Part shown: piece by piece, positions 1 through 64,000 of the stretch
Layout: the number at the start of each line of letters is the position of its first letter
How positions within the stretch are numbered: the first letter of the stretch is position 1
Source of the DNA: an uncultured Verrucomicrobiae bacterium
GTDB lineage: Bacteria > Verrucomicrobiota > Verrucomicrobiia > Chthoniobacterales > Chthoniobacteraceae
Reading direction: 5' to 3'
NCBI GenBank assembly: GCA_963769025.1
Contig: CAVYKI010000003.1
Span: 640,001-704,000, forward strand
DNA length: 64,000 nucleotides
Program-made: the position numbers and the translations under genes
The notes under the pieces: generated by a model
Told to the model about the DNA's origin: nothing
Database searches by the model: none
Seen by the model: the letters and a program-made list of their open reading frames with translations, nothing else

Positions 1-1
1 G

Positions 2-445
2 CACGCCGCGAAGGAGGTTGCAAATTACGCACGCTACGCCGGACCCACGGCCGGGTTTGTCGAGCAGGTTTATTGCATCCGCCCGCTGGCGGACAAAGAC
101 GGACGGACGCTCATCGCGCTGCAAAACAAGGCGGGCGACCGCGCGGTCTCGATGAGTTTTTCGGTGAAGGAATTGCCCTATGTATCGCTGTGGAAAAACA
201 CCAATGCCGTGGACGAGGGCTACGTGACCGGATTGGAGCCCGGCACGAATTTCCCGAACAACCGACGCATCGAACGCAAGCTCGGCCGCGTGCCGAAACT
301 CGCGCCCGGCGCGAGCCACATCGCCACGATCGACTTCGCGGTTCTCACCAGCGCGGAAGAGACGCGGCAGCTCGCCGAGCGCATTGCCGCGATTCAATCC
401 ACCGCGAAGCCGGTGCTCGAACAGCAACCTGAAAAGAAGGACTAA
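2..445 (+). CDS. DUF4432 / aldose-1-epimerase-like (DeoM-type) protein, 5'-truncated by the window edge
   Basis: Frame open from position 2: ...GFVEQVYCIRPLADKDGRTLIALQN...ELPYVSLWKN..GYVTGLEPGTNFPNNRRIERKLGRVPKLAPG, the typical C-terminal signature of DUF4432 proteins. Confidence 0.75.
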   Translation, partial: HAAKEVANYARYAGPTAGFVEQVYCIRPLADKDGRTLIALQNKAGDRAVSMSFSVKELPYVSLWKNTNAVDEGYVTGLEPGTNFPNNRRIERKLGRVPKLAPGASHIATIDFAVLTSAEETRQLAERIAAIQSTAKPVLEQQPEKKD

Positions 446-448
446 CGA

Positions 449-1334
449 GTGGCCGTGAACGCCCCCACCCCCAGGATTCTCTCCTGCGGCGAAGTGCTGT
501 GGGATCTGTTTCCCGAAGGCGCGCGCTTTGGCGGCGCACCGGCGAACTTCGCCTGCCATGCGGCGATCCTCGAGCGGCGCGGTATCGATGCTGAGCGCGG
601 TAGGCGAGGATGCTCGCGGCGACGAGGCGCTCGCGATTCTGAACGGCTTTGGCATCGACACGTCTCTCGTGCAGCGCATCGCCGATGCGCCCACGGGCAG
701 CGTCGGCGTCAGCGTGGATGCGGCGGGCAAGCCTACGTTTGAAATTCACGCCGGCTCGGCATGGGATCGCATCGCGTGGACGGACGTGCTCGATGCGCGC
801 GTCGCGGAAGTGGACGCGGTTTGCTTCGGCACGCTCGGGCAACGCGGCGCGACCTCGCGCGCGACGATCCGCCGTGCCCTCACGCTCGCGAAGGCGCGCG
901 GCATTCTCCGCGTGCTCGATGTGAATCTGCGGAGGCCGTTCCACGATGCCGCGCTCATCCGCGAATCCATCGCCCTGGCGGACGTGCTGAAACTGAGCGA
1001 CGACGAACTTCCCGAAGTCGCCCGGGCCAGTGACATCGCGCTGGATCCGGAACCCGCGACCACGCCGCGGGCCTTGCTCACGCGTTTCGGCCTCGACCTC
1101 GTCGTCATGACGCGCGGCGCGCACGGCGCCCTCCTCGTGTCCGCCGCGGACACGGTCGATCAGCCGGGCATCCCGACGAAGATCGTGGACACCGTCGGCG
1201 CCGGCGATGCGTTCACCGCCGCGCTTGTCCTCGGCCTGCTGCGCGGCGAGCCTTGGGGAGTCATGCTCCGCAAGGCCTGCGAAACCGCAGCCGCCGTCTG
1301 CGCACAATCCGGTGCGGTCCCGTTGATTCGCTGA
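449..1334 (+). CDS. PfkB-family carbohydrate kinase (fructokinase-like); one frameshift near 570
   Basis: GEVLWDLFP..GGAPANFACHA (ORF 449) continues into the 528 frame with DVNLR, KLSDDEL and the anion-hole motif DTVGAGDAF. Confidence 0.9.
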
Positions 1335-1485
1335 GTACGGGAGACCCGGTTTCCACTTCGCGTGGTTCGCGAATCGCGCCGGCAGGAGAGCCTTTCCGCT
1401 GAAATCCATCTGGCATTGGCGGGGCGGTTGACTCAATCCTGCGGGCCTTGCGGCGCTGTCGCCTTCAACCCCTACCCCCTCGACG

Positions 1486-2461
1486 ATGAAAACATTCCTC
1501 CTCGCAATCCTCGCATGCGCGCTCGGCTTTCTGACAGCTTGTGACAAACCGGCTGACATGGGCGCTCCAGGTGACTCGAAGTCCGCGACGAAAGGCACGA
1601 TCGGCGTTTCGCTGCTCACGCTGGACAATCCGTTTTTCAAGGTCATCGGCGACAACATCGACGGCCGAGGGAAAGAAGCGCGGCTACGACGTGATCGTGG
1701 TGAGCGGCGACAAGGACGTCGCGAAGCAGAGCAACCAGATCAAGGATTTCATCGTGAAGAAGGTGAGCGCGATCGTGCTCAGCCCGTGCGATTCGAAGTC
1801 CATCGTGCCGGTGATCCAGGAGGCGAACGCGGCGGGCATCCCGGTCTTCACCGTGGACATCCCGTGCAACGAACCGGGCGTGAAAATCGTGACGCAGGTC
1901 GCGACGGACAACTACGGCGGCGGCAAGGAAGCGGCCGCGGCGATGATCGAGGCGCTGGGCGAGGCGGGCGGAAAGGTTGCCGTGCTGCATTTCAAACAGG
2001 CCGAGTCGTGCCAGCTCCGCGTGAAGGGATTCCGCGAGGTCATCGACGCGCACAACGCCAGCGGGAAGGCGAAGATCGACATCGTGACCGAACTGGAGAG
2101 CGGCGGCGCGAAGGACGTAGGCTACAAGGCGGCTGAGGACGCGCTCCAGGCGCAGCCGGACTTGCGCGGCATCTTTGCCATCAACGATCCCGCGGCGCTC
2201 GGTGCGCGTGCGGCGCTGGAAAAGGCGGGCAAGGCGCAGCAGGTCGTGATCGTCGGGTTCGACGGCCAGCCCGAGGGCAAGCAGGCGATCAAGGACGGGA
2301 AGATCTACGCCGACCCGATTCAGTTTCCCGACAGGATGGGCGTGCAGATCGTGGATGCGATCATCCGCCACTCGAAGGGCGAGGAACTGCCGCCGCAGAT
2401 GCTCATTCCGACGAAGCTGTATCGCCAGGCGGACGCGAGGAAGGATCCGGAACTCAAGTAG
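1486..2461 (+). CDS. Ribose-type sugar ABC transporter substrate-binding lipoprotein; frameshift near 1660
   Basis: Lipobox LTAC and TLDNPFF in ORF 1486, then VATDNYGGG, IFAINDPAALGA and VGFDG in ORF 1541. Confidence 0.9.
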
Positions 2462-2468
2462 CACGGTC

Positions 2469-3324
2469 ATGGCGCAACCGGACAATTTCCTCCACGAACT
2501 CACCGGCTCGATGTCGCAGGGCGCGGCGGGCAATCCGACCGTGGCGATGATCGAGGCGGCGTTTGCGCACCACGGGCTGCACTGGCGTTACATTAACATG
2601 GAGGTGACGCCGGAAGACCTCGGCGCAGCTGTGCGTGGCGCGAAGGCGATGGGCTTTCGCGGGTTCAATTGCAGCCTGCCGCACAAGGTCACGGTGATCC
2701 CGCACCTCGACGGGCTCGGCGAATCCGCGGCGGTGATGGGCGCGGTGAATTGCGTGGTGCGCCGCGGCGAAAAATTCATCGGCGAGAATACCGACGGGAA
2801 GGGTTTCCTGAAATCGCTGGAGGCGGCGATCGATCCGAAAGGGAAGTCGGTCGTGCTCTTCGGCGCGGGCGGCGCGGCGCGCGCGATCGCGGTGGAACTC
2901 GGCCTCGCGGGCACCAAGACGGATCACCATCGTGAACCGCTCCGAGACGCGCGGCGCGGAACTGGTCACACTTTTGCGTGACCGGCTGAAGCTCGACACC
3001 GAACTGGTCGTGTGGACCGGGGACTATGCGGTGCCGGCGGGAACGGACATCGTCATCAACGGCACGGCGATCGGCCTTTACGCGCCCGAGGCGCGGCTCG
3101 CGCTGGACCTGAATTCGCTCAAGCCCGGCATGGTCGTGGCGGACGTGGTCTTCAGCCCGGTCCGCACACGATTCCTCGACGACGCCGCAGCGCGCGGCTG
3201 CCGTGCGATCGACGGGCTGGGCATGCTCGTGAACCAGGGCATCGTAGGCATGCAATACTGGACGGGCATCACTCCCGACGCGGACGTGATGCGCCGCGCG
3301 CTCGAATCCGCAATGGGTGTATGA
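2469..3324 (+). CDS. Shikimate dehydrogenase-family protein (AroE-like, divergent substrate site); frameshift near 2920
   Basis: GFNCSLPHK, GAVNC, GENTDGKGF, GAGGAARA, NR, DGLGMLVNQG. The N-terminal SxS motif is absent. Confidence 0.85.
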
Positions 3325-4811
3325 GCGCCGCGGTGCCGCTCATCGAGATGCGCGGGATCGTCAAGTCGTTCCCCGGCGTGAAGGCGCTGCGCGGGGTGCA
3401 GCTGAGCCTCGGCGCCGGCGAGGTGCTCGCCTTGCTCGGTGAAAATGGCGCAGGCAAGAGCACGCTGATGAAGGTGCTCGGCGGCGCGTATCGCGCGGAT
3501 GCCGGCACGATCCGCATCGGCGGGCAGGAGGTGAATTTTCACTCGCCGCAGGATTCGCGTGCCGCGGGCGTGGCGGTGATCTACCAGGAGTTCAACCTCA
3601 TCCCCGGCCTCACGGCGTGTGAGAACATTTTCCTCGGCCAGGAGCTGACGCGCGCGGGGTTCGTCCAGCGCGGGCTCGAGCGGCAGCGGGCGGCGGAACT
3701 GTTTGCGAGGCTCGGCGTGAAGATCGATCTCGATACGCCGTGCCGCCAGCTCACGACCGCGCAACAGCAGCTCGTGGAAATCGCGAAGGCGCTCGCGTTT
3801 GATGCGCGCATCATCGTGATGGACGAGCCGAGCGCGGCGCTGACCAGCAATGAAGTCGAGCGGCTCTTCGCCATCATCCGCGACCTCAAAAAGCACGGCA
3901 TCGGCGTCATCTACATCAGCCACCGGCTGGACGAGATTTTCGCCATCGCCGATCGCGTGACGTTCCTGCGCGACGGCGAAAATGTCGGCGAGCGCGCCAT
4001 CGGGCAGCTCACACGCGGGCAGATGATCGAGCTGATGGTCGGGCGCGAGCTGAAGGACGAGTTCCCGCGGCGCGAAGTCGCCATCGGCCCGCCACGGTTG
4101 GAGGTCCGCGGGCTGTGCCGCGGGCGCGCGGTCCGCGATGTGTCGTTTCACGTGCGCCGGGGCGAGATCCTCGCGCTCACGGGGCTCGTCGGGGCGGGGC
4201 GCACGGAAACGGTGCGGCTCATCTTCGGTGCCGACCGCCGCGATGCAGGGGAGATCCGGCTCGACGGCAATCCGCTCACGCTCCGCGATCCGCGCGAGGC
4301 CATCGCCGCGGGCATCGGCCTGCTCACGGAGGATCGCAAGCTGCAGGGTCTCGTCCTCGGACATTCCGTGCGCGAAAATTTCGGCCTGCCGAATCTCACG
4401 TGGCTTTCACGGAACGGGTTCGTCCAGCGTCGGCGCGAGCGGGAGGAATTCGGGCGCTACGTGGACCTCATCCGGATCAAGATCCCGAGCCAGGAGCAGC
4501 TCGTGCGTAACCTTTCCGGCGGCAACCAGCAGAAGGTCGTCCTGGCAAAGTGGCTCGCGCGCAATTGCTCCGTGCTCATCTTCGACGAGCCGACCCGCGG
4601 CATCGATGTCGGCGCGAAATACGAAATCTACCTGCTGATGAACGAGCTCGCCGCGCAAGGGAAGGCGATCGTGATGATCAGTTCCGAGATGCCGGAAGTC
4701 CTCGGCATGGCCGACCGCATCCTCGTGATGCACGACGGCCGCGTGACGGGCGAAATCTCCAGCGCACGGCAGGCGACGCAGGAGCAAATCATGCACCTCG
4801 CAGTCGCATAA
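3321..4811 (+). CDS. Sugar ABC transporter ATP-binding protein (RbsA-like, two NBDs)
   Basis: GENGAGKST, DEPS, GLVGAGRTE, LSGGNQQK, DEPTRGIDVGAK. ATGA overlap with the upstream stop. Confidence 0.95.
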   Translation: MSAAVPLIEMRGIVKSFPGVKALRGVQLSLGAGEVLALLGENGAGKSTLMKVLGGAYRADAGTIRIGGQEVNFHSPQDSRAAGVAVIYQEFNLIPGLTACENIFLGQELTRAGFVQRGLERQRAAELFARLGVKIDLDTPCRQLTTAQQQLVEIAKALAFDARIIVMDEPSAALTSNEVERLFAIIRDLKKHGIGVIYISHRLDEIFAIADRVTFLRDGENVGERAIGQLTRGQMIELMVGRELKDEFPRREVAIGPPRLEVRGLCRGRAVRDVSFHVRRGEILALTGLVGAGRTETVRLIFGADRRDAGEIRLDGNPLTLRDPREAIAAGIGLLTEDRKLQGLVLGHSVRENFGLPNLTWLSRNGFVQRRREREEFGRYVDLIRIKIPSQEQLVRNLSGGNQQKVVLAKWLARNCSVLIFDEPTRGIDVGAKYEIYLLMNELAAQGKAIVMISSEMPEVLGMADRILVMHDGRVTGEISSARQATQEQIMHLAVA

Positions 4812-4815
4812 TCCG

Positions 4816-6150
4816 ATGATGCGCAAACTCGCCCATTTCTTCTCGGAGTACGGAATGCTGTTCGTGCTCGTGCTGTTGTGCGCATTTTTCAGCGTTGCGA
4901 CCTACAGCGACCAGTCGCCGACCGGCGACGTCGCCGCCAAACAGCTCGCCGCGTCCATCCATCAGCGATTTGGAAACGCGTCGCGGGTCCTGATCGTCGC
5001 AGGCAGCCAGCCGGACGACGCTGCATTCGCGAAGAAGCTCCACGCTGAACTGCTCCCTACCGTTCACCTCGTCGTTTCCGTGCAGGGCGAACCGAAGGAC
5101 GCCCGCGACGCGCTGCAGAAGCTCGCCGCCGAGGGTGGGAAGCTCGACGTGATTGCCTGCACGCAGGCCGCGGCGGCATGGCTCGTCTTTGCGGATCTGA
5201 AAGGCGACTTCCCGACGCTCGGCGATCCGCAAGTCATCAGGCCGACGAGCTACAAGTGGCCCAATTTTCTGAAGTCCGAAAACCTGCTGAACATCGCGAA
5301 TCAGATCGCCGTGATCGCGATTGTCGCGATCGGCATGACGCTCGTGATCATCACCGCCGGGATCGATTTGTCCGTCGGCAGCCTCATCGCGCTCTCGGCC
5401 GTGCTTGGCGCGCTGTTCATCCGCGACTTCGCCGGCGCGGTGCATGCGTCCACGACGGGCATGGTGCTCGCGTGCGTGGCGGCGGTGATTTGCTGCGGGC
5501 TGGTCGGCGCGTTTTCCGGCGGAATGATCACGCTGTTCGGGATTCCGCCGTTCATCGTCACGCTCGCGATGATGCTCGTGGCCAGCGGCCTCGCCTATCT
5601 CCTCGCGCAGGGGCAATCCGTTTACCAGGTGCCCGAGTCATTCGTGTGGCTCGGGCGCGGCGCGGAGGTGTTCAGCATCCCGAACGCCGTGCTGCTCATG
5701 CTCGTCCTTTACGCCATCGCGCACGTGCTCATGTCGCGCATGAAGCTTGGGCGCTACATCTATGCCGTCGGCGGCAACCGCGAGGCCGCGCGCCTTTCCG
5801 GCGTGCCGGTGCGGCGCGTGCTCATGTTTGCATATGTCGCGAGCGGAGTGCTCGCCGGTCTCGGCGGCGTGATCATGGCTTCGCAGCTCAAGAGCGGCTC
5901 ACCGACGTACGGGAACATGTATGAGCTGTATGTGATCGCGGCGGTCGTGGTCGGCGGCACGAGCCTGAGCGGCGGCGAGGGCAGGATGCTCGGCACGCTC
6001 ATCGGCGCATTCACCATCGCCGTGATCCAGAACGGGATGAACCTTACCAACGTCGAGAGCTACACGCAGAAGGTCGTCCTCGGCCTCGTCATCCTCGCCG
6101 CCGTCCTGCTCGACACGCTGCGCCACCGCGGTTGGCGGCGGGCGGAATAG
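4816..6150 (+). CDS. Sugar ABC transporter permease (RbsC-like) with a ~120-aa extracytoplasmic insertion
   Basis: GIDLSVGS, GRYIYAVGGNREAARLSG and YELYVIAAVVVGGTSLSGG. Long hydrophilic insert after TM1. Confidence 0.92.
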   Translation: MMRKLAHFFSEYGMLFVLVLLCAFFSVATYSDQSPTGDVAAKQLAASIHQRFGNASRVLIVAGSQPDDAAFAKKLHAELLPTVHLVVSVQGEPKDARDALQKLAAEGGKLDVIACTQAAAAWLVFADLKGDFPTLGDPQVIRPTSYKWPNFLKSENLLNIANQIAVIAIVAIGMTLVIITAGIDLSVGSLIALSAVLGALFIRDFAGAVHASTTGMVLACVAAVICCGLVGAFSGGMITLFGIPPFIVTLAMMLVASGLAYLLAQGQSVYQVPESFVWLGRGAEVFSIPNAVLLMLVLYAIAHVLMSRMKLGRYIYAVGGNREAARLSGVPVRRVLMFAYVASGVLAGLGGVIMASQLKSGSPTYGNMYELYVIAAVVVGGTSLSGGEGRMLGTLIGAFTIAVIQNGMNLTNVESYTQKVVLGLVILAAVLLDTLRHRGWRRAE

Positions 6151-6194
6151 CGCCACGACGCTGCGCACCGTGGCGGGCGCGGGAAAAGCGCGTC

Positions 6195-7196
6195 TCAGGC
6201 CCGGCCCGGTTGCGTCACTCCGTTCACGACATTTTCCAGCGGCTCGCCGCGCACGGCCGCGAGTGCGATGCGGGCGGAGGTCGCGCGCATTTCGAGTTTC
6301 GATTCCACGCTGCAGAACGCGGCGTGGCAGGTGACGATGAGATTCGGCGCGGCGGCTTCCTCCGTGGTCTTCAGCGGCTCATCCTCGACCACGTCCAGGC
6401 CGGCTCCGGCGATCCGTCCCTCGCGCAGCGCGGCGAGGATGGCGGTCTTTTTGATCACCGCCCCGCGCGCCGTGTTCACCACGAATGCGCCCGGCTTCAT
6501 CAGCGCCAGTTCGCGCTCCGCGATCAGGTGGCGCGTCTCGTCCGTCAGCGGGCAATGGAGCGACAGCACGTCGGACGTCGCGAGCAGTGTGTCGAGCGTC
6601 CGCACGCGCGTGAGGCCCACGGCCTTGTCCGCGCCATTCGGGAGATACGGATCGTGGAAGACGACCTTGAATCCCAGCGCCTTTGCGCGCAGCGCCGCCG
6701 CGGTGCCGATGCGACCGAGCCCGACGACGCCGAACGTCAGCTCGCGCAGCCGCCGAAGCCTTGGCTCCACGCGGATGACCCAGCCGAGCTGCTTTGCCTC
6801 GCGGTCCAGCGGGAAAAGCTGGCGGCACAGCGCCATCGTCAGCGCGATGGCGTGGTCCGCGACCTCCTCGGTGCCGTAGTCCGGCACGTTGCACACCGCG
6901 ATGCCGCGCGCGCGCGCCGCGGCGATGTCCACGGAGTCAAAGCCCACGCCGTTCCGGATGAGCGCGCGGCAATTCCACAGCCGCGCGATGCCCGCCGAGG
7001 TGATAGGCGTGTTGTGCCACACGATCAGCGCATCCGCCCCGCAGATTTCGTCCGTGAAATCCGCATCGCTCCCGCACAGGTAGCGCCGGACTTCCGCGGC
7101 TTCGCCGATCACCGCCCGCTCCGCCGCGGATTCCGGATCGCCGAGCGGCGACTTGGCCCAGTCAATGATTCCGACGAGCGGCTTCTGCGAGGTCAT
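6195..7196 (-). CDS. D-isomer-specific 2-hydroxyacid dehydrogenase (CtBP-like)
   Basis: GVGFDSVD, NVPDYGTEEVADH, GLGRIG, LHCPL, NTARG, LDVVEDEP. Confidence 0.92.
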   Translation of the reverse strand: MTSQKPLVGIIDWAKSPLGDPESAAERAVIGEAAEVRRYLCGSDADFTDEICGADALIVWHNTPITSAGIARLWNCRALIRNGVGFDSVDIAAARARGIAVCNVPDYGTEEVADHAIALTMALCRQLFPLDREAKQLGWVIRVEPRLRRLRELTFGVVGLGRIGTAAALRAKALGFKVVFHDPYLPNGADKAVGLTRVRTLDTLLATSDVLSLHCPLTDETRHLIAERELALMKPGAFVVNTARGAVIKKTAILAALREGRIAGAGLDVVEDEPLKTTEEAAAPNLIVTCHAAFCSVESKLEMRATSARIALAAVRGEPLENVVNGVTQPGRA

Positions 7197-7470
7197 GGGT
7201 TTTGGGAATGGGGCTGCGAGGGCAGGCAGGGGCATCGGGCGACCCTCGTACCCGTCGTGAGACGATAGAAAAAGAATTCTTTCGCCCCGCTCGTGAAGTC
7301 GATGCCGTCCGCGCCGGGCTTGGGATTTTCCGGCATCGGGTCCTTGCAGGGGAATTCGTAGCGATAGCCGTCGAGCGCGGCGGCGACCTTTTTCAAATCC
7401 TCGGCCCACGCACCGGGGCGGCGAGCAAGGCGGCGGCGAAGGTGAGGCGAATGACGGGGAGGCGGAGTCG
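7193..7470 (-). pseudogene. Fragment of a secreted hypothetical protein
   Basis: Signal-like LPVIRLTFAAALLAAP (frameshift) AWA-EDLKKVAAALDGYRYEFPCKDPMPENPKPGAD, then rapid degeneration. Confidence 0.4.
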
Positions 7471-7489
7471 GCTCTCGGCAGGGGAAGGT

Positions 7490-7861
7490 TCAGTGCGGCG
7501 ATCCGAATTTCAACTTCCCGCTGGCTTCTCCGCGGCACCACTCAGCGGGCTTGCGGGGATCTCCACGTGTTCCGGTAACGTCGTAGTTGCCCTCCTCGAC
7601 ATCCGCCGCAAACACCGCCGGCTTGCGTCGCGTCGCGGCCGGGCTTTTCAGGAACCCAAAGCCGCGTCTCGCATCGTATGCCGTCTGCGGTGCGACGCGC
7701 GTGTAGCCCGGCTGCGCCTTGCCCGGGCTGAAATCAAGCTTCCATTCGGCGGCTTCCACCGCCGCGCAGGTGATGAGGAATGCACCGGTGATGACCAAGC
7801 CGCGTTGCAGCCGCCGTCCGGAGGTGAGGAAGGGTCGGGATGTCACTCGTGTTCGCAGCAA
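7490..7861 (-). pseudogene. Truncated N-terminal domain of a rhamnogalacturonan acetylesterase-like (RhgT/YxiM) secreted protein
   Basis: Signal peptide followed by WKLDFSPG..PGYTRV....YDARRGFGF...FAADVEEGNYDVT. Similarity stops at ~7576 and no GDSL domain follows. Confidence 0.6.
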
Positions 7862-7882
7862 TTGTTTTTTGCCTGCCGTCGC

Positions 7883-8504
7883 CTACAGCTCCGCGATCTT
7901 CACGTTCCGATACTCGCACTTCATCTCGACGCCGCCGTGGATCTGCAGTCCGAGCGGGGCCGCGCCGGAAAATTTCGCATCGGTGTACTCCGGATGCCTT
8001 CTTTCCATTGATCCAGCACGTGAAAGTGTCGCCCTTGGCCTGGATTCGGAAAGTGTTCCACTCGCCCTCGGGTTTCATGAGCGTCTTCGCTTCCTTGGCC
8101 TGGCCGGCCTCGGGATATCTGGCTTTGCCGCCCGTGTAGAAGGATCCCGACATGTCCACCCGCAGGCTGCCCGAAACGCCGAGCTGGAGCTGAATCTTCG
8201 GATTCCGCATCTCGAGGCCGGTATCCACCCCGCGGTCGGTCGTGGCCTTCCAGCGCACGTCGAACTCGATGACGAAGTCCTTGTACTCTTTCTCGGTCCA
8301 GAGGTAGTTGCCCTTCTTCGCCGCGTCGTTCTCGCCGATGAGGACGCCATCCTCGACGCGCCAGAATGCCTTCGAGTCCGCGGCCTTGAAGCCGGCGAGA
8401 TCCTTGCCATTGAAAAGCGGTGCGAGCTTCGGCTCGTCAGCAGGACTGGCGACTGTGGCTGCGAGGGAAACGATCAGGGCGAGAGAGAGGGGGCGAAGGT
8501 TCAT
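7883..8504 (-). CDS. DUF1080 (3-keto-disaccharide hydrolase family) secreted protein; frameshift near 7985
   Basis: LFNGKDLAGF, WRVEDGVLIG, EYKDFVIEFD, GEWNTFRI; after the shift, PLGLQIHGG...EYRNVKIAEL*. Confidence 0.88.
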
Positions 8505-8617
8505 GCGAAGTACACTTCCGCTTCCCACAGCTCGGGAGAAGCTCATTTTCACCCAATATCAAATCGCCGCGAAGAGCGGCGTTTCGCCGGCAGCGCACTG
8601 CGTCGGCTTCACGGATC

Positions 8618-10096
8618 TCAGGTGCCGCAAAAGGTGCGGCAGGCCGGAGTGCCTGGAGGCGGCGGGTTCAGCAGTTCGGCGGGCTGGCCGGTTTCGTCGT
8701 AGGGTTTGGACAGCGCGGCATGGAGGCGTTCCAGCGGTGCGAGGTCGTTCGTGTTGGCGGCGGCGAGGGCGGCTTCCACTTCGTGATTGCGGGGAATCAC
8801 CGCGGGGTTGTGCGCGTTCATGAGCGCGAGCACTTCGTTCCAAGGCTGTGGCTGACGGGCGAGGCGCGCGGCCCAGCTTTGCTGCCATGCGGCGAACGCG
8901 GCGTCCGCAGGAAGATCGGGCGCGGCGGTGGCGGGCGGGCGCAGATTGCGGAAGGTGTGGGTGTAGTCGGCGCGGGCTTCGTGCATCGCGCGCAGGAGTT
9001 CCTCGGCGAGGGCACCGTCGTCCGCTTCCTCGGTGAAAAGGCCGAGCTTTCCGCGCATCGCAGCGAGCCAGTGGCGGCGATAGCGGCCCTCGAAGGACTC
9101 GAGCGCCTCGTTCGCGCGGGCCACGGCGGTTTCCGGATCGGGATGCAGGATCGGCAGCAGCGCCTCGGCGAGGCGGGCGAGATTCCACGCGGCGATTTGC
9201 GGCTGCTGCGCGAAGGCGTACCGGCCGTAGCGATCGATGGAGCTGAACACGGTCGCCGGGTCGTAGGCATCGACGAACGCGCAGGGGCCGTAGTCGATCG
9301 TCTCGCCGGAGAGCGCCATGTTGTCGGTGTTCATCACGCCGTGCACGAAGCCGACGCGCATCCATTGCGCGATGAGCGAGGCCTGGCTTTCGAGCGCTGC
9401 GTCGAGGAGCGCGAGTGCCGGGTGTTCGGAATCCGCGCGGTCGGGAAAGTGGCGTCGGAGCGTGTGGTCGGCGAGCACGCGCAGGGACTCGATGTCGCCG
9501 AGCGCGGCGAAGAATTCGAACGTGCCGACGCGGATGTGGCTGGCGGCGACGCGGGTGAGGATCGCGCCGGGGAGCGTCTGCTCGCGGAAGACCGGTTCGC
9601 CGGTGGCGGCCACGGCGAGGCTGCGCGTGGTCGGGATGCCGAGCGCGTGCATGGCCTCGCTGATGAGATATTCGCGCAGCATCGGGCCGAGGGCCGCCCG
9701 GCCGTCGCCGCGGCGCGAATAGGGCGTCGGGCCCGCGCCTTTCAACTGGATGTCGAAGCGATCACCCGAGGGCGTCACGTGTTCACCGAGCAGGATGGCG
9801 CGGCCGTCGCCGAGGCGCGTGAGGTTCCCGTACTGGTGCCCGGCGTAGGCCTGCGCGATGGGTTCGGCTCCGGGGAAAATTTCATTCCCGGTGAAGGAGG
9901 CAGCCGCGTCCGGGCCGTCGAAGGCCGCGGGGTCGAGCCCGAGCGCTCGGGCGAGCGGACGGTTGAAAATGACGAGTCGCGGCGCGGCGACCGGCGTCGG
10001 GTTCACCCGCGTGTGGAATGCCTGCGGCAGGCGTGCGTAGGAATTGTCGAAGCGCCAGCCGGCGTCGGCGGAGACAGGTGCGGAGGTCGTGGACAT
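8618..10096 (-). CDS. selO: Protein adenylyltransferase SelO (YdiU)
   Basis: YAGHQYG, LGDGRA, QLKGAGPTPYSRRGDGRA, GFVHGVMNTDN, IDYGP and C-terminal TFCGT. Confidence 0.97.
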   Translation of the reverse strand: MSTTSAPVSADAGWRFDNSYARLPQAFHTRVNPTPVAAPRLVIFNRPLARALGLDPAAFDGPDAAASFTGNEIFPGAEPIAQAYAGHQYGNLTRLGDGRAILLGEHVTPSGDRFDIQLKGAGPTPYSRRGDGRAALGPMLREYLISEAMHALGIPTTRSLAVAATGEPVFREQTLPGAILTRVAASHIRVGTFEFFAALGDIESLRVLADHTLRRHFPDRADSEHPALALLDAALESQASLIAQWMRVGFVHGVMNTDNMALSGETIDYGPCAFVDAYDPATVFSSIDRYGRYAFAQQPQIAAWNLARLAEALLPILHPDPETAVARANEALESFEGRYRRHWLAAMRGKLGLFTEEADDGALAEELLRAMHEARADYTHTFRNLRPPATAAPDLPADAAFAAWQQSWAARLARQPQPWNEVLALMNAHNPAVIPRNHEVEAALAAANTNDLAPLERLHAALSKPYDETGQPAELLNPPPPGTPACRTFCGT

Positions 10097-10287
10097 GGAA
10101 GCGAGCGGGCCAACCAATCATGGATTCGGCGGAAAGACAGCCGCGGCGTTCGGGGAAGCCATTTTCTGGGGGGGCGGAGAGAACGGCACCTTCATGCCTC
10201 CGCTGAGTCTGTCCCCAGAAACAAGAGCGCGCTCCTCCCGTGTGCGGGCCTTGCCTTCCGTCGCCGGAGACGGTGACATCGCCCGCC

Positions 10288-11055
10288 ATGCAACTGAACC
10301 TCGATGGACAGAAGGTCGCCGTCATCGGCGCGGGGCGCGGCATCGGCCGCGCGATTGCCGAGGGCTTCGTGGCGGAGCGGTGCGAGGTGTGGACGTTCGA
10401 CCGCGACCCGGATGCGGCGCCGTTCGGCCATGCGAACGTCACCGGCGACGTGACGCGCTACGAGGAGGTGCGCGCATTTGCCGAGCGCACCGGCGAGGTG
10501 GATCACGTCGTGTTTTCGGTCGGCGCCGGCTCGGGGAAATTCGGGTTCCCATTTTGGAACCTGGAACCCGCGGACTGGGCGCGCGTGCTGGAGATCAACC
10601 TCATCGGCGCGGTGAACACGGCGCATGCCTTCGCGCCGAAGCTCATTGCGCGCGGCAAGGGCTCGATGCTGTTTCTCGTCTCCGTCGCGGGCCAGATCGG
10701 TTCGCAGACCGACCCGCCGTACAGCGCGGCAAAGGCGGGCCTCATCAATTTCACGCAGTGCGCGGCGAAGGATCTCGCGCCGCACGGCATCCGCGTGAAT
10801 GCGCTCTCGCCGGGCATGGTGAAGACGGACCTGAACCAAGCCGTCTGGCAGGCCGGGCAGGCGAATCTCCCACCATCCGCGCGGCAGGATTACGCAGTCT
10901 GGGCCGAGGAAAAAATCCGCAAGGTGTCACCGCTCGGACGCTGGCAGACGCCGCCGGAATTCGCCGCGATGGCCGTTTTCCTCGCCTCCGATCACGCGAA
11001 AAACATCACCGGCCAGACCCTCAATATCGACGGCGGCCAGGTGATGCACGCCTAG
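10288..11055 (+). CDS. Short-chain dehydrogenase/reductase (SDR)
   Basis: GAGRGIG, YSAAK, NALSPG, ITGQTLNIDGG. Confidence 0.95.
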   Translation: MQLNLDGQKVAVIGAGRGIGRAIAEGFVAERCEVWTFDRDPDAAPFGHANVTGDVTRYEEVRAFAERTGEVDHVVFSVGAGSGKFGFPFWNLEPADWARVLEINLIGAVNTAHAFAPKLIARGKGSMLFLVSVAGQIGSQTDPPYSAAKAGLINFTQCAAKDLAPHGIRVNALSPGMVKTDLNQAVWQAGQANLPPSARQDYAVWAEEKIRKVSPLGRWQTPPEFAAMAVFLASDHAKNITGQTLNIDGGQVMHA

Positions 11056-11074
11056 CGGATTGGACCGCTTTTTT
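11054..11074 (+). terminator. Putative intrinsic terminator after the SDR
   Basis: AGCGG-attgga-CCGCT hairpin followed by TTTTT at the SDR stop codon. The stem is short. Confidence 0.5.
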
Positions 11075-11140
11075 GGGTTGCATGAACATGACTGGTTTTA
11101 GAGCCTTGGCGCCGCAGGAACTTAACCGGGAAACCAAACC

Positions 11141-12859
11141 ATGAAAACTTCGCGCATCCTCCTTGCATCCATCCACCTCTTTGCGGCGTTCGCCGTCATC
11201 GCCCACGCCGATGACGGTTTTATTTTTTCCACCACGGGGGATGGCCTGAGATGGCGGGCGCCTGTCACGTGGCCCTCGGTTCACCTGCGCATCACCGGCG
11301 ACAAGATTGCTCCTTTCGAGCAAACCGTCGGTTCATCGAGCCAGTTTTCGGTGCCTCTCAGCGGACCGGGCGGGCCAGCCCTGCCGGACGGGGTTTACAA
11401 GTGGGAAGTGGTCGGGCAGCCGGTGATGAGCCCGGCATTGGCCCAGAGCCTCTCCGCCGCCCGAAAAGCGGGCAACGACGCCGCAGCCGCGAGCATTCTG
11501 GCTGCCGCAAACCTGCCCCAAGGCGTCCGGACCTCCGGGGCGTTCAGTGTCCTCAACGGGAAGCTCGTGCCAGCCGACGCGGAGGAGCCTGCCGCCCAGC
11601 AAGCCGCGGCGCCCGCCGGGAATCTTGCCCAAAGCGGTCCGCTCATTCCTCTCTCCGGCGTCGTAGCGCCGGATTCGGTGACCAATGACGACCTGATCGT
11701 GATTGGCAGCCTCGCGGTCGGTCAAGATGCCATAAATGGCGAAAACTTCGGATTCGACACTTTCCGCCTGAAGGAAAACAACCTGCGCATCCATTTTGAC
11801 GACACGAGCAACACCGCCTCGTTTCCCGCCAACGACTGGAGAATTGTCATCAACGACACCACCAACGGAGGTGGCAGTTTTTTCGCCATCGAGGACTCCA
11901 CTGCCAACCGGACGCCCTTTAAAATCGAGGCGGGCGCCAAAACCAATGCCCTCGTCGTCGACGACGCCAGTCGTGTGGGCATTGGCACTGGCACCCCTGT
12001 GGTGAACCTGCACATCGTCACTGGCAATACTCCGACCGCACGGCTGGATCAGGACGGCTCCTCCGGGTTTACGCCGCAGGTTTGGGACATGGCTGGCAAT
12101 GAAACCAATTTCTTCATCCGTGACGTCACCAACGGTTCGAGGCTGCCCTTCCGGATCCGCCCCAACGCGCCGACGAGCAGCATCGATATCGCCGGTAGCG
12201 GCAACGTGGGCTTGGGAACGTCCGCTCCGGCGACAAGACTCCACCTGCAGTCGACTAACACTGACATCGCACTCCGCATCCAGCAGACCGCTGGGACCGT
12301 TCCTTCGAGTTGGGATTTTACCAACAACTCAGCAACGGGACGCCTGAATATCACCGACGACACGACATCCATGCGGATCCCCTTCAAGATGGGCCCCGGT
12401 GCGCCCAATAATCTGTTTCGGATCGGCATTCCCGCCGTGAACACCGTGGAAGTGAACGGCACCCTGACCGTGAATGGGACCTTCAACAACCTGTCGAGCC
12501 GTGAGTTCAAGAATATCGTGCCGGGCGTCGATAGCGCTTCGGTTTTGGAAAAAATCGCCAGCCTGCCGCTTTTCACATGGTCGTACAAGGATAGCAATGG
12601 GGAGCGCCACTTCGGCCCCGTGGCCGAGGATTTCTATGCGCATTTCCAGCTCGGGACGGATGAGAAACACATCTCGCCAAACGACATGGCGGGAGTCGCG
12701 CTGGGCGCGATCAAGGGCCTCCATGAGCAGCTCCGGGAGCGGGATGCCCAGATCAAGACCCTGCGCCAGAAGAGCGACACGCTCGAACAGCAGATGAAGG
12801 CGCTGACCGAAGCGGTCGAAGCATTGAAGGTGGGAAGCCCTACGAAAGCCTCGCCCTAA
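11141..12859 (+). CDS. Secreted tail-fibre-like protein with three beta-rich repeats, C-terminal peptidase S74 (intramolecular chaperone) domain and coiled coil
   Basis: Signal peptide ending AVIAHA. Three W..F/L.I.D.T...PF.I/M repeats, two followed by VGI/LGT..P. S74 motifs SSREFK, LP..TWSYK, HFGPVAEDF, D..GVAL.AIK.L, then a heptad coiled coil. Confidence 0.85.
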   Translation: MKTSRILLASIHLFAAFAVIAHADDGFIFSTTGDGLRWRAPVTWPSVHLRITGDKIAPFEQTVGSSSQFSVPLSGPGGPALPDGVYKWEVVGQPVMSPALAQSLSAARKAGNDAAAASILAAANLPQGVRTSGAFSVLNGKLVPADAEEPAAQQAAAPAGNLAQSGPLIPLSGVVAPDSVTNDDLIVIGSLAVGQDAINGENFGFDTFRLKENNLRIHFDDTSNTASFPANDWRIVINDTTNGGGSFFAIEDSTANRTPFKIEAGAKTNALVVDDASRVGIGTGTPVVNLHIVTGNTPTARLDQDGSSGFTPQVWDMAGNETNFFIRDVTNGSRLPFRIRPNAPTSSIDIAGSGNVGLGTSAPATRLHLQSTNTDIALRIQQTAGTVPSSWDFTNNSATGRLNITDDTTSMRIPFKMGPGAPNNLFRIGIPAVNTVEVNGTLTVNGTFNNLSSREFKNIVPGVDSASVLEKIASLPLFTWSYKDSNGERHFGPVAEDFYAHFQLGTDEKHISPNDMAGVALGAIKGLHEQLRERDAQIKTLRQKSDTLEQQMKALTEAVEALKVGSPTKASP

Positions 12860-12875
12860 AGCGGCGTTCGCGCTG

Positions 12876-15800
12876 ATGATCGCGCATGGAAAGTGGGAAT
12901 GCGGCGTGCATTTGCTGACGGGCGTCGCGCTCGCCTGGCTGGGAGCGGGACAGCTGGGCGCGCAGAACGCGGTCGATCCGATCCTCGGCTCGATCCGGCA
13001 GCTCGAGGATAAGAGCGATCCCAAGTGCCATGCCACCGCATCGCGGCTGGAGAACTTCATGTTCGGAACGCCGCTCACCGACGCGGTGCGTTTCCAGAAA
13101 AACGGGTATCTGAAGGAGTTCATCCGCGGCGCATGGGCACGGGCTTCGGAGCTTGCCCGCGAGCAGAATGCGACGGAAATCGACGCGGCGGTGATGACGA
13201 AGGCCTTCGCCTCCGAACCGGAAGTCGTGGAGGAAAAAGGCGAGTTCGTGGTCAAGACCTCGCCGGCTCCGATCCGCATTGGTTCGCGTGACAAGCGCCA
13301 GTATTCCAGCGTGGCTTACGCGCTTCGCGCCATCCTGGCGGTCCAGCAGGAGGCTTCGCTGAGCGAAGGCCGCCTGTCGCTCGTGCCGCTCAAGCCGGAG
13401 GCCGTCGCGGCGCTCAAGGAGCGGGCCGACATCTATGTGCTCGCTTTGCTCAATCTCGCCGATCGCCATGCGCGAAAGGAAGTTCGCTTTGAGATCGGCC
13501 CCGGGGACATGGAGCAAGGCTGGAAGGAACTCGGCCTGACGGGCACTCCCGCGCCAAAGTCCGGCCCGTCGAAGACCGGCAAGGATTCGCTGCTGCGGGC
13601 CGTCATCACCCAGAAAGTCGCATCCTTTGCGGCTTACAATCAGGTTTCCAACGAGCTGTTTGTGCGGAACCTCCAGGTCTATTTTGCCAAGCGGCGGTGG
13701 CCGGAAACGGCGGAGCAGGGAAAGCAGGTGAAGGATTTTTTTGTAAATGCAGTCGTGGGTTTTGGCGCTGCACTCTACGAAGCGGCCCAGGAGCGTGCGC
13801 GGACCCGGGGCGACACCCTGGTGAGGGAGGAGGATGTCTTCGACGCAGTGCAGCGTTTCACGCCCTATAGCGTCAACGAATACGAGGATGTGGTCTTTTT
13901 CCCACGCTTGGAAAAGGAGCGGCTGACGATCGAGGCGTACGACTTGGATTCATTCCGGGACAGCGGGTTCCACTGGACCTATCTCGGTTTCGCGCTCGAT
14001 GACATGGGAGGCAAACTGGCGATCGATGCGGATCCCTTCGCGGCTGAATTGCTCTCCGAGTCCATCGCGCAGTTCGGAGTGCTGCTGCTTCGGATGGCCG
14101 GCCAGGTCGCGATCGATGCCTCGCAGGAGAGGCTCTCGATTTCCGCCTTTGAGTCCGCGATGACCGAGATGCAGCGGCGCATCGTTCTGCACGGCGAGGC
14201 GCCGCTCCGGAAACCCAAGGAAGTGGCAATCGCGTCTTCTGCGACGCCGCGCGAATCGTCCACGGGGGCCAGGTTTTTTTCCGACGTCACGACTGAGGCT
14301 GGGATCCAGTTCGAGCACCGTTCCTCGGATTGGCTCTCGCGTCTCCTGAGAGGCTATCTGACGAAGCCGGACGGGAAAGGAGTCATCACAATCCCGCCGG
14401 CCTTTGGAGGTGCCGGACTTGCCGCCGAGGACATCGACAACGACGGCGACATCGACCTGATCGTTCTCAGCGGAGCCGGCAACCGCCTTTACCTGAACGA
14501 TGGAAAGGGCGTCTTCACCGATGCGACCGCGACCTCAGGGCTCGACTGGCGCCGTCCGGACGGTCACCCCGGCGAGCCGCGCCAGCCGATCATTGCCGAC
14601 TTTGACAATGACGGCATCCAGGACGTGCTCATCACCTACGTGGACGATGCCCACCGGCTTTATATGGGGCTTGGGAATGGCCGGTTCAAGGACGTCACCG
14701 ATGGGTGCGCCCTCGGCGGCCAAGGCGTGGTGGGCGGCCCGGTCACCGTGCTCGACGTGGACAAGGATGGCCTGCTGGATATCTACCTCGGTTACTTCGG
14801 CGATTATCCCCGCGGGGTGCTGCCGACGCTCGCGCGGCGCAACCGGAATGGCTTGCCGAACAAATTGTTCCGAAATCTCGGGGGCATGCGCTTTGAAGAC
14901 ATTTCCGAAAAAAGCGGGACGGCCGACCGGGGCTGGGCGCAGTCGGTCGGGCATACCGACTTCGATGGGGACGGATGGCAGGACATCATCGTGGGAAATG
15001 ATTTCGGGGTGAACGTGTACTACCGGAACCGGCACGACGGCACCTTTGAGGATGTCGCCGAAAAAATGGGTGCCTCCAAGCCGTCCTTTACCATGGGAAT
15101 CGGCATCGCGGATCTGAACCGGGATGGCATCCCTGACATCTACATCGCCAACATCGTGACGATGAACAAGGATCAGAAATATGTCCTGCCCACCGAGGAC
15201 ACGGTCCAGACGTTCGACCTGCGCAAGCTGGCGAACATGCGCGTGGTGGAAGCCAACGACCTCTTCATCTCGACGCGCGGCGCAAGCGGGCTTCCCCGTT
15301 ACGAACTCTCGAATCTGGTGGACCGGGGCTATTCCTCCACGGGGTGGTCGTGGGGCGCGGATTTCTTCGATTTCGACCACGATGGCGACGAGGATCTCTA
15401 CGTGCTCAACGGCATGAACGACTTCAACGTCTATGGCCGGGAAAACCCCTATTACACGGACCCGCACAGCGATCAGAAAGTAGCGGTCACCTTCCCGCCC
15501 AGTCAGCGGGAAAAGAATGTGCTTTTCATCAACGACGCCGGCCGGTTCCAGGACGCGAGCGATCAGAGCGGGCTCGACATCCTTTCCAACTCCAGGAGCG
15601 CCGCCTACTTCGACTTTGACGGGGATGGCGACCTCGATATCGCCATCAACAACTATCACGGACCGGCGGTCCTGTTTCGCAATAACACCAATTCCAGAGC
15701 CGGTTCATGGCTGAGCATCCGCCTCACCGGCGACCCCAAGCGGGGAGTCTCCCGCGACGCGATCGGCGCCACCGTCCTCGTCAGCGGCGAAAAACTGAAG

Positions 15801-16013
15801 AACATCTGGCGCGAAGTCCACACGACCACCGGCTATCTCACCGGGCACCCGAAGGAGCAGCATTTTGGCGTCGGCCACGAGAAGGCGCTCTCCGCCGAAG
15901 TGCGCTGGCCCGACGGTCAGGTGCAGCGCTTTGCCGACGTGAAACCCGGGATGCGCTACCGGTTGGTTCAAGGCCAGAAACTCGAGGCCTCGACACCGGA
16001 CGATCCGCGTTGA
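12876..16013 (+). CDS. Secreted protein: four putative histone folds + FG-GAP beta-propeller + ASPIC/UnbV domain (CRTAC1-like)
   Basis: Hydrophobic N-terminus. Four alpha1-L1-alpha2-L2-alpha3-like units in aa ~52-435. Seven DxDxDG-type Ca-binding loops (DIDNDGDID, DFDNDGIQD, DVDKDGLLD, DFDGDGWQD, DLNRDGIPD, DFDHDGDED, DFDGDGDLD). UnbV motifs DAIGATV, HFGVG and VRWPDG. Confidence 0.85.
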   Translation: MIAHGKWECGVHLLTGVALAWLGAGQLGAQNAVDPILGSIRQLEDKSDPKCHATASRLENFMFGTPLTDAVRFQKNGYLKEFIRGAWARASELAREQNATEIDAAVMTKAFASEPEVVEEKGEFVVKTSPAPIRIGSRDKRQYSSVAYALRAILAVQQEASLSEGRLSLVPLKPEAVAALKERADIYVLALLNLADRHARKEVRFEIGPGDMEQGWKELGLTGTPAPKSGPSKTGKDSLLRAVITQKVASFAAYNQVSNELFVRNLQVYFAKRRWPETAEQGKQVKDFFVNAVVGFGAALYEAAQERARTRGDTLVREEDVFDAVQRFTPYSVNEYEDVVFFPRLEKERLTIEAYDLDSFRDSGFHWTYLGFALDDMGGKLAIDADPFAAELLSESIAQFGVLLLRMAGQVAIDASQERLSISAFESAMTEMQRRIVLHGEAPLRKPKEVAIASSATPRESSTGARFFSDVTTEAGIQFEHRSSDWLSRLLRGYLTKPDGKGVITIPPAFGGAGLAAEDIDNDGDIDLIVLSGAGNRLYLNDGKGVFTDATATSGLDWRRPDGHPGEPRQPIIADFDNDGIQDVLITYVDDAHRLYMGLGNGRFKDVTDGCALGGQGVVGGPVTVLDVDKDGLLDIYLGYFGDYPRGVLPTLARRNRNGLPNKLFRNLGGMRFEDISEKSGTADRGWAQSVGHTDFDGDGWQDIIVGNDFGVNVYYRNRHDGTFEDVAEKMGASKPSFTMGIGIADLNRDGIPDIYIANIVTMNKDQKYVLPTEDTVQTFDLRKLANMRVVEANDLFISTRGASGLPRYELSNLVDRGYSSTGWSWGADFFDFDHDGDEDLYVLNGMNDFNVYGRENPYYTDPHSDQKVAVTFPPSQREKNVLFINDAGRFQDASDQSGLDILSNSRSAAYFDFDGDGDLDIAINNYHGPAVLFRNNTNSRAGSWLSIRLTGDPKRGVSRDAIGATVLVSGEKLKNIWREVHTTTGYLTGHPKEQHFGVGHEKALSAEVRWPDGQVQRFADVKPGMRYRLVQGQKLEASTPDDPR

Positions 16014-16174
16014 TCCTCTCCCGCAAACATCGCGTCGCGGAGCGTTGACGAGCCCGCCGCCGCGATCCGGACCCAGTCAAAATCGAGGATCAGCGTGCAC
16101 GGTTCATCGATGGAAATGCCGCCGGCGTCGGGGGATTCGGCGCGTTGGTCCGGCGAGCACGCACGCCCGTCCGA

Positions 16175-17053
16175 TCAGCGCTTTTCGTAGAGCAGGAAAA
16201 GCCCCGAGTGATCCACCTCGCCGTGGCCTTCCTCGTGGACGAATTTTTCCCACTGCGCGCGGCAGTTGTCCAAGGTCGGCGACTTGAACCCGAGCGACTC
16301 CGCGAGTTCGCAAATGAGGCGCACGTCCTTCAGTTGCAGCGAGGAGCGTCCGCCGGGGGCGAAATCCCGCCGCGCCATGCGGTCGCCGTGCAGGTTGAGG
16401 ATGCGGCTTTCTGCAAACCCGCCGAGCAGCGCCTCGCGCACCTTCGCGGCATCGAGGCCCGCGAGTTCCGCGAGCCGCAGCGCCTGCGCGACGGCGTCAA
16501 TCGTCTGCGCGACGATGAGTTGGTTCGCGAGTTTCGTCACCTGCCCCGAGCCGGCTGGGCCAAGGTGCGTGATGCGCTTTCCGACCGTCTGCAAAATCGG
16601 CAGGGCGCGCTGAAATGCCGCTTCGGTGCCACCGGCCATGATGGTGAGGTCGCCCGCCTCCGCGCCGACCTGACCGCCGGAGACCGGGGCATCCACCCAC
16701 GTGACGCGACGCGCAAACTCCTTCGTCTCCGGCACGCCAGTCGTGCCGAAATCGATGATCATCGCGCACGGGCTGAGTCCTTCGATGAGACCGCCGTCGC
16801 CGAAGACGACCTTCTGCACGACATCGGTCGTCGTGAGGTTGATGCAGATCACACCGTCGCCGACTTCGCACGCGAGTTCCGGAAGCGTCGCCGCGCGCTT
16901 CATGCCGAGCGCGACCGCAGCCTCCGCGGACGCGTCGCTGCGATTCCACACCACGACGTCGGCTCCGACCGCGTGCAGATGCCGCGCCATCGCACGGCCC
17001 ATGTTGCCGAGCCCGGCGAATCCGATCTTGTGTCCTGAAAGTGGCTTGCCCAT
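16175..17053 (-). CDS. NAD(P)-dependent beta-hydroxyacid dehydrogenase (2-hydroxy-3-oxopropionate reductase/GarR-like)
   Basis: GLGNMG, DAPVSGG, GSGQVTKLANQ, GGFAES, LQLKD. Confidence 0.92.
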   Translation of the reverse strand: MGKPLSGHKIGFAGLGNMGRAMARHLHAVGADVVVWNRSDASAEAAVALGMKRAATLPELACEVGDGVICINLTTTDVVQKVVFGDGGLIEGLSPCAMIIDFGTTGVPETKEFARRVTWVDAPVSGGQVGAEAGDLTIMAGGTEAAFQRALPILQTVGKRITHLGPAGSGQVTKLANQLIVAQTIDAVAQALRLAELAGLDAAKVREALLGGFAESRILNLHGDRMARRDFAPGGRSSLQLKDVRLICELAESLGFKSPTLDNCRAQWEKFVHEEGHGEVDHSGLFLLYEKR

Positions 17054-17116
17054 GAGCAGGCGCGCAGTCCACACCGGGACCGCACGCATTGCAAATCACG
17101 TTCCCTCGACCCACGC

Positions 17117-18103
17117 ATGAAAGTCATCATCACCGGCGGCGGCGGCTTCCTCGGCTCGCAGCTCTGCCGGAAACTCATCGAACGCGGCGCGCTCACCGGC
17201 CCCTCCGGCTCCGCGGAGAAAATCGACGAGATCGTGCTGCTGGATGCCGTCTTCCCCCGCCCTTCCATCGATCCCCGCGTGCGGCAAATGAAGGGTGACA
17301 TCAGCAATCGCGACACCGTCTTTTCCGCCATCGGCACCGACGCCGCGACGGCGATCTTCCACCTCGCGTCCATGGTCAGCGGCGAATGCGAAGAGCGTTT
17401 CGACGACGCCCTGCGCGTGAATCTCGACGGCGGACGCAACGTCTTCGAGGCCGCCCGCGCGGCGGCCGGACGTCCGCGCGTGGTCTTCGCCAGCAGCATC
17501 GCGTGCTTCGGCGGCGAGGCCATGCAGGACCCGAACACCGATCGCACGAAGCTCGCGCCGCAGACCACCTACGGCATGACCAAGGCCATCTGCGAACTCA
17601 TGCTGAACGACCACTCGCGCAAAGGTCACTTTGACGGACGCTCCGCGCGGCTGCCGACCGTGATCATCCGCCCCGGCAAGCCAAATGCCGCCGCGTCGGG
17701 CTGGGCCAGCGGGATGTTCCGCGAGCCGCTCAATGGCGAGCCGTGCCTGCTGCCCGTGCGCCGCGAGCAATGCCATCCGATGACCGGCTACCGCACCGTC
17801 ATCGAATCGCTCATCGCGCTGCACGAGGTGCCCGCCGATCGCTTCCGCGACGACCGCGCCATCGGCCTTCCCGCACACCGCGTCACGCCGCAGCTCGCCG
17901 AGTCCGTCCTTCGCGAAGTCGCCGAGGAACGCGGCCTGAGCCTCGGGCCGATCAAGGATGCCTTCGACGCCCGCATCCAGGGCATCGTGGACAACTGGCC
18001 CGTCGCCGTGGACGGCTCGCGCGCCATCGCGCTCGGCCTCCCGTCACCGCCTCCGCTGAAAGACATCGTCGGGCAATATCTCGAGGACTTCGGGAAACGG
18101 TAA
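17117..18103 (+). CDS. denD: Extended-SDR, D-erythronate dehydrogenase-like
   Basis: TGGGGFLG, FHLASMVSGECE, YGMTK and RLPTVIIRPGKPNAAASG, typical of DenD. Confidence 0.75.
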   Translation: MKVIITGGGGFLGSQLCRKLIERGALTGPSGSAEKIDEIVLLDAVFPRPSIDPRVRQMKGDISNRDTVFSAIGTDAATAIFHLASMVSGECEERFDDALRVNLDGGRNVFEAARAAAGRPRVVFASSIACFGGEAMQDPNTDRTKLAPQTTYGMTKAICELMLNDHSRKGHFDGRSARLPTVIIRPGKPNAAASGWASGMFREPLNGEPCLLPVRREQCHPMTGYRTVIESLIALHEVPADRFRDDRAIGLPAHRVTPQLAESVLREVAEERGLSLGPIKDAFDARIQGIVDNWPVAVDGSRAIALGLPSPPPLKDIVGQYLEDFGKR

Positions 18104-18202
18104 CGTTCCTCCCGGAGCCGGCGCAACGCGGGGGCGGACTCACGCGATGGACGAAGTTTTTAATTCCCGCGCGGTGGCAAAATGGTGCATTGGAGAGGAC
18201 CG

Positions 18203-19363
18203 ATGCGGATTTTCGTCCCCACAGAAACCGACCCCTCCGAACGCCGGGTGGCGATCGTCCCGGTCACCGTGCCGAAACTCGTCGCGCTGGGCGCGCAGGT
18301 GGAAATCGAAGCGGGGCTTGGCGAGCGCATCCATTTTTCCGACGAAGAGTACCGCCTGGCAGGTGCCACTGTCGTCACCGACCGCCGGCAGGGCCTCGCT
18401 TCCGCGGACATGGTGCTGCGGCTCGGCAAGCCCGCAGCCACCGAGCTCTCGTCGCTCAGGCGAGGCTGCCTCCACATCAGCTTTCTCGATCCATTCACGG
18501 ATGTGGAAATCGTGCGAAGTCTCGCTGCGGCCGGCGCGAGCGCGATTTGCATGGAGATGATCCCGCGCTCGACGATCGCGCAGAAGATGGACGCGCTGAG
18601 TTCGCAGGCGAGCCTCGGCGGCTACGTGGCGGTGCTGCTCGGGGCGAACCGGCTCGACCGCATTTTCCCGATGATGATGACGCCCGCCGGGACGATCCCG
18701 CCGGCGAAGGTTTTCATCATCGGCGTCGGCGTCGCCGGCCTCCAGGCCATCGCCACCGCGAAGCGGCTCGGCGCGGTGGTCGAGGCGTTCGACACACGGC
18801 CCGTCGTCGAGGAGCAGGTGAAATCGCTCGGCGCGAAATTTGTGAAAGTGGACCTCGGCGACACTGGGCAGACGGCGCAGGGCTACGCGAAGGAACTGAC
18901 GCCCGAGCAGCTCGCGAAACAGCGCGAGGTCATGGAGCTGCGTTGCGCGCAGGCGGACCTCGTCATCACCACCGCGCAGGTCTTCGGCCGCAAGGCGCCG
19001 GTCATTTTGACAACCGCCGTGGTGGAGAAAATGAAGCCCGGCAGCATCGTCGTGGACATGGCGGTGGAGACGGGCGGCAACGTCGAGTGCTCGCGCCTCG
19101 ACGAGGAAGTCGTCGTGAAAGGCGTGCGGGTGCTCGGCTACCGGAACCTCGCAGGGCGCGTCGCCCGCGCGGCGAGCTCGATGTATTCCAGCAATCTCGC
19201 GAACCTCGTGGAGCACTTCTGGGATCGTGAGGCGAAAAGCTTCCGCCTCGATCCGGCGAACGAAATCCTGAAGGACTGCCTCGTCACGCACGGCGGCGCC
19301 ATCGTGAACGAACGCCTCCGCGCACTCTCCAGTTCACAGCCCGCAGCCGCCATTTCCCCATGA
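18203..19363 (+). CDS. pntA: NAD(P) transhydrogenase alpha subunit, part 1 (PntAA)
   Basis: ERRVAIVP, IPRSTIAQKMDALSSQA, PMMMTPAGT, GVGVAGLQAIATAKRLGA, DMAVETGGN. Confidence 0.95.
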   Translation: MRIFVPTETDPSERRVAIVPVTVPKLVALGAQVEIEAGLGERIHFSDEEYRLAGATVVTDRRQGLASADMVLRLGKPAATELSSLRRGCLHISFLDPFTDVEIVRSLAAAGASAICMEMIPRSTIAQKMDALSSQASLGGYVAVLLGANRLDRIFPMMMTPAGTIPPAKVFIIGVGVAGLQAIATAKRLGAVVEAFDTRPVVEEQVKSLGAKFVKVDLGDTGQTAQGYAKELTPEQLAKQREVMELRCAQADLVITTAQVFGRKAPVILTTAVVEKMKPGSIVVDMAVETGGNVECSRLDEEVVVKGVRVLGYRNLAGRVARAASSMYSSNLANLVEHFWDREAKSFRLDPANEILKDCLVTHGGAIVNERLRALSSSQPAAAISP

Positions 19364-19665
19364 ACTCGCTCATGTCCGGCCTCTACGTCTTCGCCCTCTC
19401 GGCGTTTCTCGGCTACCTCGTGATCTCGCGCGTGCCGCCGCTGCTGCACACGCCGCTGATGTCCGCGACGAACGCGATCTCCGGCATCTCGCTCGTCGGC
19501 TCGCTCGTCACCGCAGGCGGAGACCACGGCGTGCTCAGCACGGTGCTCGGCGTGACGGCGGTCGCTGCCGCGACGATCAATGTCGTGGGCGGATTCTGGA
19601 TCACCGAGCGGATGCTTCGGTTCTTCCGGCGAAAGGAAACGCCACCGGCGAAGCAGAAGGAGTAG
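19360..19665 (+). CDS. pntA: NAD(P) transhydrogenase alpha subunit, part 2 (PntAB)
   Basis: VPPLLHTPLMSATNAISG and INVVGGF..TERML..F. Confidence 0.95.
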   Translation: MNSLMSGLYVFALSAFLGYLVISRVPPLLHTPLMSATNAISGISLVGSLVTAGGDHGVLSTVLGVTAVAAATINVVGGFWITERMLRFFRRKETPPAKQKE

Positions 19666-19672
19666 GCGCGCC

Positions 19673-21046
19673 ATGCACGATTACTTCGTCGAGTTCAGCT
19701 ACCTGTTCGCGTCGGTCTTCTTCATCATCGGGCTGAAGAGCCTGAGCCACCCAGACACCGCGCGCCGCGGGATGCACCTCGCGGAGATCGGCATGCTGCT
19801 GGCGATCATCGGCACGCTGCTGCACAAGGACATCATCTCCTACGAGTGGATCGTCGTCGGCCTGGTCATCGGCGGAACCATCGGCGGAATTCTCGCGCAG
19901 CGCGTGGCCATGACTGCGCTGCCGCAGCTCACCGCGCTCTCGCACGCCTTCGGCGCGCTCGCGGCCACGCTCGTCGGCATCGCCGAGTACGCCCGTCACG
20001 GCGCGGACATCGGGGCGCCGAAGATGATCGCCATCGGCATCGAGGTGCTGCTCGGAGCGCTGACGACCACCGGGAGCGTCATCGCGGCCGCGAAGCTGCA
20101 CGAGCTCATGCGCGGCCAGCCGATCACTTTCAAAGGCCAGAACTATGTGAACCTCGGCATCCTCGCAGTCGCGCTCGGCGCGCTCGTGGTCCTGCTCTTC
20201 AGTCCCGGCGCGGCGTTCGCCTTTTACCTCATGCTGGCGCTCGCGCTGATCTTCGGGCTCATGCTCGTGCTGCCCATTGCCGCCGCGGACATGCCGGTCG
20301 TCATGTCGCTGCTGAACGCCTACGCCGGCCTCGCCGCGACCGCGACCGGCTTCGCCATTTCAAACAACGTGCTGATCATCGCGGGCACGCTCAACGGCTT
20401 CTCCGGCTTCATCCTCTCCGTGCTCATGTGCCGCGCGATGAACCGCTCCATCACCAACGTCATCTTCGGCGCATTCGGAAGCGCCACCGGCGCCGCGACC
20501 GCATTCGCAGGCGGCGAGGCCCGCGAAATCAATCTCGAGGACGCCGCGACGCAGCTCGCGTACGCGCGGCAGGTCGTCTTCGTCCCCGGCTACGGCATGG
20601 CCACCGCGCAGGCGCAGCACGTCGTCCGCGAGCTGGCGTCCGTTTTGGAAGAGCGCGGCGTGACGGTGAAATATGCGATCCATCCCGTCGCCGGCCGCAT
20701 GCCGGGCCACATGAACGTGCTGCTCGCCGAGGCCGACGTGCCATATTCGCAGCTCTACGAACTCGAGCAGATCAACTCCGACTTTCCCAACACCGATGTC
20801 GCCATGGTCATCGGCGCCAACGACGTGGTGAACCCCGACGCCCGCGACAATCCCGGCAGCCCCATCGCCGGCATGCCGATCCTCGACGTGGATCGCGCGC
20901 GCTCCGTCATCGTGCTCAAGCGCGGAAAGGGAAAGGGCTTCGCCGGAATCGAGAACCCGCTCTTTTTCAAGCCGAACACCGGGATGCTCTACGGCGACGC
21001 GAAGGGCTCGCTCAGCAAGCTCGTGCAAGCTGTCGAGCAGGCGTAG
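19673..21046 (+). CDS. pntB: NAD(P) transhydrogenase beta subunit
   Basis: ADMPVVMSLLN, AMNRS, VPGYGMA.AQAQH, HPVAGRMPGHMNVLLAEA, GANDVVNP. Confidence 0.97.
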   Translation: MHDYFVEFSYLFASVFFIIGLKSLSHPDTARRGMHLAEIGMLLAIIGTLLHKDIISYEWIVVGLVIGGTIGGILAQRVAMTALPQLTALSHAFGALAATLVGIAEYARHGADIGAPKMIAIGIEVLLGALTTTGSVIAAAKLHELMRGQPITFKGQNYVNLGILAVALGALVVLLFSPGAAFAFYLMLALALIFGLMLVLPIAAADMPVVMSLLNAYAGLAATATGFAISNNVLIIAGTLNGFSGFILSVLMCRAMNRSITNVIFGAFGSATGAATAFAGGEAREINLEDAATQLAYARQVVFVPGYGMATAQAQHVVRELASVLEERGVTVKYAIHPVAGRMPGHMNVLLAEADVPYSQLYELEQINSDFPNTDVAMVIGANDVVNPDARDNPGSPIAGMPILDVDRARSVIVLKRGKGKGFAGIENPLFFKPNTGMLYGDAKGSLSKLVQAVEQA

Positions 21047-21064
21047 TCCGCAACGAGCGCGCGC

Positions 21065-21858
21065 TTAGGTTCCGCGGTAGGAAGCGAGCACCTCCGTGCG
21101 GGTCCACCGCTGGAAGAGGCCGCGGCTGTCCACGGGATGAAAAGGCAGCACGTCCGAGTAGCCGGGAATGATCACCTGCACGACAGGAAACCCGATTTCG
21201 GGATCGGTCAGGTCCACGACGATGAAGTCCTTTCCCAGCGTCTCGCAGATGTCGCGGGCGTGGATCGATGGTCGGGACGACCATGCGGTTGCGAAGCACG
21301 GTGATGTGCGCGCGCCGCTCGAAAATCTCGTGCGCGGCGTGGATGATCGCTTCCTCGATGTTGTTTCCCGTCGCCTTGCCGTTCGGGCCACCGATGAGTC
21401 GCACGTATTCCAGCGGCACCTTCAGCGTCCGCTCCTGGATCAGCGAGTAGCCGTCCACCCAATGAAACGCATCGTCGAGTGCGCGGATGCGATCGAGGAC
21501 CGGAGGCGTCGCAGTGGCGATGTGGCCGAGCAGGGATGCGATCGGCAGCGCGTCCGGCACCTCGTGCTCGCGTGCGCCGAGGTAGCCGGGCAGTTCACCG
21601 GTCGCGCGTGCGGTGAGCCATTCCGCGCCCTCGGCGAGCGCGCCGGCGGTGCTGCACGCGGGCGTGACGCCTTTGCGCATGGAGCGGAAGTCGAGTGCCT
21701 TCGATGAACATCGCCGTCCAGTGCAGATGCTCGGAGAGCGTTTCCTCGTGCAGCCAGAAGTCGTGCCGCGGACGGATGAGGGCGTCGAGCCGCGCGATGG
21801 TCTCGGCGGGATCGACGCAGCGATCGTGCGCGAGCTTGAGGCGGGACTGGAGCTTCAT
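21065..21858 (-). pseudogene. YcaO-like protein with a large internal deletion and frameshifts
   Basis: KL..DRCVDPAETI, (G->R)KG.T..S.A..LAE..E, NG.ATGNNIEEAI.HA.HEIFER, joined directly to the C-terminal VVDLT.PEIGFPVVQVIIPG. Only ~265 codons. Confidence 0.75.
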
Positions 21859-22170
21859 TTGGAAAAGTCCCGATGGATCGCATCGGCTGCTGCGAGTCCT
21901 TCGGCCACGCAATGGCTCACGGACGCGCCGCCATTCACGAGAGCGCCGGCGGTGTAGATGCGGGCGGCGTGGCCGGAAACCGCTGCACGGACGCCGTCCT
22001 CGACCTGAAGTTCCATCGCCTCGATGACGAGTCCCACGGGCAGCACCGTTTCCGTGTGCAACTCCGCATGACGGATGCGCACTCCGCGCAACTCACCTTT
22101 CTGATCTCTCTCATGGCGATGAGGAAGAATGGCGAGAGAAACATGGGGGCGGCCTGATCGGAATACGACC
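21855..22170 (-). pseudogene. C-terminal remnant of a GltD-like FAD/NAD(P)-dependent oxidoreductase
   Basis: GELRGVRI...LVIEAM...IYTAGALVNGGASVSHCVAEGLAAADAIH resembles the GltD/PreT C-terminus. No N-terminal part is present. Confidence 0.5.
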
Positions 22171-22398
22171 GCCTAAGGCCCGGCACTGTGCGGGCCAGCG
22201 CTCATGCAGGCTGCTGCCAAATCAAGCATCGCAGCAGCATTTGCAACCGGACTGCACGCGGCAAAATCCCAACTTGGCACCCAACGCCACACGCCGTCCG
22301 AAATCCGCCACGACGTGATTCTCCCAACCCGCGCTTCCCCTCACGACGTCGGAGGCTTTTCACCTTCCTGCCCGAGGCGATCTCCGCTAGTGGCAGGA

Positions 22399-23836
22399 AT
22401 GCCGGACAGCACCGCTCCGAAACCCGCGCTCAGCCAGACCATCGGGGGCTGGCAGATCCTGTTTTACGGCCTCGGCTCCATGCTCGGCGCGGGCATCTAC
22501 GCGCTCATCGGCAAGGCGGCGGCGGGGCTCGGCAACGCGACGTGGCTCGCCTTTCTGATGGCGATGATCGGCGCGATGCTCACCGGCCTTTCGTATGCGT
22601 GCGTGGGCGGACGCTATGCGAAGGCCGGCGGCGCGGCCTACGTCACGCAGCGCGGCCTGCGCAAGCCGCTGCTCAGCTACGTGGTCGGCATCGCGGTGAT
22701 GATGAGCGGCCTCACCAGCATGGCCACCGGCTCGCAGGCGATCGTCGGGCAGTTCAGGGAACTCTTCGGCGTGGCACTCGATGACACGACGAACAAGCTG
22801 CTCTCCATCGGCATCGTCTTTCTCGTCGGCTGCGTGATCTACCGCGGCATCCGCGAGAGCATGTGGCTGAACATCGTCTGCACCGTCATCGAGGCGGCCG
22901 GCCTGCTTTTCATCATCGCCGTCGGCGTGCGCTACTGGGGCGGCGTGAACTACCTCGAATCGCCCGGCGACACCGCTGGCCGGCGGCGCGGGATCGGGCA
23001 TCACGCTCGCGCTCGTCATGCAGGGCGCGGTGCTCACGTTCTATTCGTTCATCGGGTTCGAGGACATCCTCAACGTCAGCGAGGAGGTGAAGAATCCCTC
23101 GCGCAACGTGCCCTTCGGCCTCATCGGCGCGATGATCCTCGCCACCGTGCATCTACATGGCCGTCGCCATCACCGCCGTCTCCGTCGTGCCGTGGCAGGA
23201 GCTGGCGAAAAGCGACGGCGCCGCTCATGGAGGTGGCCCGGCGTGCGGCGCCGTGGTTCGTCGGCATCAAGCCCGTCTATCGGCTTCATCACCATCTTCG
23301 CCATCGGCAACACCGCGCTGCTCAACTACCTCATGGGCTCGCGCCTGCTCTACGGCATGAGCCGCCAGGGCCTGCTGCCCGCCGTGCTCGCGAAGATCCA
23401 TCCGAAGCGCCACTCGCCGCACGTCGCCGTCGCCGTGCTCTTCGGCATCGTCTCGCTGCTCATCCTCAGCGGCGGCGTGAAGCAGCTCGCGGAATCCACC
23501 GTGCTGCTGCTGCTCTCGGTCTTCACGGTCGTGAATGTCTCGCTCGTCGTGCTCAAGCGCCGCCCCGGCGAGCCGCGCGGCGGATTCGAGCCGCCGCATG
23601 ATCGTGCCCGTGCTCGGCGCGCTGGTCTGCGCCTCGCTCATCGTCGTCCGCGTGCAAAGTCGCGCATCACCAGCGCCGACACCGCGCAGCGCACCGCGCC
23701 GCTCATCGCCGGCGCGATCATCCTCGATCAGCCTCGTGCTCTACACGGTGCTCAAGCCGAAGACCCAGGTCGCCGATCCCAGCCTCCGGCGGACGGATGG
23801 GAATCGCAACCTAGACCGCTCGCATTGTCCGGTTAG
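22399..23836 (+). CDS. APC-family amino acid permease; several frameshifts, 3' end approximate
   Basis: GLGSMLGAGIYALIG, YAKAGGAAYV, FYSFIGFEDILNVSEEVKNP and SRLLYGMSRQGLLP across ORFs 22204, 23018, 23157 and 23535. Confidence 0.88.
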
Positions 23837-23874
23837 CGTGAGTGCCAGACTTCACCCACGTCCCCGTCCACTCC

Positions 23875-24997
23875 ATGAATCCCTCTCCCCGCCTCCTCGC
23901 CGCCACGTCACTGCTCCTCACCGCGCCGGCTTTCGCGCAGCAGCGCGTCAGCCGGCCGGCAGATGCCGTCATCGTCCGCAACACCGCGGAACTGCGCGCC
24001 GCGCTGCAAGCGCTCAAGCCCGCGACCATTTTGAAAATCGCGCCGGGCGAATACCCCGGCGGCCACTCGGTGCAGGGCGTCGAGCGGCTCACCGTCGAGG
24101 CGCTCGATCCGAAGAACCCGCCGCACTTCAAGGGCGGGAACACGGCGTGGCAGTTCTCGCGCTGCGACGGGCTCACGCTGCGCGACGTGCGCGTGAGCGG
24201 ACAGCAGGCGCAACGGCATCAACCTCGACGACGGCGGCCAGCTCGACCGGCCGGTGAAAGGCATCACCGTCGAGCGCGTCGAGATCTCCGACATCGGGCC
24301 GCGCGGAAACCATGACGGCATCAAAGGCTCCGGCCTCACCGGCCTGACGATCCGCGACTGCACCATCGCCGGCTGGGGCGGCCAGGGGATCGATCTCGTC
24401 GGCTGCCACCAGTCGCTCATCACCGGCTGCCGGTTCATCGGGAAACCCGGCTTCACCGCGACCGCGGGCGTCCAGCTCAAGGGCGGCACGTCCGGCGTCA
24501 TCGTGGAAAAGTGCCGCTTCACCGATGCCGGCGAGCGCCCCGTGAACGTCGGCGGCTCCACCGGCATGGCGTACTTTCGCCCGCAGGGCGCGAAGCACGA
24601 GGCCAGCCGCATCATCGTCCGCGAAAACATCATCGAAGGCGGGCTGTGCGCCGCCGCGTTCGTCGGCGTGGATGGCGCGGAGTTCACGGGCAACACGATC
24701 CTGTTTCCCACGAAATGGATCTTCCGCATCCTCCAGGAGACGACCGCGGAGGGCTTCGCGCCGTGCCGCAATGTGCTCGTGAAAGGCAACCGCATCGTCT
24801 TCCGCCGCGCGCAGGTGCAGACGGACATCAACATCGGCGGCGGCACCGAGCCCGCGACGTTCCGTTTTGAAGGCAACCACTGGTTTGCCGAGGACCGCCC
24901 CGGCGCGTCGAAGCCGCAGCTCCCCGTCGCGGAGAAGGACGGCATCCACGGCACCGATCCGCGCCAGGCTGCTGCGGCTCCACCTCGGCGGCAGTGA
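23875..24997 (+). CDS. Secreted right-handed parallel beta-helix (pectate lyase-like) protein; frameshift near 24210
   Basis: Signal peptide; ELRAAL..LKP...LKIAPGEY; GINLDDGG; repeated I.I.DC/NC beta-helix coils. Confidence 0.8.
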
Positions 24998-25141
24998 GGG
25001 ATCCGCAAGTTTGGAAATACTTCAGCGGCGCACTCGGTCGCACGCGATCCGCGCTTGGCGTCCAAGATGTAGCGGCCGGAAATTTATAGTCCTTGTGTTG
25101 CAAACGGCGCGTCGCGGTAATGCGAAACCGCACAACACCAA

Positions 25142-25558
25142 ATGCATACAAAACAACTGGCCGCCCTTCCGAATGCCCCCGAACTCCGCTTCCGCGGCAT
25201 CCTGAAACTCTTCGTGGCGATTGCCGCGTTCCTGGCCGTTCTGAGTCCTGGCGACATTTTCGCTCAGAGCATGGTGAAGAAATTCGTGATCATCACTTCG
25301 GACGCGTGCAACGGGGAATTTTCCTGGACCAGTGAGGCTCAGGCCATACGGGATCTGAAGGGCGAGTGCGCCAAGAGTGCGGCCCGGAAAAAGGACGCGA
25401 TGGCCCGCCAACTCGGGACCTCATATCTCCTTTTCCAAGGAGGTGAATTGGATGCTGATTCGCACATGCGCACCTTCAAAGGCGTCAGCAAAGAGACACG
25501 CTACAAGGCGCTGCAGGGTCGATGGCTTACGAGTCATTATTACTACGTAAAAAGGTAA
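25142..25558 (+). CDS. Small hypothetical exported protein
   Basis: 138-aa ORF with a hydrophobic signal-like stretch (LFVAIAAFLAVLSPGDIFA) in a visibly AT-richer segment. Confidence 0.5.
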   Translation: MHTKQLAALPNAPELRFRGILKLFVAIAAFLAVLSPGDIFAQSMVKKFVIITSDACNGEFSWTSEAQAIRDLKGECAKSAARKKDAMARQLGTSYLLFQGGELDADSHMRTFKGVSKETRYKALQGRWLTSHYYYVKR

Positions 25559-25607
25559 TCGGGAGTGCCTGCGCCAGCGATCCTGGCAGCTCCGAGATTC
25601 CAGCCAG

Positions 25608-25690
25608 TCACGTGCTCAGGCGGCGGCGTTCCTCAAGGTACGCGCGCACGAATGACTCCAGCGGCTGGTCTGTGCGCACGAGGCGGTGCA
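25608..25690 (-). pseudogene. 3' remnant of a DUF58 (MoxR partner) gene, inverted
   Basis: Minus strand reads [25 protein letters not shown], matching a typical DUF58 C-terminus. Confidence 0.55.
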
Positions 25691-26489
25691 GTTCACCCCC
25701 GACCTCATGCCGGGCGACATCATCGGCACCGACGTGCTGGAGACGAATTCCGCCACCGGCGAAAAGGAGTTCCGCTTCATCCGCGGCCCCATCTTCTGCA
25801 ACCTGCTCCTCGCCGACGAAATCAACCGCACGCCGCCGAAAACGCAGGCCGCGCTGCTCGAGGCGATGCAGGAGAAAATGGTCACCGCCGGCAACACCTC
25901 CTACACGCTCGAGGAGCCGTTCTTCGTGCTCGCGACGCAAAATCCCATCGAGCAGGAAGGCACCTACCCGCTCCCCGAGGCGCAGCTCGACCGCTTCATG
26001 TTCAACATCTGGGTGGACTACCCGCTGCCGCACGAGGAGGAGGAAATCCTCCGCGCCACGACCGGCGGCGCCCGCGTCGAGCCGAAGCCCGTGCTCACGC
26101 AAGCCGACGTCCTCCAGCTCCAATCCGTCGTCCGCAAAGTCCCGGTCTCCGATCACGTCATCAAATACGTCACCCGCCTCGTCGGCGCGACACGCCCGCA
26201 GAGCGAAGGTGCGCCGGAAGTCACCAAGACCTACGTGAGCACCGGCGCCGGCCCCCGCGCCGGCCAGTATTTGATTTTGGCGGCAAAGGCCATGGCCATC
26301 CTCGAAGGCCGCATCCATGTGAGTTGCGCCGACATCCGCCGCGCCGCGCCGCCCGTGCTGCGCCACCGCATCCTCACGAATTTCGCCGCCGACTCCGAGG
26401 GCCTCACGCCGCTGTCGATCGTGAAGAAGCTCATCGAGCAAGTCCCCGAGCCCGGCGCGGAAGCCTACGTCACCGCCGCCGCGAAATGA
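25686..26489 (+). pseudogene. MoxR AAA+ ATPase lacking its N-terminus including Walker A
   Basis: Starts at [14 protein letters not shown]. Retains [44 protein letters not shown] and VLRHR. No GxPGxxKT upstream. Confidence 0.85.
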
Positions 26490-26526
26490 GGCTGGCTCGA
26501 CTTCGTGGCGAAACGTCCGGGCCGCC

Positions 26527-27499
26527 TCACTTCACGAGCCAAAGGCGCGCCACGCCGCCCGGCTGAAAACCGGCGGCTGCGCCATCGAGCGTGAGGGTGA
26601 CCTTGCCGAGATTGCCCGCCATTTTCGCCACCAGCACGCTGCCTGTGACCGGCGCTGCTGGTCGGCTTGCGATCCACTCCGGCGGGAGCGACACGGACCT
26701 TCTGCCCGGCCTTCAACTGACGCGCGATTTCGCCGCTCTCCTGGAAAAGCGTGAGGTCCAGTGCGCCGCCCTCGATCCTGTCCACGTAGCCCGGCGCGCC
26801 TTCCTCGGCGATGCGCTTCGCGTGAAGCGCCTTCTGCGCGTCCTGAAATTTGAGCAGGCTCGCGTCGTCGAGAAACACGTTCCAACACATCTGCACCTTG
26901 CCCTTTCCGACGCCGTGGGTCTCGGTGCGGAGTTTGTCGCCGACCTTGATGTCCGCAAACTTCGCAGGCTGCCCGTCCTTCCAATACTTCGTCTCCGCAT
27001 CGGTCGAAATGACGATGCCCTTTTCGCGGACGTAGCTCTTGTCGGCGTTCGCCTGCGTGACAGTGAGCGCGCCCGAGCCCGCGTCGATCGCATCCACGTG
27101 GAAGTACTCCTTGTGGCCGTTCATCATGTTCATCTGGTCCTGGATGTAGGTCAGCCACGTCCACTCGCCGTTCGCGGCTTCATGCATGCGGAAAATCGCG
27201 CGGGCGCCGATGCGGAAATCCTGCAAATCGCCGAACGACGCGTGATGCAGCAGTTCCGCGTAAGGCAGCACCGTAAAACTCATCACCTCGTCGGTGCCTT
27301 CCTTGCGAAACTTCCCCGTGCGCGTTGCGAGGTCGACGCTGATCAGCTCACCCCAGATCCGCCGCATCGCATCCGTGGGGACGATGACTTTGCCGGGGCT
27401 GATTTTCAGCACGGGCTTCGCCGGAGCCGCCGGATCAGCGGCGAGGAGGAGTGTCGGAAAGAGCGCGAACGCGGTGAGGAGTGAGGTGATCGTTTTCAT
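26527..27499 (-). CDS. Secreted hypothetical beta-rich protein; frameshift near 26655
   Basis: Signal peptide MKTITSLL...LLA and coding-like composition. C-terminus ...GKVTLTLDGAAAGFQPGGVARLWLVK* lies in the shifted frame. Confidence 0.7.
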
Positions 27500-27743
27500 G
27501 GAGAAAGGCGGCGGTGAAATCGCCGGGGAAGCGGGGCAAAGCAAGAACAAGCGAGGCGGGAATGTGGAGTGGGATTATCCGGGACCCGGAGCCGGAAAGG
27601 GTGATCCGCGCACGCCACCGCACCGTGATGTGTGGCTCCAATCGCAACGGTTCCATCCGAGGCGGTGATCGAAAAACGGGGACGCCCAGCCGCTCGACGC
27701 GCTGGACGCGATCGCCGCCGCACGGTAAACGCAACGCGCATCC

Positions 27744-28319
27744 ATGCCTGACCGCCTGCCAGAAAAAATCCTCGAACGCACCATCTTCGCCAGCCGCTGG
27801 CTGCAGGCGCCGCTTTACCTCGGTCTCATCGCGGCGCTCGGCGTCTACGTTTACCAGTTTTTTGTCGAGCTTTGGCACATCATCGCCGTGGTTCTCCACT
27901 TCACGCACGGCGGCATCGATCCGCTGGCAGGGGTCGATCCCTCGACGAAGATCATGCTCGGCGTGCTGGGGCTGATCGATGTGGTGATGATCGCGAATCT
28001 TCTCATCATGGTCATCATCGGCGGCTACGAGACGTTCGTCTCGCGACTGCATCTCGACGACCACGCCGACCAGCCCGAATGGCTCAGCCATGTGAACGCC
28101 GGCGTGCTCAAGGTGAAACTCGCCACGGCGCTCATCAGCATTTCCTCCATCCATCTGCTGAAGACCTTCATCGAAGTCCGGGCGCCGGGCATCACGATCA
28201 ACGACTCATCGGTCATGTGGCAGGTGATCATCCATGTGGTCTTCCTCTTCTCGGCGATCCTGCTCGCGTGGACGGATCGCGTGATGCTCGCCGGATTGAA
28301 GTCCACGGCAAAGCACTAG
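27744..28319 (+). CDS. yqhA: UPF0114/YqhA (TIGR00645) membrane protein
   Basis: IFASRWLQAPLYLGL, LGLIDVVMIANLLIMVIIGGYETFVSRL, LKVKLA..LISISSIHLLKTF. Confidence 0.9.
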   Translation: MPDRLPEKILERTIFASRWLQAPLYLGLIAALGVYVYQFFVELWHIIAVVLHFTHGGIDPLAGVDPSTKIMLGVLGLIDVVMIANLLIMVIIGGYETFVSRLHLDDHADQPEWLSHVNAGVLKVKLATALISISSIHLLKTFIEVRAPGITINDSSVMWQVIIHVVFLFSAILLAWTDRVMLAGLKSTAKH

Positions 28320-28333
28320 CCCCGCGGGCCGCT

Positions 28334-29686
28334 CTACTCCACGGGTGGCCAGACGACGAGCACCGGGCGCCGGCTGCTTTGCAGGACGGCGAGCGAGACG
28401 GAGCCGAGCGCCTTGGCGGTGAAGCCCGGACGCGTGTGGCTGCCGATGCAGATGATGTCGGCGCCAAAGCGTTCCGCAGCCGCGCAGATCGCCGCGGCGG
28501 TTTCCTGGTGCTCGGTCACTTCCACCTCTGTCGTGATGCCGCGCGCCTCGTCTGCGTGCGGCGTGAGGGCGCGCAATTTCGCCTCAACCTCGGCCTGCGA
28601 GGCAATCGCGCTTCCGATGGTGGCGCCATGCGCGGCGGGCTCGACATTATGCACCAGTCGCACGGTGCCGCCGGGGGCGGTGATTCCGTATGCGTAGCGG
28701 GCGGCGAAACCGTGCGGCTGACCGATGTCCACCGCGACGAGCACGCGCGGACATTCGCGCACCCGCGGCCCGGTCACCGGTGTGGCGGCGGGCGTGGGCA
28801 CGCAAGCCACGCTCATCGACGCATGGCGGAGGATGCCTCGCGAGACCGAGCCATGCCGCAGCCGGCTGAGTCCGTTCCATTGATGGGTGCCGATCACAAC
28901 GAGATCGGCCTGCGCCTCAACCGCCATCTCCAGAAGCGGCGCATCGGCACGACCGGCGTTGCCGCGCACGCAGACGCGAACATTTTCCCCTCCGAGCAGG
29001 CGGGTGACTTTTTCCTGCACATCCCGCTCGAGCATCCGCTGAATCTCAGGAGGATTCTCGCAGAGCCCCACGGGGCCGGTGATGCCGAGCCGGTCGGCTT
29101 CGTCCGCGGGCCAATCCACGTGCCCCGCGATGATTTCGCACGGCCCGATCTCCCGCAGCTCCGCGACCCAACGCAGCGCGGCATCGGAACTGGCGCTGAA
29201 ATCCGTACCGACAAAAACTTTCAGCGTCCGCGATCCGCCCGCCCATTCCACGAAGGGCGCTGCATCGCGCACGACGAGCGTCGGCACGGATGACGACCCT
29301 GCGATTCGCGCGGAGGCGCTGCCCAACAGCAGTCGCGCAGCCCAGCTCGATCCCTTGGTGGATGCACCCACGACGACGAACTGCGCGCCTTGCCGTGCGG
29401 CAAACTCCGCGACGCCATCATCCGGCACACCGCGCAGCAGCTTTTCCTCGAAGATCAGGCCGAGGCCACGGAGACGTTCCGCGTGCTCGGCGAGCGGCGG
29501 ACGGTCGTCGTTCATCAGGCGGTTGCGCATGTGCTCGGGAAACTCGCCGCGCTCGTCCACACTGTGTGCAAGGATGAACGGAACGCCGAGGCGTCGCGCG
29601 AGTGCGTGGGCGACGGCGGCCGCCCCGTCGGCATTTTCAGAAAAGTCGGTGCCGCAGACGATGGGGCTGGCTGGGGTGGCTTTCAT
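28334..29686 (-). CDS. Universal stress protein with three tandem USP domains
   Basis: IVCGTDFS / VFVGTDFS / VLVAVDI domain starts, each closed by a (L/H)GS(A/V)S...(P/S)VLVV-type motif. Confidence 0.9.
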   Translation of the reverse strand: MKATPASPIVCGTDFSENADGAAAVAHALARRLGVPFILAHSVDERGEFPEHMRNRLMNDDRPPLAEHAERLRGLGLIFEEKLLRGVPDDGVAEFAARQGAQFVVVGASTKGSSWAARLLLGSASARIAGSSSVPTLVVRDAAPFVEWAGGSRTLKVFVGTDFSASSDAALRWVAELREIGPCEIIAGHVDWPADEADRLGITGPVGLCENPPEIQRMLERDVQEKVTRLLGGENVRVCVRGNAGRADAPLLEMAVEAQADLVVIGTHQWNGLSRLRHGSVSRGILRHASMSVACVPTPAATPVTGPRVRECPRVLVAVDIGQPHGFAARYAYGITAPGGTVRLVHNVEPAAHGATIGSAIASQAEVEAKLRALTPHADEARGITTEVEVTEHQETAAAICAAAERFGADIICIGSHTRPGFTAKALGSVSLAVLQSSRRPVLVVWPPVE

Positions 29687-30657
29687 ATGTGCTCGGTTGG
29701 CAGATCGGCTTTTGTTGCAGGATTTGCAGACCGCGTGCGCGCCCTGCGGGCATGCACGAGCGATGCAATAATCGAAGTCGCGAGGATGAGGGCGACCACG
29801 CCGAGAGCCGGCAGCGTTTCGATTTTCAAAGCGGTATGGCCGAGCAGCATTTTCACGCCGATGAAGCTGAGCACCGCGCCGAGCCCGAGCTTGAGGTAGT
29901 GGAACATCCCCATCATGCCGCCGAGCACGAAGTAGAGGGAGCGCAGGCCCATGATCGCGAAGACGTTTGAAGTGTAGATGATGAAGGGGTCGAGCGTCAC
30001 CGCGAAGATGGCGGGGATGGAATCCACGGCGAAGATCACATCGGTCACCTCCACGCAGACGAGCACGACCATGAGCGGCGTGGCCATGAGCCGCCCATTG
30101 ATGCGGACGACCAGCTTGTCGTCGTGGTGCCCGCTGCTCACTGGCACGAATTTGCGGAACCATCGCACGATCGGGTTATGCTCGGGATGCACTTCCTCGT
30201 CCTTTTTGAAAATCATCTTCAGCCCGGTGAAAATAAGGAACGCGCCGAAGATATAGAGGATCCAGTGGAAGCGGCTGATGAGCGCGACGCCCGCGAATAT
30301 CATTATCACCCGCATGACGAGCGCCCCGAGGATGCCCCAGAAAAGGACCTTGTGCTGCCACTGCGGAGGCACCGCAAAGTACGAGAAAATGAGCGCGAAG
30401 ATGAAGACGTTATCCGCGCTCAGCGAATACTCGATGAGGTAGCCGGTGAAGAATTCGAGCGCCTTTTGCGGGCCGCTGAAATACCAGACGCCCGCATTGA
30501 AGCACATCGCAAGCGTGACCCAGACGCCGGTCCATCCGAGCGCCTCCTTGAAGCCGACGACATGCGCCTTGCGGTGAAAGACGCCGAGATCCAGCGCCAT
30601 CATCGCGATGACGAACAGCGTGAAGCCGCCCCAGAGCCAAAGCGGGTCCACCGTCAT
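29683..30657 (-). CDS. terC: TerC/Alx family metal (Mn) homeostasis membrane protein
   Basis: ALDLGVFHRKAH, GYLIEYSLSADNVF, QHKVLFWGILGA, DVIFAVDSIPAIFA, SNVFAIMGLRSLYF. Confidence 0.95.
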   Translation of the reverse strand: MTVDPLWLWGGFTLFVIAMMALDLGVFHRKAHVVGFKEALGWTGVWVTLAMCFNAGVWYFSGPQKALEFFTGYLIEYSLSADNVFIFALIFSYFAVPPQWQHKVLFWGILGALVMRVIMIFAGVALISRFHWILYIFGAFLIFTGLKMIFKKDEEVHPEHNPIVRWFRKFVPVSSGHHDDKLVVRINGRLMATPLMVVLVCVEVTDVIFAVDSIPAIFAVTLDPFIIYTSNVFAIMGLRSLYFVLGGMMGMFHYLKLGLGAVLSFIGVKMLLGHTALKIETLPALGVVALILATSIIASLVHARRARTRSANPATKADLPTEHI

Positions 30658-30760
30658 TCAGTTTTCCTGCCCCGCCGCGTGCACACGCGAGGAAACGTCC
30701 TCCGGTGTTTGCGCCAGCACCGATTCGAAAATGTGGGTTCGTCGCATGGCGCGAATGGTT

Positions 30761-31156
30761 TCAGGCATCCGTCCGCCGGGTCGGCGTCTCTGCGCTGCCG
30801 GCTTTGCGCGCCTTGAAAAGTCCGATCAGCATCGCGATGGATGCGGCCAGCATCAGCGTGATGAGACTCGCCGCGAATTGCTTTTCCGCCTGGCCACCGG
30901 CCACCGCGATCCACCCCGCGCTGGCCCGCCAGACAAAGACGGCCGCCAGCAGGCCGGTGGTCGTCATCGCCGCGGGAAGGCTCCAGCGGGCGCCACGCGC
31001 GCCCATCACGCCCCACAGGATGGAGAGCGCTCCGAACGTGCCGCCGGACATCAGCGCCGTCTTCGCCTTCTCCGGATTCGACAGAAACCCCGCCAACCCC
31101 ATGAGTATCAGGAAGCCGCCGTAAAAAACCAGATAGCCAGCCGTCCTGGCGTTCAT
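30761..31156 (-). CDS. TMEM14-family small membrane protein
   Basis: YGGFLILMGLAGF...AKTALMSGGTFGAL resembles the TMEM14/FAX motif (YG....GG..GY....S..SL..G..FG). Four hydrophobic helices. Confidence 0.65.
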   Translation of the reverse strand: MNARTAGYLVFYGGFLILMGLAGFLSNPEKAKTALMSGGTFGALSILWGVMGARGARWSLPAAMTTTGLLAAVFVWRASAGWIAVAGGQAEKQFAASLITLMLAASIAMLIGLFKARKAGSAETPTRRTDA

Positions 31157-31488
31157 TGCCGCTTCTCCCCCGGCGCCAACGTGCGCCGCTTGTCCACCCG
31201 CCGGGTTTTCCGCTTTCGAAGCTGGCGGGCAAGTTTGTCGCTCACCTTGTCTATCGCGGCGTAAAGGTCGCCGTCCACGTCGGTGGCGTGGATGTCCGGA
31301 CCGGCAATGGCGAGGTGGACCTTCACGCAAAACCTCCCACCGGCGACCGCGCTCTCGTCATGCACGAGGACTACATGCGCTGCGAGGATGCTGCTGGCGA
31401 TGTCCTCGAGACGCATGATTTTCTCCGCGACATAGGCGTGAATGGCGCCGCTGAGGCGGACGTTGCGTGGACTGAGATGGATTTGCAT
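31153..31488 (-). CDS. hpf: Ribosome hibernation factor HPF/RaiA (short form)
   Basis: MQIHLSPRNVRLSGAIHAYVAEKI...DLYAAIDKVSDKLARQLRKRK. Confidence 0.92.
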   Translation of the reverse strand: MQIHLSPRNVRLSGAIHAYVAEKIMRLEDIASSILAAHVVLVHDESAVAGGRFCVKVHLAIAGPDIHATDVDGDLYAAIDKVSDKLARQLRKRKTRRVDKRRTLAPGEKRQ

Positions 31489-31513
31489 GCCGGGTGGATT
31501 TCGAGGGTTTCAG

Positions 31514-32206
31514 CTATTCGCGCCGACCTGTGAGGAGCGGCAGCAGATGTGCAAGGAAGTACACCAGCGAGGTAACGAATGCGGCGACGTAAGTCCATGC
31601 CGCTGCGTCGAGCACCTTGCGGACGCCGAGCGCCTCATCGGCAGTGCCCACGAAGCCCATGCCGCTTAGGATCGCCTTGGCGCGGCGCGAGGCGTCGAAT
31701 TCCACCGGCAGGGTGACGAGGTTGAACAGCATGATGATGCCCCAGGCCACGGCCATGATCATCAGTCCGGTGTAGCCGGAGACGAGGCCGGTCATCATGC
31801 CCAGCAAGGGCAGCCACATCACGATCTGGCTGGCAAAATTCGTGGCGCCCACGGCGGCCATGCGCCATTGCAGCGGCGCATAGGCGATCTGGTGCTGGAT
31901 GGCGTGACCGCATTCGTGCGCCGCGACTCCCAGCGCGGCCGCGGAATCGCCGTGGTAATTCTGCGACGAGAGCACGAGCCGCTTGTGCGTCGGATCGTAG
32001 TGGTCGCCGAGCAACTGCTCGTGTTCGACGATCTCCACATCGTGAATGCCCGCGCGCTCCAGGATCTGCGCGGCGACCTCCGCGCCGCGCACACCCGAGC
32101 TCACGGGCATCTGGCTGTACTGGTGATAGACCCGTTTTACCCGCCACGCAGCTCCGAGCGAGATGGCGAGCGTGAATACGAACAGAAGGATGAAGAGTGG
32201 ACTCAT
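31514..32206 (-). CDS. YugP-like membrane zinc metallopeptidase
   Basis: LGDHYDP, AAHECGHAIQH, VTLPVEFDASRRA, VLDAAAWTYVAA. Confidence 0.92.
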   Translation of the reverse strand: MSPLFILLFVFTLAISLGAAWRVKRVYHQYSQMPVSSGVRGAEVAAQILERAGIHDVEIVEHEQLLGDHYDPTHKRLVLSSQNYHGDSAAALGVAAHECGHAIQHQIAYAPLQWRMAAVGATNFASQIVMWLPLLGMMTGLVSGYTGLMIMAVAWGIIMLFNLVTLPVEFDASRRAKAILSGMGFVGTADEALGVRKVLDAAAWTYVAAFVTSLVYFLAHLLPLLTGRRE

Positions 32207-32234
32207 GGCGGGATGATTCCGCATCCACCCGACT

Positions 32235-32277
32235 TCGACAAATACGATGTTCCTTCCATACCGTTCGTTTTTTTGGA
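32235..32277. promoter_or_regulatory. Two LysR-type T-N11-A boxes in the divergent intergenic region
   Basis: TCGacaaataCGA (32235-32247) and TCGtttttttGGA (32265-32277), 30 nt apart. Confidence 0.55.
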
Positions 32278-32291
32278 AGTCTCCGTCGCGC

Positions 32292-33191
32292 ATGGAATGG
32301 CTCAACTATCATCACCTGATCTACTTCTGGACCGTGGCGAAGGAGGGCAGCCTGAAAAAGGCTGCCGAGAAGCTCCACGTCTCGCAGTCATCCATCTCCG
32401 CGCAGGTCAGCGCCCTGGAATCAGCACTCGGCGAAAAGCTCTTCCGTCCCAGCGGGCGCACGAAGGTGCTCACCGAGATGGGGCGCGTGGTGATGGGTTA
32501 TGCGGAGGACATTTCCTCCCTCGGCCGCGAACTGATGAACACCGTCAAGCACCGCGCCGGCACGCGGCCGATCCGATTCCACATCGGCGTCGCGGACTCG
32601 GTGCCAAAGCAGATCGCCTACGAAATCATCCGGCCTGCCTTTCAGCTCCAGCCTCCGGTGGAGATGGTCTTGCGCGAAGGAAAGGTGGATTCCCTCCTCG
32701 CGATGCTCGCCTCTCAGCGCCTGGACATCGTGCTCGCCGACGAACCCGCGTCGAGCACGCTGAAGTTTAAGACATTCAACCATCCCCTCGGCACCAGCGA
32801 CGTGACTTTTTGCGCAACGCCGGCCCTTACGGCAAAGCTCCGCAGGAATTTCCCGCAGTCACTCCACGGCGCTCCGGCGCTGCTCCCGGCGGAGCACACC
32901 GCTTTCCGGATGGCCTTGGAGACATGGTTCGATTCGCTCGGCATCCGTCCGCGCACGGTCGCTGAATTCGAGGACACCGCCCTGATGAACCCCGCCGCAG
33001 CCGATGGCCTTGGTTTCGTCCCCATCCACACCGTGATCGCGAAGCGGGCCGCCCGGCAAAACGGATGGAAGGTGATCGGCCGGGTCAGCGAATGCACGGG
33101 GCAGTTCTACGCGATCACCGCCGAGCGCAAACTCAAGCACCCGGCCATCGTCGTCATCACCGAGCACGCACAATCCAGACTCTTCGCCTGA
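32292..33191 (+). CDS. nhaR: NhaR-like LysR transcriptional regulator
   Basis: MEWLNYHHLIYFWTVAKEGS, IGVADSVPK, EFEDTALM and FYAITAERKLKHPA, characteristic of the NhaR subfamily. Confidence 0.88.
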   Translation: MEWLNYHHLIYFWTVAKEGSLKKAAEKLHVSQSSISAQVSALESALGEKLFRPSGRTKVLTEMGRVVMGYAEDISSLGRELMNTVKHRAGTRPIRFHIGVADSVPKQIAYEIIRPAFQLQPPVEMVLREGKVDSLLAMLASQRLDIVLADEPASSTLKFKTFNHPLGTSDVTFCATPALTAKLRRNFPQSLHGAPALLPAEHTAFRMALETWFDSLGIRPRTVAEFEDTALMNPAAADGLGFVPIHTVIAKRAARQNGWKVIGRVSECTGQFYAITAERKLKHPAIVVITEHAQSRLFA

Positions 33192-33230
33192 TCCGGATCC
33201 GGACTTTCGCGGCAAAAGCCGGTGTTTCGA

Positions 33231-35391
33231 TCAGAACGAGATTTTCGTCCCGAATACGAAGTTCCGTCCGGGTTCGTTGATGCCGGAGCCGTGGATGCGG
33301 TAGTCCTCGTCGGTGATGTTTTCGCAGGCGGTGTAGAGGTTGAGGTTCTTGCACGGACGCCAGCCGAGGCGCACGGAGCCGATGGCGTAGCCGGGCGTTC
33401 CTCCAGTCGGGATGCGCTCGGTGTCGGTGCGGTCGGAGAGCGAGAGGCGGGACTGCTTCGCCGCGAGGGTCGCGACGCCCTCAGCCCACCATCTTGCGTC
33501 CTCACTTTCCCAGCGGATGCCGAGCTGCGCGGTGAGCGGCTGGATGCGCGAGGAGGGATAAGTGCCGATGCGTGCTGCCGTTGAACTGCTCCGTCTCGCC
33601 CTCGGACCATGTGAAGGTGCCGAACGCCTTCCAGCCGCGCGCGAACATCCACGACACGCCGGCCTCGACGCCCTGCACGTAGCCGTCGCCGCTGTTGATG
33701 CGCTTCACCTCGGGGCTGCCGTCCACGGTCGCGCCGGTGCGGTAGCGGGTGATCTGATCCTCGATCCACATGTGATAGAAGGACGCGTAGAAGCTGACTG
33801 TTTCCGTGGAGACCTTCGTGCCGATCTCGAAGGAGAGATAATGTTCGGGGTCGAGATTCGCCACGGGCGTTTCGATTTCGCCGCTGCGCGCGATGTCGAA
33901 CGACGTGAAGTCGCTGAGGTTTGGCGCGCGGAATCCCTGCGAGAGGCCGGCGAACGATGTTCCACTGTTTCGTCACGTCGTACTGCGCGCGGAGCGAGAA
34001 GGTGAGCGCGTCGAATTGCTCCGTGAAGCTGGCGATGTTGAGCCGGTCCGTCAGGTCGGTATCGATGACGCCGGTGTCCGCCTGCGCCCACGTCCAGCGT
34101 GCGCCGGGGATGAGCTTCAGGCGCTCGCTGATCTTGATTTCATCCTGCACGTAGATGCCGAGCAGGTCGTAGCCGGAGTCGTCGGCGACGGGGCCACGCG
34201 GCTTGATGGAGCGCAGCGAGCCGTTCGCATTCCAGCTCGTGCCCCAGCTCTGCACGAAGTCGTGGTAATACTCGACGCCGTACGACCACAGCCCGACGGA
34301 TGACGGGCTCTCGAAATTCACGAGCACGCCGAGCTGGTCATCGCGGAAGCCGTCCACGTCGCGCCGGCCGGTGCTGCGGATGCGATCCTGTTCCTCGCGC
34401 TGGCTGTGAATGGAGAGCGTGAACGAGGCCTTCGAGAGCCAGTCCGCGATGTCGCGCGACTCGATGCGCATGTAGGCGAGTTCGCGGAGCTGGTCGAAAT
34501 CGCGCCGCTTGTCGGTGCCGACGGTGGTGCCCTCCCAGCTCTTGCCGTAGATCGTCGAGTGCCAGCGCGGCACGTTGTTTTGCTCGTCGCGCTGGAAGGC
34601 GAAGGTCACGTCGGTGTTCTTCGTCGGCCGCCACAGCATGGTGAAATCGCCGCTGATGCCGCCGTAGCCGCTGTTCGACTGCCTGCCGGTGCCGTCGCCC
34701 GCGCGGAGGTCGCCGAAGTCCTTGAACGTCAGCCCGCCCGCGATGCCGAGGTGCGGCGAGAGCGCGAGAGAAAATTCCCCGCGTGCCGTGTGCGAATTTT
34801 CCGCCGTGGCGTAGCGATACTCCATCGAGGCGTGCGCCTCCGGCCCGGTCGCCGCCGTGGATCGCGCCGTCCCGCGGGCTTGTCCTCCGGCCACGAGATG
34901 AGCGGCGGCTTGCGCGGGATCGCATTCACCGTCCCGCCGATCGCGTCGCTCCCGTAGAGCACGGACGAGGGGCCTTTCACCACCTCGATCCGGTCGATCG
35001 TGTACCGATCCATCGTCCCCCAATACTGGTTCGGCCCTTCGCGAAAGACGGCGTTGTTCAGCCGGATGCCATCAATGAGCGCGAGCGTGCGGAAGCCCGT
35101 GAAGCCGCGGATGAACGGCGAAGTCTGCCCGTAGCCGGTGCGCTGGAGCATCACGCCAGGGGTCTCTGCGAGCGCATCGGGAAAGGTCCGCACGTGCCTG
35201 CGCCCGAGGAAATCCGACCCGCCGATGACGTGCGCCGTGTACGGCACGTCGAAGAGCGAAGCCTCCGATCGGGTGGCGGTGATGAGGGTTTCATCGAGGA
35301 TGCTGAGCTTCAGCGGAGCCGCCGGATCCTGCGCGCGCGCGGCGGTGAGGGTGGCGAGACAGGCGATGGTGATGCGAAGTCGAGGCGACAT
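33231..35391 (-). CDS. TonB-dependent receptor; several frameshifts
   Basis: Signal peptide; plug motifs ITATR, PFIRGF, LIDGIRLN, IEVVKGPSSVLYGSDAIGGTVN; barrel strands; C-terminal ENITDEDYR.HGSG..PGRNFVFGTKISF*. Confidence 0.92.
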
Positions 35392-35426
35392 GAAGGGGTG
35401 GTGGGGTTGCAAGGTGTCGCGCCCTT

Positions 35427-35442
35427 AGCCAGAGCTGTGCCA
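35427..35442 (-). promoter_or_regulatory. Putative sigma54 (-24/-12) promoter of the TonB-dependent receptor
   Basis: Minus strand TGGCACagctcTGGCT versus consensus TGGCAC-N5-TTGCW, ~35 nt upstream of the ATG. A GAFTGA activator is encoded next door. Confidence 0.65.
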
Positions 35443-35578
35443 ACGGAAATCGCAAGCGGTTGCATCCACGGCGGCAGGCACTTGGGTGGATTCAGAATTC
35501 CGCCCATCCGACGGGAGGAATAGAAAGTATTCGCCTTGCACCACTTTCAAGAACAGAAAGTGACCGCGCATTTTCCCG

Positions 35579-36955
35579 ATGTCCCGCAGCCTTTCCTCCC
35601 GCCTCGCCCTGCCATTCGTGGCGTTTGTCGCCGTGGGCTCAACCGCACTCGTCGCGTGGGTGCAGTTCGAGGAGACCCGCGAGTCCCGCGCCGCATTCCT
35701 CGCGACGGCAAATGCAAACGCGCAATTTGTCCGCAGCCAGCGCCTGCCCGCGACGGAGCGCACCGCGCAGGCCTTGGGCGAAGTGCTCGGGGTGGAGGCG
35801 TATTTTTGGCGTGGCGGCGATCCGCTGACTGCGGTGCCCGATCCCACCCGGCGGCTCGCCACACCGGAAGGTGCGGCGCTGGCCGAAGCGATGCGCCTCC
35901 CCGCCGGAGCCGTGCGTGCGAGCCACGAAGCGGAAAGCGTGCGGATGCCGATTGATGAACACGCAAGCCTGCTGCTTTTCCGCACCGGGCCGGACGGCGG
36001 CGGGCTTTGGCGGCCGCGCACGTTCGCAGTGCTCGGGGCGTTCTGGCTGCTCTCCGTCGCGCTCGCGTGGGCGCTGGCAAATGGAATTGTCGGCCCGCTG
36101 CGCAGCCTCGCGCAACGCCTCCCGCGCATCGCCGACGACGCCTCCGAGCCCGCGCTGCCGGAGTCCTCCCGGCCCGACGAAATCGGCCAGCTCGCCCGCG
36201 CGTATCTCGAAACTCGCGCCGCGCTCACCGGCGAACGCGCCGCCCGCCAGCAGGCCGAGCGGCTCGCGACGCTCGGGAAAATGGCCACCGGCCTCGCGCA
36301 CGAAATCAACAACCCGGTCACCGCGATCAAGCTCCACGCGCAGCTCCTCGAAGGCGAGACGTCCGCATCGCAGCCGGTGCGCGATTCGCTCGGCATCATC
36401 ATCGCCGAGGCGGCGAAAATCGAGGGCCTCGTGAGCCAGTGGATGTTCCTCGCGCGCCCGCAGCCGCCGCAGACTTCGCGCTGCGACCTCGCGGAAATCG
36501 TCGCCGCCGCCGTCCGCACGCACACACGGCCCGCGGAGCATTCCGGCGTGAAGATCGTGAACGAAACCGCCGCTGGCCTCTGGGTGAATTGCGACGCACG
36601 GCGCATGAGCCAGGCCGTGGGGAATCTCATCATCAACGCCATCCACGCCACCGCCGCGCACGGCGGCACGTTCACCATCCGCAGCCGGGAAAGCACGTAC
36701 ACCTCCGCATTCCGCGAGATCACTTTCACCGACACCGGCCCCGGCTTCAGCGAAGCCGCCCTCGCCCGCCACGCCGAACTGTTCTTCAGCGAAAAGGAAG
36801 GCGGCATGGGCATCGGCCTCAGCGTCACCTCGGAAATCGTCAAAGCCCACGGCGGCGAACTCCGCGTCGAAAATGTCGCCGGCGGCGCACGGGTCACGAT
36901 CCTCATGCCGCGCGCCGGGAATGCGAAATCAGAAATCGGAAATCAGAAATCCTAA
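35579..36955 (+). CDS. HAMP-domain sensor histidine kinase
   Basis: Two TM helices, HAMP (DEIGQLA), H-box LAHEINNP, NLIINA, DTGPG, GMGIGL. Confidence 0.95.
   Translation: MSRSLSSRLALPFVAFVAVGSTALVAWVQFEETRESRAAFLATANANAQFVRSQRLPATERTAQALGEVLGVEAYFWRGGDPLTAVPDPTRRLATPEGAALAEAMRLPAGAVRASHEAESVRMPIDEHASLLLFRTGPDGGGLWRPRTFAVLGAFWLLSVALAWALANGIVGPLRSLAQRLPRIADDASEPALPESSRPDEIGQLARAYLETRAALTGERAARQQAERLATLGKMATGLAHEINNPVTAIKLHAQLLEGETSASQPVRDSLGIIIAEAAKIEGLVSQWMFLARPQPPQTSRCDLAEIVAAAVRTHTRPAEHSGVKIVNETAAGLWVNCDARRMSQAVGNLIINAIHATAAHGGTFTIRSRESTYTSAFREITFTDTGPGFSEAALARHAELFFSEKEGGMGIGLSVTSEIVKAHGGELRVENVAGGARVTILMPRAGNAKSEIGNQKS
36925..36952 (+). repeat. 4x heptamer tandem repeat GAAATCN within the kinase 3' end
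   Basis: GAAATCA GAAATCG GAAATCA GAAATCC, translated as KSEIGNQKS. Confidence 0.8.
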
Positions 36956-38315
36956 ATGGCCGCCGTTCTCATCATCGAAGACGAATCCTCCCTCGCCGCC
37001 GCGCTCGCCCGCGTGTGCCAGCGCCTCGGCTGGCAGGCCGAACTCCGCGCGAGCGGACGCGCCGGACTCGATGCGCTCCGCAGCGGCGAGTTCAGCCTCG
37101 CCATCCTCGACATCGGCCTCCCCGACCTCAGCGGCCTCGATGTGCTCGCGGAAGTCCGCAAGCGCGCCATCCCGATCCCGATCATCGTCATCACCGCGCA
37201 TGGCAAGCTGGAGAACGCCATCGCCGCGCGCCAGCTCGGAGCCGCCGCCTATCTGGTGAAGCCGCTCGATCTGCGCGAGGTCGAGCAAACCATCCGCCAC
37301 GCGATCTCCGCGGCTGCCGCAGGGGAAGGCACGCCCGGTGAGCAAAATCGGGAACCCGAGTTGCTCGGAAGTTCACCGGCGATGCAGCGCGTCTTCCTCG
37401 AGATCGCCCACGCCTGCACGACCGATGCGCCCGTGCTCCTCTCCGGCCCCACCGGCACCGGCAAGACCCTCGCGGCGCAAATCATCCACCGGCACAGCGC
37501 CCGCCGCGCCGCGCCGTTTGTCGCGCTGCATTGCGGCGCCCTGCAGGAGCAGCTCCTCGAAAGCGAACTCTTCGGCCACGAACGCGGTGCATTCACCGGC
37601 GCCGTGACCGACGCGCGCAGGCCATATCGAGCGCGCCCGAGGCGGCACGCTCTTCCTCGACGAGATCGGCGACATCTCGCCCACCGTGCAGGCCAAGCTG
37701 CTGCGCTTCGTCGAGGAGCGCGCCTTCACGCGCGTCGGCGGACGCGAGGACATCCGCGTCGAGCTGCGGCTGATCACCGCGACCAACCGGAACCTCCGCG
37801 AGGAAGTGAAGGCCGGACGTTTCCGCGAGGATCTCTTTTACCGCCTCCATGTCCTGGAGATCGAAATGCCCCCGCTGCGCGAGCGCGCCGCCGACATTCC
37901 CGCCCTCGCCGCGAATTTCCTGCGCTCCGCGCAGCGACCCCTTTCCGCCGCACCCGAGACCCTCGCCATCCTCCAGCGCCACGACTGGCCCGGCAACCTC
38001 CGCGAACTTCGCAACGTCCTCGAATACGCCGCCGCCGTCTGCACCGGCACCGTCATCCTTTCACAGCACCTCCCCCGCGAACTGCGCGAGCAAACGGTCC
38101 GCGACACTTCCCCCGACGCGCGCCTCTCCCCCGTCCTCGCCGGATGGCTCGATGCGCGCCTCGCGGAAAAATCCACCTACCGCGACATGCACGACGCCCT
38201 CGAAGCCCTCGCCCTGCGCCATCTCCTCACGCGTTTCGACGGCAAGCCCACCGTGCTCGCGCGCGAGACAAAAATGAACCGCGTCACGCTGCGGAAGAAG
38301 TTCGCCCGCAAGTAG
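36956..38315 (+). CDS. NtrC-type sigma54-dependent response regulator; frameshift near 37615
   Basis: Receiver (IIEDE, LDIGLPD, KP), GPTGTGKT, ESELFGHERGAFTGA, LFLDEIG, FREDLFYRL, WPGNLREL and a C-terminal HTH. Confidence 0.93.
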
Positions 38316-38362
38316 GTTTTCTCCGCGACGCGTCCTGCCGCCGTCACGCCGGGCGCGCAGCT

Positions 38363-39013
38363 CTACGGCACCGTCACGCGGATGTTGCGGAACCACGTCG
38401 GGTCGCCGTGCTCGGTGAGCATCAGTTTCCCGCGGCCGGGGGCGAACCCCTCCTTGTTCTTGAACTTGCTCTTCGCGATCGCGGCCTTCCACTCGTCGGA
38501 TTTCGTGTCGGCCGAGGAGCAGAGCTTTCCGTTCAGCCAATGCTCGATCTTGCCATCCTTCGCCACGATGCGGCTGCTGTTCCATTCGCCGATCGGCTTG
38601 AGGATCTTGTCCTTCGCGGAATCGATGATGTCGTAAATGCTGCCCGTGTTGTGGCTCCCGCCCTTGAGCCCGTCGGCGTGCTTCTGGTCGTCGATCATCT
38701 GATACTCGATGCCGAGCCACTCCTTGCCGCCAACTTTCGTGACCCAGTATTTGATGCCGTTGTTGCCGCCATCAGCCAGCTTCCAATCCCACTCGAGCAC
38801 GAAATCCGAGTATTCCTTTTCGGAAAGCAGGTTGCCGCCGCCCTTGCCCGCGAGATGAATCACGCCGCCGTCTTCCACGACCCAGCCGGGACCGGGCTTC
38901 TCGCCCTTCGCATCCCGGAAATCGGCGAGCGTGAGCGTGACGGTATCGGCGACGGACCACGCGGAAGCGCAGAGCGCAAATGCCACGGTGAGGAGAAGAC
39001 GGGAGGTTTTCAT
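38363..39013 (-). CDS. DUF1080 family secreted protein
   Basis: WVVEDGG, EYSDFVLEWDWK, NNGIKY, IEYQMIDD, GEWNSSRI, HGDPTWFRNIRV. Confidence 0.9.
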   Translation of the reverse strand: MKTSRLLLTVAFALCASAWSVADTVTLTLADFRDAKGEKPGPGWVVEDGGVIHLAGKGGGNLLSEKEYSDFVLEWDWKLADGGNNGIKYWVTKVGGKEWLGIEYQMIDDQKHADGLKGGSHNTGSIYDIIDSAKDKILKPIGEWNSSRIVAKDGKIEHWLNGKLCSSADTKSDEWKAAIAKSKFKNKEGFAPGRGKLMLTEHGDPTWFRNIRVTVP

Positions 39014-39051
39014 GGAGGAGTGGGTTTGGTATTTGAACGGGGCGCATGCGC

Positions 39052-39119
39052 CCATTTGAGACGCGTCGCGGGAGCGCGAACGTTGCGAGTTTGCCTGCGC
39101 GTGGCGAGTCTCAAAATGG
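39052..39119. repeat. Imperfect inverted repeat (long hairpin) in a divergent intergenic region
   Basis: CCATTTGAGAC...GTCTCAAAATGG arms with inner GCGAAC/GTTTGC pairing. Confidence 0.55.
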
Positions 39120-39278
39120 AGGACGGACGCAGCCGCGCGGCTGTGCGGGCAGCCGTGGAGGGAGGCGGGCCGGCGCTGCTTTGGCTTGTTCCCGCGACAC
39201 CGACGCAGCACGGTTCCTCCGCCCGGCCGCGCCTGCAGCCTGCGCGCCTTTTCATCCTCACTCCATCGACCGAACCCC

Positions 39279-40934
39279 ATGACCGCCCTACCACTCCGCA
39301 GAATCCTGACGGCACTCTGCCTCCTCTCGTTCACGCTCGCCGCAGTCGCCGCGCCTCCGGCGAATGACACCCCTTCCCTGCTCTCGAACGGAACGTTTGA
39401 AACCGACAGCAAAGGCACCGGATGGCCCGACGGATGGTCGCGCCCCGCCGGCAGTTCGTGGGAAAAGGAAGGCGACACGCGTTTCCTGCGGCTCCAACTG
39501 TCGAAGCCCGGCGACACGGTGCTCGTGTATCGCCTCGTGAATCTTCCGTCCCCGCCGCCGCCGGCATTGGAATTCCGCCTGCGCGTGCGCTACTCCGACA
39601 TCAAGCGCGGAAAGAACGCGTGGTTCGACGGCAGGATCATGGGGCATTTCAAAAATGCGGAGGGCAAGGTGGTGAAACCGGATCCTTCGACGCCATCGTT
39701 CACCGGCACCTCGAAGGGCTGGGTGGACAAGAGCTACATCGTGAAAGTCCCCGCGAGCGCACGTTCGCTGGAGCTGATGCCCTGCCTTTTTCAGGCCGCC
39801 TCGGGCACGCTGGACTTCGCGCGGATCGAGGTTTTTCCCGCGACTGCGGATCAGTTGCCCAAGCCCGAGCCCGTCATTCCCTCCGTGGCAATGACTCCTG
39901 CGAATCCCGCGTCGCTCCCCCCCGAACTGCACGTCTCCGGCGCGCAGATCCTGGCCAAGGACGGCAAGCCCGTGTGGCTCCAAGGCCTCTGCATCGACAG
40001 CCTCGAATGGTCCGCCGGTGGGGAAAAAATCCTGGTCACCGTCCCGGTGGCGATCGACCAGTGGAAGTCGAATGTGATCCGGCTTCCCGTGCGCGAACAC
40101 TTTTGGTTTGGGCGTGGCCCTTGGCAGAAGAAAGGCGAGGGCGGAATGGCTTACCGGAAGCTCGTCGATGCCGCCATCGAAGCTGCGGCCGCACGCGGTG
40201 CGTATGTGGCGCTGGACCTGCACCGCTTCGGCGCGCCGATGGCGAAGGACGTGGAGTTTTGGAAAGACGCCGCGCTTCGCTACAAGAACCACCCGGCGGT
40301 GCTGTTCGAATTGTTCAACGAGGCACACGGCATCTCGTGGAAAATCTGGCGCGACGGCGGTTCGCTCAAAGGCCCCGCCAACAAAAGCACCGACGTGAAC
40401 GCCGCGGAAAACACCGAAGAAACCGAAGGCGACGTCTCGACCGGGATGCAGGCATTGCTCGATGCCGTCCGCTCCACTGGCGCGCGCAACATCGTCATCG
40501 CCGGCGGACTGGACTGGGGCTACGACCTCTCCGGCGTGGTGAAGGACTACGCGCTCACCGAACGCGAAGGCGGAAACGGCATCGTGTATTCGTCGCACAT
40601 CTACCCGTGGAAAAAAGACTGGCAGGGAAAGACGCTGGATGCCGCCGCGAAGTATCCCGTCTTCATCGGCGAAGTAGGCACGCCGCCGGACTGGAAGAGC
40701 TTCCAATTCATCCCCGAAAGCGGACGGACCGAAGACCTCAGCAAGCCCGATTGGGCAATGGACATGATCGGGCTGATTCAAAAGCACAAACTCCACTGGA
40801 CCGCGTTCAGCTTCCACCCGAAGACCGGCCCGATGGTCATCCAGGATTGGGATTACACGCCGACCCCGTACTGGGGCGCGTTCGTCAAGGAAGCGCTCGC
40901 CGGCAAGGTGTATGAAATGAAGCGGATGCGCTAG
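39279..40934 (+). CDS. Secreted GH5 (cellulase family) glycoside hydrolase with an N-terminal CBM-like jelly-roll domain
   Basis: Signal peptide, LLSNGTFE..PDGW domain start, NVIRLP, LDLH, acid/base FELFNEA, SSHIYP, nucleophile FIGEVG. Confidence 0.9.
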   Translation: MTALPLRRILTALCLLSFTLAAVAAPPANDTPSLLSNGTFETDSKGTGWPDGWSRPAGSSWEKEGDTRFLRLQLSKPGDTVLVYRLVNLPSPPPPALEFRLRVRYSDIKRGKNAWFDGRIMGHFKNAEGKVVKPDPSTPSFTGTSKGWVDKSYIVKVPASARSLELMPCLFQAASGTLDFARIEVFPATADQLPKPEPVIPSVAMTPANPASLPPELHVSGAQILAKDGKPVWLQGLCIDSLEWSAGGEKILVTVPVAIDQWKSNVIRLPVREHFWFGRGPWQKKGEGGMAYRKLVDAAIEAAAARGAYVALDLHRFGAPMAKDVEFWKDAALRYKNHPAVLFELFNEAHGISWKIWRDGGSLKGPANKSTDVNAAENTEETEGDVSTGMQALLDAVRSTGARNIVIAGGLDWGYDLSGVVKDYALTEREGGNGIVYSSHIYPWKKDWQGKTLDAAAKYPVFIGEVGTPPDWKSFQFIPESGRTEDLSKPDWAMDMIGLIQKHKLHWTAFSFHPKTGPMVIQDWDYTPTPYWGAFVKEALAGKVYEMKRMR

Positions 40935-40969
40935 GAACCTTCCGACACGGCGCGAAATCTCCCACCGAC

Positions 40970-41941
40970 ATGCCGAGCACCGCCACGCATCGCCCACGCA
41001 TCGTCGTCCTCGACGGACACACCTTGAATCCCGGCGACCTCGATTGGCGCGGGGTCGGGGCGCTCGGCGAACTCACGGTCCACGAGCGCACGGACGACGA
41101 TGACATCGTCGCGCGCGCGACCGGTGCCGACATCATCTTCACGAACAAGACGCCCGTGACGGCCGCGACCATCGCCGCGCTCCCCGGGCTCCGCTTCATC
41201 GGCGTGCTCGCCACCGGCTACAATGTCGTGGATACCGCCGCGGCGAAGGCGCGCGGCGTTCCCGTCTGCAATGTCCCCGGCTACGGCACGGCTTCCGTCG
41301 CGCAGCACGTCTTCGCATTGCTCCTGGAACTCACGCAGCAAACCGGCCACCACGCGAAGACCGTGCGCGAGGGCCGCTGGAGCGAGTGCGCGGATTTCTG
41401 CTACTGGGATTTTCCGCTCGTCGAACTCGCCGGCCGCACGCTCGGAATCGTCGGCTACGGCCATATCGGCGGGGCGGTCGCGCGCATCGGCGTCGCGTTT
41501 GGCATGAAGGTCATCGCGAGCACGCGCAGCCCTCGCAGCGAGGAAGGTGTGGAGTTTGTTTCCACGGACGACGTCTTCCGGCGCGCCGATGTCGTCACGC
41601 TGCACTGCCCGCTCACCGACGCGACTCGTGGCCTCGTGAATGCCGCGCGCCTTGCGACGATGAAGCCCGCCGCATTCCTCATTAACACCGGCCGCGGCCC
41701 GCTCGTCGTCGAGCAGGAACTCGCCGACGCGCTCACCGCCGGACGCATCGCCGGCGCGGGCCTCGACGTGCTCTCCGTCGAGCCGCCCCAGCGCGACAAC
41801 CCGCTCTTCGGCGCGAAGCACTGCATCATCACCCCTCACATCGCCTGGGCCACGCACGCCTCGCGCTCGCGGCTCATGGACGTGGCGGTTGCAAATCTCC
41901 GCGCCTTCCTCGAGGGCAAGCCGCAGAACGTCGTGAACTGA
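40970..41941 (+). CDS. D-2-hydroxyacid dehydrogenase (glycerate dehydrogenase/HprA-like)
   Basis: LDGHTLNPGDLDW, ATGYNVVD, GYGHIG, LHCPLT, INTGRG, TPHIAWA. Confidence 0.92.
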   Translation: MPSTATHRPRIVVLDGHTLNPGDLDWRGVGALGELTVHERTDDDDIVARATGADIIFTNKTPVTAATIAALPGLRFIGVLATGYNVVDTAAAKARGVPVCNVPGYGTASVAQHVFALLLELTQQTGHHAKTVREGRWSECADFCYWDFPLVELAGRTLGIVGYGHIGGAVARIGVAFGMKVIASTRSPRSEEGVEFVSTDDVFRRADVVTLHCPLTDATRGLVNAARLATMKPAAFLINTGRGPLVVEQELADALTAGRIAGAGLDVLSVEPPQRDNPLFGAKHCIITPHIAWATHASRSRLMDVAVANLRAFLEGKPQNVVN

Positions 41942-42077
41942 GCGATGACGCGGAATGTCCTCATCACCTCGTCACCCTTCGCCGACCCCGGCGCGCGCGT
42001 AAGCGAGGCCGCAGCCCTCAGTGGGTGCTGAATCCCGAGGTCTTCGATTCACCCGCGCTGCGCATGTCCTTTTCCAA

Positions 42078-42872
42078 ATGAAGACCAATCCCGTCCGTTC
42101 AAAACTCAAGCGCGGCGAGCCGAGCACCGGCACATGGCTCAACCTCGGCGATTCCACCGCCGCGCAGCTCATGGCGCGCACCGGCTTCGACTGGCTCACC
42201 GTCGAGATGGAGCACTCGCACGTCAGCTACGAGCACGCCGCACGGAGTTTTGCCATCATCGCGGCTTCGGGCTGCGTGCCGCTAGTTCGCGTGCCAGTCA
42301 ACACGACGGAAAGCATCAAGCGCGTCCTCGATACCGGCGCGTGGGGCATCATCGTGCCGCTGGTGAATTCACGCGCCGAGTGCGAAGCCGTCGTGCGCGC
42401 GGCGCGCTACCGGCCGGTCGGGCAGCGCACGATCGGCGGGCAGCTCGGCCCGGCTAATTTCGCCACCGACTCCGCGACGTACTTCGCGCGCGCCAACGAC
42501 GAAATCCTCGTCGTGGTGATGGCCGAGACCGCGGACGCCGTCGCGAACATCGACGACATCCTCAGCGTGCCCGGCATCGACGCCGTATTCGTCGGCCCGA
42601 ACGATCTCCACGCCTCGCTCGGTGCCGCGCCCGCATTCGACAGCGACCTCCCCGCGTTCAACGACGCGCTCGCCCGCATCCTCGCGAGTGCAAAAAAGCA
42701 CGGCGTCGCGCCCGGCATCCACGTCCCTGACGCCGCGCAGGCCCGCCGACGAATCGCGGAAGGCTGGCAGTTTATCGCCATCGCGAGCGAAGTCGGCATG
42801 ATGCTCACCCACGCCGCGCAGCTCGTGAAAGACCTCGGCCTCGGCACAGCGGCGGCAGCCGTAAAATATTAG
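42078..42872 (+). CDS. HpcH/HpaI class II aldolase
   Basis: GFDWL.VEMEH, RVP, LDTGA.GIIVP, ET, GIDAVFVGPNDL. Confidence 0.92.
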   Translation: MKTNPVRSKLKRGEPSTGTWLNLGDSTAAQLMARTGFDWLTVEMEHSHVSYEHAARSFAIIAASGCVPLVRVPVNTTESIKRVLDTGAWGIIVPLVNSRAECEAVVRAARYRPVGQRTIGGQLGPANFATDSATYFARANDEILVVVMAETADAVANIDDILSVPGIDAVFVGPNDLHASLGAAPAFDSDLPAFNDALARILASAKKHGVAPGIHVPDAAQARRRIAEGWQFIAIASEVGMMLTHAAQLVKDLGLGTAAAAVKY

Positions 42873-43061
42873 CGGTCGGCCCTGAATGCGCAAAGTCTCC
42901 GCTGTCAGGCACCCGGCCGCAATCCACTGCTCGTTTTCGATGGAAAGCGCCCCAACGTCCGGAATTCCCGCTGCCGCTGCGGACAGGGTCACTCACCGCG
43001 CCTCGCCATAAAGCAGCAAGCACAGTTGTCGCACGAGATCGGGGCGTGGACACCGCCGGTC

Positions 43062-44483
43062 TCAGCCTGCACTGGGTGGATCCTGGATGAGTTGCAATCT
43101 CCCGCCGTGCAGCGCGACTTTCCCATGCGTCCTCCATTTGATTACCAGATATGCGACCACGAACGGAAACACGAGAAACACGTGGAAGATGTATCTGGAA
43201 TGCTGCGCAGCAACGAACAGAAACATCAGGAACGTATGGAGTGCCACAGGAACCCCGATCAACAACACCCTGAAATTACGAGTGATGTACGAAGCCGCGA
43301 CGATGGAAAGCAACGAAATCCAAAGGTAAAGGGCTGGTCGATAAAATATGGATTTCAGGATTGGCTTTGACGTATTTTTGACCAACCACCTCAGAAAGCT
43401 TTCGCACCCCGGCGCGAGATGCGCCAACTCGATGCCCATTTCATTGCGATCGATTGCTTCCGGCACTTCATTTACATGTACCCCATATGTCCATGCACCG
43501 CGTGGCTCAAAAGGCTGCCAGATGATCGATGCCATTTTTGGACGGTATCTGGCCAAGAGCGGCCAGTTTTTAAGCCAAACCCTTTTCCAGACCTCGCTGA
43601 TCTCTTTCTCCCGCGTGAAAATTCGCGCCATTCCCGGCGTGTAGATGATGGTGTCAGGAGTATAAATATTGAACCACCCCCTCCATTCCTCCAACGGCAT
43701 TATTTCCCTGATGAATTCCTTCTCCGCCTCGGATAACTGGCCGTTCTTGTAGTATATCACCGACAGGTCGATGCATTTGAGTTGCACCCGGTTGTATTGC
43801 TTGTTTCGTACGACCTTAAACGCGTCGTACACCGGCCATTGGACGAAGACTACAATTAGCGAGCCGATCACCGCCGCAACCAATACCGATCTCCAGAAGC
43901 GAACATAGCACACCAGCACGGCCATCAGCAGTCCCAAGGCCGGGAAGATTCCTTCATGCCGGCACAGGCTGAGCAGTGCACTTCCAAGAGCCAAAATCAA
44001 GATGCTGCGCTTTTTTTCCAGCCATGCTCCGCCTGATTCGACAATCCGGATGCAGCATCCGCTCAAAAGGAGAATCAAAACTCCGAAAGGGATGTCCTTC
44101 TCGAGCGTCACGAGATTCGCTCCGACCATCGGAGAAAGGGCGAGAACAGCCGAGATGGCACCGAGCAGCCACCGGGGCGCCTTCAAACCCTCAAAGGTCG
44201 AGAAAAGGAAGTGAAGCACGCCACCGAAGAAGATAATCTGTGCAAGACCGACCACGCCGGGAGTATTCCAAAGGCGCGCCAGGAGAGAATAAATGATGGG
44301 GACAAATCCGGTGTGCAGTTCATCAATATTTCCGTAAACCGCACCACCCCACATATATAGCGAGTCGGCATTCATCATGCCCGGGAAAAAAGCCATCCAC
44401 CAAACCAGGCAGGATAGCACAGGGACTATGGAATAAACCCATGCCAGGGTTTTCGGTCGGCTTTTTAACTGTATTTCGTCCAT
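43062..44483 (-). CDS. Multi-pass membrane protein, DUF6020 / GT-C-like
   Basis: FPGMMNADS after TM1, KD.PF and RH.G motifs, many TM helices and a large soluble loop. Visibly lower GC than the flanks. Confidence 0.6.
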   Translation of the reverse strand: MDEIQLKSRPKTLAWVYSIVPVLSCLVWWMAFFPGMMNADSLYMWGGAVYGNIDELHTGFVPIIYSLLARLWNTPGVVGLAQIIFFGGVLHFLFSTFEGLKAPRWLLGAISAVLALSPMVGANLVTLEKDIPFGVLILLLSGCCIRIVESGGAWLEKKRSILILALGSALLSLCRHEGIFPALGLLMAVLVCYVRFWRSVLVAAVIGSLIVVFVQWPVYDAFKVVRNKQYNRVQLKCIDLSVIYYKNGQLSEAEKEFIREIMPLEEWRGWFNIYTPDTIIYTPGMARIFTREKEISEVWKRVWLKNWPLLARYRPKMASIIWQPFEPRGAWTYGVHVNEVPEAIDRNEMGIELAHLAPGCESFLRWLVKNTSKPILKSIFYRPALYLWISLLSIVAASYITRNFRVLLIGVPVALHTFLMFLFVAAQHSRYIFHVFLVFPFVVAYLVIKWRTHGKVALHGGRLQLIQDPPSAG

Positions 44484-44632
44484 CTGCAATGGGCCACGAT
44501 CGATACCAATCAAATTATCGCTGGCTGATGTCGGATTTCGGAATTGATGTCAATCCGGGCTTCGCGGGGGAGGACTCCAAAAATCGAATTGGCCCGGCTA
44601 TCGGGGGCGAGTCCTTGGGCGACCGGCGGGGC

Positions 44633-46957
44633 TCACTTCGGCTTCGCAACGAGCATCACCGGGCGGAGCAGCCCGCCAAGCGATAGGTCCGTAATCTGTG
44701 AATGATCGACGCGCACGGCGATGGTGTTTTCACCGGGCTTCATGGCGGCCGTCACGTCGAGTTCAAAGGGCGATCGAGGTTTGGCCATTCCCTCGCGTGG
44801 CGGCTTCACGCCGGGCGCGACCGCTTTTTGCGCGTTCTGATACTGAGCAGGCACGGCGATTTTCTCGCCATTCACATAGACCTCGGACTTTCCGTCCACT
44901 TCGGTGAAAAGGAGCGCGAGGTTTTCGTGTTCCTGCGGCGCGACGAGCTTCGTGCGATACCATAGGACAGTGTTCTTGTCGTATCCTTGCGCATCGAGCG
45001 TGGTGCTGAAGGTCGCGACGAGCGGCCATGCGTCGTCCTTGAATTCGGCCCGGTGGAAGCCCTGCTCGTTGCCATCGTCCGCCTCGTCGAAGCTGAAGCG
45101 CCAGCGGTCGGGCATGACTTGCAGCACACGGTTCGGCGCGGCGGTCAGCGCCGCACCCTGGAGCACCTGCGCGCTGAGGAAGCGCTTCAGGTACGACGTC
45201 GCGTATTCGCGATTCGCAGTGCCATTCGCGATGAGCGACTGCAGGCGTTCGACGGTCGCCTCGTATTCGCGCTTTGCGGCGGCAAAATCACCGCGATTCA
45301 TCGCATCGGAGATCGTGCGATAGGCGCGCGCGCTGCGAAGGCCCTCGGCGTGCAAGGCGACGCGCTGCTCGTATGCGGCGTCGCCTTTTGCTGCCGCCGC
45401 CGCTTTTGCGAACAGGCCCTCGCAGTGCGCCAGAAACTCCGGCGTGTAGATTTGCCCGAGGCCAAAAAAACTGCCGGCGTGCGATTGGAGCTGCTGTTGC
45501 GCCGCGTCGAGCCCCATCCAGTACGCCTTCATGTGCGGCGCGGCCTTGGGGCCGTAAAATTTCACCCAGTAATCCTCCATGATCGCCGCCGCGTCGGCCC
45601 GTGGATCGTACGCGAGGCGCAGGCTGAGATAGATCTGCGGGCCGTAGATGTGCCAGTTCGAGAGCACCTCGATCGTCATGTAGGACAGGCCCTTGTCGGC
45701 GAGGTACGGGAACTCCTTCCGGCACGCGCTGAACTTGAACATGGGCAGCGTGCCGTCCGCGAGGTTGTACATGTAGTTGTAGTAGCCGAGCCGGCTGGCC
45801 ACCGCGGCCCATCCTTGCGTCATCTGCACCTGCTGCTCGCGCGAGGTGCAGCCGGGATGACCGATGGGATGCAGGCGGCAATAGCGGATCGGCGCGATCA
45901 TCGCGCACATGTTTGGCCCGAGCTGGCGCGGCACCGTCGGCGGCTGCGTGTAGTCGGCGTAGCAGTAGAAGCTCAGCACGGACGCGGGATGCTCCTTCGC
46001 CACGCGACGTCCGACCCAATCGAAAAAATCGAGGTAGCGGTTCGTGACAGCGACCCGTCCGCTCGACGGCTCGAACGCCTTCGGATCATCCTGCGCCATG
46101 CATGCCGGGCACTGGCAATAGCCTCGGCCATCCGTCGGCGAGAGCGAGGGGTGCCGCGTTCCTTTTTCAATGGCCGCGATGACACCCTGGGCGAAGTGCT
46201 CGCGCAGTCCTGGATTCGATGTGCAAAGCCATCCGCCTTGCTTGCGCTGCCCATCCGCTCCCATCGCGAAGAACTCGGGATGCCCGGCAAACAGCGATGG
46301 CGGGACGTAATTTCCCCACGAGTGCGAATGCCCGAACGGCTCGCCGCCCGCGCCGTTCCACGCCTTCCACAGGCGGGCATTCCAGCTCGGCCCCTTGGGA
46401 TTCCGCCACTGTAAGCCGGGCTTCGCGGTGATGTTCATCGCCTTGACGGAAAGCGTGGTCGAACGCGGGAAGACTTCGCCGAGCGGGCCGTCCATCAGAT
46501 AGCGGCACCCCAGTTCCTCCAAAAAGCGGCATACTGCCGTCAACGTCGCTGCGTCATTCTGCCCGCCGACCAGCACACGCCTTTCATCCGCCAAGATGCG
46601 CAACCCTTCGTGGCTCGCGCTCTCGATGTCGTCGAGCTTCAGCCCGGCCGCCACCGCGGCCCTGCCGACAAATATCGCCGGCGAATCTTCGGGTGCCTTG
46701 TCGGCGACTGGCAGCTCCACGTCGGTGATCTTTTTCACCCACTCGACCAGCGTCCGCACCGCGAGCGCCTCGTCGGTTTCGGCACCTTGCCTTTTCCGCG
46801 CTCCTTTGCCCTTTGCCGGCGGTGCTTCAGCCGCAGGTGGCGCCGCGATCACGATCGTGGCGAGAGGCTTCCCGTCGCGAACGAGATCCAGCGCGTGCGT
46901 CTGAACCAATGAAGCGACGAGGGCGCAAAGCGTGACGGCGAGCAGCGAACTTTTCAT
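44633..46957 (-). CDS. DUF4838-domain secreted protein with a C-terminal GH2-type sugar-binding domain
   Basis: Signal peptide, FLEELGCRYL, GHSHSW, HPEFFA, LCTSNP, CQCPAC, YADY..PP; C-terminal WYR..VDG...YVNG..GENTIAVRV..GGLLRPV. Confidence 0.82.
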   Translation of the reverse strand: MKSSLLAVTLCALVASLVQTHALDLVRDGKPLATIVIAAPPAAEAPPAKGKGARKRQGAETDEALAVRTLVEWVKKITDVELPVADKAPEDSPAIFVGRAAVAAGLKLDDIESASHEGLRILADERRVLVGGQNDAATLTAVCRFLEELGCRYLMDGPLGEVFPRSTTLSVKAMNITAKPGLQWRNPKGPSWNARLWKAWNGAGGEPFGHSHSWGNYVPPSLFAGHPEFFAMGADGQRKQGGWLCTSNPGLREHFAQGVIAAIEKGTRHPSLSPTDGRGYCQCPACMAQDDPKAFEPSSGRVAVTNRYLDFFDWVGRRVAKEHPASVLSFYCYADYTQPPTVPRQLGPNMCAMIAPIRYCRLHPIGHPGCTSREQQVQMTQGWAAVASRLGYYNYMYNLADGTLPMFKFSACRKEFPYLADKGLSYMTIEVLSNWHIYGPQIYLSLRLAYDPRADAAAIMEDYWVKFYGPKAAPHMKAYWMGLDAAQQQLQSHAGSFFGLGQIYTPEFLAHCEGLFAKAAAAAKGDAAYEQRVALHAEGLRSARAYRTISDAMNRGDFAAAKREYEATVERLQSLIANGTANREYATSYLKRFLSAQVLQGAALTAAPNRVLQVMPDRWRFSFDEADDGNEQGFHRAEFKDDAWPLVATFSTTLDAQGYDKNTVLWYRTKLVAPQEHENLALLFTEVDGKSEVYVNGEKIAVPAQYQNAQKAVAPGVKPPREGMAKPRSPFELDVTAAMKPGENTIAVRVDHSQITDLSLGGLLRPVMLVAKPK

Positions 46958-47163
46958 GGGCGAGGGGGGGACAATCGGACGGTTTCCCGATTGGCTCCCA
47001 AGCTGCCTCAGATCGTGGACCCGGATCAATCCCTCTCACCAGCGATAGCGCCGCATGCAGCAGCATCTCGGCGCGGGACGGAATGCAGTCATCCAACGCT
47101 TCCGTCGCGCCGTCACTACGTGACACTCGTCCCGTTGCCCGGTCACGGGATGGCCGTGGCTGA

Positions 47164-50100
47164 TTACACGCCTTCGCTGCGGGTGCGCCGAGTGCGCCGC
47201 CGCTCACGGTAGCCGATCAGCGCGCACAGGGCGATCGAGCCGATCAGGGCCGACGTGGCAGGTTCCGGCACCGGGACGATTTCGTACGAGCCGGCGTCGA
47301 ATTGCAGCGCGTTGTAGCCGCTGCCAAATCCGGCGAACGAGATGTCCATCTGGCCGAACGAGCTGGTGAACTCGCTGGTGAGACCGGCGAAGATGAGCCG
47401 GTCGTGAAGGCCGTCCACCCCTTCGCCGAATCCGCTCCCGTTCCAGTTGCCGCTCCAATTTTCGATCGTAAGCGTGGTGCCGCCGGTGTGCGTCCCCAAT
47501 CCCGCGAAGCTCAGGAGGCCCGCAGCCCCGGTTCCGAAATCGAGCGTGGAATTGAGGCTCAGCGTCAGCAACCCGAGGCCGACGGTCGGCGTCGCTCCGC
47601 CGGAGCCTTCGCTGGTGCCGGCGAGGCCGGTCTGCAGCTTGCCGCCATTGAGGATCACTTCGGCGACGTTGTTGATGACGTTGTTTCCGCTCAGGAGCAA
47701 TGTGCCACCGGTGTTCACCTGGATGCTTGCCGTCCCGCTGAGGCTCCCCTGGACATCCATGATGCCCGCGGCGATCACAGTCGCGCCCTTGTAGTCGCTT
47801 TGCGAAGTGACCACCATCGTCCCCGCGCCCGCCTTGGTCAGCGGTTCAAAGGGATTGGCAGCGGCGCCCGTGATCGGACTCGCGACCGTGAGCGTGGTTC
47901 CCGGGGCGGTCTCCACCGTGTTCGTCTGGGATGGCGAGAGATCCAGCGTGATGCCGCGCGTGGGCGCGATGGCCATGTCTGCCGTGGTCTGCAGCGTGCC
48001 GCCGATGAAGCGCAGCGAATCGGGACGCGGGTCGATGTGGACACGTCCGAGGCTGGTGTCCGCGGCCACGGAAAGTCTGCCCTCTTCGAGGATGGTGCCG
48101 CCCTGGTATTCGTTCACGCCGTTGAGCGTGAGCGTGTCGGCGCCCTTCTTGTAGAGGGTCACCGAGCCGTTGATCTGGCCGTCGTAGCTGCTGGGCGTGG
48201 CGGTGTTCACCGTCAGCGTCTTGACGCCAAAACCGCTGTTATTGATCGAGCCGCCGGGACCGGTGAGGCTGGCGATCTCCTGGTTGTAGCCGTTCAGATC
48301 GAGGATGCCGGACGAACCTGCACCGCGCGTATTCACGCCGGTGGTCACGGCCAGCGCGTTGTCGCGACCGATCTGGATGATGCCCGCATCCACGATGAGG
48401 TTGTTGAACGTGTTGCTGCCCGCGAGCTTGATCACGTCCTGGCCGGTCTTCGTCAGGTCAAAGTTGCCGGTGATGTTGCCATCGATCACGAGGTACGAGC
48501 CGCGCAGGCCGACGTTGCTCGGGTCGAGGTTCGTCGTCGTGTTCAGCTTGCCCATGTCGTAGAAGATGCTGTTCGCGCCGTTCGAGACGCCGGCGGGATA
48601 GATCTGGCCGAGGAAGGAATTGGCGGTCAGGTTGATCGTCACGCCTTCGCGGATCGTCTGGATGATCGCGAACTCATCGTAGTCGAGCGGCTGGTAGCCC
48701 ATGATGGAGCCGCCGGAGAGATTGATGGTGCGTGAAGACGGAGTCGTCACATCGGTGAAGATCTGCAAATGCACCCCGTCCGGCAGCGTGTAGGTGCCGG
48801 TGGAGCCGCGAGCGTCGCTCACCGCCCAGCGCTCGATGGAGCCGGCTTCCTGCTGCAAGGTCGCGGTCGGGACGAAGTTCGACACGGCGATTTCCATCGC
48901 GGCCGTCGAGCGCAGGTTCGCGGTGATGAAGCTGTTTCCGAACGCGCCATTGTGCGTCACGCGCACCGTGCCGTCGCCGACGCTGAAGGTGTGCGGGTTC
49001 AAGGCGGTGCCCGTAAAGGAGGCGCTGTTGTCGCCGAGGGTCAGGACGCCGTCGCCGCTCATGCGCACGTCGTAGAGGCCCTGGTTGTTCAGGCCGCCGA
49101 CGCCGCTGCCGGCACCGAGCTGCACGCCGCTGGTGGAGCCGGGGCCGAAGCTGGTGGCATCCACGCTGATCATGTAGTTGTCGTACAGTGTCACCGTCCC
49201 GGTGCGGATCGTGTGGCGCGAGCCGTCCGACTGGAAGAAGACGATGCCTTCATGTCCGCCGCCGGTGGTCTTCAGGTCGATGGCGGGAATCTGATCGAGC
49301 CGGTCGTTCGCGGCGACGGACCGGATCTGTCCCATGTCGTTGACGGTGATTTTGCCGCCGCTCCACGTGAAGAGGTCGGGCGTGCCGCTGTTGAACTGGT
49401 AGCGCACCTCCGCGAGCTGAACGTGTTGTCGTTGTCGGTCATGTGCGCGCCGTTGAGGATGACCTCGCCGGTGCTCGCCGCGCCGGGTGTCTGGAAGCGC
49501 AGGAGGCCGCCATTGACCACCCAGTTGCCGGTGAACTGCGGCTGGTCGGTGTCGATGCTCAGCGTGTTCGTCCCCGACTTGGTGACCTGGCTGGCGTAGA
49601 TCTTGCCGTTGATGGCCAGCGTGCCGGTCGTGACCCAGATGAGCGCCTCGCCCGTGCCGTCTCCGGCGGCTCCGAAGTAGAGATCGGGATTCAGCGTGGC
49701 CGTGAGATTGCTGCCGACCATGAGGCCGCCGCTGCGGATGGTGATCCTCCTGAACACGTTGTTCGTGCTGTTGTTGATATTCCGATCCGTGCGCAGCGCC
49801 CAGACGTCGAGATTGATGCCCAGCGTCGCGGTGGCGGATTGGAGGTTGAGGATCTCGGTGCCGTCGTTGAGCGAAAGCGTGCTGCCGGTGAGGGTGCCGC
49901 CCGACGAGGTCTTGTAGTTCGCCGGCACCGCAGAGGTCGAAGTGTCGGTGAGGATCTGGAAGCCGTACGTCGCGTCGTACTTCAGGAACTGGTTGTCATT
50001 CCGGCTCACGATCCACGGATCGACCATGTTGTTGTTCACCGGGACCTGGCCTGCGGTGGCTCCGACGCCGGAAGTCACGATGAAGTGATCCGTGTTGACC

Positions 50101-53100
50101 GTGCCGGGAACCCCGAGCAGCCCGGCATCGTGGCGGAGACTCAGCGTGCCCCACTGGCCGATGCCCGACGCGACTTTGCGGAAGATATTGCTGGTTTCCA
50201 GTTCGGCGCCGAATCCCGTGGTGCGCCGGACGGTGACTTCGGAGCCGCCGCCGACGGTGATGTCGCCGACGACTTCCCGGTTTGCCGCATGGTCGGTGTT
50301 GTCTCCGACCATGTCGATCACCGCGCTGAAGAGCGTGATCGGCGCGGTGTCCGCCCAGCGACCGCCGCCGCCGATGGTGCCGCCAGCCTGGGTGCCGGTG
50401 GTGCCGCTGCCGGTGAAGGGCGTGTTATTGTCGAAGCGCAGACGCGAGCCGCCGTGAAACACCCAGATGTTGGCGTTGGTGGTCGCGCTGTTGGCTGCGG
50501 TGCCGGAGGCGCCTTCGATGCGGACCTCTCCGAAGACATCCACCTGCCCGGTGCCCAGCGGCGTGCGGAATGTGGTCCCGGTGCTGACCGCGCCGCCCTG
50601 CAGCGACAGGGCGACCCCGCGATACCCGCCGTCGCGATGGCGGGACCGGGTGAGCAGCGTGCCACCGTCGTAGGTGTTGTTGCCGTTGGTATTGAAGGTG
50701 ATGGTGCCGTAGCCCATCACGGCATCCATCACGCCGATGATCATCTTGTTCTCGGTGCCAATGCCTCCTGCCGCGAACTGATCCGCGCCTGCCGTCGCCG
50801 GCTGAAGCGTCATCGTAGCCGTGCCGCCGCCGATCCGGAACTCGCGACCTCCCGTGCCCCAAGGCGTCACGCTGTTCGCAGTCAGGTTGCCGTTGCCGTC
50901 GCCGGAGCCGATAAACCAGTTGGCAAACACGCCGCCGTCGCGCGTCGCCATGAGCGGATCGGCCGAAAGGCTTTGGTTGTTGTCGATGCCCAGCACGCCA
51001 AAGGCCGTGCCGCTGATCACACCCGGGACTGCCAGCGCGGCGGTGATGGAATTGAAGTTGGCGATGGTGCGCGTGCCGATGACCGGGAGCGCCGTGCCGC
51101 TGGTGAAGACCTTCGTGAGGCCGGTCGTCCCGAGCTGCGAGGTGCTGCTGAGCGAAAGTGCGGACCCTGCGAAGAACTGCACCGGACCCGTGCCGAGCGT
51201 GGCGTTCGTCTGGGCCATCCGGGTGTGGCCCTGGAAGTTGTTGTAGCCGCCGGAAAACGTATTGGCCACGTTGTTGTTGAAATACATGAAGTACTGGCCG
51301 GCCTTGTTGAGGGTGCCCGTGCCGCTCACCAGTCCGTTCAGGAACAGGTCCGTGCTGTCCACGCGGAAGAACGGGCTGCCACTCACCACCACCTGGCTTT
51401 CGATGATGATGTCATCCCCGAAGCTCGCGGCCTGGAAGATGACGTAGGGGCTGTTGGTGGTGCGGAAGAAATTCCCGCTCGGCGAGCCGTTCACGCCGAT
51501 GGTGCGGTTGGCCGCGGAGGCACCGCCATTCCGATCAGTGATGAAGGTCACCTGTCCGTTCACCGAGATGTCCTGCCCGGCGGCTGTGAAGACGCTGGAG
51601 TTTCCATTCTGCGCCATGCGCACGATGCCGAAGTTCAATTCAATGTCGCCCGTGCCGCCGACGTCCGAGCCATTGACCGAAGTCACGCGCCATTCACCCG
51701 CATTCAGCGTGAAGCCGCCGGTGAAGCCGGTGTTGGTTCCGTCAAAGCGAAGCACGCCGCCGCCCGTCTTCACGATGGGCGCCGCGCTGGTGATGTTTCC
51801 CTGCAAGTTCCAAGTCGCGGTGTTGACGTTCATGCCCACGGCGCTCGTGCCGCCGATGGTCGTCGTGCCGAGCACGTTCGTGTTGGAGTTGCTGTTGTTC
51901 ATCCGGATCAGCGTGCCCGCGGGCCCGTCCGTGCCGAGGATGTTCAGGTTGTTGAACTGCACCGCCGTGGTGGTGGCGGCTCCGGTGTAGCGCTCCGCCT
52001 GGATCTGCGCGTAGGGGACATTCGCCGCGACGGTCACATCCAGGTTGAATGTCGTGGTGGTGCTGTCGTGCCGCAGGCGCAGGTCGGCAAACTGGTTGCC
52101 ATTGAAGTTATTCGCGTAGTCGGCACCGAGGATGATCGCGGTGGCCGTGCCCACCGTGCCCGCATCCATCGAGGTACAGGCGTCCGCCATTCATCTGGAT
52201 GGTGCCGGTGATGGCGTTGGCGTTATTGGTCAGTCTGGAACCCGCCGGGGCCGTCAAAGGTGAGATTCGCGGCCGTGACGACGCCGCCGAAACGGGAGTT
52301 CGGCGTGCTGTGGCCGCCAAAGACGATGCCTTCCACCGGCGTCGTGCCGTCGCCGAAGTAGATGTCCGTGGTGTTGAAGTTGACACGGTTGGAATCGTCG
52401 CTGCCGAGGATGAGGCCGCCGCTGTGGATGTTGATCTGGCCGCCGTTGAAGATCATGTCCTGCGTCCCGCTGAACTCGTCCACCCGCAGCGCATAGACAT
52501 TGTAGGTGCCGGTGAGCGTGTTGTTGCCGTTCGCCGAGGAATTGTTGGGGTTGAACTGTTCGACGGATGTGGACGTGGCCGCACCGAAGAAGGCATCGCC
52601 GCCGACAGCCGCGTTCGCCGCGAACGGCGCATTCTGATAGCCGAGGTTGATGTCGTAACTGAGGAAGTTCCGGCGTGTCTGATTGATCATCCACGGGGCC
52701 ACGATGCCGTTTGTGAGCGTGGGCGTCACCGCGTTGAAGAGCTTCATCGATTCCAGATTCACCGAACCGAGCTCGTTCGCATTCTCACGCACCGCGAGCG
52801 TGGCCTGGCCGCTGCGGACGATGTCCGCGACATTCAGGCTGATCTGGCCGTTGGTGCCGTTCCGCTCCAGGGTGATGCCCGCCCCGCTCTTGATGGTGAC
52901 GACGCCTACGGTTTCCTGGTTCGCACGACCGCTGCTGATTGATCAGGTTGAGCCCCGCGCCGTCGAGGAGGAGCGGGGTGGTGTCGCCCAGCTTATTCTC
53001 GGTGGCCTCGGTGCCGAGATTGCTCTCGTTCAGGCGCGACGTCATGAAGCTGTCATTCACGTCCATGTTGTAGTCGAGGCGCAGGTTGCCGCCGGGGCGG

Positions 53101-56100
53101 AGGTTGAGCGTGTTGACCTGCGCGCCGGAGTCATCGGTCAGGCGTCCGGCCCCGCGGAGGGTGAGGCGGCCATACACGTCGAACACGGGCGATGCGCTGT
53201 TGCCGGTGAGTTCCAGCAACCGCGGCGATCGACCCGGCATCCGCCACGCGGAAGACGGTGGTGTTGCCGGTGTAGCTCTGGTCGCCGTAGATGCGGATGC
53301 TCGCACCCGAGCCCGAGGGCGTGGCACCCGGGAAAATGGGTGCTTTTCCGAGCTCCACGGAGGCGGTCCCGGTGAGCACGTTCGAATTCACGATGGTGAG
53401 GGTGCCGGAATTGCTGCCGCTGAAGATGTAGCGGTTGTCCACGGTCGCCCCGAGGGTGTCCGCGGTGTAGAAGGTATTCGACACTGCGGAGATGCCCCAC
53501 TGGCCGGAGCCGAGCCGGGCGAGGTTGATGGGCGTGGTCCAGAGACCTTCGCTCAGCCCGAGTGCGATGGAGCCGTCCGTGAGCGAACGCAGGCCGTAAT
53601 CGGTGAGCGGCGCATCCGTGAGCAGGTCCACGCGCGTGGTCGAGCCGCGCTCCGAGCCGTAGATGCGGACTTCCTGGTTGTTCCCGGGATGGAGGACGTT
53701 CGCGGCGGTGAGGATGTTCGAAGGCGCGGTGATGCGGATCGCGGAGCCCTGGTTGACGATGATGTCGCCCGTGCCGGCGTTGGACGTCGCAGTATTCACC
53801 AGCGTGATGCCCGGGGAGCGGATGTCATCCAGCCCACGGGTGCCGAAGATGAACGTGCCACCGGTGATGACCACGCCGCCGCTCCACGTGGCGCTGTTGT
53901 CGCCGCCGATGGAAAGATCGGAGCCGCCGATTTTCGTTCAGCGTGTAGCCCTTGCCACCGTCGGTGATGGTGCCGGCGAGGACGAGCTGGCTGTCCGTCT
54001 GGATCCGGGCGTGGTTCGTCAGCGTGATCGTGCCATCGAAGCGCGGGATGAAATTGTTCGATTGGTTCGTCAGGAAGCGCTGCACGTCCAAGGTCAGGTC
54101 ATTGAAGACCAGCAGCTTGTTCTGACCGGCGCCGGTCGCGCGATCCGTGCGGAAAATGGAGTCGCCGCCCTGGTGGACGACGTTGTTGCCGATGTTGATG
54201 CGCTGCTGGTTGCTGGTGCTGTCGCCGATGGCCAGCGCCGTGAACTGGCCGCCGCGCAGCAGGATCGTGGTGGACTGCCGGGATCGGCCGAGGTGTTGGT
54301 CGTCGGCGTGGCCCACGAGTTGTCGTTCACCCACGCGGCGACGGTGCCGCGCGTGATGTCGAGCGTCTCCAGCGTGTTCGGCTTGTTGCCGTTGATGTTG
54401 CTCAGCGTGAGCGTGCCCGCGCCCGCCTTGACCAGCTTGGAACCGGCGGTGCCGAGGATCTGGCCGTTAAATTCCTGGCTGCTGTCCTCGCGGCCCACGG
54501 TGAGCGTGTTGCCGCCGAGGATCAGCGTGCCGGCGGAGAACTGGAACGAGTTGCTCGGGTTGAGCGCGGAGAGGTTGCCGAACTCCTGGTCAAAGCCGCC
54601 CAGGTCCACCGTCGTGCCCGGGGACATGATGAGGACCGAGCCGCTGGTGCCGGCCAGATTCGAGAAGAACGGCAGCACATTCGCCGCGGTGAATTTCAGC
54701 GTGCCGCGGTTGAGCTCGATGTTGCCCTGAAACTGCTGCACCGCGCCGATCTCCAGCGTGCCGGCGCCGAACTTCGTGAGGACGGTGGTCAGCGTGTTGT
54801 TGGAGTTGTTGCGGAAGTTCCGGATCGGGACGTTCAGCGAGGAGATTGCCGCGTCGTCCACGTAGAGCGAGAGGGCGGTGTCCTCGATGTTGATGCGCGA
54901 GCCCGCGGCGCCGTTAATGTCGGCGCCGTTGTTCAGGATGATGCCGCCGCCGTTGGCCGGCGTGGCGGTGTCTCCGACGAGCAGCCGGAAGCCGCCGAGA
55001 TCGATGTTGGTATCCGTGCGGAACGCGAAGACCCCGCGGTCGGCCGTGAGCGTGCCGCCAACACCGGTGGCGTCGAAGACCTGCGTGGAGCCGGCGACGG
55101 TGTCGATGTTGCCCGTCGCGCCGCCATAGGCGTACGTGCCCACGCTGGTGGCTCCGCCGGTGATGTAGTTCGCGGCGTTGTTCGTGCCGGTCGTGGTGTG
55201 GACCGCCCAGGGACCGACGATGCCGTTCACATTGGCGAGCGCGGAGGTGAAGGTGAAATTTTCCTCCGTGCCGAGCGCGCCGCGGACGGGGACAAAGCTC
55301 ACCGTGCCGGCCGCCCCGCTGCGGACGAGCGAACCGAATCGCAAAGTCGTGGTGAAGGCGTCCGCCGCGAGGTCTTCGACCCCGACGCGGGCACCGCCGG
55401 ACACCGTCAAGGCACCCGTGCTGGTGGTGGTGGAACTTGCTCCCGCCAGCCCGCGCAACTGGACCTCCGCATCGAGGATCGTCATGCCCCCCGTGCCGAA
55501 CGGGCTGCCGCTGGTCGCCTGCGCGTGGCCGATGAGGATGCCCTGCGTGACCGTGGTGAGGCCGGTGTACGTGTTGCCGGTCCCGGTGGAGGGATTGAGG
55601 ATCACGGTGCCGTTGCCCAGCTTGTTGATGTCGAAGCCGCCGCTGATCACGCCGGTGAAGGTGGTATCGCCACCGACGAAGGACGAGAGCGCCATGCCGC
55701 GCGTGGAGAGGCTCACATTGCCGCTGAAGGTCTTCGCGCCCGCGTCCAGGCCGCCGAGGGTCTGCACGTTGCCGGTGCCGGTGTTGATGAAGTTCCGGCT
55801 GATGTTGCGGACGCCCGACGCGAGGATCTCGGAGAAGACATTGTTCCGGAAGGTGACGGTCGAGGAACCCCCACCGAGAGCAGCGTCATCCCCGAGGACG
55901 ATGTAGCCGTTGGAAATCGTGACGGTGCCCAGGAATCCCGGGCTGGCCGCATTCAGAACGAGGGAACCCTCGTCATGCTTCTCGAGGGCGATCGTGCCGG
56001 CGCCGGTGATCGGGCCGGTGATGGTCGTGAGCGCTCCGCGGGTGCGCAGGCTGATGGAGCTCGTGAGCGTAAGGCTCCGGGGATTTCGATCCTGTAGCCG

Positions 56101-59100
56101 TTCGCACCGTCGAAAAACAACGCGCTGCTGCCCGAGCTTCCGACCGTGTAACCCCCGGCATGCGAGATCGTGAGATCGGGCAGGATGACGGTGACATCCT
56201 CCGAGCCCGCAGTCGTCGGGCCGACCGAGATGACGCGCGAGGACTCCGGCATTGCCACCGGTGCCGGTAGTCATCGTGGCATTGGCGATGAGTGTGCGGA
56301 CCTGCGCCATCGATGCGGAAATCGATATCGGAAATGCGGTCGCTGTTCGTGTTGAACTGCAAGCTCGATGCAGGTGAACCGGCGGCGCCGACGTGCGTGA
56401 GGACCAGGCGGCCCTGTTGCACGATGGTGTTGCCGTCATAGGTGTTGTCGGCGGTCAGGATGAGCATGCCGCCGTTCATCTTTTGCAGCGTCTGGGCACC
56501 CGTGGCCTGGTCACCGATGATGCCGTTGACGGTCACGAGGCCCCGGTCCGGGGTGTAAACATTGTCGCTCCCGATGAGGAGGGAGATGGTGTTGGCCGAG
56601 TTGGCGAAGTTGATGTTGTTGACGGCCAGGTCGGTGAAGTTGTTGCCGATGCTGAAGACTTGCAGCGTCCGGTTGGCGTCGAACGTCAGGTCGCCCATTT
56701 GCGTGGTATTGAAACCGCCGCCCCCGAGCGTCGTGGTGCGGATTGTGCCTGTGCCACCGATGACGCTCACATTCCGAGCCGCATACTGCGTGCCGACCGA
56801 GCCGCCGAAGTTCCCACCCGCCACGTCGAGCCGGAGTTCGCCCGAACGGATGGTGATGTCCGCCGTGCCGGTGCCCAGCGCCGCGTTTTCGCCGACCTGC
56901 AGGATGCCGCCGCTGCCGATGGTCACCGTGCCGGAGAAGTTTGGCTGCGCCTTCGGGATGTAGATGGTGCCGTCCGTGTAATTGCGGTCCGTATTGTCCG
57001 GAGCGCCGATGATGAGCGGGAAGGCGCCCTGGAGCACGTCGGCATTCGCGATGGTGAACACTGCGGAGTTGTTGCTGTTGCCACCGAAGCGGTAGGCCTG
57101 GACCGCACCGCCCGAGGGCGAGAGGGTCGTGCCGGTGAAGACGGCGCCGCCATTGTCCGCGCCAAACCAGACCTCGACATTCGGCGCGACCGCAAAGATC
57201 AGCCCGGGGATGTCCGCCTGGAAGTTGCGGTTGCTGCCGAGGATCACGGAGATACGGCGCGCCTGGCCGCTCTGGTTGTTGGCGATCAGGAAATTGTTCC
57301 CGCCCGTGTTGGGAATGCCCCCGGTGGCGGTGAAGCTGTTGAAGGTGATGGTCGGATTACCGAGCGCGTCCAGGCCCGTGCCGTAGCCCGGCCCGAGGTC
57401 GAGCGCCGCAGGCGTGTCGTTGCTGATGTTTTGAAGGATGACCACCTGCCGTGAGCCGATGTTGCCGGGGCCCTCGATGTAGAGGAGGCCGCCCTGGTTG
57501 ATCTGAATGTCGTTGCCCGCGACGTTTGCGCCCGCAGTGCCGGTGCCGCTCAGCCAGACTTCGCCTTCGCTGATGATGGTGCCGCCCTCGTAGCTCTTGG
57601 GCGTGTTGAAGATCAGTTCGCCACCGCCGCGCTTGACGATGCCGCCATTGGTGATGTCGCCCGAGATGATGCCCATCACCGCGCGGTTTCCGCCGGACGC
57701 GCTCCCATCGAGGCGGATGTAGCGCTGCTCTCCGCCGAGATCGAGGGCATTGACGAGCGTGGCGACATGCGTGGCGTTGCCGCCATTGAGCGTGAAGACA
57801 CCGGGATTGAACGTCGCGCTGCCCCACGTGACCGCGGAGCCCATGCCGCCGAAGTTGATGTCGATCGGCGCACCATAGGCCGAAAATCCGGACCCGGTGC
57901 CGCCGAGGAACTGCACCTGCCCGACTCCCGTGCCGAGGGCGCGCGTGAAGTGGCCGTCGTTTTCGTACGTGCTCTGGTTGATCGCCGACCCGCCGAAGGT
58001 GAGATTGCCCGAGCCGAGCGCCACGGCTTTGGAGCCGATGACCCCGCGGAACTGGCCTTCGTTGATGAACGTGGTGCCGGTGTAGCTGTTGGCGGTCACG
58101 AAGGAAGCCGTGCCGCCCCCGGTCTTGACAACCGAGACCTTGTTCAGGCCGTTATCCGTGACGTCGGAGATGATGGTGCTCGAGTTCGTGCCGATGAGAT
58201 ACAGCTCGTAACTGCTGGCCGCACCCGCGGTGAGGAAGGGCACGGAGATCGTGTGCGTGGTGTTGCCGGTCGTGATGACGCCGCCGGCGTCCACGATGAG
58301 CGTCGTCCCCGGGTCGCCACTGAGCGTGCGCGCCGTGGTGCCCGCCATGTTCAGCGACTGAACAGTGCGGTTCGCGGTGATGGTGCGGTTGCCGCTGGTG
58401 ACCTTGATGTTCTGCCCCGCTGCCCAAGTCCCCTCCGCGGTGTCGATGGCGTAGTCTGCATTGCCCAAGGTCGCATAACCAAAGCCACCCAAGGTGGTGT
58501 CATTGTACTTCAGGAATTCAGTCTGCGTGGTCGAACTGCCGAACCCGTAAGCCCAGCCGCCGACGAAGGCCACATCGCCAGTACCCTCGATGGCGGAATT
58601 GAGGATCCTGTATTGCGCTCCGGCACCGATGCCATTGGCCGCGCCACCATCGCCAGACATGCGAAGTGTAGTGCCAGCGTTGCGGGCGAAGCTGGTCAGC
58701 GTGATCGTGTGAGCAGCACCGCTCGTGGTATCCCGGAGATCGATGAGCGCGTCGCCTGACGTGAGCGTCACGGGGCCGACCACTTCATTCCAAACCGTGG
58801 TGTTGGTATTGTTGAACGCATTGTTTTCCAAGCGGATGCGCCCGGCGCTCAGGAAGATTGGAATATCGTCATCGACCTGATTCTGAAAGGCGGCCCCACC
58901 CGTCGTCTGGGTCGCGAGCATCTGCAGAAGGCCATTCTTAATCGTGATCGACGAGATGTTCTCGTAGCCGTTGACCCCGGTGGTCACGCTGGAACCCTCC
59001 GCACGAAGTTCACCCAACTCCGATAAAATCGTGCCGCTCACGGTCGACGCGGTGTTCGTGATACGAAAACCGCTGAGGCCGTAGTGGACAATGTTGCCGG

Positions 59101-60562
59101 TCCCGGTGACCACGCCGGAGAGGGAGACAAACCCGATGCCGCCCGCGCGCAGCGTATACCCTGGCGTAGCGCCCATGGAAAATGCGCCACTGAGCGTGAA
59201 CGTGCCCGTGAGGTCCGCTTGAATGCGCGCATCGTCGGCGAGGGTCACGGCACCGTTGACCGTCGTGCCGTTCGCACCCATCAGATTGCGCAGCGCGCCG
59301 TTGTTCCGGAAGCCGTTGCCGCTGATCGTGACGATCTCCGCCGGGTTGCCGATGGCGCCCGAGCCGTTCGCATCCGGTCCGAAGGCGAGCGTGCCGCCGG
59401 CAGTCACCACGGTCTCGTTGCCGGCCCCGATGGCACCGAGCACCGCGCCATCGTTGGCGAACGGCACGTCAAGGATCATGCCCCCGCTGATCGTCGTCAC
59501 GCCCGTGTAGGAACTCGTGCCGCGAAGGACCAGTGTGCCGTCGCCCGTCTTGCTCAGCCCGCCGCCACCCGAGATGTTGCCGGTGGAGACGACGAGACCC
59601 TCGGCGACATTGATGTCCCCCGAGAATGAATTCGCCCCGGAGAGCACCAGCGTCCCCGTTCCGAGCTTGGTGAGACCGCCGGTGTTCGTGCTGTCGATGA
59701 TGCCGAACATTTCCACATTCTGGCCGTTCGTATCGAGTTTGATGGATGCGGCGCTGTTCTTGATGACCGGCGAGTAGTCCGTCCCCGTGGCGCTGTCCGC
59801 CGTGTACTGCAGCGTGCCGCCGCCGAAGGTAATGACGCCCACGGTTCCCAAGGCGTCCGCGCTGCCTGCACGCAGGATGCCGGCGTTGATGAAAGTGTCG
59901 CCCAGGTAAGTCGCCATCCCGCCGAGCACCAGATTACCCGCGCCCGACTTCGTGAGCGACCAGAAATTGCCACCGTCATCGATATCCGAAAGCACCGTGA
60001 GCGTCTTGCCCGCGGCGACATTCCAGTCGTTGTTCCCGCCGAGGAGGACAGAACCCCCGAGCCCGCTCCGGATGGTCGCCGACTCGTTTGCGATGATGCC
60101 GGTGTTCAGCGTGAGGCTGTACGTGTCCGTGAAAATCGTGTAGGTCCCGCTGTTCGGCGTATTGAACGTGAGACTGCCCGCGGTGACGGCCGACCCGAGC
60201 GCCACGGTGCGGGCGATGCCCGAGGTGCCGCCACCGAAGATCGCGTCGTCGGGAGTGGCGTTGTTCCATGTCGTATCGCCGGCGCCCGTGTTCCAGTTTC
60301 CGATGCCGTTGGCCCAGATCTGATACTGGTTGGTGGTGAAACCGAGATTGCCGTCCTGAACTGCGGCACCGTCCCCGGTGAGAACATCCCATATCAGCGA
60401 AGCCCCCCGGGCCGGCGCGACCGTGGTCGCCAGCATGACAGAAGCCGCGAGCAGCGCCGCGGAGCCCGCAAGGATGCGACTGCAAACCGGCTTGCGAGAT
60501 TCGAACGCCGGCTGCTTTTTGTGTTTGCGGCTCGTGCGGAGGTTGAGGCGGTTTGCTTTCAT
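47164..60562 (-). CDS. Giant (~4,460 codon) surface protein with autotransporter-associated beta-strand repeats and PEP-CTERM; about ten frameshifts
   Basis: Extended basic signal peptide, many LTK.G.GTL.L...N.Y.G.T repeats continuing across consecutive ORF fragments, and C-terminal VPVPEPATSALIGSIALCALIGYRERRR. Confidence 0.88.
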
Positions 60563-61313
60563 TGGATAAGGAGGGTTGGGTTCGCTCGGAGGGGGAGATT
60601 GCGTGATGAGAAAATGGGGGTTTGCTCGCAGATGCTTCAGAGGGGCAGCACGTGCGCGCTTCCCCCCGCGCAAGGCGGGCATTCGATCGGGCATCGCCGT
60701 GCTCCGGAGCCGCGCGGACGTACGCGGTTGATGCGGAAATTTATCACGCGCAGGCGGGAAGTGCTGGAGGGGGTCGTTTTCATTCGGGAGTCAGTGCTGA
60801 CAGCCCGAGAAATAGGCCACGGACGCCAATCCGCGCAAAACGATCACAAGACCCCAGAAACCGAGGGCCGGATGGCTAATCAAACGACAAATCCGTGGCA
60901 GTTTTTACGACACGAATGTCGTGTTGCGAAGCCGCTCCGCGTGGCTCTGAAACACGGGACTCCCGGCCTCATCAGAGGGAATGCCGCCCACTCGCCTGCC
61001 AATCCTACGGAAACCACCGTCCGGACTCACGACGAAGGCGCGTCGTCGAAACATTCGCCGCAGCGTGCGGGAACCGGCGGCGGCGATTTGGAAACTGCCG
61101 AGGCCGGTCCGTGAATGCGGGTCGAAACAACCATCCGCAGAGCCCCTGTGACAATCGCGAAGGCGCGTAGGCTAGACGCCTTCCTAATTTATTATCTCAC
61201 ACGGGGAAAGTCGTGTGCGGCATCGCCGTGAGCCGTGAAGTCGCCTCCTGCGTCGGGTGCACCCGCGCGTCCTACCGCCCTTCGAAAACGCGGGCCGGGC
61301 CCGGGCGCCGCAG

Positions 61314-61997
61314 TCACTCCTCCAAATCCTTCACCCAGTTCGCGGCGACGGAATACAGCTGCGTGGCGCTGCCGACCCCGAGCTTCTCCCGGACGCGGGC
61401 GCGGTACGTCTCCACGGTCGAATTCCCGAGGTTCAACGCTTTCGCGATGTCCTTCACGCTATGCCCCCGGCCGATGAGTTGGAAAATCTCCAGTTCACGG
61501 TCGGTCAGCGCCTCCACCCCCATCTGGGTCGTCGAAGCCGAGCCCGAGGCCATCCGTTTCAGCAGGCTCGATGTCACCTCGGCACTCAAATAAATCTCGC
61601 CGGCCAACACCTGCCTCATGGCCTTCATCAGCTCGGACGCCGGCTGCGATTTGTTGATGTATCCCCTGCCGCCAGCCTGCAAAACGCGCTCCGCGTAGAG
61701 CGACTCCTTGTGCATGGACAATACGAGCGTTGGCAGCTGGATCTCCTGCGAACGGATATCCTTGAGAAATTCCAACCCCCCAGGCCCGTCCTTCAGGCTG
61801 ATGTCCACGACGGCGAAATCCGGGCTGGCCTGCCGGATGATCTCCATGGCATCCCTGATATTGTCCACGGCACCGCATATCTCCATGTCCGGTTCCTCGG
61901 TGATGATTCGCGCAATCTGGTCGCGAAACATGGGGTGATCCTCGACGAGAAGCACTTTGATCTTTTTGGCGTCCGTTTGCTGGTTTGATGGACTCAT
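61314..61997 (-). CDS. NarL/LuxR-family response regulator
   Basis: LVEDHPMFR, VDISL, LSMH, LTDRELEIFQLIGRG, TVETYRARVREKL. Confidence 0.95.
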   Translation of the reverse strand: MSPSNQQTDAKKIKVLLVEDHPMFRDQIARIITEEPDMEICGAVDNIRDAMEIIRQASPDFAVVDISLKDGPGGLEFLKDIRSQEIQLPTLVLSMHKESLYAERVLQAGGRGYINKSQPASELMKAMRQVLAGEIYLSAEVTSSLLKRMASGSASTTQMGVEALTDRELEIFQLIGRGHSVKDIAKALNLGNSTVETYRARVREKLGVGSATQLYSVAANWVKDLEE

Positions 61998-63052
61998 GGG
62001 CTGAGAGTGTTGGTTCGTCGCTTAGCTCCGGCATCGTCTGAAAGCAAGCAGACGACCCGCGTTCCCCGGGGGATGCGGGGAAGCAATTGAATCAGGGCCC
62101 CCATCTGCGCGGCCCGGTAATTCATCGTGCGAAGGCCAATTCCCCTCGTCATGCCCGATTCGGGCCGGACTCCGATACCGTCGTCCGCGATCTCGAGTTC
62201 GACCCGCCCTCCCGCTGTGGACAGTTTCACGGCGATGTTTCGCGCCTTGGAATGTTTGATTGAGTTGCTCACTGCTTCCTGGGCGATCCGATAGAGGTGC
62301 ATCGCCGCCTCGGGTTCCAGTCTTGCCGTGTGCCCGGATTGCGAAAAAGTGACCCGGACGCCCTCAGCCACGATGGTGCTCATCGATACGAGTTCATCCA
62401 GCGCCACAGGAAGTCCTTCGCTGCCCATCTGGACGGGAAAAAGTCCGTGCGCAAGCCGCCGGGTCTCCGTTAGCGCTTTCCTCACGTAGCCTTCCGCTTC
62501 GCGGCACTTGGCGGCTTCGTCCGGGCGCTCCGGGGCCAGTCGTTTCGCCAGCGACTCCATCGCGAGCGCGGTGCCGGAAAGCAACTGGCACACTCCGTCG
62601 TGCAATTCACGGCCGAAATGGCGCTGCTGTTCCTCAAGCTCGTTCAAGATATCCCTCCGAAGCTCTGCTTCCCGCTGCAAATCCCTCTGAACCGCTCCTG
62701 CCCTCTCTCGCTCGTACGCCTCCAAATTTCTCAGGAGCGCCGCCCCGAAAGCGACGAAGAGCAAGTACGCAGTGCGGGTGACGGTCACCCACGCAAACGC
62801 GATTTCGGAATGATAAGGGTGGGAGCTCCAGTTCCCCAGCCACCAAACCGACGCAGACGCCAATGCGAACGCCACCGCTACCCGTCGGTTGACCGCGTAA
62901 CCAACCACGAAAATCGGCAGCCCGTAAAAAAAGAACATGCTGAATTCCCATCCGGTGATAAAATCGAGCGTGCCGATGCCGAGCGTGGCAACCGCCGCCA
63001 GCACGACCACCCAACGTTCGGGTAATTTTCGGAAATCGGACAGCCAGGACAT
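61994..63052 (-). CDS. Membrane sensor histidine kinase (HisKA_3 type); start approximate
   Basis: N-terminal TM helices, RELHDGVCQ, YRIAQEAVSNSIKH, DDGIG, GIGL..M..RA. Confidence 0.92.
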   Translation of the reverse strand: MSWLSDFRKLPERWVVVLAAVATLGIGTLDFITGWEFSMFFFYGLPIFVVGYAVNRRVAVAFALASASVWWLGNWSSHPYHSEIAFAWVTVTRTAYLLFVAFGAALLRNLEAYERERAGAVQRDLQREAELRRDILNELEEQQRHFGRELHDGVCQLLSGTALAMESLAKRLAPERPDEAAKCREAEGYVRKALTETRRLAHGLFPVQMGSEGLPVALDELVSMSTIVAEGVRVTFSQSGHTARLEPEAAMHLYRIAQEAVSNSIKHSKARNIAVKLSTAGGRVELEIADDGIGVRPESGMTRGIGLRTMNYRAAQMGALIQLLPRIPRGTRVVCLLSDDAGAKRRTNTLSP

Positions 63053-63320
63053 CTGCGCTTGATGGAACAAATGGAGTGGTTCTGCAATCATTCCCAGCTT
63101 GGGAGAGGCGTGCGCATCGATACCTTGCCACGTCTGGAACGGTTTGCGCATTCGAGCTTAGTGGGGCACCAGGATCGTTTTGGCAAAACGAAGCCCGTGT
63201 CGTAAACATTGCGACCAACTTGTAGCGTTAGCGACCGTCGCGTGATGGGTTTCTACGGCCTGCCGATCGTTTTGCAGGCCACGCTCCCGTAAGCGTACTT
63301 GGGGTTTAACACCATTTGCC

Positions 63321-64000
63321 ATGGACACCCCAAGAACCGCCCCATCCCGATCCGAAAACGCCCCCCCCGGTCCCGAAACGCCGCCAACCCCCTTCGTCCG
63401 TCGCCTTCGCCGTCCCAAGGCGGTTGCGCTCGTGCTCGTCATCGTATTCGTAGTCCTGCTCAGCGGACTCATCGTCTCCTTCTTTGCGCGTGTCGCGACG
63501 GACCTCGGCTCCTCCCGCTCCTACGCCGAAGGCGTGGCGGTCCGGCAGTTGGCCGACTCCGCCGTGAGCGTCGTCATGGGCCAGATCCGTGCGGCCACGA
63601 GCCTGCCGAACGCCGCGTGGGCATCCCAGCCCGGGATGATCCGTACCTATCGCAGCGCGACCGGACAGCCCGGACCCGACGCGGCTGTGTTCTTCAAGCT
63701 CTACTCGTCAAACAACCTGACCCTCTCAGGCGCAGATATCGCGAATTTCGATCCGACCGTCACCGACCAATCCCTGTCCTCCAGCGCCGTCGAAGTCCCC
63801 CTCGGAATCGGCGGCTGGCGGCAGCAGCCGGCGTTTTTCACCGACCTCAATGAGCCGGTGGAAGTGGCTGACCCGGAAGCTGGGGCGGGCATCAGCAAGA
63901 CCATCAAACGTTACCCCATTTTCGACCCGTCGGTCGCCGCGATCTACAACCCCGGCAGCCGCCCCGCCAAACCCGCATGGAAGGTGGAAGGATGCGAAAT
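63321..64000 (+). CDS. Verru_Chthon cassette protein A (PilX-like N-terminus), runs off the window
   Basis: Absent from the ORF track because it has no stop. Reads MDTPR...KAVALVLVIVFVVLLSGLIVSFF...RQLADSAVSVVMGQIRAAT...AWASQPGMIRTY...FKLYSS...FTDLNEPV...RYPIFDP. Confidence 0.85.
   Translation, partial: MDTPRTAPSRSENAPPGPETPPTPFVRRLRRPKAVALVLVIVFVVLLSGLIVSFFARVATDLGSSRSYAEGVAVRQLADSAVSVVMGQIRAATSLPNAAWASQPGMIRTYRSATGQPGPDAAVFFKLYSSNNLTLSGADIANFDPTVTDQSLSSSAVEVPLGIGGWRQQPAFFTDLNEPVEVADPEAGAGISKTIKRYPIFDPSVAAIYNPGSRPAKPAWKVEGCE

What the first reader, a model, noticed from the sequence alone, without database searches (positions are those of the whole stretch)
11141..16013. Two-gene module: autocleaving trimeric fibre protein + exported histone-fold/propeller protein
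Seen: the genes are co-directional with a 16-nt gap, both have export-signal-like N-termini, and they follow a terminator. Both lack frameshifts and look less GC-rich than the flanking metabolic genes (by eye). No phage genes are nearby. Inference: a horizontally acquired surface or secreted apparatus. The propeller/histone protein could anchor, assemble or be displayed with the S74-matured fibre, for adhesion, extracellular DNA capture or contact-dependent interaction. This is the best candidate for an undescribed system in the window.
Basis: inference. Interest (0 to 1): 0.85.

Follow-up and report, generated by a model that had tools for sequence, protein, structure and literature searches.

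The report
Exported fibre plus histone-fold propeller pair
Two neighbouring genes for exported proteins, a short self-cleaving trimeric fibre and a propeller protein that carries four histone folds, form an acquired pair whose families turn up together in several bacterial phyla, which points to a shared but still unknown role at the cell surface.

Summary
Gene 1 (11141-12859, 572 aa) is a Sec-type exported, short fibre of the Bdellovibrio MAT kind. It has an FN3-like N-domain, a flexible linker, a beta-helix core and a C-terminal S74 self-cleaving chaperone domain with an invariant Ser452/Lys457.

Gene 2 (12876-16013, 1045 aa) is an exported CRTAC1-type FG-GAP propeller with an ASPIC domain. 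Its 450-aa N-terminal domain has no Pfam match. A confident AlphaFold2 model shows it as four tandem histone folds, that is two double-histone-fold units that arose by internal duplication. The domain is acidic, so DNA binding is unlikely.

The pair sits between two genes that are adjacent in some genus-mates. Neither gene was found in 40 relatives, and the pair has lower GC than the genome. This fits horizontal acquisition.

Among 80 loci from other genomes that encode the histone-fold domain, 36 have a gene-1-type fibre within 8 kb. These span Pseudomonadota, Acidobacteriota, Verrucomicrobiota and Bacteroidota. 74 of 79 such genomes have the fibre somewhere.

The link is one-sided: only 2 of 76 fibre loci have the histone-fold protein nearby. 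I read gene 2 as an accessory partner of the fibre, possibly its dock. Neither this architecture nor the pairing appeared in the papers I searched.

The parts
11054..11079 (+). Terminator-like hairpin plus T-run directly after the upstream SDR gene. It marks the left edge of the inserted segment.
   Evidence: stem 11054-11069, then TTTTTGGGTT. Similarity to genus-mates ends right after the SDR stop codon.
11141..12859 (+). Gene 1: exported short trimeric fibre of the MAT kind with a C-terminal S74 domain (572 aa).
   Evidence: ORF. Pfam S74. PDB sequence hit to the Bd2133 fibre, E 3.6e-5. Foldseek hit to Bd2133, E 1.3e-6. Hits to tail-fibre PHROGs.
11141..11209 (+). Signal peptide of gene 1 (aa 1-23, ...AHA|DD).
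   Evidence: Read from the sequence. Helix 3-18 in the model. Cleavage is inferred.
11222..11569 (+). FN3-like beta-sandwich N-terminal domain of gene 1 (aa 28-143). The same domain is a separate small secreted protein in Alteromonadales loci.
   Evidence: pLDDT 90-95. FN3 matches at E about 1e-2, TMt 0.5-0.7. hhalign against the small ORF family: Prob 96.3, E 1.5e-9.
11588..11665 (+). Flexible Ala/Pro/Gln-rich linker (aa 150-175).
   Evidence: pLDDT about 40.
11666..12493 (+). Fibre core and tip (aa 176-451). Beta-helix repeats with two capping-loop-like motifs, VGIGTGTPVVNL at 279 and VGLGTSAPATRL at 356. aa 176-420 is the part most conserved across phyla.
   Evidence: 51-69% identity to the linked fibres whose tblastn match is confined to the core. 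Motifs. Matches to Bd2133 and Bd3182. Internal repeat seen as overlapping HSPs.
12494..12859 (+). S74 intramolecular chaperone and self-cleavage domain (aa 452-572) with a long C-terminal helix, plus the stop codon. The predicted cleavage site is at Ser452.
   Evidence: Pfam PF13884. S452 and K457 (SSREFK) are invariant in 106 sequences. pLDDT 88-96 and helix 513-564. MyRF ICA domain match, TMt 0.58. Cleavage itself is inferred.
12860..12875 (+). 16-nt intergenic gap with no terminator-like site.
12876..16013 (+). Gene 2: exported protein made of four histone folds, a flexible linker, an FG-GAP propeller and an ASPIC domain (1045 aa).
12876..12965 (+). Signal-peptide-like N-terminus of gene 2 (aa 1 to about 30). 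An alternative start is GTG 12906.
   Evidence: Sequence. N-termini of homologues.
13029..13532 (+). First double histone fold (protein aa 52-219; HF1 52-113, beta hairpin, HF2 148-219).
   Evidence: Model. VIA-align: 1wwi Z 10.8 (rmsd 3.2, 144 aa), 7n8n_D Z 10.6, 1f1e Z 10.0, 1r4v Z 9.2. Foldseek: histone doublets at prob 1.00.
13650..14198 (+). Second double histone fold (protein aa 259-441; HF3 259-328, beta hairpin, HF4 365-441).
   Evidence: Same helix-loop-helix pattern in the model. hhalign of first half against second half: Prob 87.5, E 3.6e-6, 143 columns. Weak HMfB match at profile positions 259-297. The fold search gave no strong match of its own for this half.
14199..14315 (+). Flexible linker between the histone-fold module and the propeller (aa 442-480).
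   Evidence: pLDDT 57-61.
14316..15758 (+). FG-GAP/VCBS beta-propeller region with Ca-binding-type DxDxDG repeats (aa 481-961).
   Evidence: Pfam FG-GAP_3 E 8.7e-44 (5 stretches) and FG-GAP E 3.7e-15. Blade number was not determined.
15759..15959 (+). UnbV_ASPIC domain (aa 962-1028).
   Evidence: Pfam PF07593, E 5e-14.

Best explanation
This is a horizontally acquired pair of genes for exported proteins that work together outside the cytoplasm.

Gene 1 makes a short fibre of the kind called MAT (mosaic adhesive trimeric) in Bdellovibrio. After Sec export, three chains fold into a beta-helical fibre. The C-terminal S74 domain guides trimerisation, then cuts itself off at Ser452 and exposes the tip. 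An FN3-like domain hangs on a flexible linker at the other end.

Gene 2 makes an acidic scaffold of four histone folds (two double histone folds) tied by a flexible linker to an integrin-like FG-GAP propeller with an ASPIC domain.

The histone-fold/propeller family almost never occurs without a fibre of this family, and the two genes often sit side by side. I therefore read gene 2 as an accessory partner of the fibre. Most likely it is a docking or assembly platform that holds or positions the fibre, and in other genomes other large adhesins, at the cell envelope. The histone folds would serve as a protein-protein scaffold, not a DNA binder, and the propeller as a Ca-dependent binding head.

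Shown by tool results: the domain identities, the insertion, and the co-occurrence and linkage. Inferred: export, trimerisation and cleavage, any physical contact, and the surface location.
For: Identity of the parts.

Acquisition:
- Neither gene was found in 24 same-genus and 16 same-order genomes.
- The histone-fold domain was found in 1 of 400 other genomes of the phylum.
- The SDR and HIBADH-like flanking genes lie about 117 bp apart in G015 and about 735 bp apart in G024, against 5.1 kb here.
- GC is in the lowest 4.9% of genome windows.

Linkage:
- 36 of 80 loci holding the histone-fold domain have a gene-1-type fibre within the flanks of up to 8 kb. By group: Gamma 18/33, Acidobacteriota 8/33, Verrucomicrobiota 4/4, Alpha 2/2, Beta 2/4, Bacteroidota 2/2, Planctomycetota 0/1, 'Delta' 0/1.
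- 23 of the 36 lie within 1.5 kb. Among 46 loci with at least 5 kb on both sides, 22 have the fibre.
- My arithmetic for chance: with 1-7 copies per genome of 2.6-11.8 Mb, at most about 4% per locus.

Genome-level co-occurrence: 47 of 50 plus 27 of 29 genomes.

In the phylum sample, the one other genome with gene 2 (G324) also has the fibre core about 2 kb away (my estimate from the match coordinates). Only 2 of the 399 genomes without gene 2 have the core.

Fusion and fission: the N-domain of gene 1 is a separate secreted ORF between the fibre gene and gene 2 in 8 Alteromonadales loci.

The own genome has exactly one S74 gene and one histone-fold-domain gene, and they are adjacent.

Surface context elsewhere: giant DUF7933/Ig-like proteins with OmpA-like or IPTL-CTERM ends lie in 23 of 80 loci, and a PEP-CTERM protein in L011 and L030.

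From the MAT paper (PMC10769870, passages read): the cell-surface element that holds MAT fibres is still unidentified.
Against: - No test of binding was possible.
- 44 of 80 loci show no fibre within the flanks. 24 of these have at least 5 kb on both sides.
- The common arrangement is divergent, so it is not one operon (25 of 36).
- The reverse link is weak. Only 2 of 76 metagenome loci with gene-1-type fibres have the histone-fold domain nearby, and 1 of the 21 with at least 4 kb on each side. The fibre clearly works without gene 2 in most organisms.
- 11 of 30 linked fibres lack a Pfam S74 match.
- Related genomes are not independent samples.
- The second double histone fold rests on the model's secondary structure and on hhalign, not on a strong structural match of its own.
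- Both proteins have only Sec-type signals. How they would cross an outer membrane is unknown.
- Expression is unknown.
Confidence: 0.55

Rival explanations
1. The two genes are independent accessory surface or secreted proteins. They tend to ride in the same variable islands and have no direct functional tie.
For: - The fibre family is far more widespread and mostly lacks gene 2 nearby (2 of 76 loci).
- Orientation and spacing vary.
- Other surface genes (DUF7933 giants, PEP-CTERM proteins) share these loci.
- The insertion site is a variable spot that holds unrelated cargo in G014 (DUF885 plus MFS).
Against: - 74 of 79 genomes with gene 2 have the fibre.
- The genes are adjacent in four phyla.
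- The sole other carrier in the phylum has both genes about 2 kb apart.
- In 8 Alteromonadales loci the split-off fibre N-domain ORF lies between the fibre gene and gene 2.
Confidence: 0.22
2. Gene 2 is functionally coupled to the fibre but does not bind it. It binds or modifies the same external target, for example a polysaccharide or matrix component, using the propeller and a conserved pocket in the histone-fold module.
For: - The histone-fold domain has many invariant polar and aromatic residues, including a single invariant Cys (K-C-H/Y-A motif), R, D, E, H and W. This looks like a ligand site.
- FG-GAP propellers are binding heads in integrins (established knowledge).
- Three fibre loci have CRTAC1-type proteins without the histone folds nearby.
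Against: - No match to any enzyme family.
- No known catalytic histone fold.
- Nothing identifies a ligand.
Confidence: 0.15
3. The histone folds capture extracellular DNA. This was one of the first reader's ideas.
For: - The fold is the one used by histones.
- One JGI record of a homologue is named 'histone H3/H4'.
Against: - The domain is acidic: pI 5.5, with 57 K+R against 65 D+E.
- It has no significant sequence match to DNA-binding histones (E 0.24-0.26).
- The closest structural relatives, 1wwi and 1r4v, are said to lack the DNA-binding residues (review PMC13088155, passages read).
Confidence: 0.05
4. The pair is a remnant of a prophage tail-fibre module.
For: S74 and tail-fibre PHROG matches for gene 1. 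110 viral contigs encode a relative of the S74 part.
Against: - No phage or mobile-element family among 20 neighbouring ORFs.
- In all 80 viral loci kept, only the region from aa 358 onward matches, never the fibre core.
- The histone-fold domain has no relative in the viral collection.
- Both proteins carry signal peptides.
Confidence: 0.03

Closest known systems
Bdellovibrio bacteriovorus MAT (mosaic adhesive trimeric) fibres, S74 subgroup (Caulton et al. 2024, PMC10769870; structures 8OND, 8ONC, 8OJN)
   Same: - Signal peptide, then a beta-rich N-terminal domain, then beta-helix repeats with capping-loop motifs of the V-G-x-G-x-x-P-x-x-x-L type, then a C-terminal S74 domain with a Ser/Lys dyad.
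- Sequence match to Bd2133 at E 3.6e-5 and fold match at E 1.3e-6.
   Different: - Gene 1 is about half the length (572 against about 1000 aa).
- Its N-domain is FN3-like and sits on a flexible linker. Its homology to the MAT N-domain was not tested.
- The host is not known to be a predator.
- In the passages of that paper that I read, no partner protein is described.
Phage S74 tail fibres and spikes (K1F endosialidase, T5 L-shaped fibre) and MyRF
   Same: C-terminal intramolecular chaperone with a self-cleaving Ser-Lys dyad. Pfam PF13884. MyRF ICA fold match, TMt 0.58.
   Different: - The gene is cellular, with a Sec signal and no phage neighbours.
- The fibre core was not found in viral contigs.
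- The motif reads SSREFK, not SDxxxK.
CRTAC1 / ASPIC / UnbV family of FG-GAP propeller proteins
   Same: FG-GAP_3 repeats plus a C-terminal UnbV_ASPIC domain. Named homologues in public records are called 'CRTAC1 family protein'.
   Different: - It carries a 450-aa N-terminal module of four histone folds that Pfam and NCBIfam do not model.
- This subfamily is small: 405 clusters at 50% identity among 1.84 billion representatives.
- It is tied to fibre genes.
Bacterial double-histone-fold proteins (Thermus 1WWI, Aquifex 1R4V; DUF1931) and other histone doublets (M. kandleri 1F1E, Marseillevirus 7N8N, SOS 1Q9C, Spt3)
   Same: Two histone folds in one chain forming a pseudodimer. VIA-align Z 10.8 to 7.7 over about 127-149 residues.
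   Different: - Here the doublet is itself duplicated (four folds).
- It is preceded by a signal peptide.
- It has a beta hairpin between the folds.
- It is acidic.
- It is fused to a propeller.
- The known examples are cytoplasmic or nuclear (recalled knowledge). The two histone papers I checked have no mention of secretion or FG-GAP.

Membership tests
Peptidase S74 (intramolecular chaperone auto-processing domain) | Match to the family profile above its curated cut-off | tested here: met
   PF13884, 29 bits against a cut-off of 22, aa 452-502. Also found in the genome-wide search.
Peptidase S74 (intramolecular chaperone auto-processing domain) | Catalytic Ser with a Lys five residues downstream (SDxxxK in PMC10769870) | tested here: met
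   S452 and K457 (SSREFK) are invariant in 106 aligned sequences. The Asp of the motif is Ser here.
Peptidase S74 (intramolecular chaperone auto-processing domain) | C-terminal position after a trimeric beta-helical fibre, with the fold of solved ICA domains | tested here: met
   MyRF ICA domain 7dc3: E 5.5e-3, TMt 0.58. Fibre matches lie upstream of it. The trimer itself was not modelled.
Peptidase S74 (intramolecular chaperone auto-processing domain) | Autoproteolytic release of the domain | not testable with these tools
   Needs expression of the wild type and an S452A mutant, followed by SDS-PAGE.
MAT fibres (Caulton et al. 2024) | Beta-helix fibre region related to Bd2133 and Bd3182, with capping loops | tested here: met
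   phmmer E 3.6e-5 to 8OND. Foldseek E 1.3e-6 and 7e-4. Two motif copies.
MAT fibres (Caulton et al. 2024) | Conserved beta-rich domain of about 130 aa right after the signal peptide, homologous among MATs | not tested
   Gene 1 has a beta-rich domain at aa 28-143, but no MAT N-domain sequence was on hand to compare it with.
MAT fibres (Caulton et al. 2024) | Location on the cell surface | not testable with these tools
   Only a Sec-type signal is seen.
CRTAC1 / ASPIC family | FG-GAP/VCBS repeats followed by a UnbV_ASPIC domain | tested here: met
   FG-GAP_3 E 8.7e-44, FG-GAP E 3.7e-15, UnbV_ASPIC E 5e-14.
Histone fold (double histone fold) | Helix-loop-long helix-loop-helix units paired into a pseudodimer | tested here: met
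   The AlphaFold2 model has four such units. First doublet: Z 10.8, 10.6, 10.2 and 10.0 to histone doublets, Foldseek prob 1.00. Second doublet: supported by hhalign E 3.6e-6 to the first.
Histone fold (double histone fold) | Significant sequence match to histone families | tested here: not met
   No Pfam match at E<=10. CENP-X E 0.24 and HMfB E 0.26 only.
DNA-binding histones | Basic DNA-binding surface | tested here: not met
   pI 5.5; 57 K+R against 65 D+E. The surface was not mapped residue by residue.
Anti-phage defence systems (PADLOC) | Match to any PADLOC model | tested here: not met
   No match for either protein at E<=0.01.

The most novel reading that the evidence does not exclude
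The exported four-histone-fold module is a new extracytoplasmic use of the histone fold. It is the docking platform that holds MAT-type trimeric fibres, and other large adhesins, on the cell envelope. That would make it the kind of surface element that the Bdellovibrio MAT paper says is still unidentified. The tethered integrin-like propeller would give the assembly a second, Ca-dependent binding head.
Probability: 0.2. Interest if true: 0.8.

Novelty: new variant of a known kind. Interest (0 to 1): 0.64.

Why it matters
Histone folds are known as DNA-packaging or nuclear and cytoplasmic scaffold modules. A conserved, signal-peptide-bearing family with four of them fused to an integrin-like propeller would extend the fold to the outside of the bacterial cell.

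The family has at least 405 clusters at 50% identity and is found in at least four phyla.

Its tie to MAT-type fibres gives a concrete candidate for a question the Bdellovibrio work left open: what holds these fibres, and what works with them? Several culturable carriers of the module exist, so the idea can be tested at the bench.

Tried and rejected
- Complex prediction (gene 2 histone-fold domain with the gene 1 N-domain and core) was not available. Nothing was folded.
- No RNA holder was listed for the module, so co-transcription across the gap could not be looked at.
- The search of earlier findings returned nothing by place or by sequence.
- The ESM Atlas gave no usable hit for the histone-fold domain.
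- NCBIfam gave no family for either protein.
- PADLOC gave none.
- An HMM of the small Alteromonadales ORF did not hit gene 1 directly. Only the profile-profile comparison did.
- I first assumed that all four Verrucomicrobial relatives had a DUF7933 giant gene beside the pair. That holds only for L016 and L065. L011 and L030 instead have a PEP-CTERM protein and a phosphodiesterase/TPR/sulfotransferase protein.
- The own genome has no DUF7933 match (the genome is 83% complete).
- Six-frame ORF clustering was confounded by long antisense ORFs in high-GC loci. I therefore counted fibres by tblastn instead.
- Fibres in 43 metagenome loci of at least 6 kb have no dominant conserved neighbour. The largest cluster that is not the fibre or its antisense ORFs covers 8 loci and is a housekeeping gene, RodA/FtsW.
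- Literature searches for 'histone fold' with 'FG-GAP' (one unrelated paper) and for 'Peptidase_S74' with 'UnbV_ASPIC' (none) found no description. The library lacks most subscription journals.
Full report
**What is there.**
The two ORFs are as described: 11141..12859 (572 aa) and 12876..16013 (1045 aa). They lie on the same strand, 16 nt apart, with no internal stops. The window is G000:C3:640001-704000.

The neighbours from 0.5 to 30.6 kb are ordinary metabolic and transport genes. On the left are PfkB, a sugar ABC system, a 2-hydroxyacid dehydrogenase, a 3-keto-disaccharide hydrolase, SelO and an SDR. On the right are an HIBADH-like dehydrogenase, an epimerase, PntA/PntB and others. None of the 20 ORFs scanned matched a phage or mobile-element family.

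A terminator-like hairpin with a T-run follows the SDR gene (11054-11079). Such sites are not enriched as a class in the region: 10 against 6.6 +/- 3.0 in shuffles.

**Gene 1.**
- Pfam finds Peptidase_S74 at aa 452-502 (29 bits, cut-off 22).
- In an alignment of 106 family members, Ser452 and Lys457 (SSREFK) are invariant. They match the Ser...Lys dyad of the SDxxxK motif given in PMC10769870 (passages read).
- The sequence matches the solved Bdellovibrio fibre Bd2133 (8OND, E 3.6e-5, aa 232-409).
- The AlphaFold2 monomer model has mean pLDDT 78 and pTM 0.41. Its best Foldseek matches are Bd2133 (E 1.3e-6), the Bd3182 beta-helix (E 7e-4), the MyRF ICA domain (E 5.5e-3, TMt 0.58) and FN3 domains (E about 1e-2).
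- The model gives five parts: a signal helix; a confident beta-sandwich domain at aa 28-143 (pLDDT 90-95); a disordered linker at 150-175; a beta-rich core; and a confident S74 domain ending in a long helix at 513-564.
- Two capping-loop-like motifs lie at residues 279 and 356.

Gene 1 is therefore a short fibre of the MAT kind. Trimerisation and self-cleavage are inferred from the family, not shown.

**Gene 2.**
- The C-terminal half is a CRTAC1-type protein: FG-GAP_3 E 8.7e-44 and UnbV_ASPIC E 5e-14.
- The first 480 residues match no Pfam family even at E<=10 and no NCBIfam family.
- With an alignment of 120 sequences, AlphaFold2 gives a confident model of aa 32-481 (pLDDT 90.6, pTM 0.89).
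- Its helices fall into four units of short helix, loop, 28-32-residue helix, loop, short helix. A beta hairpin follows units 1 and 3.
- Foldseek's best matches are all single-chain histone pairs: H2A-H2B chimeras, M. kandleri 1f1e, Thermus 1wwi and Melbournevirus (prob 1.00, E from 1.1e-3, TMt 0.5-0.66).
- VIA-align against 48,161 chains gives 1wwi Z 10.8 (rmsd 3.2, 144 aa), 7n8n_D Z 10.6, 8uqe_B Z 10.2, 1f1e Z 10.0, 1r4v Z 9.2, Spt3 Z 8.5 and SOS Z 7.7. All cover model residues about 20-193.
- The second half gets only weak matches of its own in that list. A profile-profile comparison of the two halves gives Prob 87.5 and E 3.6e-6 over 143 columns, so the module is a duplicated double histone fold.
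- The sequence profile has only faint histone matches: CENP-X E 0.24 and HMfB E 0.26.
- The domain is acidic (pI 5.5; 57 K+R against 65 D+E) and has one Cys, which is invariant.
- A low-confidence linker (aa 442-480) joins it to the propeller.
- Most homologues have signal-peptide-like N-termini: 91 of 118 by a crude rule.

**Acquisition.**
- Each gene is single-copy in the genome. Gene 1 is the only S74 gene there.
- Neither gene was found in 24 same-genus and 16 same-order genomes. One genome (G016) had only a 34% match to the S74 end.
- In a sample of 400 other genomes of the phylum, the histone-fold domain was found in one (G324) and the fibre core in three (G239, G277, G324).
- A DNA search of the genus shows the SDR and HIBADH-like genes about 117 bp apart in G015 and about 735 bp apart in G024. 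They are 2 kb apart in G010 and 3.9 kb apart in G014, where the spot holds DUF885 and MFS genes. Here they are 5.1 kb apart.
- Similarity to the genus-mates ends right after the SDR stop codon.
- The module's GC is 0.615 against 0.645 +/- 0.017 (z -1.75, lowest 4.9% of 1087 windows). Its GC3 is 0.75-0.79 against 0.82-0.89 in the flanks.

Together this fits an insertion at a variable spot. A deletion in the relatives is not excluded.

**Are the two genes linked elsewhere?**
The histone-fold-plus-propeller architecture is a compact family:
- more than 503 hits in the word-indexed search, almost all about 1000-1100 aa with the same Pfam content;
- 405 clusters at E<=1e-3 among 1.84 billion representatives, where complete members are about 980-1120 aa and the shorter ones look like fragments.

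A scan of one genome per species found 232 relatives, and 80 loci were kept. tblastn with gene 1 finds a homologue in the flanks (up to 8 kb) of 36 of these 80 loci:

| Group | Loci with fibre / loci |
|---|---|
| Gammaproteobacteria | 18/33 |
| Acidobacteriota | 8/33 |
| Verrucomicrobiota | 4/4 |
| Alphaproteobacteria | 2/2 |
| Betaproteobacteria | 2/4 |
| Bacteroidota | 2/2 |
| Planctomycetota | 0/1 |
| 'Deltaproteobacteria' | 0/1 |

- By position, 25 are upstream and divergent, 6 upstream and co-directional, and 5 downstream.
- 23 of the 36 lie within 1.5 kb.
- Of 46 loci with at least 5 kb on both sides, 22 have the fibre.
- Only Persicirhabdus (L065) repeats the window's order, with 22 nt between the matched regions.
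- I assigned the group labels by hand from the record titles.

At genome level, 47 of 50 and 27 of 29 genomes holding gene 2 relatives have a gene-1-family match at E<=1e-10, with 1-7 matches each. One of these genomes (G513, locus L084) is unpublished and enters only these counts.

My arithmetic for chance: with at most 7 copies in a genome of at least 2.6 Mb and 16 kb of flank, chance gives at most about 4% per locus, against 45% seen.

In G324, the only other carrier in the phylum sample, the fibre core lies about 2 kb from gene 2 on the same strand (my estimate from the coordinates).

**What exactly is conserved?**
- Of 30 linked fibres scanned, 19 carry S74 and 11 do not. The 11 include short forms of about 305-311 aa, and a Flavobacteriales form has a T9SS sorting tail.
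- I dropped six of the 36 from that scan: two with in-frame stops (L036, L071) and four cut by contig ends or with over-long ORF calls (L056, L064, L066, L067).
- The shared part is the core, aa about 176-420. It is 51-69% identical in the loci whose match is confined to the core.
- In 8 Alteromonadales loci a small secreted ORF of 153-175 aa lies between the fibre gene and gene 2; in a ninth locus (L055) its family sits just downstream of gene 2, beside the fibre gene. It is homologous to the N-terminal domain of gene 1 (hhalign Prob 96.3, E 1.5e-9, 105 columns).
- So the same three pieces occur either fused or split.
- Other recurrent neighbours are giant DUF7933/Ig-like surface proteins, in 23 of 80 loci, some with OmpA-like or IPTL-CTERM ends. 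The own genome has none (83% complete).
- Thermoanaerobaculia loci without the fibre share an M48 peptidase and MacB/HlyD genes. This looks like lineage synteny.

**The reverse test.**
- A scan of metagenome contigs with the gene 1 alignment found 608 relatives, and 76 loci were kept.
- Only 2 of the 76 (L214, L226) have the histone-fold domain in the flanks. Of the 21 loci with at least 4 kb on each side, 1 does.
- No other neighbour dominates in the 43 loci of at least 6 kb.
- Three further loci have CRTAC1-type proteins without histone folds.

So the link is one-sided. The histone-fold/propeller protein nearly always comes with a fibre, but most fibres come without it.

**Phage origin.**
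- In the viral collection the histone-fold domain has no relative.
- Gene 1 matches viral contigs only from aa 358 onward, mostly aa 440-557, which is the S74 part (80 of 80 loci kept).
- PHROGs gives tail-fibre families for gene 1 (E 3.7e-8).
- PADLOC gives nothing.

**Reading.**
I take the pair as an acquired, exported module in which gene 2 is an accessory partner of the fibre.

A docking or assembly role is the most economical idea, for two reasons. The MAT paper says the surface element that holds such fibres is unidentified (PMC10769870, passages read). And known double histone folds outside chromatin serve as protein scaffolds (review PMC13088155, passages read).

This step is inference.

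Rival readings are given with odds in the Rival explanations section:
- the two are independent island cargo;
- they share an external target without touching each other;
- the histone folds capture DNA;
- the pair is a phage remnant.

**Novelty.**
- The review of double histone folds (PMC13088155) and the survey of prokaryotic histones (PMC11390915) contain no occurrence of 'FG-GAP', 'secreted' or 'signal peptide' (term searches, not full reads).
- 'histone fold' with 'FG-GAP' finds one unrelated paper.
- 'Peptidase_S74' with 'UnbV_ASPIC' finds none.
- The library lacks most subscription journals, and I saw no supplements.

Within those limits, I did not find in print either the exported four-histone-fold architecture or its tie to MAT-type fibres.

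Noticed in passing
window 11056-16174 compared with L096 (G015:C21), L099 (G024:C615), L098 (G010:C505), L097 (G014:C6): The spot between the SDR and the HIBADH-like genes varies within the genus. It is nearly empty in G015 and G024. G010 has about 2 kb with no Pfam match. G014 has 3.9 kb holding DUF885 and MFS genes.
   Followed up: partly
window 12906: A GTG 30 nt inside gene 2 lines up with the start of the closest homologue, P0002 (84% identical). It is preceded by a GGA/GGGA-rich stretch. The true start of gene 2, and so the size of the gap, is uncertain.
   Followed up: no
L004 (G324:C1:2384423-2385727): The only other gene 2 homologue in the phylum sample has one in-frame TGA inside the matched histone-fold domain. 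This could be a pseudogene, a sequencing error or a recoding event.
   Followed up: no
L036, L043, L045, L053, L061, L063, L077, L083 (about 2.3-3.3 kb downstream of gene 2); also in L031 and L055 at other positions: Mainly Alteromonadales loci share a further conserved ORF of about 310-346 aa with no Pfam match. It lies on the opposite strand between gene 2 and a DUF7933 giant gene (cluster 11). It may be a further part of the locus.
   Followed up: no
L011 2504-7812 and L030 2337-7808: In two Verrucomicrobiia MAGs, three genes lie between the fibre gene and gene 2: a 375-aa ORF with no family, a PEP-CTERM protein, and a 1000-aa protein with phosphodiesterase/sulfatase, TPR and sulfotransferase matches.
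   Followed up: partly
L036 3351-5498 and L071 1978-7173: The tblastn-extended gene-1-type matches next to gene 2 contain in-frame stops (one and two). In L036 the stop is the end of the small N-domain ORF, read in the same frame as the fibre. In L071 the fibre gene may be broken or the frame over-extended.
   Followed up: no
L025, L027, L028, L032-L035, L040, L049, L052, L057 and others: In Thermoanaerobaculia and other Acidobacteriota, an M48/CAAX-type peptidase gene sits directly upstream of gene 2 on the same strand (16 loci). In five of them MacB-type ABC and HlyD genes lie further upstream.
   Followed up: partly
L185, L199, L230: Some gene-1-type fibre loci from metagenomes have CRTAC1-type FG-GAP/ASPIC proteins of 600-771 aa without the histone-fold module in their flanks. 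Such proteins are common, so this may be chance.
   Followed up: no
gene 2 aa 51 (window 13026-13028): The single Cys of the histone-fold module (in the motif P-K-C-H/Y-A-T-A) is invariant in 120 sequences of an exported domain. It lies beside invariant E, K and R residues. Its role is unknown.
   Followed up: no

What the first reader, a model, noticed from the sequence alone, without database searches (positions are those of the whole stretch)
13029..14180. Four tandem histone-fold-like units in a secreted FG-GAP beta-propeller protein
Seen: the ~430-aa N-terminal part of ORF 12876..16013 has four copies of a short helix, a loop, a ~29-residue helix ending in A..(.)A, a loop and a short helix. 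The units are HF1 (aa ~52-112) TDAVRFQKNGYLKEFIRGAWARASELAREQNATEIDAAVMTKAF; HF2 (~147-219) KPEAVAALKERADIYVLALLNLADRHARKEVRFEIGPGDMEQG; HF3 (~258-328) VKDFFVNAVVGFGAALYEAAQERARTRGDTLVREEDVFDAV; HF4 (~365-435) DPFAAELLSESIAQFGVLLLRMAGQVAIDASQERLSISAFESA. Known: archaeal HMf-type histones read roughly S.DA..AL...LEE....IA..A...A.HAGRKT(V/I)K.EDI..A. Inference: this is a single-chain pseudo-tetramer of histone folds attached to an integrin-like Ca-binding propeller plus UnbV domain, and exported. Only HF2 keeps the R-x6-D clamp (RFEIGPGD), so DNA binding may be degenerate or repurposed (scaffold, extracellular DNA binding, host-chromatin mimicry). Routine annotation would call it only 'CRTAC1 family'. 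I recall prokaryotic-histone surveys listing a beta-propeller-fused class, but I cannot verify that here and know of no assigned function.
Basis: partly seen in the sequence, partly recalled or inferred. Interest (0 to 1): 0.92.

Follow-up and report, generated by a model that had tools for sequence, protein, structure and literature searches.

The report
Exported four-histone-fold domain on propeller
A secreted bacterial protein really does carry four histone-type folds, paired two by two, in front of a calcium-binding propeller, but the module is acidic, so it probably binds proteins rather than DNA, and its job is still unknown.

Summary
The domain is a tandem duplication (hhalign 96.7%, E 3.8e-10; reversed or shuffled controls 0.6% or less). 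AlphaFold2 models are confident (pLDDT 92-94, pTM 0.91). The N-half alone matches only histone pairs in the PDB (TM 0.5-0.68). Sequence-profile hits to NF-YB, NC2-beta and H2B are consistent but sub-threshold. So it is two double histone folds in one chain; tetramer-like geometry could not be tested.

The family (231 species genomes) has signal peptides and is almost always fused to a seven-motif FG-GAP propeller plus UnbV domain. The histone-fold domain is acidic and lacks conserved basic loop residues, so DNA binding is unlikely. One cysteine (C51) is invariant (80 of 80 genomes).

Neighbours are conserved: an S74 trimeric fibre (present here) and, in other genomes, a thioredoxin/DsbD_N protein and a giant adhesin.

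I read it as a protein-docking platform of an exported surface system; that function is inferred.

Schwab et al. 2024 list a "Beta-propeller" histone category in supplementary data only, so this is probably a new member of a catalogued, uncharacterised kind. Interest is moderate.

The parts
11141..12859 (+). Upstream gene for an exported trimeric-fibre-like protein (572 aa). It has a C-terminal Peptidase_S74 intramolecular-chaperone domain. It is the conserved neighbour of the histone-fold/propeller gene.
   Evidence: Pfam Peptidase_S74 at aa 452-502, E 1.3e-6. phmmer hit to PDB 8ond_A, the Bdellovibrio fibre Bd2133, E 3.6e-5. tblastn relatives lie within 7 kb of the homologous gene in 37 of 80 genome loci. 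A 16-nt gap separates it from the next gene and no terminator-like site lies between them.
12876..16013 (+). The whole ORF (1045 aa plus stop). Its order is signal peptide, four-histone-fold domain, tether, FG-GAP propeller, UnbV domain.
   Evidence: Full-length relatives of about 1000-1100 aa share the architecture: 69 of 79 ORFs in 78 genome loci are 950 aa or longer.
12876..12962 (+). Probable Sec signal peptide (aa 1-29). An alternative GTG start at 12906 would match the start of the 85%-identical homologue P0002.
   Evidence: 55 of 65 homologues have a hydrophobic segment before the domain. The sequence was read. No dedicated signal-peptide predictor was available.
13026..13028 (+). Codon of Cys51, the only conserved cysteine of the protein. 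It sits in the loop just before helix alpha1 of fold 1.
   Evidence: Cys in 97% of 70 aligned rows, and no other column reaches 30% Cys. Cys is at the aligned position in 80 of 80 genome loci.
13029..13214 (+). Histone fold 1 (aa 52-113). Helices: alpha1 52-62, alpha2 69-96, alpha3 104-113.
   Evidence: AF2 secondary structure. The family profile aligns this part with H2B chains, E 0.17-1.4.
13221..13307 (+). Insert 1 (aa 116-144): three short beta strands and a helix between folds 1 and 2.
13317..13532 (+). Histone fold 2 (aa 148-219). In the model it pairs with fold 1 as a double histone fold.
   Evidence: The N-half model and its Foldseek hits.
13533..13640 (+). Poorly conserved linker (aa 220-238), then a helix (aa 239-255) that is the counterpart of the helix at aa 34-46.
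   Evidence: Half-to-half alignment.
13650..13859 (+). Histone fold 3 (aa 259-328). This unit is the most histone-like in sequence.
   Evidence: The family profile aligns it with NC2-beta and NF-YB over alpha1 to alpha3, E 0.024-0.7. Secondary structure.
13866..13958 (+). Insert 2 (aa 331-361): beta strands and a helix. It is strongly conserved and rich in acidic and aromatic residues.
   Evidence: mean top-residue frequency 0.56-0.77.
13968..14198 (+). Histone fold 4 (aa 365-441).
   Evidence: In homologues this part gives weak CBFD_NFYB_HMF and Cdc6_lid hits.
14199..14315 (+). Low-confidence tether (aa 442-480) between the histone-fold domain and the propeller.
   Evidence: pLDDT 49-63 for the last 30 residues of the model.
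14316..16010 (+). CRTAC1-type part: FG-GAP repeats with seven Dx[DN]x[DN]Gxx[DE] motifs (aa 519, 575, 627, 695, 746, 832, 913) and an UnbV_ASPIC domain (aa 962-1028; nt 15759..15959).
   Evidence: Pfam FG-GAP_3 8.7e-44, FG-GAP 3.7e-15, UnbV_ASPIC 5e-14. Motif count. phmmer hit to human CRTAC1, 9etn_A, E 9.2e-17.

Best explanation
Shown or modelled:
- The N-terminal 415 residues of the mature protein are two tandem double histone folds, four folds in all. They arose by duplication of a two-fold module of about 190 residues. They are fused through a flexible tether to a seven-motif Ca-binding FG-GAP propeller with an UnbV domain.
- The protein is exported.
- The histone-fold domain is acidic and has no conserved basic residues in its loops.

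Inferred:
- It does not wrap or bind DNA.
- It serves as a rigid protein-protein docking platform, as histone folds do in TAFs, NF-Y, SPT3 and Sos.
- It holds the propeller in an envelope or cell-surface assembly together with co-encoded exported partners. Here the partner is the S74-type trimeric fibre encoded 16 nt upstream. In most other genomes there are also a thioredoxin/DsbD_N oxidoreductase and a giant Ig-repeat adhesin.
- The conserved alpha1/L1 faces, the two conserved inserts and the invariant Cys51 are the likely contact or functional sites.
For: Fold:
- AF2 pLDDT 92.4, pTM 0.91 for the whole domain, and 94.4, 0.91 for the N-half alone.
- Foldseek with the N-half: 15 hits at E of 1e-3 or less. 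All 39 listed rows are histone-fold entries. Examples: 7dlx_B TM 0.54/0.61, 9cvt_D 0.58/0.68, 1wwi 0.51/0.66 at rmsd 4.4.
- Foldseek with the whole domain: 33 of 39 listed PDB rows are histone pairs. 12 of the first 15 BFVD rows carry histone names.
- Family profile against PDB sequences: 22 of 24 hits are histone-fold proteins.
- Language-model neighbours are archaeal clusters in which 27-58% of members carry CBFD_NFYB_HMF, scores 0.90-0.92.

Duplication.

Export: 55 of 65 homologues have a hydrophobic N-terminal segment. The partner proteins also have such N-termini.

Not a DNA binder:
- Net charge of the domain is -8 here. The median is -10 over 69 rows and -6 over 79 genomes, 65 of them negative.
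- The L1 and L2 loops are not enriched in K/R.

Fusion is the rule: 69 of 79 ORFs are 950 aa or longer, 7 of the rest are cut by contig ends, and the search for shorter proteins found mostly partial proteins on short contigs.

Context:
- Fibre relatives lie near the gene in 37 of 80 loci.
- A Thioredox_DsbH plus DsbD_N gene is present in 50 of 80 loci, usually directly downstream, and in 39 of the 57 loci with at least 2.5 kb of downstream sequence. Its CxxC and C-x4-C are invariant in 28 of 28.
- A DUF7933/Big/OmpA giant protein is present in 30 loci.
- Cys51 is invariant in 80 of 80 loci.
Against:
- Synteny is partial. This window has the fibre but neither the thioredoxin-like gene nor the giant adhesin within 64 kb.
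- The conserved surfaces could instead contact the protein's own propeller.
- All structural evidence is predicted. Foldseek E-values are modest (about 1e-4 to 1e-3) and rmsd is 4-7 A, partly because of the inserts.
- No Pfam histone family reaches its cut-off on this protein or its units. In homologues AAA+ lid families score as well as or better than histone families: Cdc6_lid in 4 of 26 (best 2.4e-6), LonB lid in 5 of 26, CBFD_NFYB_HMF in 3 of 26 (best 0.0029).
- 14 of 79 genomes have a neutral or basic domain, up to +10, and one search has a row at +18. A DNA or polyanion contact in some members is therefore not excluded.
- The signal peptide was judged with a hydropathy rule, not a trained predictor.
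Confidence: 0.5

Rival explanations
1. Redox-centred module. The functional heart of the domain is the invariant lone Cys51. It forms a mixed disulfide with, or is kept reduced by, the co-encoded exported thioredoxin/DsbD_N protein. The histone folds are the frame that presents it. This can coexist with the best explanation.
For: Cys51 is the only conserved Cys in about 1000 residues and is present in 80 of 80 genomes. The gene directly downstream in most loci has an invariant CxxC in a Thioredox_DsbH domain and an invariant C-x4-C in a DsbD_N domain, 28 of 28.
Against: The window itself lacks that gene within 64 kb, as do the Verrucomicrobial loci, yet the Cys is kept. No interaction or redox state was tested. 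A single conserved Cys could also be structural, a metal ligand or an intermolecular disulfide.
Confidence: 0.2
2. Intramolecular cap. The four-fold platform docks on its own propeller, for example over the Ca-binding face, and gates or stabilises it. It has no external partner.
For: The fusion is nearly universal. Many invariant charged residues lie on alpha1/L1 and on the inserts, as expected for a fixed interface.
Against: A tether of about 35 residues with low confidence and low conservation separates the two parts. Both the whole domain and its N-half fold confidently without the propeller. The full-length model could not be run, because the second prediction job went to the N-half.
Confidence: 0.2
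3. Extracellular histone. The exported domain binds extracellular DNA (biofilm matrix) or mimics host chromatin proteins.
For: It has the histone fold. The closest solved matches are H2A-H2B pairs. Many carriers are marine, surface-associated bacteria by record title. A minority of family members have a basic domain.
Against: The domain is acidic in this protein (-8) and in 65 of 79 genomes. The loops that contact DNA in histones are not enriched in K/R, and the best-conserved one, L1 of fold 1, has none. H2A-H2B tops the lists largely because single-chain H2A-H2B constructs are the commonest two-fold chains in the PDB.
Confidence: 0.07
4. Not histone folds. The units are AAA+ lid-like helix-strand-helix bundles or generic helical repeats, and the histone resemblance is superficial.
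For: Per-member Pfam scans give LonB_AAA-LID (5 of 26) and Cdc6_lid (4 of 26, best E 2.4e-6) at least as often as CBFD_NFYB_HMF (3 of 26). The PDB profile search also lists Cdc6.
Against: Lid hits cover only the alpha2-end/L2/alpha3 stretch. That stretch is the motif the two folds share according to Alva et al. 2007 (PMC1847821, abstract read). The models align over two whole folds with histone pairs at TM 0.5-0.68, and no AAA+ chain appears among the listed Foldseek rows.
Confidence: 0.05

Closest known systems
'Beta-propeller' histone category of Schwab et al. 2024 (Nat Commun 15:7950, PMC11390915)
   Same: It is a class of prokaryotic histone-fold proteins named for a beta-propeller. The label occurs 56 times in the source-data archive, and each of two accessions checked occurs twice, so I infer about 28 proteins. 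Their monomer pLDDT values are 85-88. The survey drew on InterPro's histone-fold superfamily (section 13 read).
   Different: I could not show that those proteins are this family. The archive gives accessions and labels only. The table describing the categories is a PDF I could not read. Neither the main text nor the preprint mentions 'propeller', so no function, export, synteny or four-fold anatomy is described in any text I could read.
Bacterial and archaeal double histone folds: Thermus thermophilus 1wwi (DUF1931 class), Methanopyrus kandleri HMk 1f1e
   Same: Two histone folds in one chain form an intramolecular handshake pair. The N-half model matches them at TM 0.51/0.66 (1wwi, rmsd 4.4) and 0.45/0.57 (1f1e). 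The DUF1931 class is also described as lacking DNA-binding residues (PMC13088155, passages; preprint of Schwab et al., passages).
   Different: Those are small cytoplasmic proteins of about 150 aa without other domains. Here there are two such pairs in tandem, each with an insert of about 30 residues and a leading helix, behind a signal peptide and fused to a propeller. Sequence identity is 10-16%.
Giant-virus histone doublets and multiplets (Marseilleviridae, Medusavirus)
   Same: Several histone folds in one chain. Matches include Melbournevirus 9cvt_D at TM 0.58/0.68 and a 555-aa Marseillevirus LCMAC101 protein aligned over 512 columns at E 1.6e-6.
   Different: The global fit to the 555-aa protein is poor (TM 0.20-0.24, rmsd 24). 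The viral proteins package DNA. This domain is acidic and exported.
Histone folds used for protein-protein assembly: NF-YB/NC2-beta, TAFs, SPT3 of SAGA, Sos histone domain
   Same: They give the best sequence-profile hits (NC2-beta 0.024; NF-YB 0.1-0.7). Structural matches include two chains labelled I of SAGA entries (which I take, from recall, to be SPT3) and Sos 1q9c. They are precedents for histone folds that act as docking modules.
   Different: All of those are eukaryotic and nuclear or cytosolic. None is exported or fused to an FG-GAP propeller.
CRTAC1/ASPIC family (human cartilage acidic protein 1, PDB 9etn)
   Same: FG-GAP repeats with Dx[DN]xDG-type Ca motifs plus an UnbV_ASPIC domain, and secreted. 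NCBI names 14 of the 120 listed homologues 'CRTAC1 family protein'.
   Different: phmmer matched only the UnbV-side stretch of 9etn (E 9.2e-17). The four-histone-fold N-domain has no counterpart in that match. I recall that the human protein ends in an EGF-like domain instead.
AAA+ ATPase lid (C-domain) helix-strand-helix motif
   Same: Weak Pfam hits to Cdc6_lid and LonB_AAA-LID over alpha2-end/L2/alpha3. Alva et al. 2007 derive the histone fold from this motif by domain swapping (abstract read).
   Different: There is no P-loop ATPase domain. The models show swapped (interleaved) pairs, not closed bundles.

Membership tests
Histone-fold superfamily (fold level) | alpha1 - L1 - long alpha2 (about 28 residues) - L2 - alpha3 | tested here: met
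   The pattern occurs four times in the AF2 model. The alpha2 helices are 28, 28, 32 and 28 residues long, and every L1 and L2 has a beta bridge. The N-half model shows the same pattern.
Histone-fold superfamily (fold level) | Two folds interleave head-to-tail as a handshake pair | tested here: met
   The N-half model aligns over 172-221 columns with single-chain histone pairs, TMq 0.44-0.58 and TMt up to 0.68. This is a predicted structure. The C-half pair is inferred from half-to-half homology and the identical secondary structure.
Pfam histone families (CBFD_NFYB_HMF PF00808, Histone PF00125) | Score at or above the curated gathering cut-off | tested here: not met
   No hit for the protein, the domain or any of the four units at E of 10 or less. 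Among 26 family members, CBFD_NFYB_HMF hits 3 (best E 0.0029) and Histone hits 1 (E 0.12).
DNA-wrapping (nucleosomal, HMf-type) histones | Basic protein with conserved Arg/Lys/Thr in L1/L2 and at the alpha1 ends | tested here: not met
   Net charge is -8 here. The medians are -10 (n=69) and -6 (n=79). K/R fraction is 0.00 in L1 of fold 1, the best-conserved loop, and 0.06-0.23 in the other loops, which are poorly conserved. The fold-2 R-x6-D is not conserved.
DNA-wrapping (nucleosomal, HMf-type) histones | Pairs join through an alpha2/alpha3 four-helix bundle into tetramers and longer superhelices | not testable with these tools
The PDB library is chain-based and holds no single-chain four-fold histone to match. 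The alpha3 helices are among the least conserved elements, 0.26-0.39. pTM 0.91 shows only that the two pairs form one rigid body.
'Beta-propeller' histones (Schwab et al. 2024) | Histone fold plus a beta-propeller domain in one protein, listed under that label | not testable with these tools
   The architecture fits the label.
CRTAC1 / ASPIC-UnbV family | FG-GAP repeat propeller with Ca-binding Dx[DN]xDG-type loops | tested here: met
   FG-GAP_3 148 bits (cut-off 26.9) and FG-GAP 55.9 bits (cut-off 22.1). Seven motifs.
CRTAC1 / ASPIC-UnbV family | C-terminal UnbV_ASPIC domain | tested here: met
   PF07593, 52.4 bits (cut-off 23.4), aa 962-1028. 9etn_A E 9.2e-17.
AAA+ ATPases (lid domain) | Lid follows a P-loop ATPase core, and each unit closes into its own helical bundle | tested here: not met
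   No AAA/P-loop family on the protein. Lid hits cover only about 28 residues. No AAA+ chain appears in the listed Foldseek rows.

The most novel reading that the evidence does not exclude
This would be the first histone-fold assembly that works outside the cytoplasm. It would be an exported single-chain particle of four histone folds that has given up DNA. It would nucleate or anchor a surface fibre/adhesin complex, with its invariant Cys51 acting as a redox switch or covalent attachment point. In most lineages a dedicated thioredoxin/DsbD_N partner would service that cysteine.
Probability: 0.15. Interest if true: 0.75.

Novelty: new member of a known kind. Interest (0 to 1): 0.55.

Why it matters
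Histone folds are treated as cytoplasmic or nuclear DNA- and protein-organising modules. In the passages I read, surveys of bacterial histones describe them as small and typically devoid of other domains (PMC10627809).

This family is different. It has four folds in one chain, sits behind signal peptides, is acidic, and is welded to a Ca-binding propeller. It is found in 231 species genomes, and the record titles name Verrucomicrobiota, Kiritimatiellae, Acidobacteriota, a Planctomycetota member and Alpha-, Beta- and Gammaproteobacteria.

If the domain is confirmed experimentally, it would show the fold reused in the cell envelope. It would also give a handle on the unexplained bacterial CRTAC1/UnbV proteins and on a conserved exported gene cluster (fibre, oxidoreductase, giant adhesin).

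It also shows that routine annotation hides the domain. Only 2 of the 120 listed homologues carry a histone name.

Tried and rejected
Searches and scans that gave little:
- Pfam and NCBIfam on the whole protein gave nothing for aa 1-470.
- Pfam on each unit at E of 10 or less gave only chance-level PCP_red and PPE hits.
- phmmer of the domain against PDB sequences gave one irrelevant hit at E 0.17.
- Rfam found no RNA family in the window.

Calls that failed or had to be changed:
I used the 26-row A2 instead.
- The search for related loci with A2 found no conserved stretch. It was repeated with the closer 12-row A3.
- I looked for the window's other neighbours near homologues: 0 of 80 loci for the seven other non-ABC ORFs tested. 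The ABC ATPase matched in 4 loci, but these are generic ABC similarities.
- I looked in the window for the thioredoxin-like gene, the giant adhesin and the small 155-aa protein, using one representative of each. None was found.
- The search for shorter, stand-alone forms gave 36 hits, mostly 'partial' or on contigs of 1-8 kb. A few sit on long contigs (P0121, 434 aa; P0288, 209 aa) and were not followed up.
I then spent the last job on the N-half, so the contact between the histone-fold domain and the propeller is unmodelled.
- Complex prediction was sent for a homodimer of aa 30-444. The queue was full and then the tool was declared unavailable. Nothing was folded, so oligomeric state and partner binding stay open.
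- Alva & Lupas 2019 is not held.

Literature searches with no result:
- 'histone fold' with 'FG-GAP' gave 1 unrelated paper.
- 'beta-propeller histone' / 'propeller histones' gave 0 occurrences.
- The CRTAC1 searches found nothing on this domain.

Other points:
- A strict motif regex for the Cys loop found it in only 41 of 69 full-length ORFs. The alignment-based count is 80 of 80. The regex was too narrow and my ORF starts were crude.


Full report
**1. What is in the sequence**

ORF 12876..16013 (+) encodes 1045 aa.
- Pfam finds FG-GAP_3 (E 8.7e-44), FG-GAP (3.7e-15) and UnbV_ASPIC (5e-14, aa 962-1028) in the C-terminal 570 residues. It finds nothing in aa 1-470. NCBIfam adds nothing.
- There are seven Dx[DN]x[DN]Gxx[DE] motifs, at aa 519, 575, 627, 695, 746, 832 and 913.
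- The C-terminal part matches human CRTAC1 (9etn_A) at E 9.2e-17.
- The finding's coordinates, 13029..14180, are aa 52-435.

**2. The four units are real and repeated**

A 72-row alignment (A1) gave an AlphaFold2 model of aa 30-470 with pLDDT 92.4 and pTM 0.91.
- Each half of the domain starts with a helix (aa 34-46; 239-255).
- A short helix / loop / 28-32-residue helix / loop / short helix unit follows.
- Next comes an insert of three short strands and a helix.
- A second such unit follows.
- Every L1 and L2 loop carries a one- or two-residue beta bridge.

The profile of the N-half aligns with that of the C-half at 96.7% probability and E 3.8e-10 over 182 columns. Reversed or column-shuffled controls give 0.6% or less. 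The six unit pairs score 38-91% forward and 0.5% or less reversed. The domain is therefore a duplication of a two-unit module, and all four units are related.

**3. They are histone folds, paired as double histone folds**

Four independent lines agree.
- (a) Profile against PDB sequences. A profile of 26 N-domain sequences (A2) returns 24 hits at E of 10 or less. 22 are histone-fold proteins. NC2-beta (0.024) and many NF-YB chains align with unit 3 over alpha1 to alpha3, and H2B chains align with unit 1. The other two hits are Cdc6 and a dynein light chain. None is significant alone.
- (b) Per-member Pfam scans. These give CBFD_NFYB_HMF in 3 of 26 (best 0.0029), Histone in 1, Cdc6_lid in 4 (best 2.4e-6) and LonB_AAA-LID in 5. 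The lid hits cover the alpha2-end/L2/alpha3 stretch. That is the helix-strand-helix motif that Alva et al. 2007 hold to be ancestral to both folds (PMC1847821, abstract read).
- (c) Language-model neighbours. For the domain and for its C-half these are archaeal clusters in which 27-58% of members carry CBFD_NFYB_HMF, scores 0.90-0.92. The tool warns that such scores are leads only.
- (d) Structure comparison of the whole domain. 33 of 39 listed PDB rows are single-chain H2A-H2B constructs or known double histone folds (1wwi, 1f1e, 7n8n, 1q9c). They align over about 180-200 columns with TM 0.49-0.64 on the target. The six others have probability 0.2 or less. In BFVD, 12 of the first 15 rows carry histone names.

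To see which units pair, I modelled aa 30-229 alone (A5, 81 rows).
- It stays confident (pLDDT 94.4, pTM 0.91) with the same helices.
- All 39 listed PDB rows are histone-fold entries, and 15 have E of 1e-3 or less.
- Examples: 7dlx_B TM 0.54/0.61, Melbournevirus 9cvt_D 0.58/0.68, Thermus 1wwi 0.51/0.66 at rmsd 4.4 A.
- Units 1 and 2 therefore form an intramolecular handshake pair.
- Units 3 and 4 do so by inference from homology and identical secondary structure.

Whether the two pairs meet like a histone tetramer could not be tested.
- I had no coordinates.
- No solved chain has four folds.
- A 555-aa viral four-fold candidate aligns locally over 512 columns (E 1.6e-6) but not globally (TM 0.2).

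**4. The family**

The N-domain has 588 or more relatives in the 90%-cluster database and 280 representatives at E of 1e-3 or less.
- Relatives occur in 231 species genomes.
- The 80 best are named, by record title, as Verrucomicrobiota (the closest, 46-48% identity), Kiritimatiellae, Acidobacteriota, a Ca. Anammoxibacter, and Alpha-, Beta- and Gammaproteobacteria.
- The window's own genome was not among them. A verrucomicrobial origin is my inference from the best hits.
- In 78 of the 80 loci my crude ORF caller found the gene. 69 of 79 ORFs are 950 aa or longer, 7 are cut by contig ends, and 3 are internal pieces (L065 split in two, L077).
- A search among shorter proteins gave 36 hits, mostly partial proteins on short contigs.
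- Fusion to the propeller is therefore the rule.
- Of the 120 listed homologues, sources name 14 'CRTAC1 family protein', 2 'enediyne biosynthesis protein E4' and 2 'histone H3/H4'.

**5. Exported, acidic, one cysteine**

- 6 of the 71 homologues in A1 had fewer than 15 residues before the domain and were dropped. Of the remaining 65, 55 have a hydrophobic segment there. Many look like classic Sec signal peptides. This is a hydropathy rule, not a trained predictor.
- The domain's net charge is -8 here. The median is -10 over 69 rows (range -24 to +18) and -6 over 79 genomes, 65 of them negative.
- Conservation is highest in the alpha1 helices, L1 of fold 1 (frequency 0.80, no K/R), alpha2 of fold 4, the loop before fold 1 and insert 2. 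It is lowest in the alpha3 helices and most L2 loops.
- The protein has a single conserved cysteine, C51. It is Cys in 97% of 70 rows and in 80 of 80 genomes.

**6. Context**

In the window:
- The gene follows, after 16 nt and no terminator-like site, a 572-aa exported protein.
- That protein has a Peptidase_S74 chaperone domain and similarity to the Bdellovibrio fibre Bd2133 (8ond_A, E 3.6e-5).
- It is thus an S74-type 'mosaic adhesive trimer'-like fibre in the sense of Caulton et al. (PMC10769870, passages read).
- A terminator-like hairpin lies at the stop codon of the preceding dehydrogenase gene.
- Further neighbours are ordinary: SDR, SelO, 3-keto-disaccharide hydrolase, 2-hydroxyacid dehydrogenases, an epimerase and PntAB. 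They are not conserved near homologues (0 of 80).

Across the 80 loci:
- Fibre relatives occur in 37 by tblastn, or 34 by clustering.
- A gene encoding Thioredox_DsbH, an (alpha/alpha)6-like middle part and DsbD_N is present in 50 loci, usually directly downstream. It is in 39 of the 57 loci with at least 2.5 kb of downstream sequence. Its CxxC and C-x4-C are invariant in 28 of 28.
- A giant DUF7933/Big/cadherin-like protein, in one case with an OmpA-like barrel, occurs in 30 loci.
- A 155-aa exported protein without a family occurs in 15 loci, and an M48 peptidase in 8.
- The window has only the fibre.

**7. Reading**

Shown or modelled:
- Two double histone folds from a duplication.
- Export.
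- Acidity.
- Fusion to a Ca-binding propeller.
- Conserved exported neighbours.

Inferred:
- The domain does not bind DNA.
- It is a docking platform within an envelope or surface assembly.
- The conserved alpha1/L1 faces, the inserts and Cys51 are the working surface.

Rivals are a redox role centred on Cys51, an intramolecular cap on the propeller, extracellular DNA binding, and 'not really histone folds'. They are weighed in their own sections. No binding test could be run.

**8. What is known**

- Schwab et al. 2024 sorted 5823 prokaryotic histone-fold proteins into 17 categories (section 6 read).
- Their source-data archive contains the label 'Beta-propeller' 56 times. Each of two accessions checked occurs twice, so I infer about 28 proteins.
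- The word 'propeller' is absent from the main text and from the preprint.
- The table describing the categories is a PDF I could not read.
- A 2026 review of double histone folds does not mention propellers, FG-GAP or CRTAC1.
- Hocher et al. 2023 describe bacterial histone-fold proteins as typically devoid of other domains (passage).
- My text searches for a description of this architecture found none.
I could not prove that the catalogued proteins are this family.
- I found no account of its four-fold anatomy, export, charge, cysteine or gene neighbourhood in the texts I could read. The unreadable supplements may hold some of it.

**9. Verdict**

- The DNA-related suggestions are unlikely.
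- Novelty: a new member of a known (catalogued but uncharacterised) kind.
- Interest 0.55. It is a genuine oddity for histone-fold biology and a lead into bacterial CRTAC1 proteins, but it is not unknown and has no tested function.

Noticed in passing
window 11141..12859 (+): An exported S74-type fibre gene lies 16 nt upstream and probably forms an operon with the finding's gene. Its central region (aa 178-410) is 40-66% identical to relatives near the homologous gene in other phyla. A Ser-x4-Lys stretch sits where the Pfam S74 match begins (aa 452).
   Followed up: partly
L004:10069-12351 (+) and 49 other loci: The gene downstream of the homologue, usually directly adjacent, encodes Thioredox_DsbH, an epimerase/glycosidase-like (alpha/alpha)6 region and DsbD_N. 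Its CxxC and C-x4-C are invariant, 28 of 28. It is absent from this 64-kb window.
   Followed up: partly
L004:250-6675 (+), L009:1409-6334 (-) and 28 other loci: Giant proteins of 1600-2100 aa lie beside the homologue in 30 loci. They contain DUF7933, DUF11, Big_9/Big_12, He_PIG and cadherin-like repeats, and one has an OmpA-like barrel.
   Followed up: partly
L005:6093-6563 (+), L020:6140-6574 (-) and 13 other loci: An exported protein of about 155 aa with no Pfam family always sits next to the fibre gene. All 15 copies have a hydrophobic N-terminus.
   Followed up: no
window 11705..11752 (+): The window's fibre has alanines where 89% of 28 fibre relatives have a C-x4-C pair. The window is also among the genomes without the adjacent thioredoxin-like gene.
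   Followed up: no
window 12876..12908 (+): The start codon is uncertain. The 85%-identical homologue P0002 starts at the position of a GTG at 12906, which has a purine-rich stretch a few bases upstream. The ATG at 12876 has none.
   Followed up: partly
L065:7346-10232 (+); L077:6935-8704 (+): In a Kiritimatiellae genome the homologue is split into two ORFs. In one Acidobacteriota genome it ends after 589 aa inside the contig. These may be pseudogenes or assembly errors.
   Followed up: no
window 6132..11144 (+ strand ORFs): The long + strand ORFs 6132..7268, 7719..8702, 8420..10276 and 10044..11144 are Arg/Gly-rich shadows of real genes in this G+C-rich DNA. The real genes are 6195..7541 (-) 2-hydroxyacid dehydrogenase, 7734..8552 (-) 3-keto-disaccharide hydrolase, 8618..10117 (-) SelO and 10240..11055 (+) SDR.
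   Followed up: yes
window 3012..6150 and 18182..21046 (+): Ordinary genes: an ABC ATPase and a permease, and transhydrogenase PntA and PntB. No Rfam family was found anywhere in the window.
   Followed up: no

What the first reader, a model, noticed from the sequence alone, without database searches (positions are those of the whole stretch)
13029..14180. Four tandem histone-fold-like units in a secreted FG-GAP beta-propeller protein
Seen: the ~430-aa N-terminal part of ORF 12876..16013 has four copies of a short helix, a loop, a ~29-residue helix ending in A..(.)A, a loop and a short helix. The units are HF1 (aa ~52-112) TDAVRFQKNGYLKEFIRGAWARASELAREQNATEIDAAVMTKAF; HF2 (~147-219) KPEAVAALKERADIYVLALLNLADRHARKEVRFEIGPGDMEQG; HF3 (~258-328) VKDFFVNAVVGFGAALYEAAQERARTRGDTLVREEDVFDAV; HF4 (~365-435) DPFAAELLSESIAQFGVLLLRMAGQVAIDASQERLSISAFESA. 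Known: archaeal HMf-type histones read roughly S.DA..AL...LEE....IA..A...A.HAGRKT(V/I)K.EDI..A. Inference: this is a single-chain pseudo-tetramer of histone folds attached to an integrin-like Ca-binding propeller plus UnbV domain, and exported. Only HF2 keeps the R-x6-D clamp (RFEIGPGD), so DNA binding may be degenerate or repurposed (scaffold, extracellular DNA binding, host-chromatin mimicry). Routine annotation would call it only 'CRTAC1 family'. I recall prokaryotic-histone surveys listing a beta-propeller-fused class, but I cannot verify that here and know of no assigned function.
Basis: partly seen in the sequence, partly recalled or inferred. Interest (0 to 1): 0.92.

Follow-up and report, generated by a model that had tools for sequence, protein, structure and literature searches.

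The report
Exported four-histone-fold protein with thioredoxin partner
This bacterial gene encodes an exported protein with four histone-shaped units that lack the usual DNA-gripping motif but keep one unpaired cysteine, a histidine and several acidic residues, and its relatives usually sit beside a thioredoxin-like gene, so the DNA-spool fold may have been reused as an enzyme outside the cytoplasm.

Summary
Observation confirmed. ORF 12876-16013 (1045 aa) has a signal-like N-terminus, four histone folds (a duplicated doublet; model pLDDT 91) and a CRTAC1-like propeller plus UnbV domain. The family is already catalogued: homologue A0A545TSM9 is labelled 'Beta-propeller' in Schwab 2024's source data, whose description I could not read. 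This scan noted the architecture before in another genome (e1-6732447). DNA binding looks unlikely: RxTxxxxD occurs in at most 3 of 254 sequences per fold, median charge is -8, and weak covariation joins the doublets through their alpha1 (DNA-binding) faces. An exported CHWC-thioredoxin/DUF255 gene adjoins the gene in 46 of 63 loci and 13 of 13 further genomes, against 0 of 54 other UnbV loci, but not in this window. Best reading (0.5): an exported cysteine/histidine/carboxylate enzyme built on histone folds, kept reduced by that partner. No coordinates, substrate or activity were obtained.

The parts
12876..16013 (+). Whole gene, 1045 aa (P0001); true start may be the GTG at aa 11
   Evidence: the 85%-identical P0002 starts at the aa-11 position; single copy in G000
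12876..12962 (+). Signal-peptide-like N-terminus (aa 1-29)
   Evidence: hydrophobic core then small residues; region variable among homologues; proxy positive in 101 of 120; SignalP not run
12978..13013 (+). Extra helix alphaN1 (aa 35-46) with invariant E44
   Evidence: model; couplings R41-A249 and D45-S250 to alphaN2
13026..13028 (+). Invariant cysteine C51 at the N-terminus of HF1 alpha1
   Evidence: 201 of 202 unique full-length members; only cysteine of the aligned mature chain in 72 of 138; kept in 4 of 4 paralogues at 20-22% identity
13029..13214 (+). Histone fold HF1 (aa 52-113)
13215..13316 (+). Beta-hairpin and helix linker of doublet A (invariant D139)
13317..13529 (+). Histone fold HF2 (aa 148-218; R151, Q158)
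13590..13640 (+). Extra helix alphaN2 (aa 239-255; K247, Y254, N255)
13650..13859 (+). Histone fold HF3 (aa 259-328)
13860..13976 (+). Linker of doublet B with the D356-x-D358-x-x-R361-D362-x-x-x-H366-W367 motif (H366 codon 13971-13973)
13968..14198 (+). Histone fold HF4 (aa 365-441) with E391-x3-E395
14271..15680 (+). FG-GAP beta-propeller with seven Dx[DN]xDG motifs
   Evidence: Pfam FG-GAP_3 E 9e-44; motifs; best Foldseek match murine CRTAC1 9etn, E 5e-27, TM 0.73 by target
15759..15959 (+). ASPIC/UnbV domain (aa 962-1028)
   Evidence: Pfam E 5e-14
11141..12859 (+). Upstream signal-bearing 572-aa gene with a C-terminal Peptidase_S74 chaperone domain; 16 bases separate it from the gene; recurrent neighbour
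   Evidence: Pfam E 1.3e-6; relatives near the gene in 12 of 38 locus groups, 0 of 54 control loci; both genes have lower GC (0.61-0.62) than eight neighbours (0.645-0.70)

Best explanation
An exported enzyme, possibly metal-dependent, built on histone folds. SHOWN (computed): a duplicated histone doublet, each preceded by an extra helix, fused to a CRTAC1-like propeller; a conserved polar core of one cysteine (C51), one histidine (H366), carboxylates (E44, D139, D356, D358, D362, E391, E395) and R151/R361/K75; loss of the DNA-binding motif; tight linkage of relatives to an exported CHWC-thioredoxin/DUF255 gene. INFERRED: the doublets pack by their alpha1 faces, which in histones bind DNA, so that C51 of doublet A meets the Asp/His motif of doublet B in one cleft. 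C51 acts as nucleophile or redox/metal ligand. The thioredoxin partner keeps it reduced or feeds it electrons, as DsbG does for single-cysteine periplasmic transpeptidases. The propeller binds calcium and presents substrate. GUESSED: the substrate is a cell-surface component, such as the Ig-repeat or S74-type surface proteins often encoded next door.
For: C51 in 201 and H366 in 200 of 202 full-length members, both in 199. Thirteen polar positions survive in four paralogues 20-22% identical; D362-x3-H366 and E391-x3-E395 have the spacing of same-face helix ligands (inference). In the 5 forms that have an N-terminal signal but lack doublet A, H366 is kept in 2, against 17 of 19 equally divergent four-fold forms (Fisher p 0.04); polar positions 37 of 60 against 194 of 228, structural positions 41 of 50 against 164 of 190. 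Top couplings between halves: N193-L261, R41-A249, D45-S250, A149-L240; N193-L261 and R41-A249 also lead by a second method. Thioredoxin/DUF255 gene directly downstream in 46 of 63 loci (13 of 23 groups at 75% identity) and adjacent in 13 of 13 further genomes, against 0 of 54 other UnbV loci. CHWC intact in 52 of 52 BLAST-selected partners, a second C-x4-C at the C-terminus in 19 of 64; DsbD_N hits. Whole-chain pTM 0.89 suggests fixed docking on the propeller. Precedents: PMC3526765 (passage); bioRxiv 10.1101/350652 (abstract).
Against: No model coordinates were available, so no C51-H366 distance was measured. Covariation is weak (effective depth 197 for 410 columns), many lower-ranked pairs are noise, invariant residues give no signal, and the face classes were drawn after the fact. 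The thioredoxin gene is not beside this window's copy (a relative lies on contig C9), nor beside the 4 paralogues in G809, nor directly downstream in 10 of 23 groups. The controls reach only about 1.5 kb past UnbV and cannot show an upstream partner. The loci are related, so counts are not independent (L175 is identical to L013). Two of 5 doublet-only forms keep the His motif without any C51; one four-fold member has Ser at 51. No catalytic family was matched. Conserved salt bridges could be purely structural.
Confidence: 0.5

Rival explanations
1. Non-catalytic surface binding protein: the histone module is a rigid ligand- or metal-binding head, and C51 forms an intermolecular disulfide or one metal contact that the thioredoxin partner makes or breaks.
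For: The C-terminal half is CRTAC1/integrin-like; large Ig-repeat genes lie directly upstream in 5 of 5 such neighbours scanned from the G401 order; the same conservation and linkage data fit.
Against: Near-total retention of one Cys, one His and seven carboxylates down to 21% identity is more typical of chemistry than of adhesion (general knowledge); H366 decays when the cysteine-bearing half is lost (n=5).
Confidence: 0.25
2. The neighbour is the enzyme: the thioredoxin/DUF255 protein modifies surface proteins or glycans, and the histone-propeller protein is its scaffold or chaperone.
For: Abutting or overlapping genes in most loci; sulfate-activation and glycosyltransferase genes follow in some loci.
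Against: The histone-propeller gene persists without the neighbour, with its core intact, in this window and in four G809 paralogues.
Confidence: 0.12
3. One reading: a single-chain histone tetramer that binds extracellular DNA or mimics host chromatin.
For: The histone fold is real; several arginines on alpha1 and the start of alpha2 are conserved (R57, R72, K75, R151, R264); 14% of 182 domains are net positive.
Against: RxTxxxxD anywhere in the L2 window in 3, 1, 0 and 1 of 254 sequences for HF1-4; median net charge -8; alpha1 faces appear covered by extra helices and the other doublet; the best viral multi-histone match aligns 515 columns only at rmsd 22.7 (both are predicted models); named carriers are annotated as environmental bacteria.
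Confidence: 0.08
4. The units are AAA+ lid (C-domain) repeats, not handshake histone folds.
For: The strongest Pfam member hits are lids: Cdc6_lid in 19 of 43, LonB lid in 10 of 43 and 7 of 55; AAA+ chains follow the histone rows.
Against: Unbroken 28-32 residue central helices; double histone folds align 126-148 residues against 57-91 for AAA+ chains; cross-unit couplings L79-V188, G297-I397, A94-V170, R273-A412; lids and histones share the helix-strand-helix motif by descent (PMC1847821 abstract).
Confidence: 0.05

Closest known systems
'Beta-propeller' category of prokaryotic histones (Schwab et al. 2024, PMC11390915)
   Same: Same family: A0A545TSM9 (= P0022), 45% identical over 95% of aa 30-460, E 1e-103, carries this label; 28 accessions are so labelled.
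   Different: The main text never mentions the category (0 hits for 'propeller' or 'signal peptide'). Its description is in Supplementary Table 2, which was too large to read, so what it says on fold number, export or function is unknown to me.
Double histone folds: DUF1931 (1wwi, 1r4v), Methanopyrus HMk (1f1e), single-chain H2A-H2B, Marseillevirus doublets
   Different: Two doublets in tandem, beta-hairpin linkers, extra N-helices, signal peptide, propeller, Cys/His/carboxylate core; 8-15% identity.
CRTAC1 / ASPIC-UnbV family (9etn)
   Same: Propeller plus UnbV domain, E 5e-27, TM 0.73 by target.
   Different: A 430-residue histone module in front; other UnbV loci lack the thioredoxin/DUF255 neighbour (0 of 54).
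H3-H4 tetramer copper reductase (bioRxiv 10.1101/350652)
   Same: Precedent for enzyme activity in histone folds, at an interface between two histone units (abstract and headings).
   Different: That site is at the H3-H3 interface (C110 recalled as late alpha2); C51 here caps alpha1, in an exported single chain. Analogy only.
Single-cysteine periplasmic enzymes protected by DsbG
   Same: A lone essential cysteine in an oxidising compartment with a dedicated reductase (PMC3526765 passage).
   Different: Unrelated folds; the partner here is a thioredoxin/DUF255 protein, often with a DsbD_N domain; the interaction is untested.

Membership tests
Histone-fold superfamily | Three helices with a long central helix and two strand-like loops | tested here: met
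   four units, central helices 28/28/32/28
Histone-fold superfamily | Handshake pairing, HF1/HF2 | tested here: met
Histone-fold superfamily | Handshake pairing, HF3/HF4 | tested here: inconclusive
   not superposed on its own; supported by homology to the first pair and couplings
Histone-fold superfamily | Profile match to a histone family above cut-off | tested here: inconclusive
   none for this protein; 1 of 43 and 1 of 55 members, weak; Atlas features 0.75-0.86 to archaeal clusters, some with CBFD_NFYB_HMF, below the 0.9 mark
Schwab 'Beta-propeller' histones | Full-length homology to a listed member | tested here: met
   A0A545TSM9 = P0022; 1 of the 10 proteins looked up matched the list
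Schwab 'Beta-propeller' histones | The authors' written definition (Supplementary Table 2) | not testable with these tools
   file too large to read
Nucleosomal / face-to-face DNA-binding histones | RxTxxxxD motif in L2-alpha3 | tested here: not met
   at most 3 of 254 per fold; motif defined in PMC11390915 passage
Nucleosomal / face-to-face DNA-binding histones | Dimers linked through alpha3 and the alpha2 C-terminus | tested here: inconclusive
   0 of top 30 inter-half couplings (2.6 expected), weak and post hoc; no coordinates
Nucleosomal / face-to-face DNA-binding histones | Exposed basic alpha1 face, cytoplasmic location, DNA binding | tested here: inconclusive
   net charge and signal proxy point against; surface electrostatics and binding not testable
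CRTAC1/ASPIC-UnbV family | FG-GAP propeller followed by UnbV_ASPIC | tested here: met
Cys/His or metal-dependent enzyme | Conserved residues clustered in one cleft, and activity | not testable with these tools
   conservation shown; distances and activity not available
AAA+ lid (C-domain) | Central helix broken and folded back, attached to an ATPase domain | tested here: not met
   unbroken helices; no ATPase domain

The most novel reading that the evidence does not exclude
A secreted bacterial enzyme whose active site is formed where the former DNA-binding faces of two histone doublets meet (C51 from one, Asp/His/Glu from the other), working with a dedicated exported thioredoxin/DUF255 protein as a two-gene system that matures cell-surface proteins: a histone-fold catalyst unrelated to chromatin.
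Probability: 0.4. Interest if true: 0.9.

Novelty: new member of a known kind. Interest (0 to 1): 0.66.

Why it matters
The fusion is on a published list, but I found no text that describes it or gives it a function (searches; one key supplement unread). Routine annotation calls it CRTAC1. If the reading holds, histone folds can carry a catalytic site outside the cytoplasm, on the surface that normally binds DNA. That bears on the open question of non-chromatin roles of prokaryotic histones, and would give the DUF255 thioredoxin family a first candidate client. Two point mutants and one partner make it directly testable in named, cultured-type carriers such as Aliikangiella coralliicola or Pleionea litopenaei.

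Tried and rejected
Complex prediction of doublet A with doublet B, the propeller and zinc: no verdict, no contacts given; not used for or against anything. RNA run search: no RNA holder listed; no evidence on expression. Single-sequence PDB search and half-A profile search: nothing relevant. NCBIfam: no family for the protein. Plasmid collection and viral contigs: not found with these queries. Promoter/terminator scan: counts near shuffled background, nothing usable. Stand-alone histone module: 41 shorter hits and 150 of 280 representatives listed are mostly N- or C-truncated; P0131 (434 aa, 110 kb contig) ends inside HF4 and was not followed up; longer fusions were not searched. Selenocysteine at position 51: no stops inside the 19 half-A matches; the 80 of 246 metagenome loci kept were the best-scoring, so not a full test. 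Internal Cys-Gln thioester (C51-Q158) considered: Q158 lies about ten residues along alpha1 from the positions that couple with the cysteine loop (S47-A149, S47-V146); set aside, not excluded. Tree: quick search only, many open forks; doublet-only forms are scattered on long branches and two four-fold forms branch deepest, which suggests loss of doublet A but was not tested formally. No own PF00808 histone found in G000 (83% complete). Literature on DUF255 function: nothing on a bacterial role.

Full report
1. Observation. The ORF at 12876-16013 encodes 1045 aa and contains the four quoted segments. Pfam finds FG-GAP repeats (E 9e-44) and UnbV_ASPIC at aa 962-1028 (E 5e-14), and nothing above threshold in aa 30-461. 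A search with aa 30-460 found 588 relatives among 8000 candidates scored; all 120 listed carry FG-GAP_3. AlphaFold2 on 118 sequences gives a confident model (pLDDT 91.4, pTM 0.91) with the layout [extra helix, HF, hairpin and helix, HF] twice. The halves are homologous (hhalign 91%, E 9e-7; 82% and score 41 against at most 25.6 in 50 shuffles), so the module is a duplicated doublet.

3. Export. The region before the domain is variable and has a hydrophobic stretch in 101 of 120 homologues, against 3.5% of windows in the mature domain; most of the 19 misses have short, probably truncated starts. This is a proxy, not SignalP.

4. DNA binding is unlikely. PMC11390915 defines RxTxxxxD as the nucleosomal and face-to-face motif and the alpha1 face as the DNA-binding face (section 6 and passages seen). 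The motif occurs in 3, 1, 0 and 1 of 254 sequences for HF1-4. The top couplings between halves are N193-L261, R41-A249, D45-S250 and A149-L240. Of the top 20, 6 join alpha1-face elements (1.4 expected) and none joins the four-helix-bundle faces (1.7 expected). This is weak: depth 197 for 410 columns, classes drawn after the fact. Against this reading, several basic residues on alpha1 are conserved.

5. What is conserved. It is in 201 of 202 unique full-length members, H366 in 200, and it is the only cysteine of the aligned mature chain in 72 of 138 (this protein has one more, C611, not conserved). Four paralogues in G809, 20-22% identical over the module, keep E44, C51, K75, D139, R151, D356, D358, R361, D362, H366, W367, E391 and E395, and lose R57, R72, Y148, Y254, N265, E353 and R406. 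Five forms have an N-terminal signal but only doublet B; four other B-only rows (P0206, P0209, P0233, P0282) were left out as probable truncations, and three of them keep H366. Among the five, H366 is kept in 2, against 17 of 19 equally divergent four-fold forms (p 0.04), while P330, F342, G364, W367 and G409 are kept in all five.

6. Gene context. In 89 loci (38 groups at 75% identity; 80 are the best of 246 metagenome hits), a thioredoxin/DUF255 gene lies directly downstream on the same strand in 46 of the 63 loci with a full gene and at least 600 bases downstream (13 of 23 groups). In 13 further genomes found with a half-A profile it is adjacent in all 13 (11 downstream, 2 upstream); one is identical to an earlier locus; the four G809 paralogues lack it. 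Among 54 other UnbV loci none has it within about 1.5 kb, while 2 of 5 family loci in that set do. All 52 BLAST-selected partners keep CHWC, 46 have a hydrophobic stretch before the thioredoxin domain, and 19 of 64 end in a C-x4-C segment where Pfam finds DsbD_N. This window lacks the neighbour; a relative with a possible signal lies on contig C9. Here the partner is an S74-chaperone gene, seen in 12 of 38 groups. Large Ig-repeat genes are often directly upstream. The gene is patchy: 2 of 401 genomes in the host's phylum, 11 of 401 and 5 of 301 in two other groups; the lower GC of the two window genes fits recent acquisition.

7. Mechanism. The simplest account of a lone invariant cysteine in an exported protein, a His/carboxylate cluster that decays when the cysteine half is lost, and a linked exported reductase is a reactive site between the two doublets (0.5). 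DsbG protection of single-cysteine transpeptidases (PMC3526765, passage) and the H3-H4 copper reductase (10.1101/350652, abstract and headings) are precedents by analogy only. Clustering, metal, activity, partner binding and substrate are all inferred; no coordinates were available. Rivals: non-catalytic binding head (0.25), scaffold for the neighbour (0.12), DNA binder (0.08), AAA+ lids (0.05).

8. What is known. P0022 is A0A545TSM9, labelled 'Beta-propeller' in the source data of PMC11390915 (30 of 56 places seen; 28 accessions, then repeats). The main text and the preprint's main text have no 'propeller'; the review file has none; Supplementary Table 2 could not be read and may already state the fold count or export. 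Searches listed no paper describing the family; the library lacks most subscription papers. Passages of PMC10627809, PMC11789641, PMC12758564 and PMC6822775 did not cover it.

9. Verdict. Real feature; new member of a catalogued but apparently uncharacterised family. The added value is the Cys/His/carboxylate core and the specific thioredoxin/DUF255 linkage, which give a testable non-DNA function. Interest 0.66; 0.9 if the enzyme reading holds (probability 0.4 for the full two-gene version).

Noticed in passing
window 11141-12859 (+): Signal-bearing 572-aa protein with a C-terminal Peptidase_S74 chaperone domain and coiled coil, as in trimeric fibre proteins (recalled); relatives recur near the histone-propeller gene in either orientation.
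   Followed up: partly
L010 (G290:C1:2382977-2387227): The only other copy found in the host's phylum is broken: one in-frame TGA in the first linker and, read by eye, an apparent frameshift near the start of HF1. Pseudogene or assembly error.
   Followed up: partly
L185, L186 (G809:C1): A 2.4 Mb genome holds four divergent paralogues, two in tandem, with 5-7 cysteines each and no thioredoxin/DUF255 neighbour.
   Followed up: partly
P0293; P0273, P0299, P0257, P0238: Doublet-B-only forms, two with lipobox-like N-termini; in P0293 the doublet is followed by TPR-like sequence instead of a propeller (read by eye).
   Followed up: partly
L003:11385-13112, L172, L177, L178, L180, L181: Sulfate-activation genes (ATP sulfurylase/APS kinase by Pfam in L003; similar by eye in L172, L177, L178) or glycosyltransferases (L180, L181) follow the thioredoxin gene.
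   Followed up: no
L044:5568-6125, L175:2443-2913: A small signal-bearing gene with no NCBIfam (L044) or Pfam (L175) hit lies between the thioredoxin gene and the S74 gene; the L044 family occurs in 4 locus groups.
   Followed up: no
window aa 481-492, 567-570, 759-769, 789-792 of P0001: Propeller loops carry many family-invariant polar residues (H481, R489, R492, E567, R569, Q570, K765, R789, E792), a possible second functional surface or the docking face.
   Followed up: no
window 21012-22027 and 22204-23836: ORFs appear split into pieces (a YcaO-like fragment set and an amino-acid permease, named by eye), suggesting frameshifts or assembly errors.
   Followed up: no
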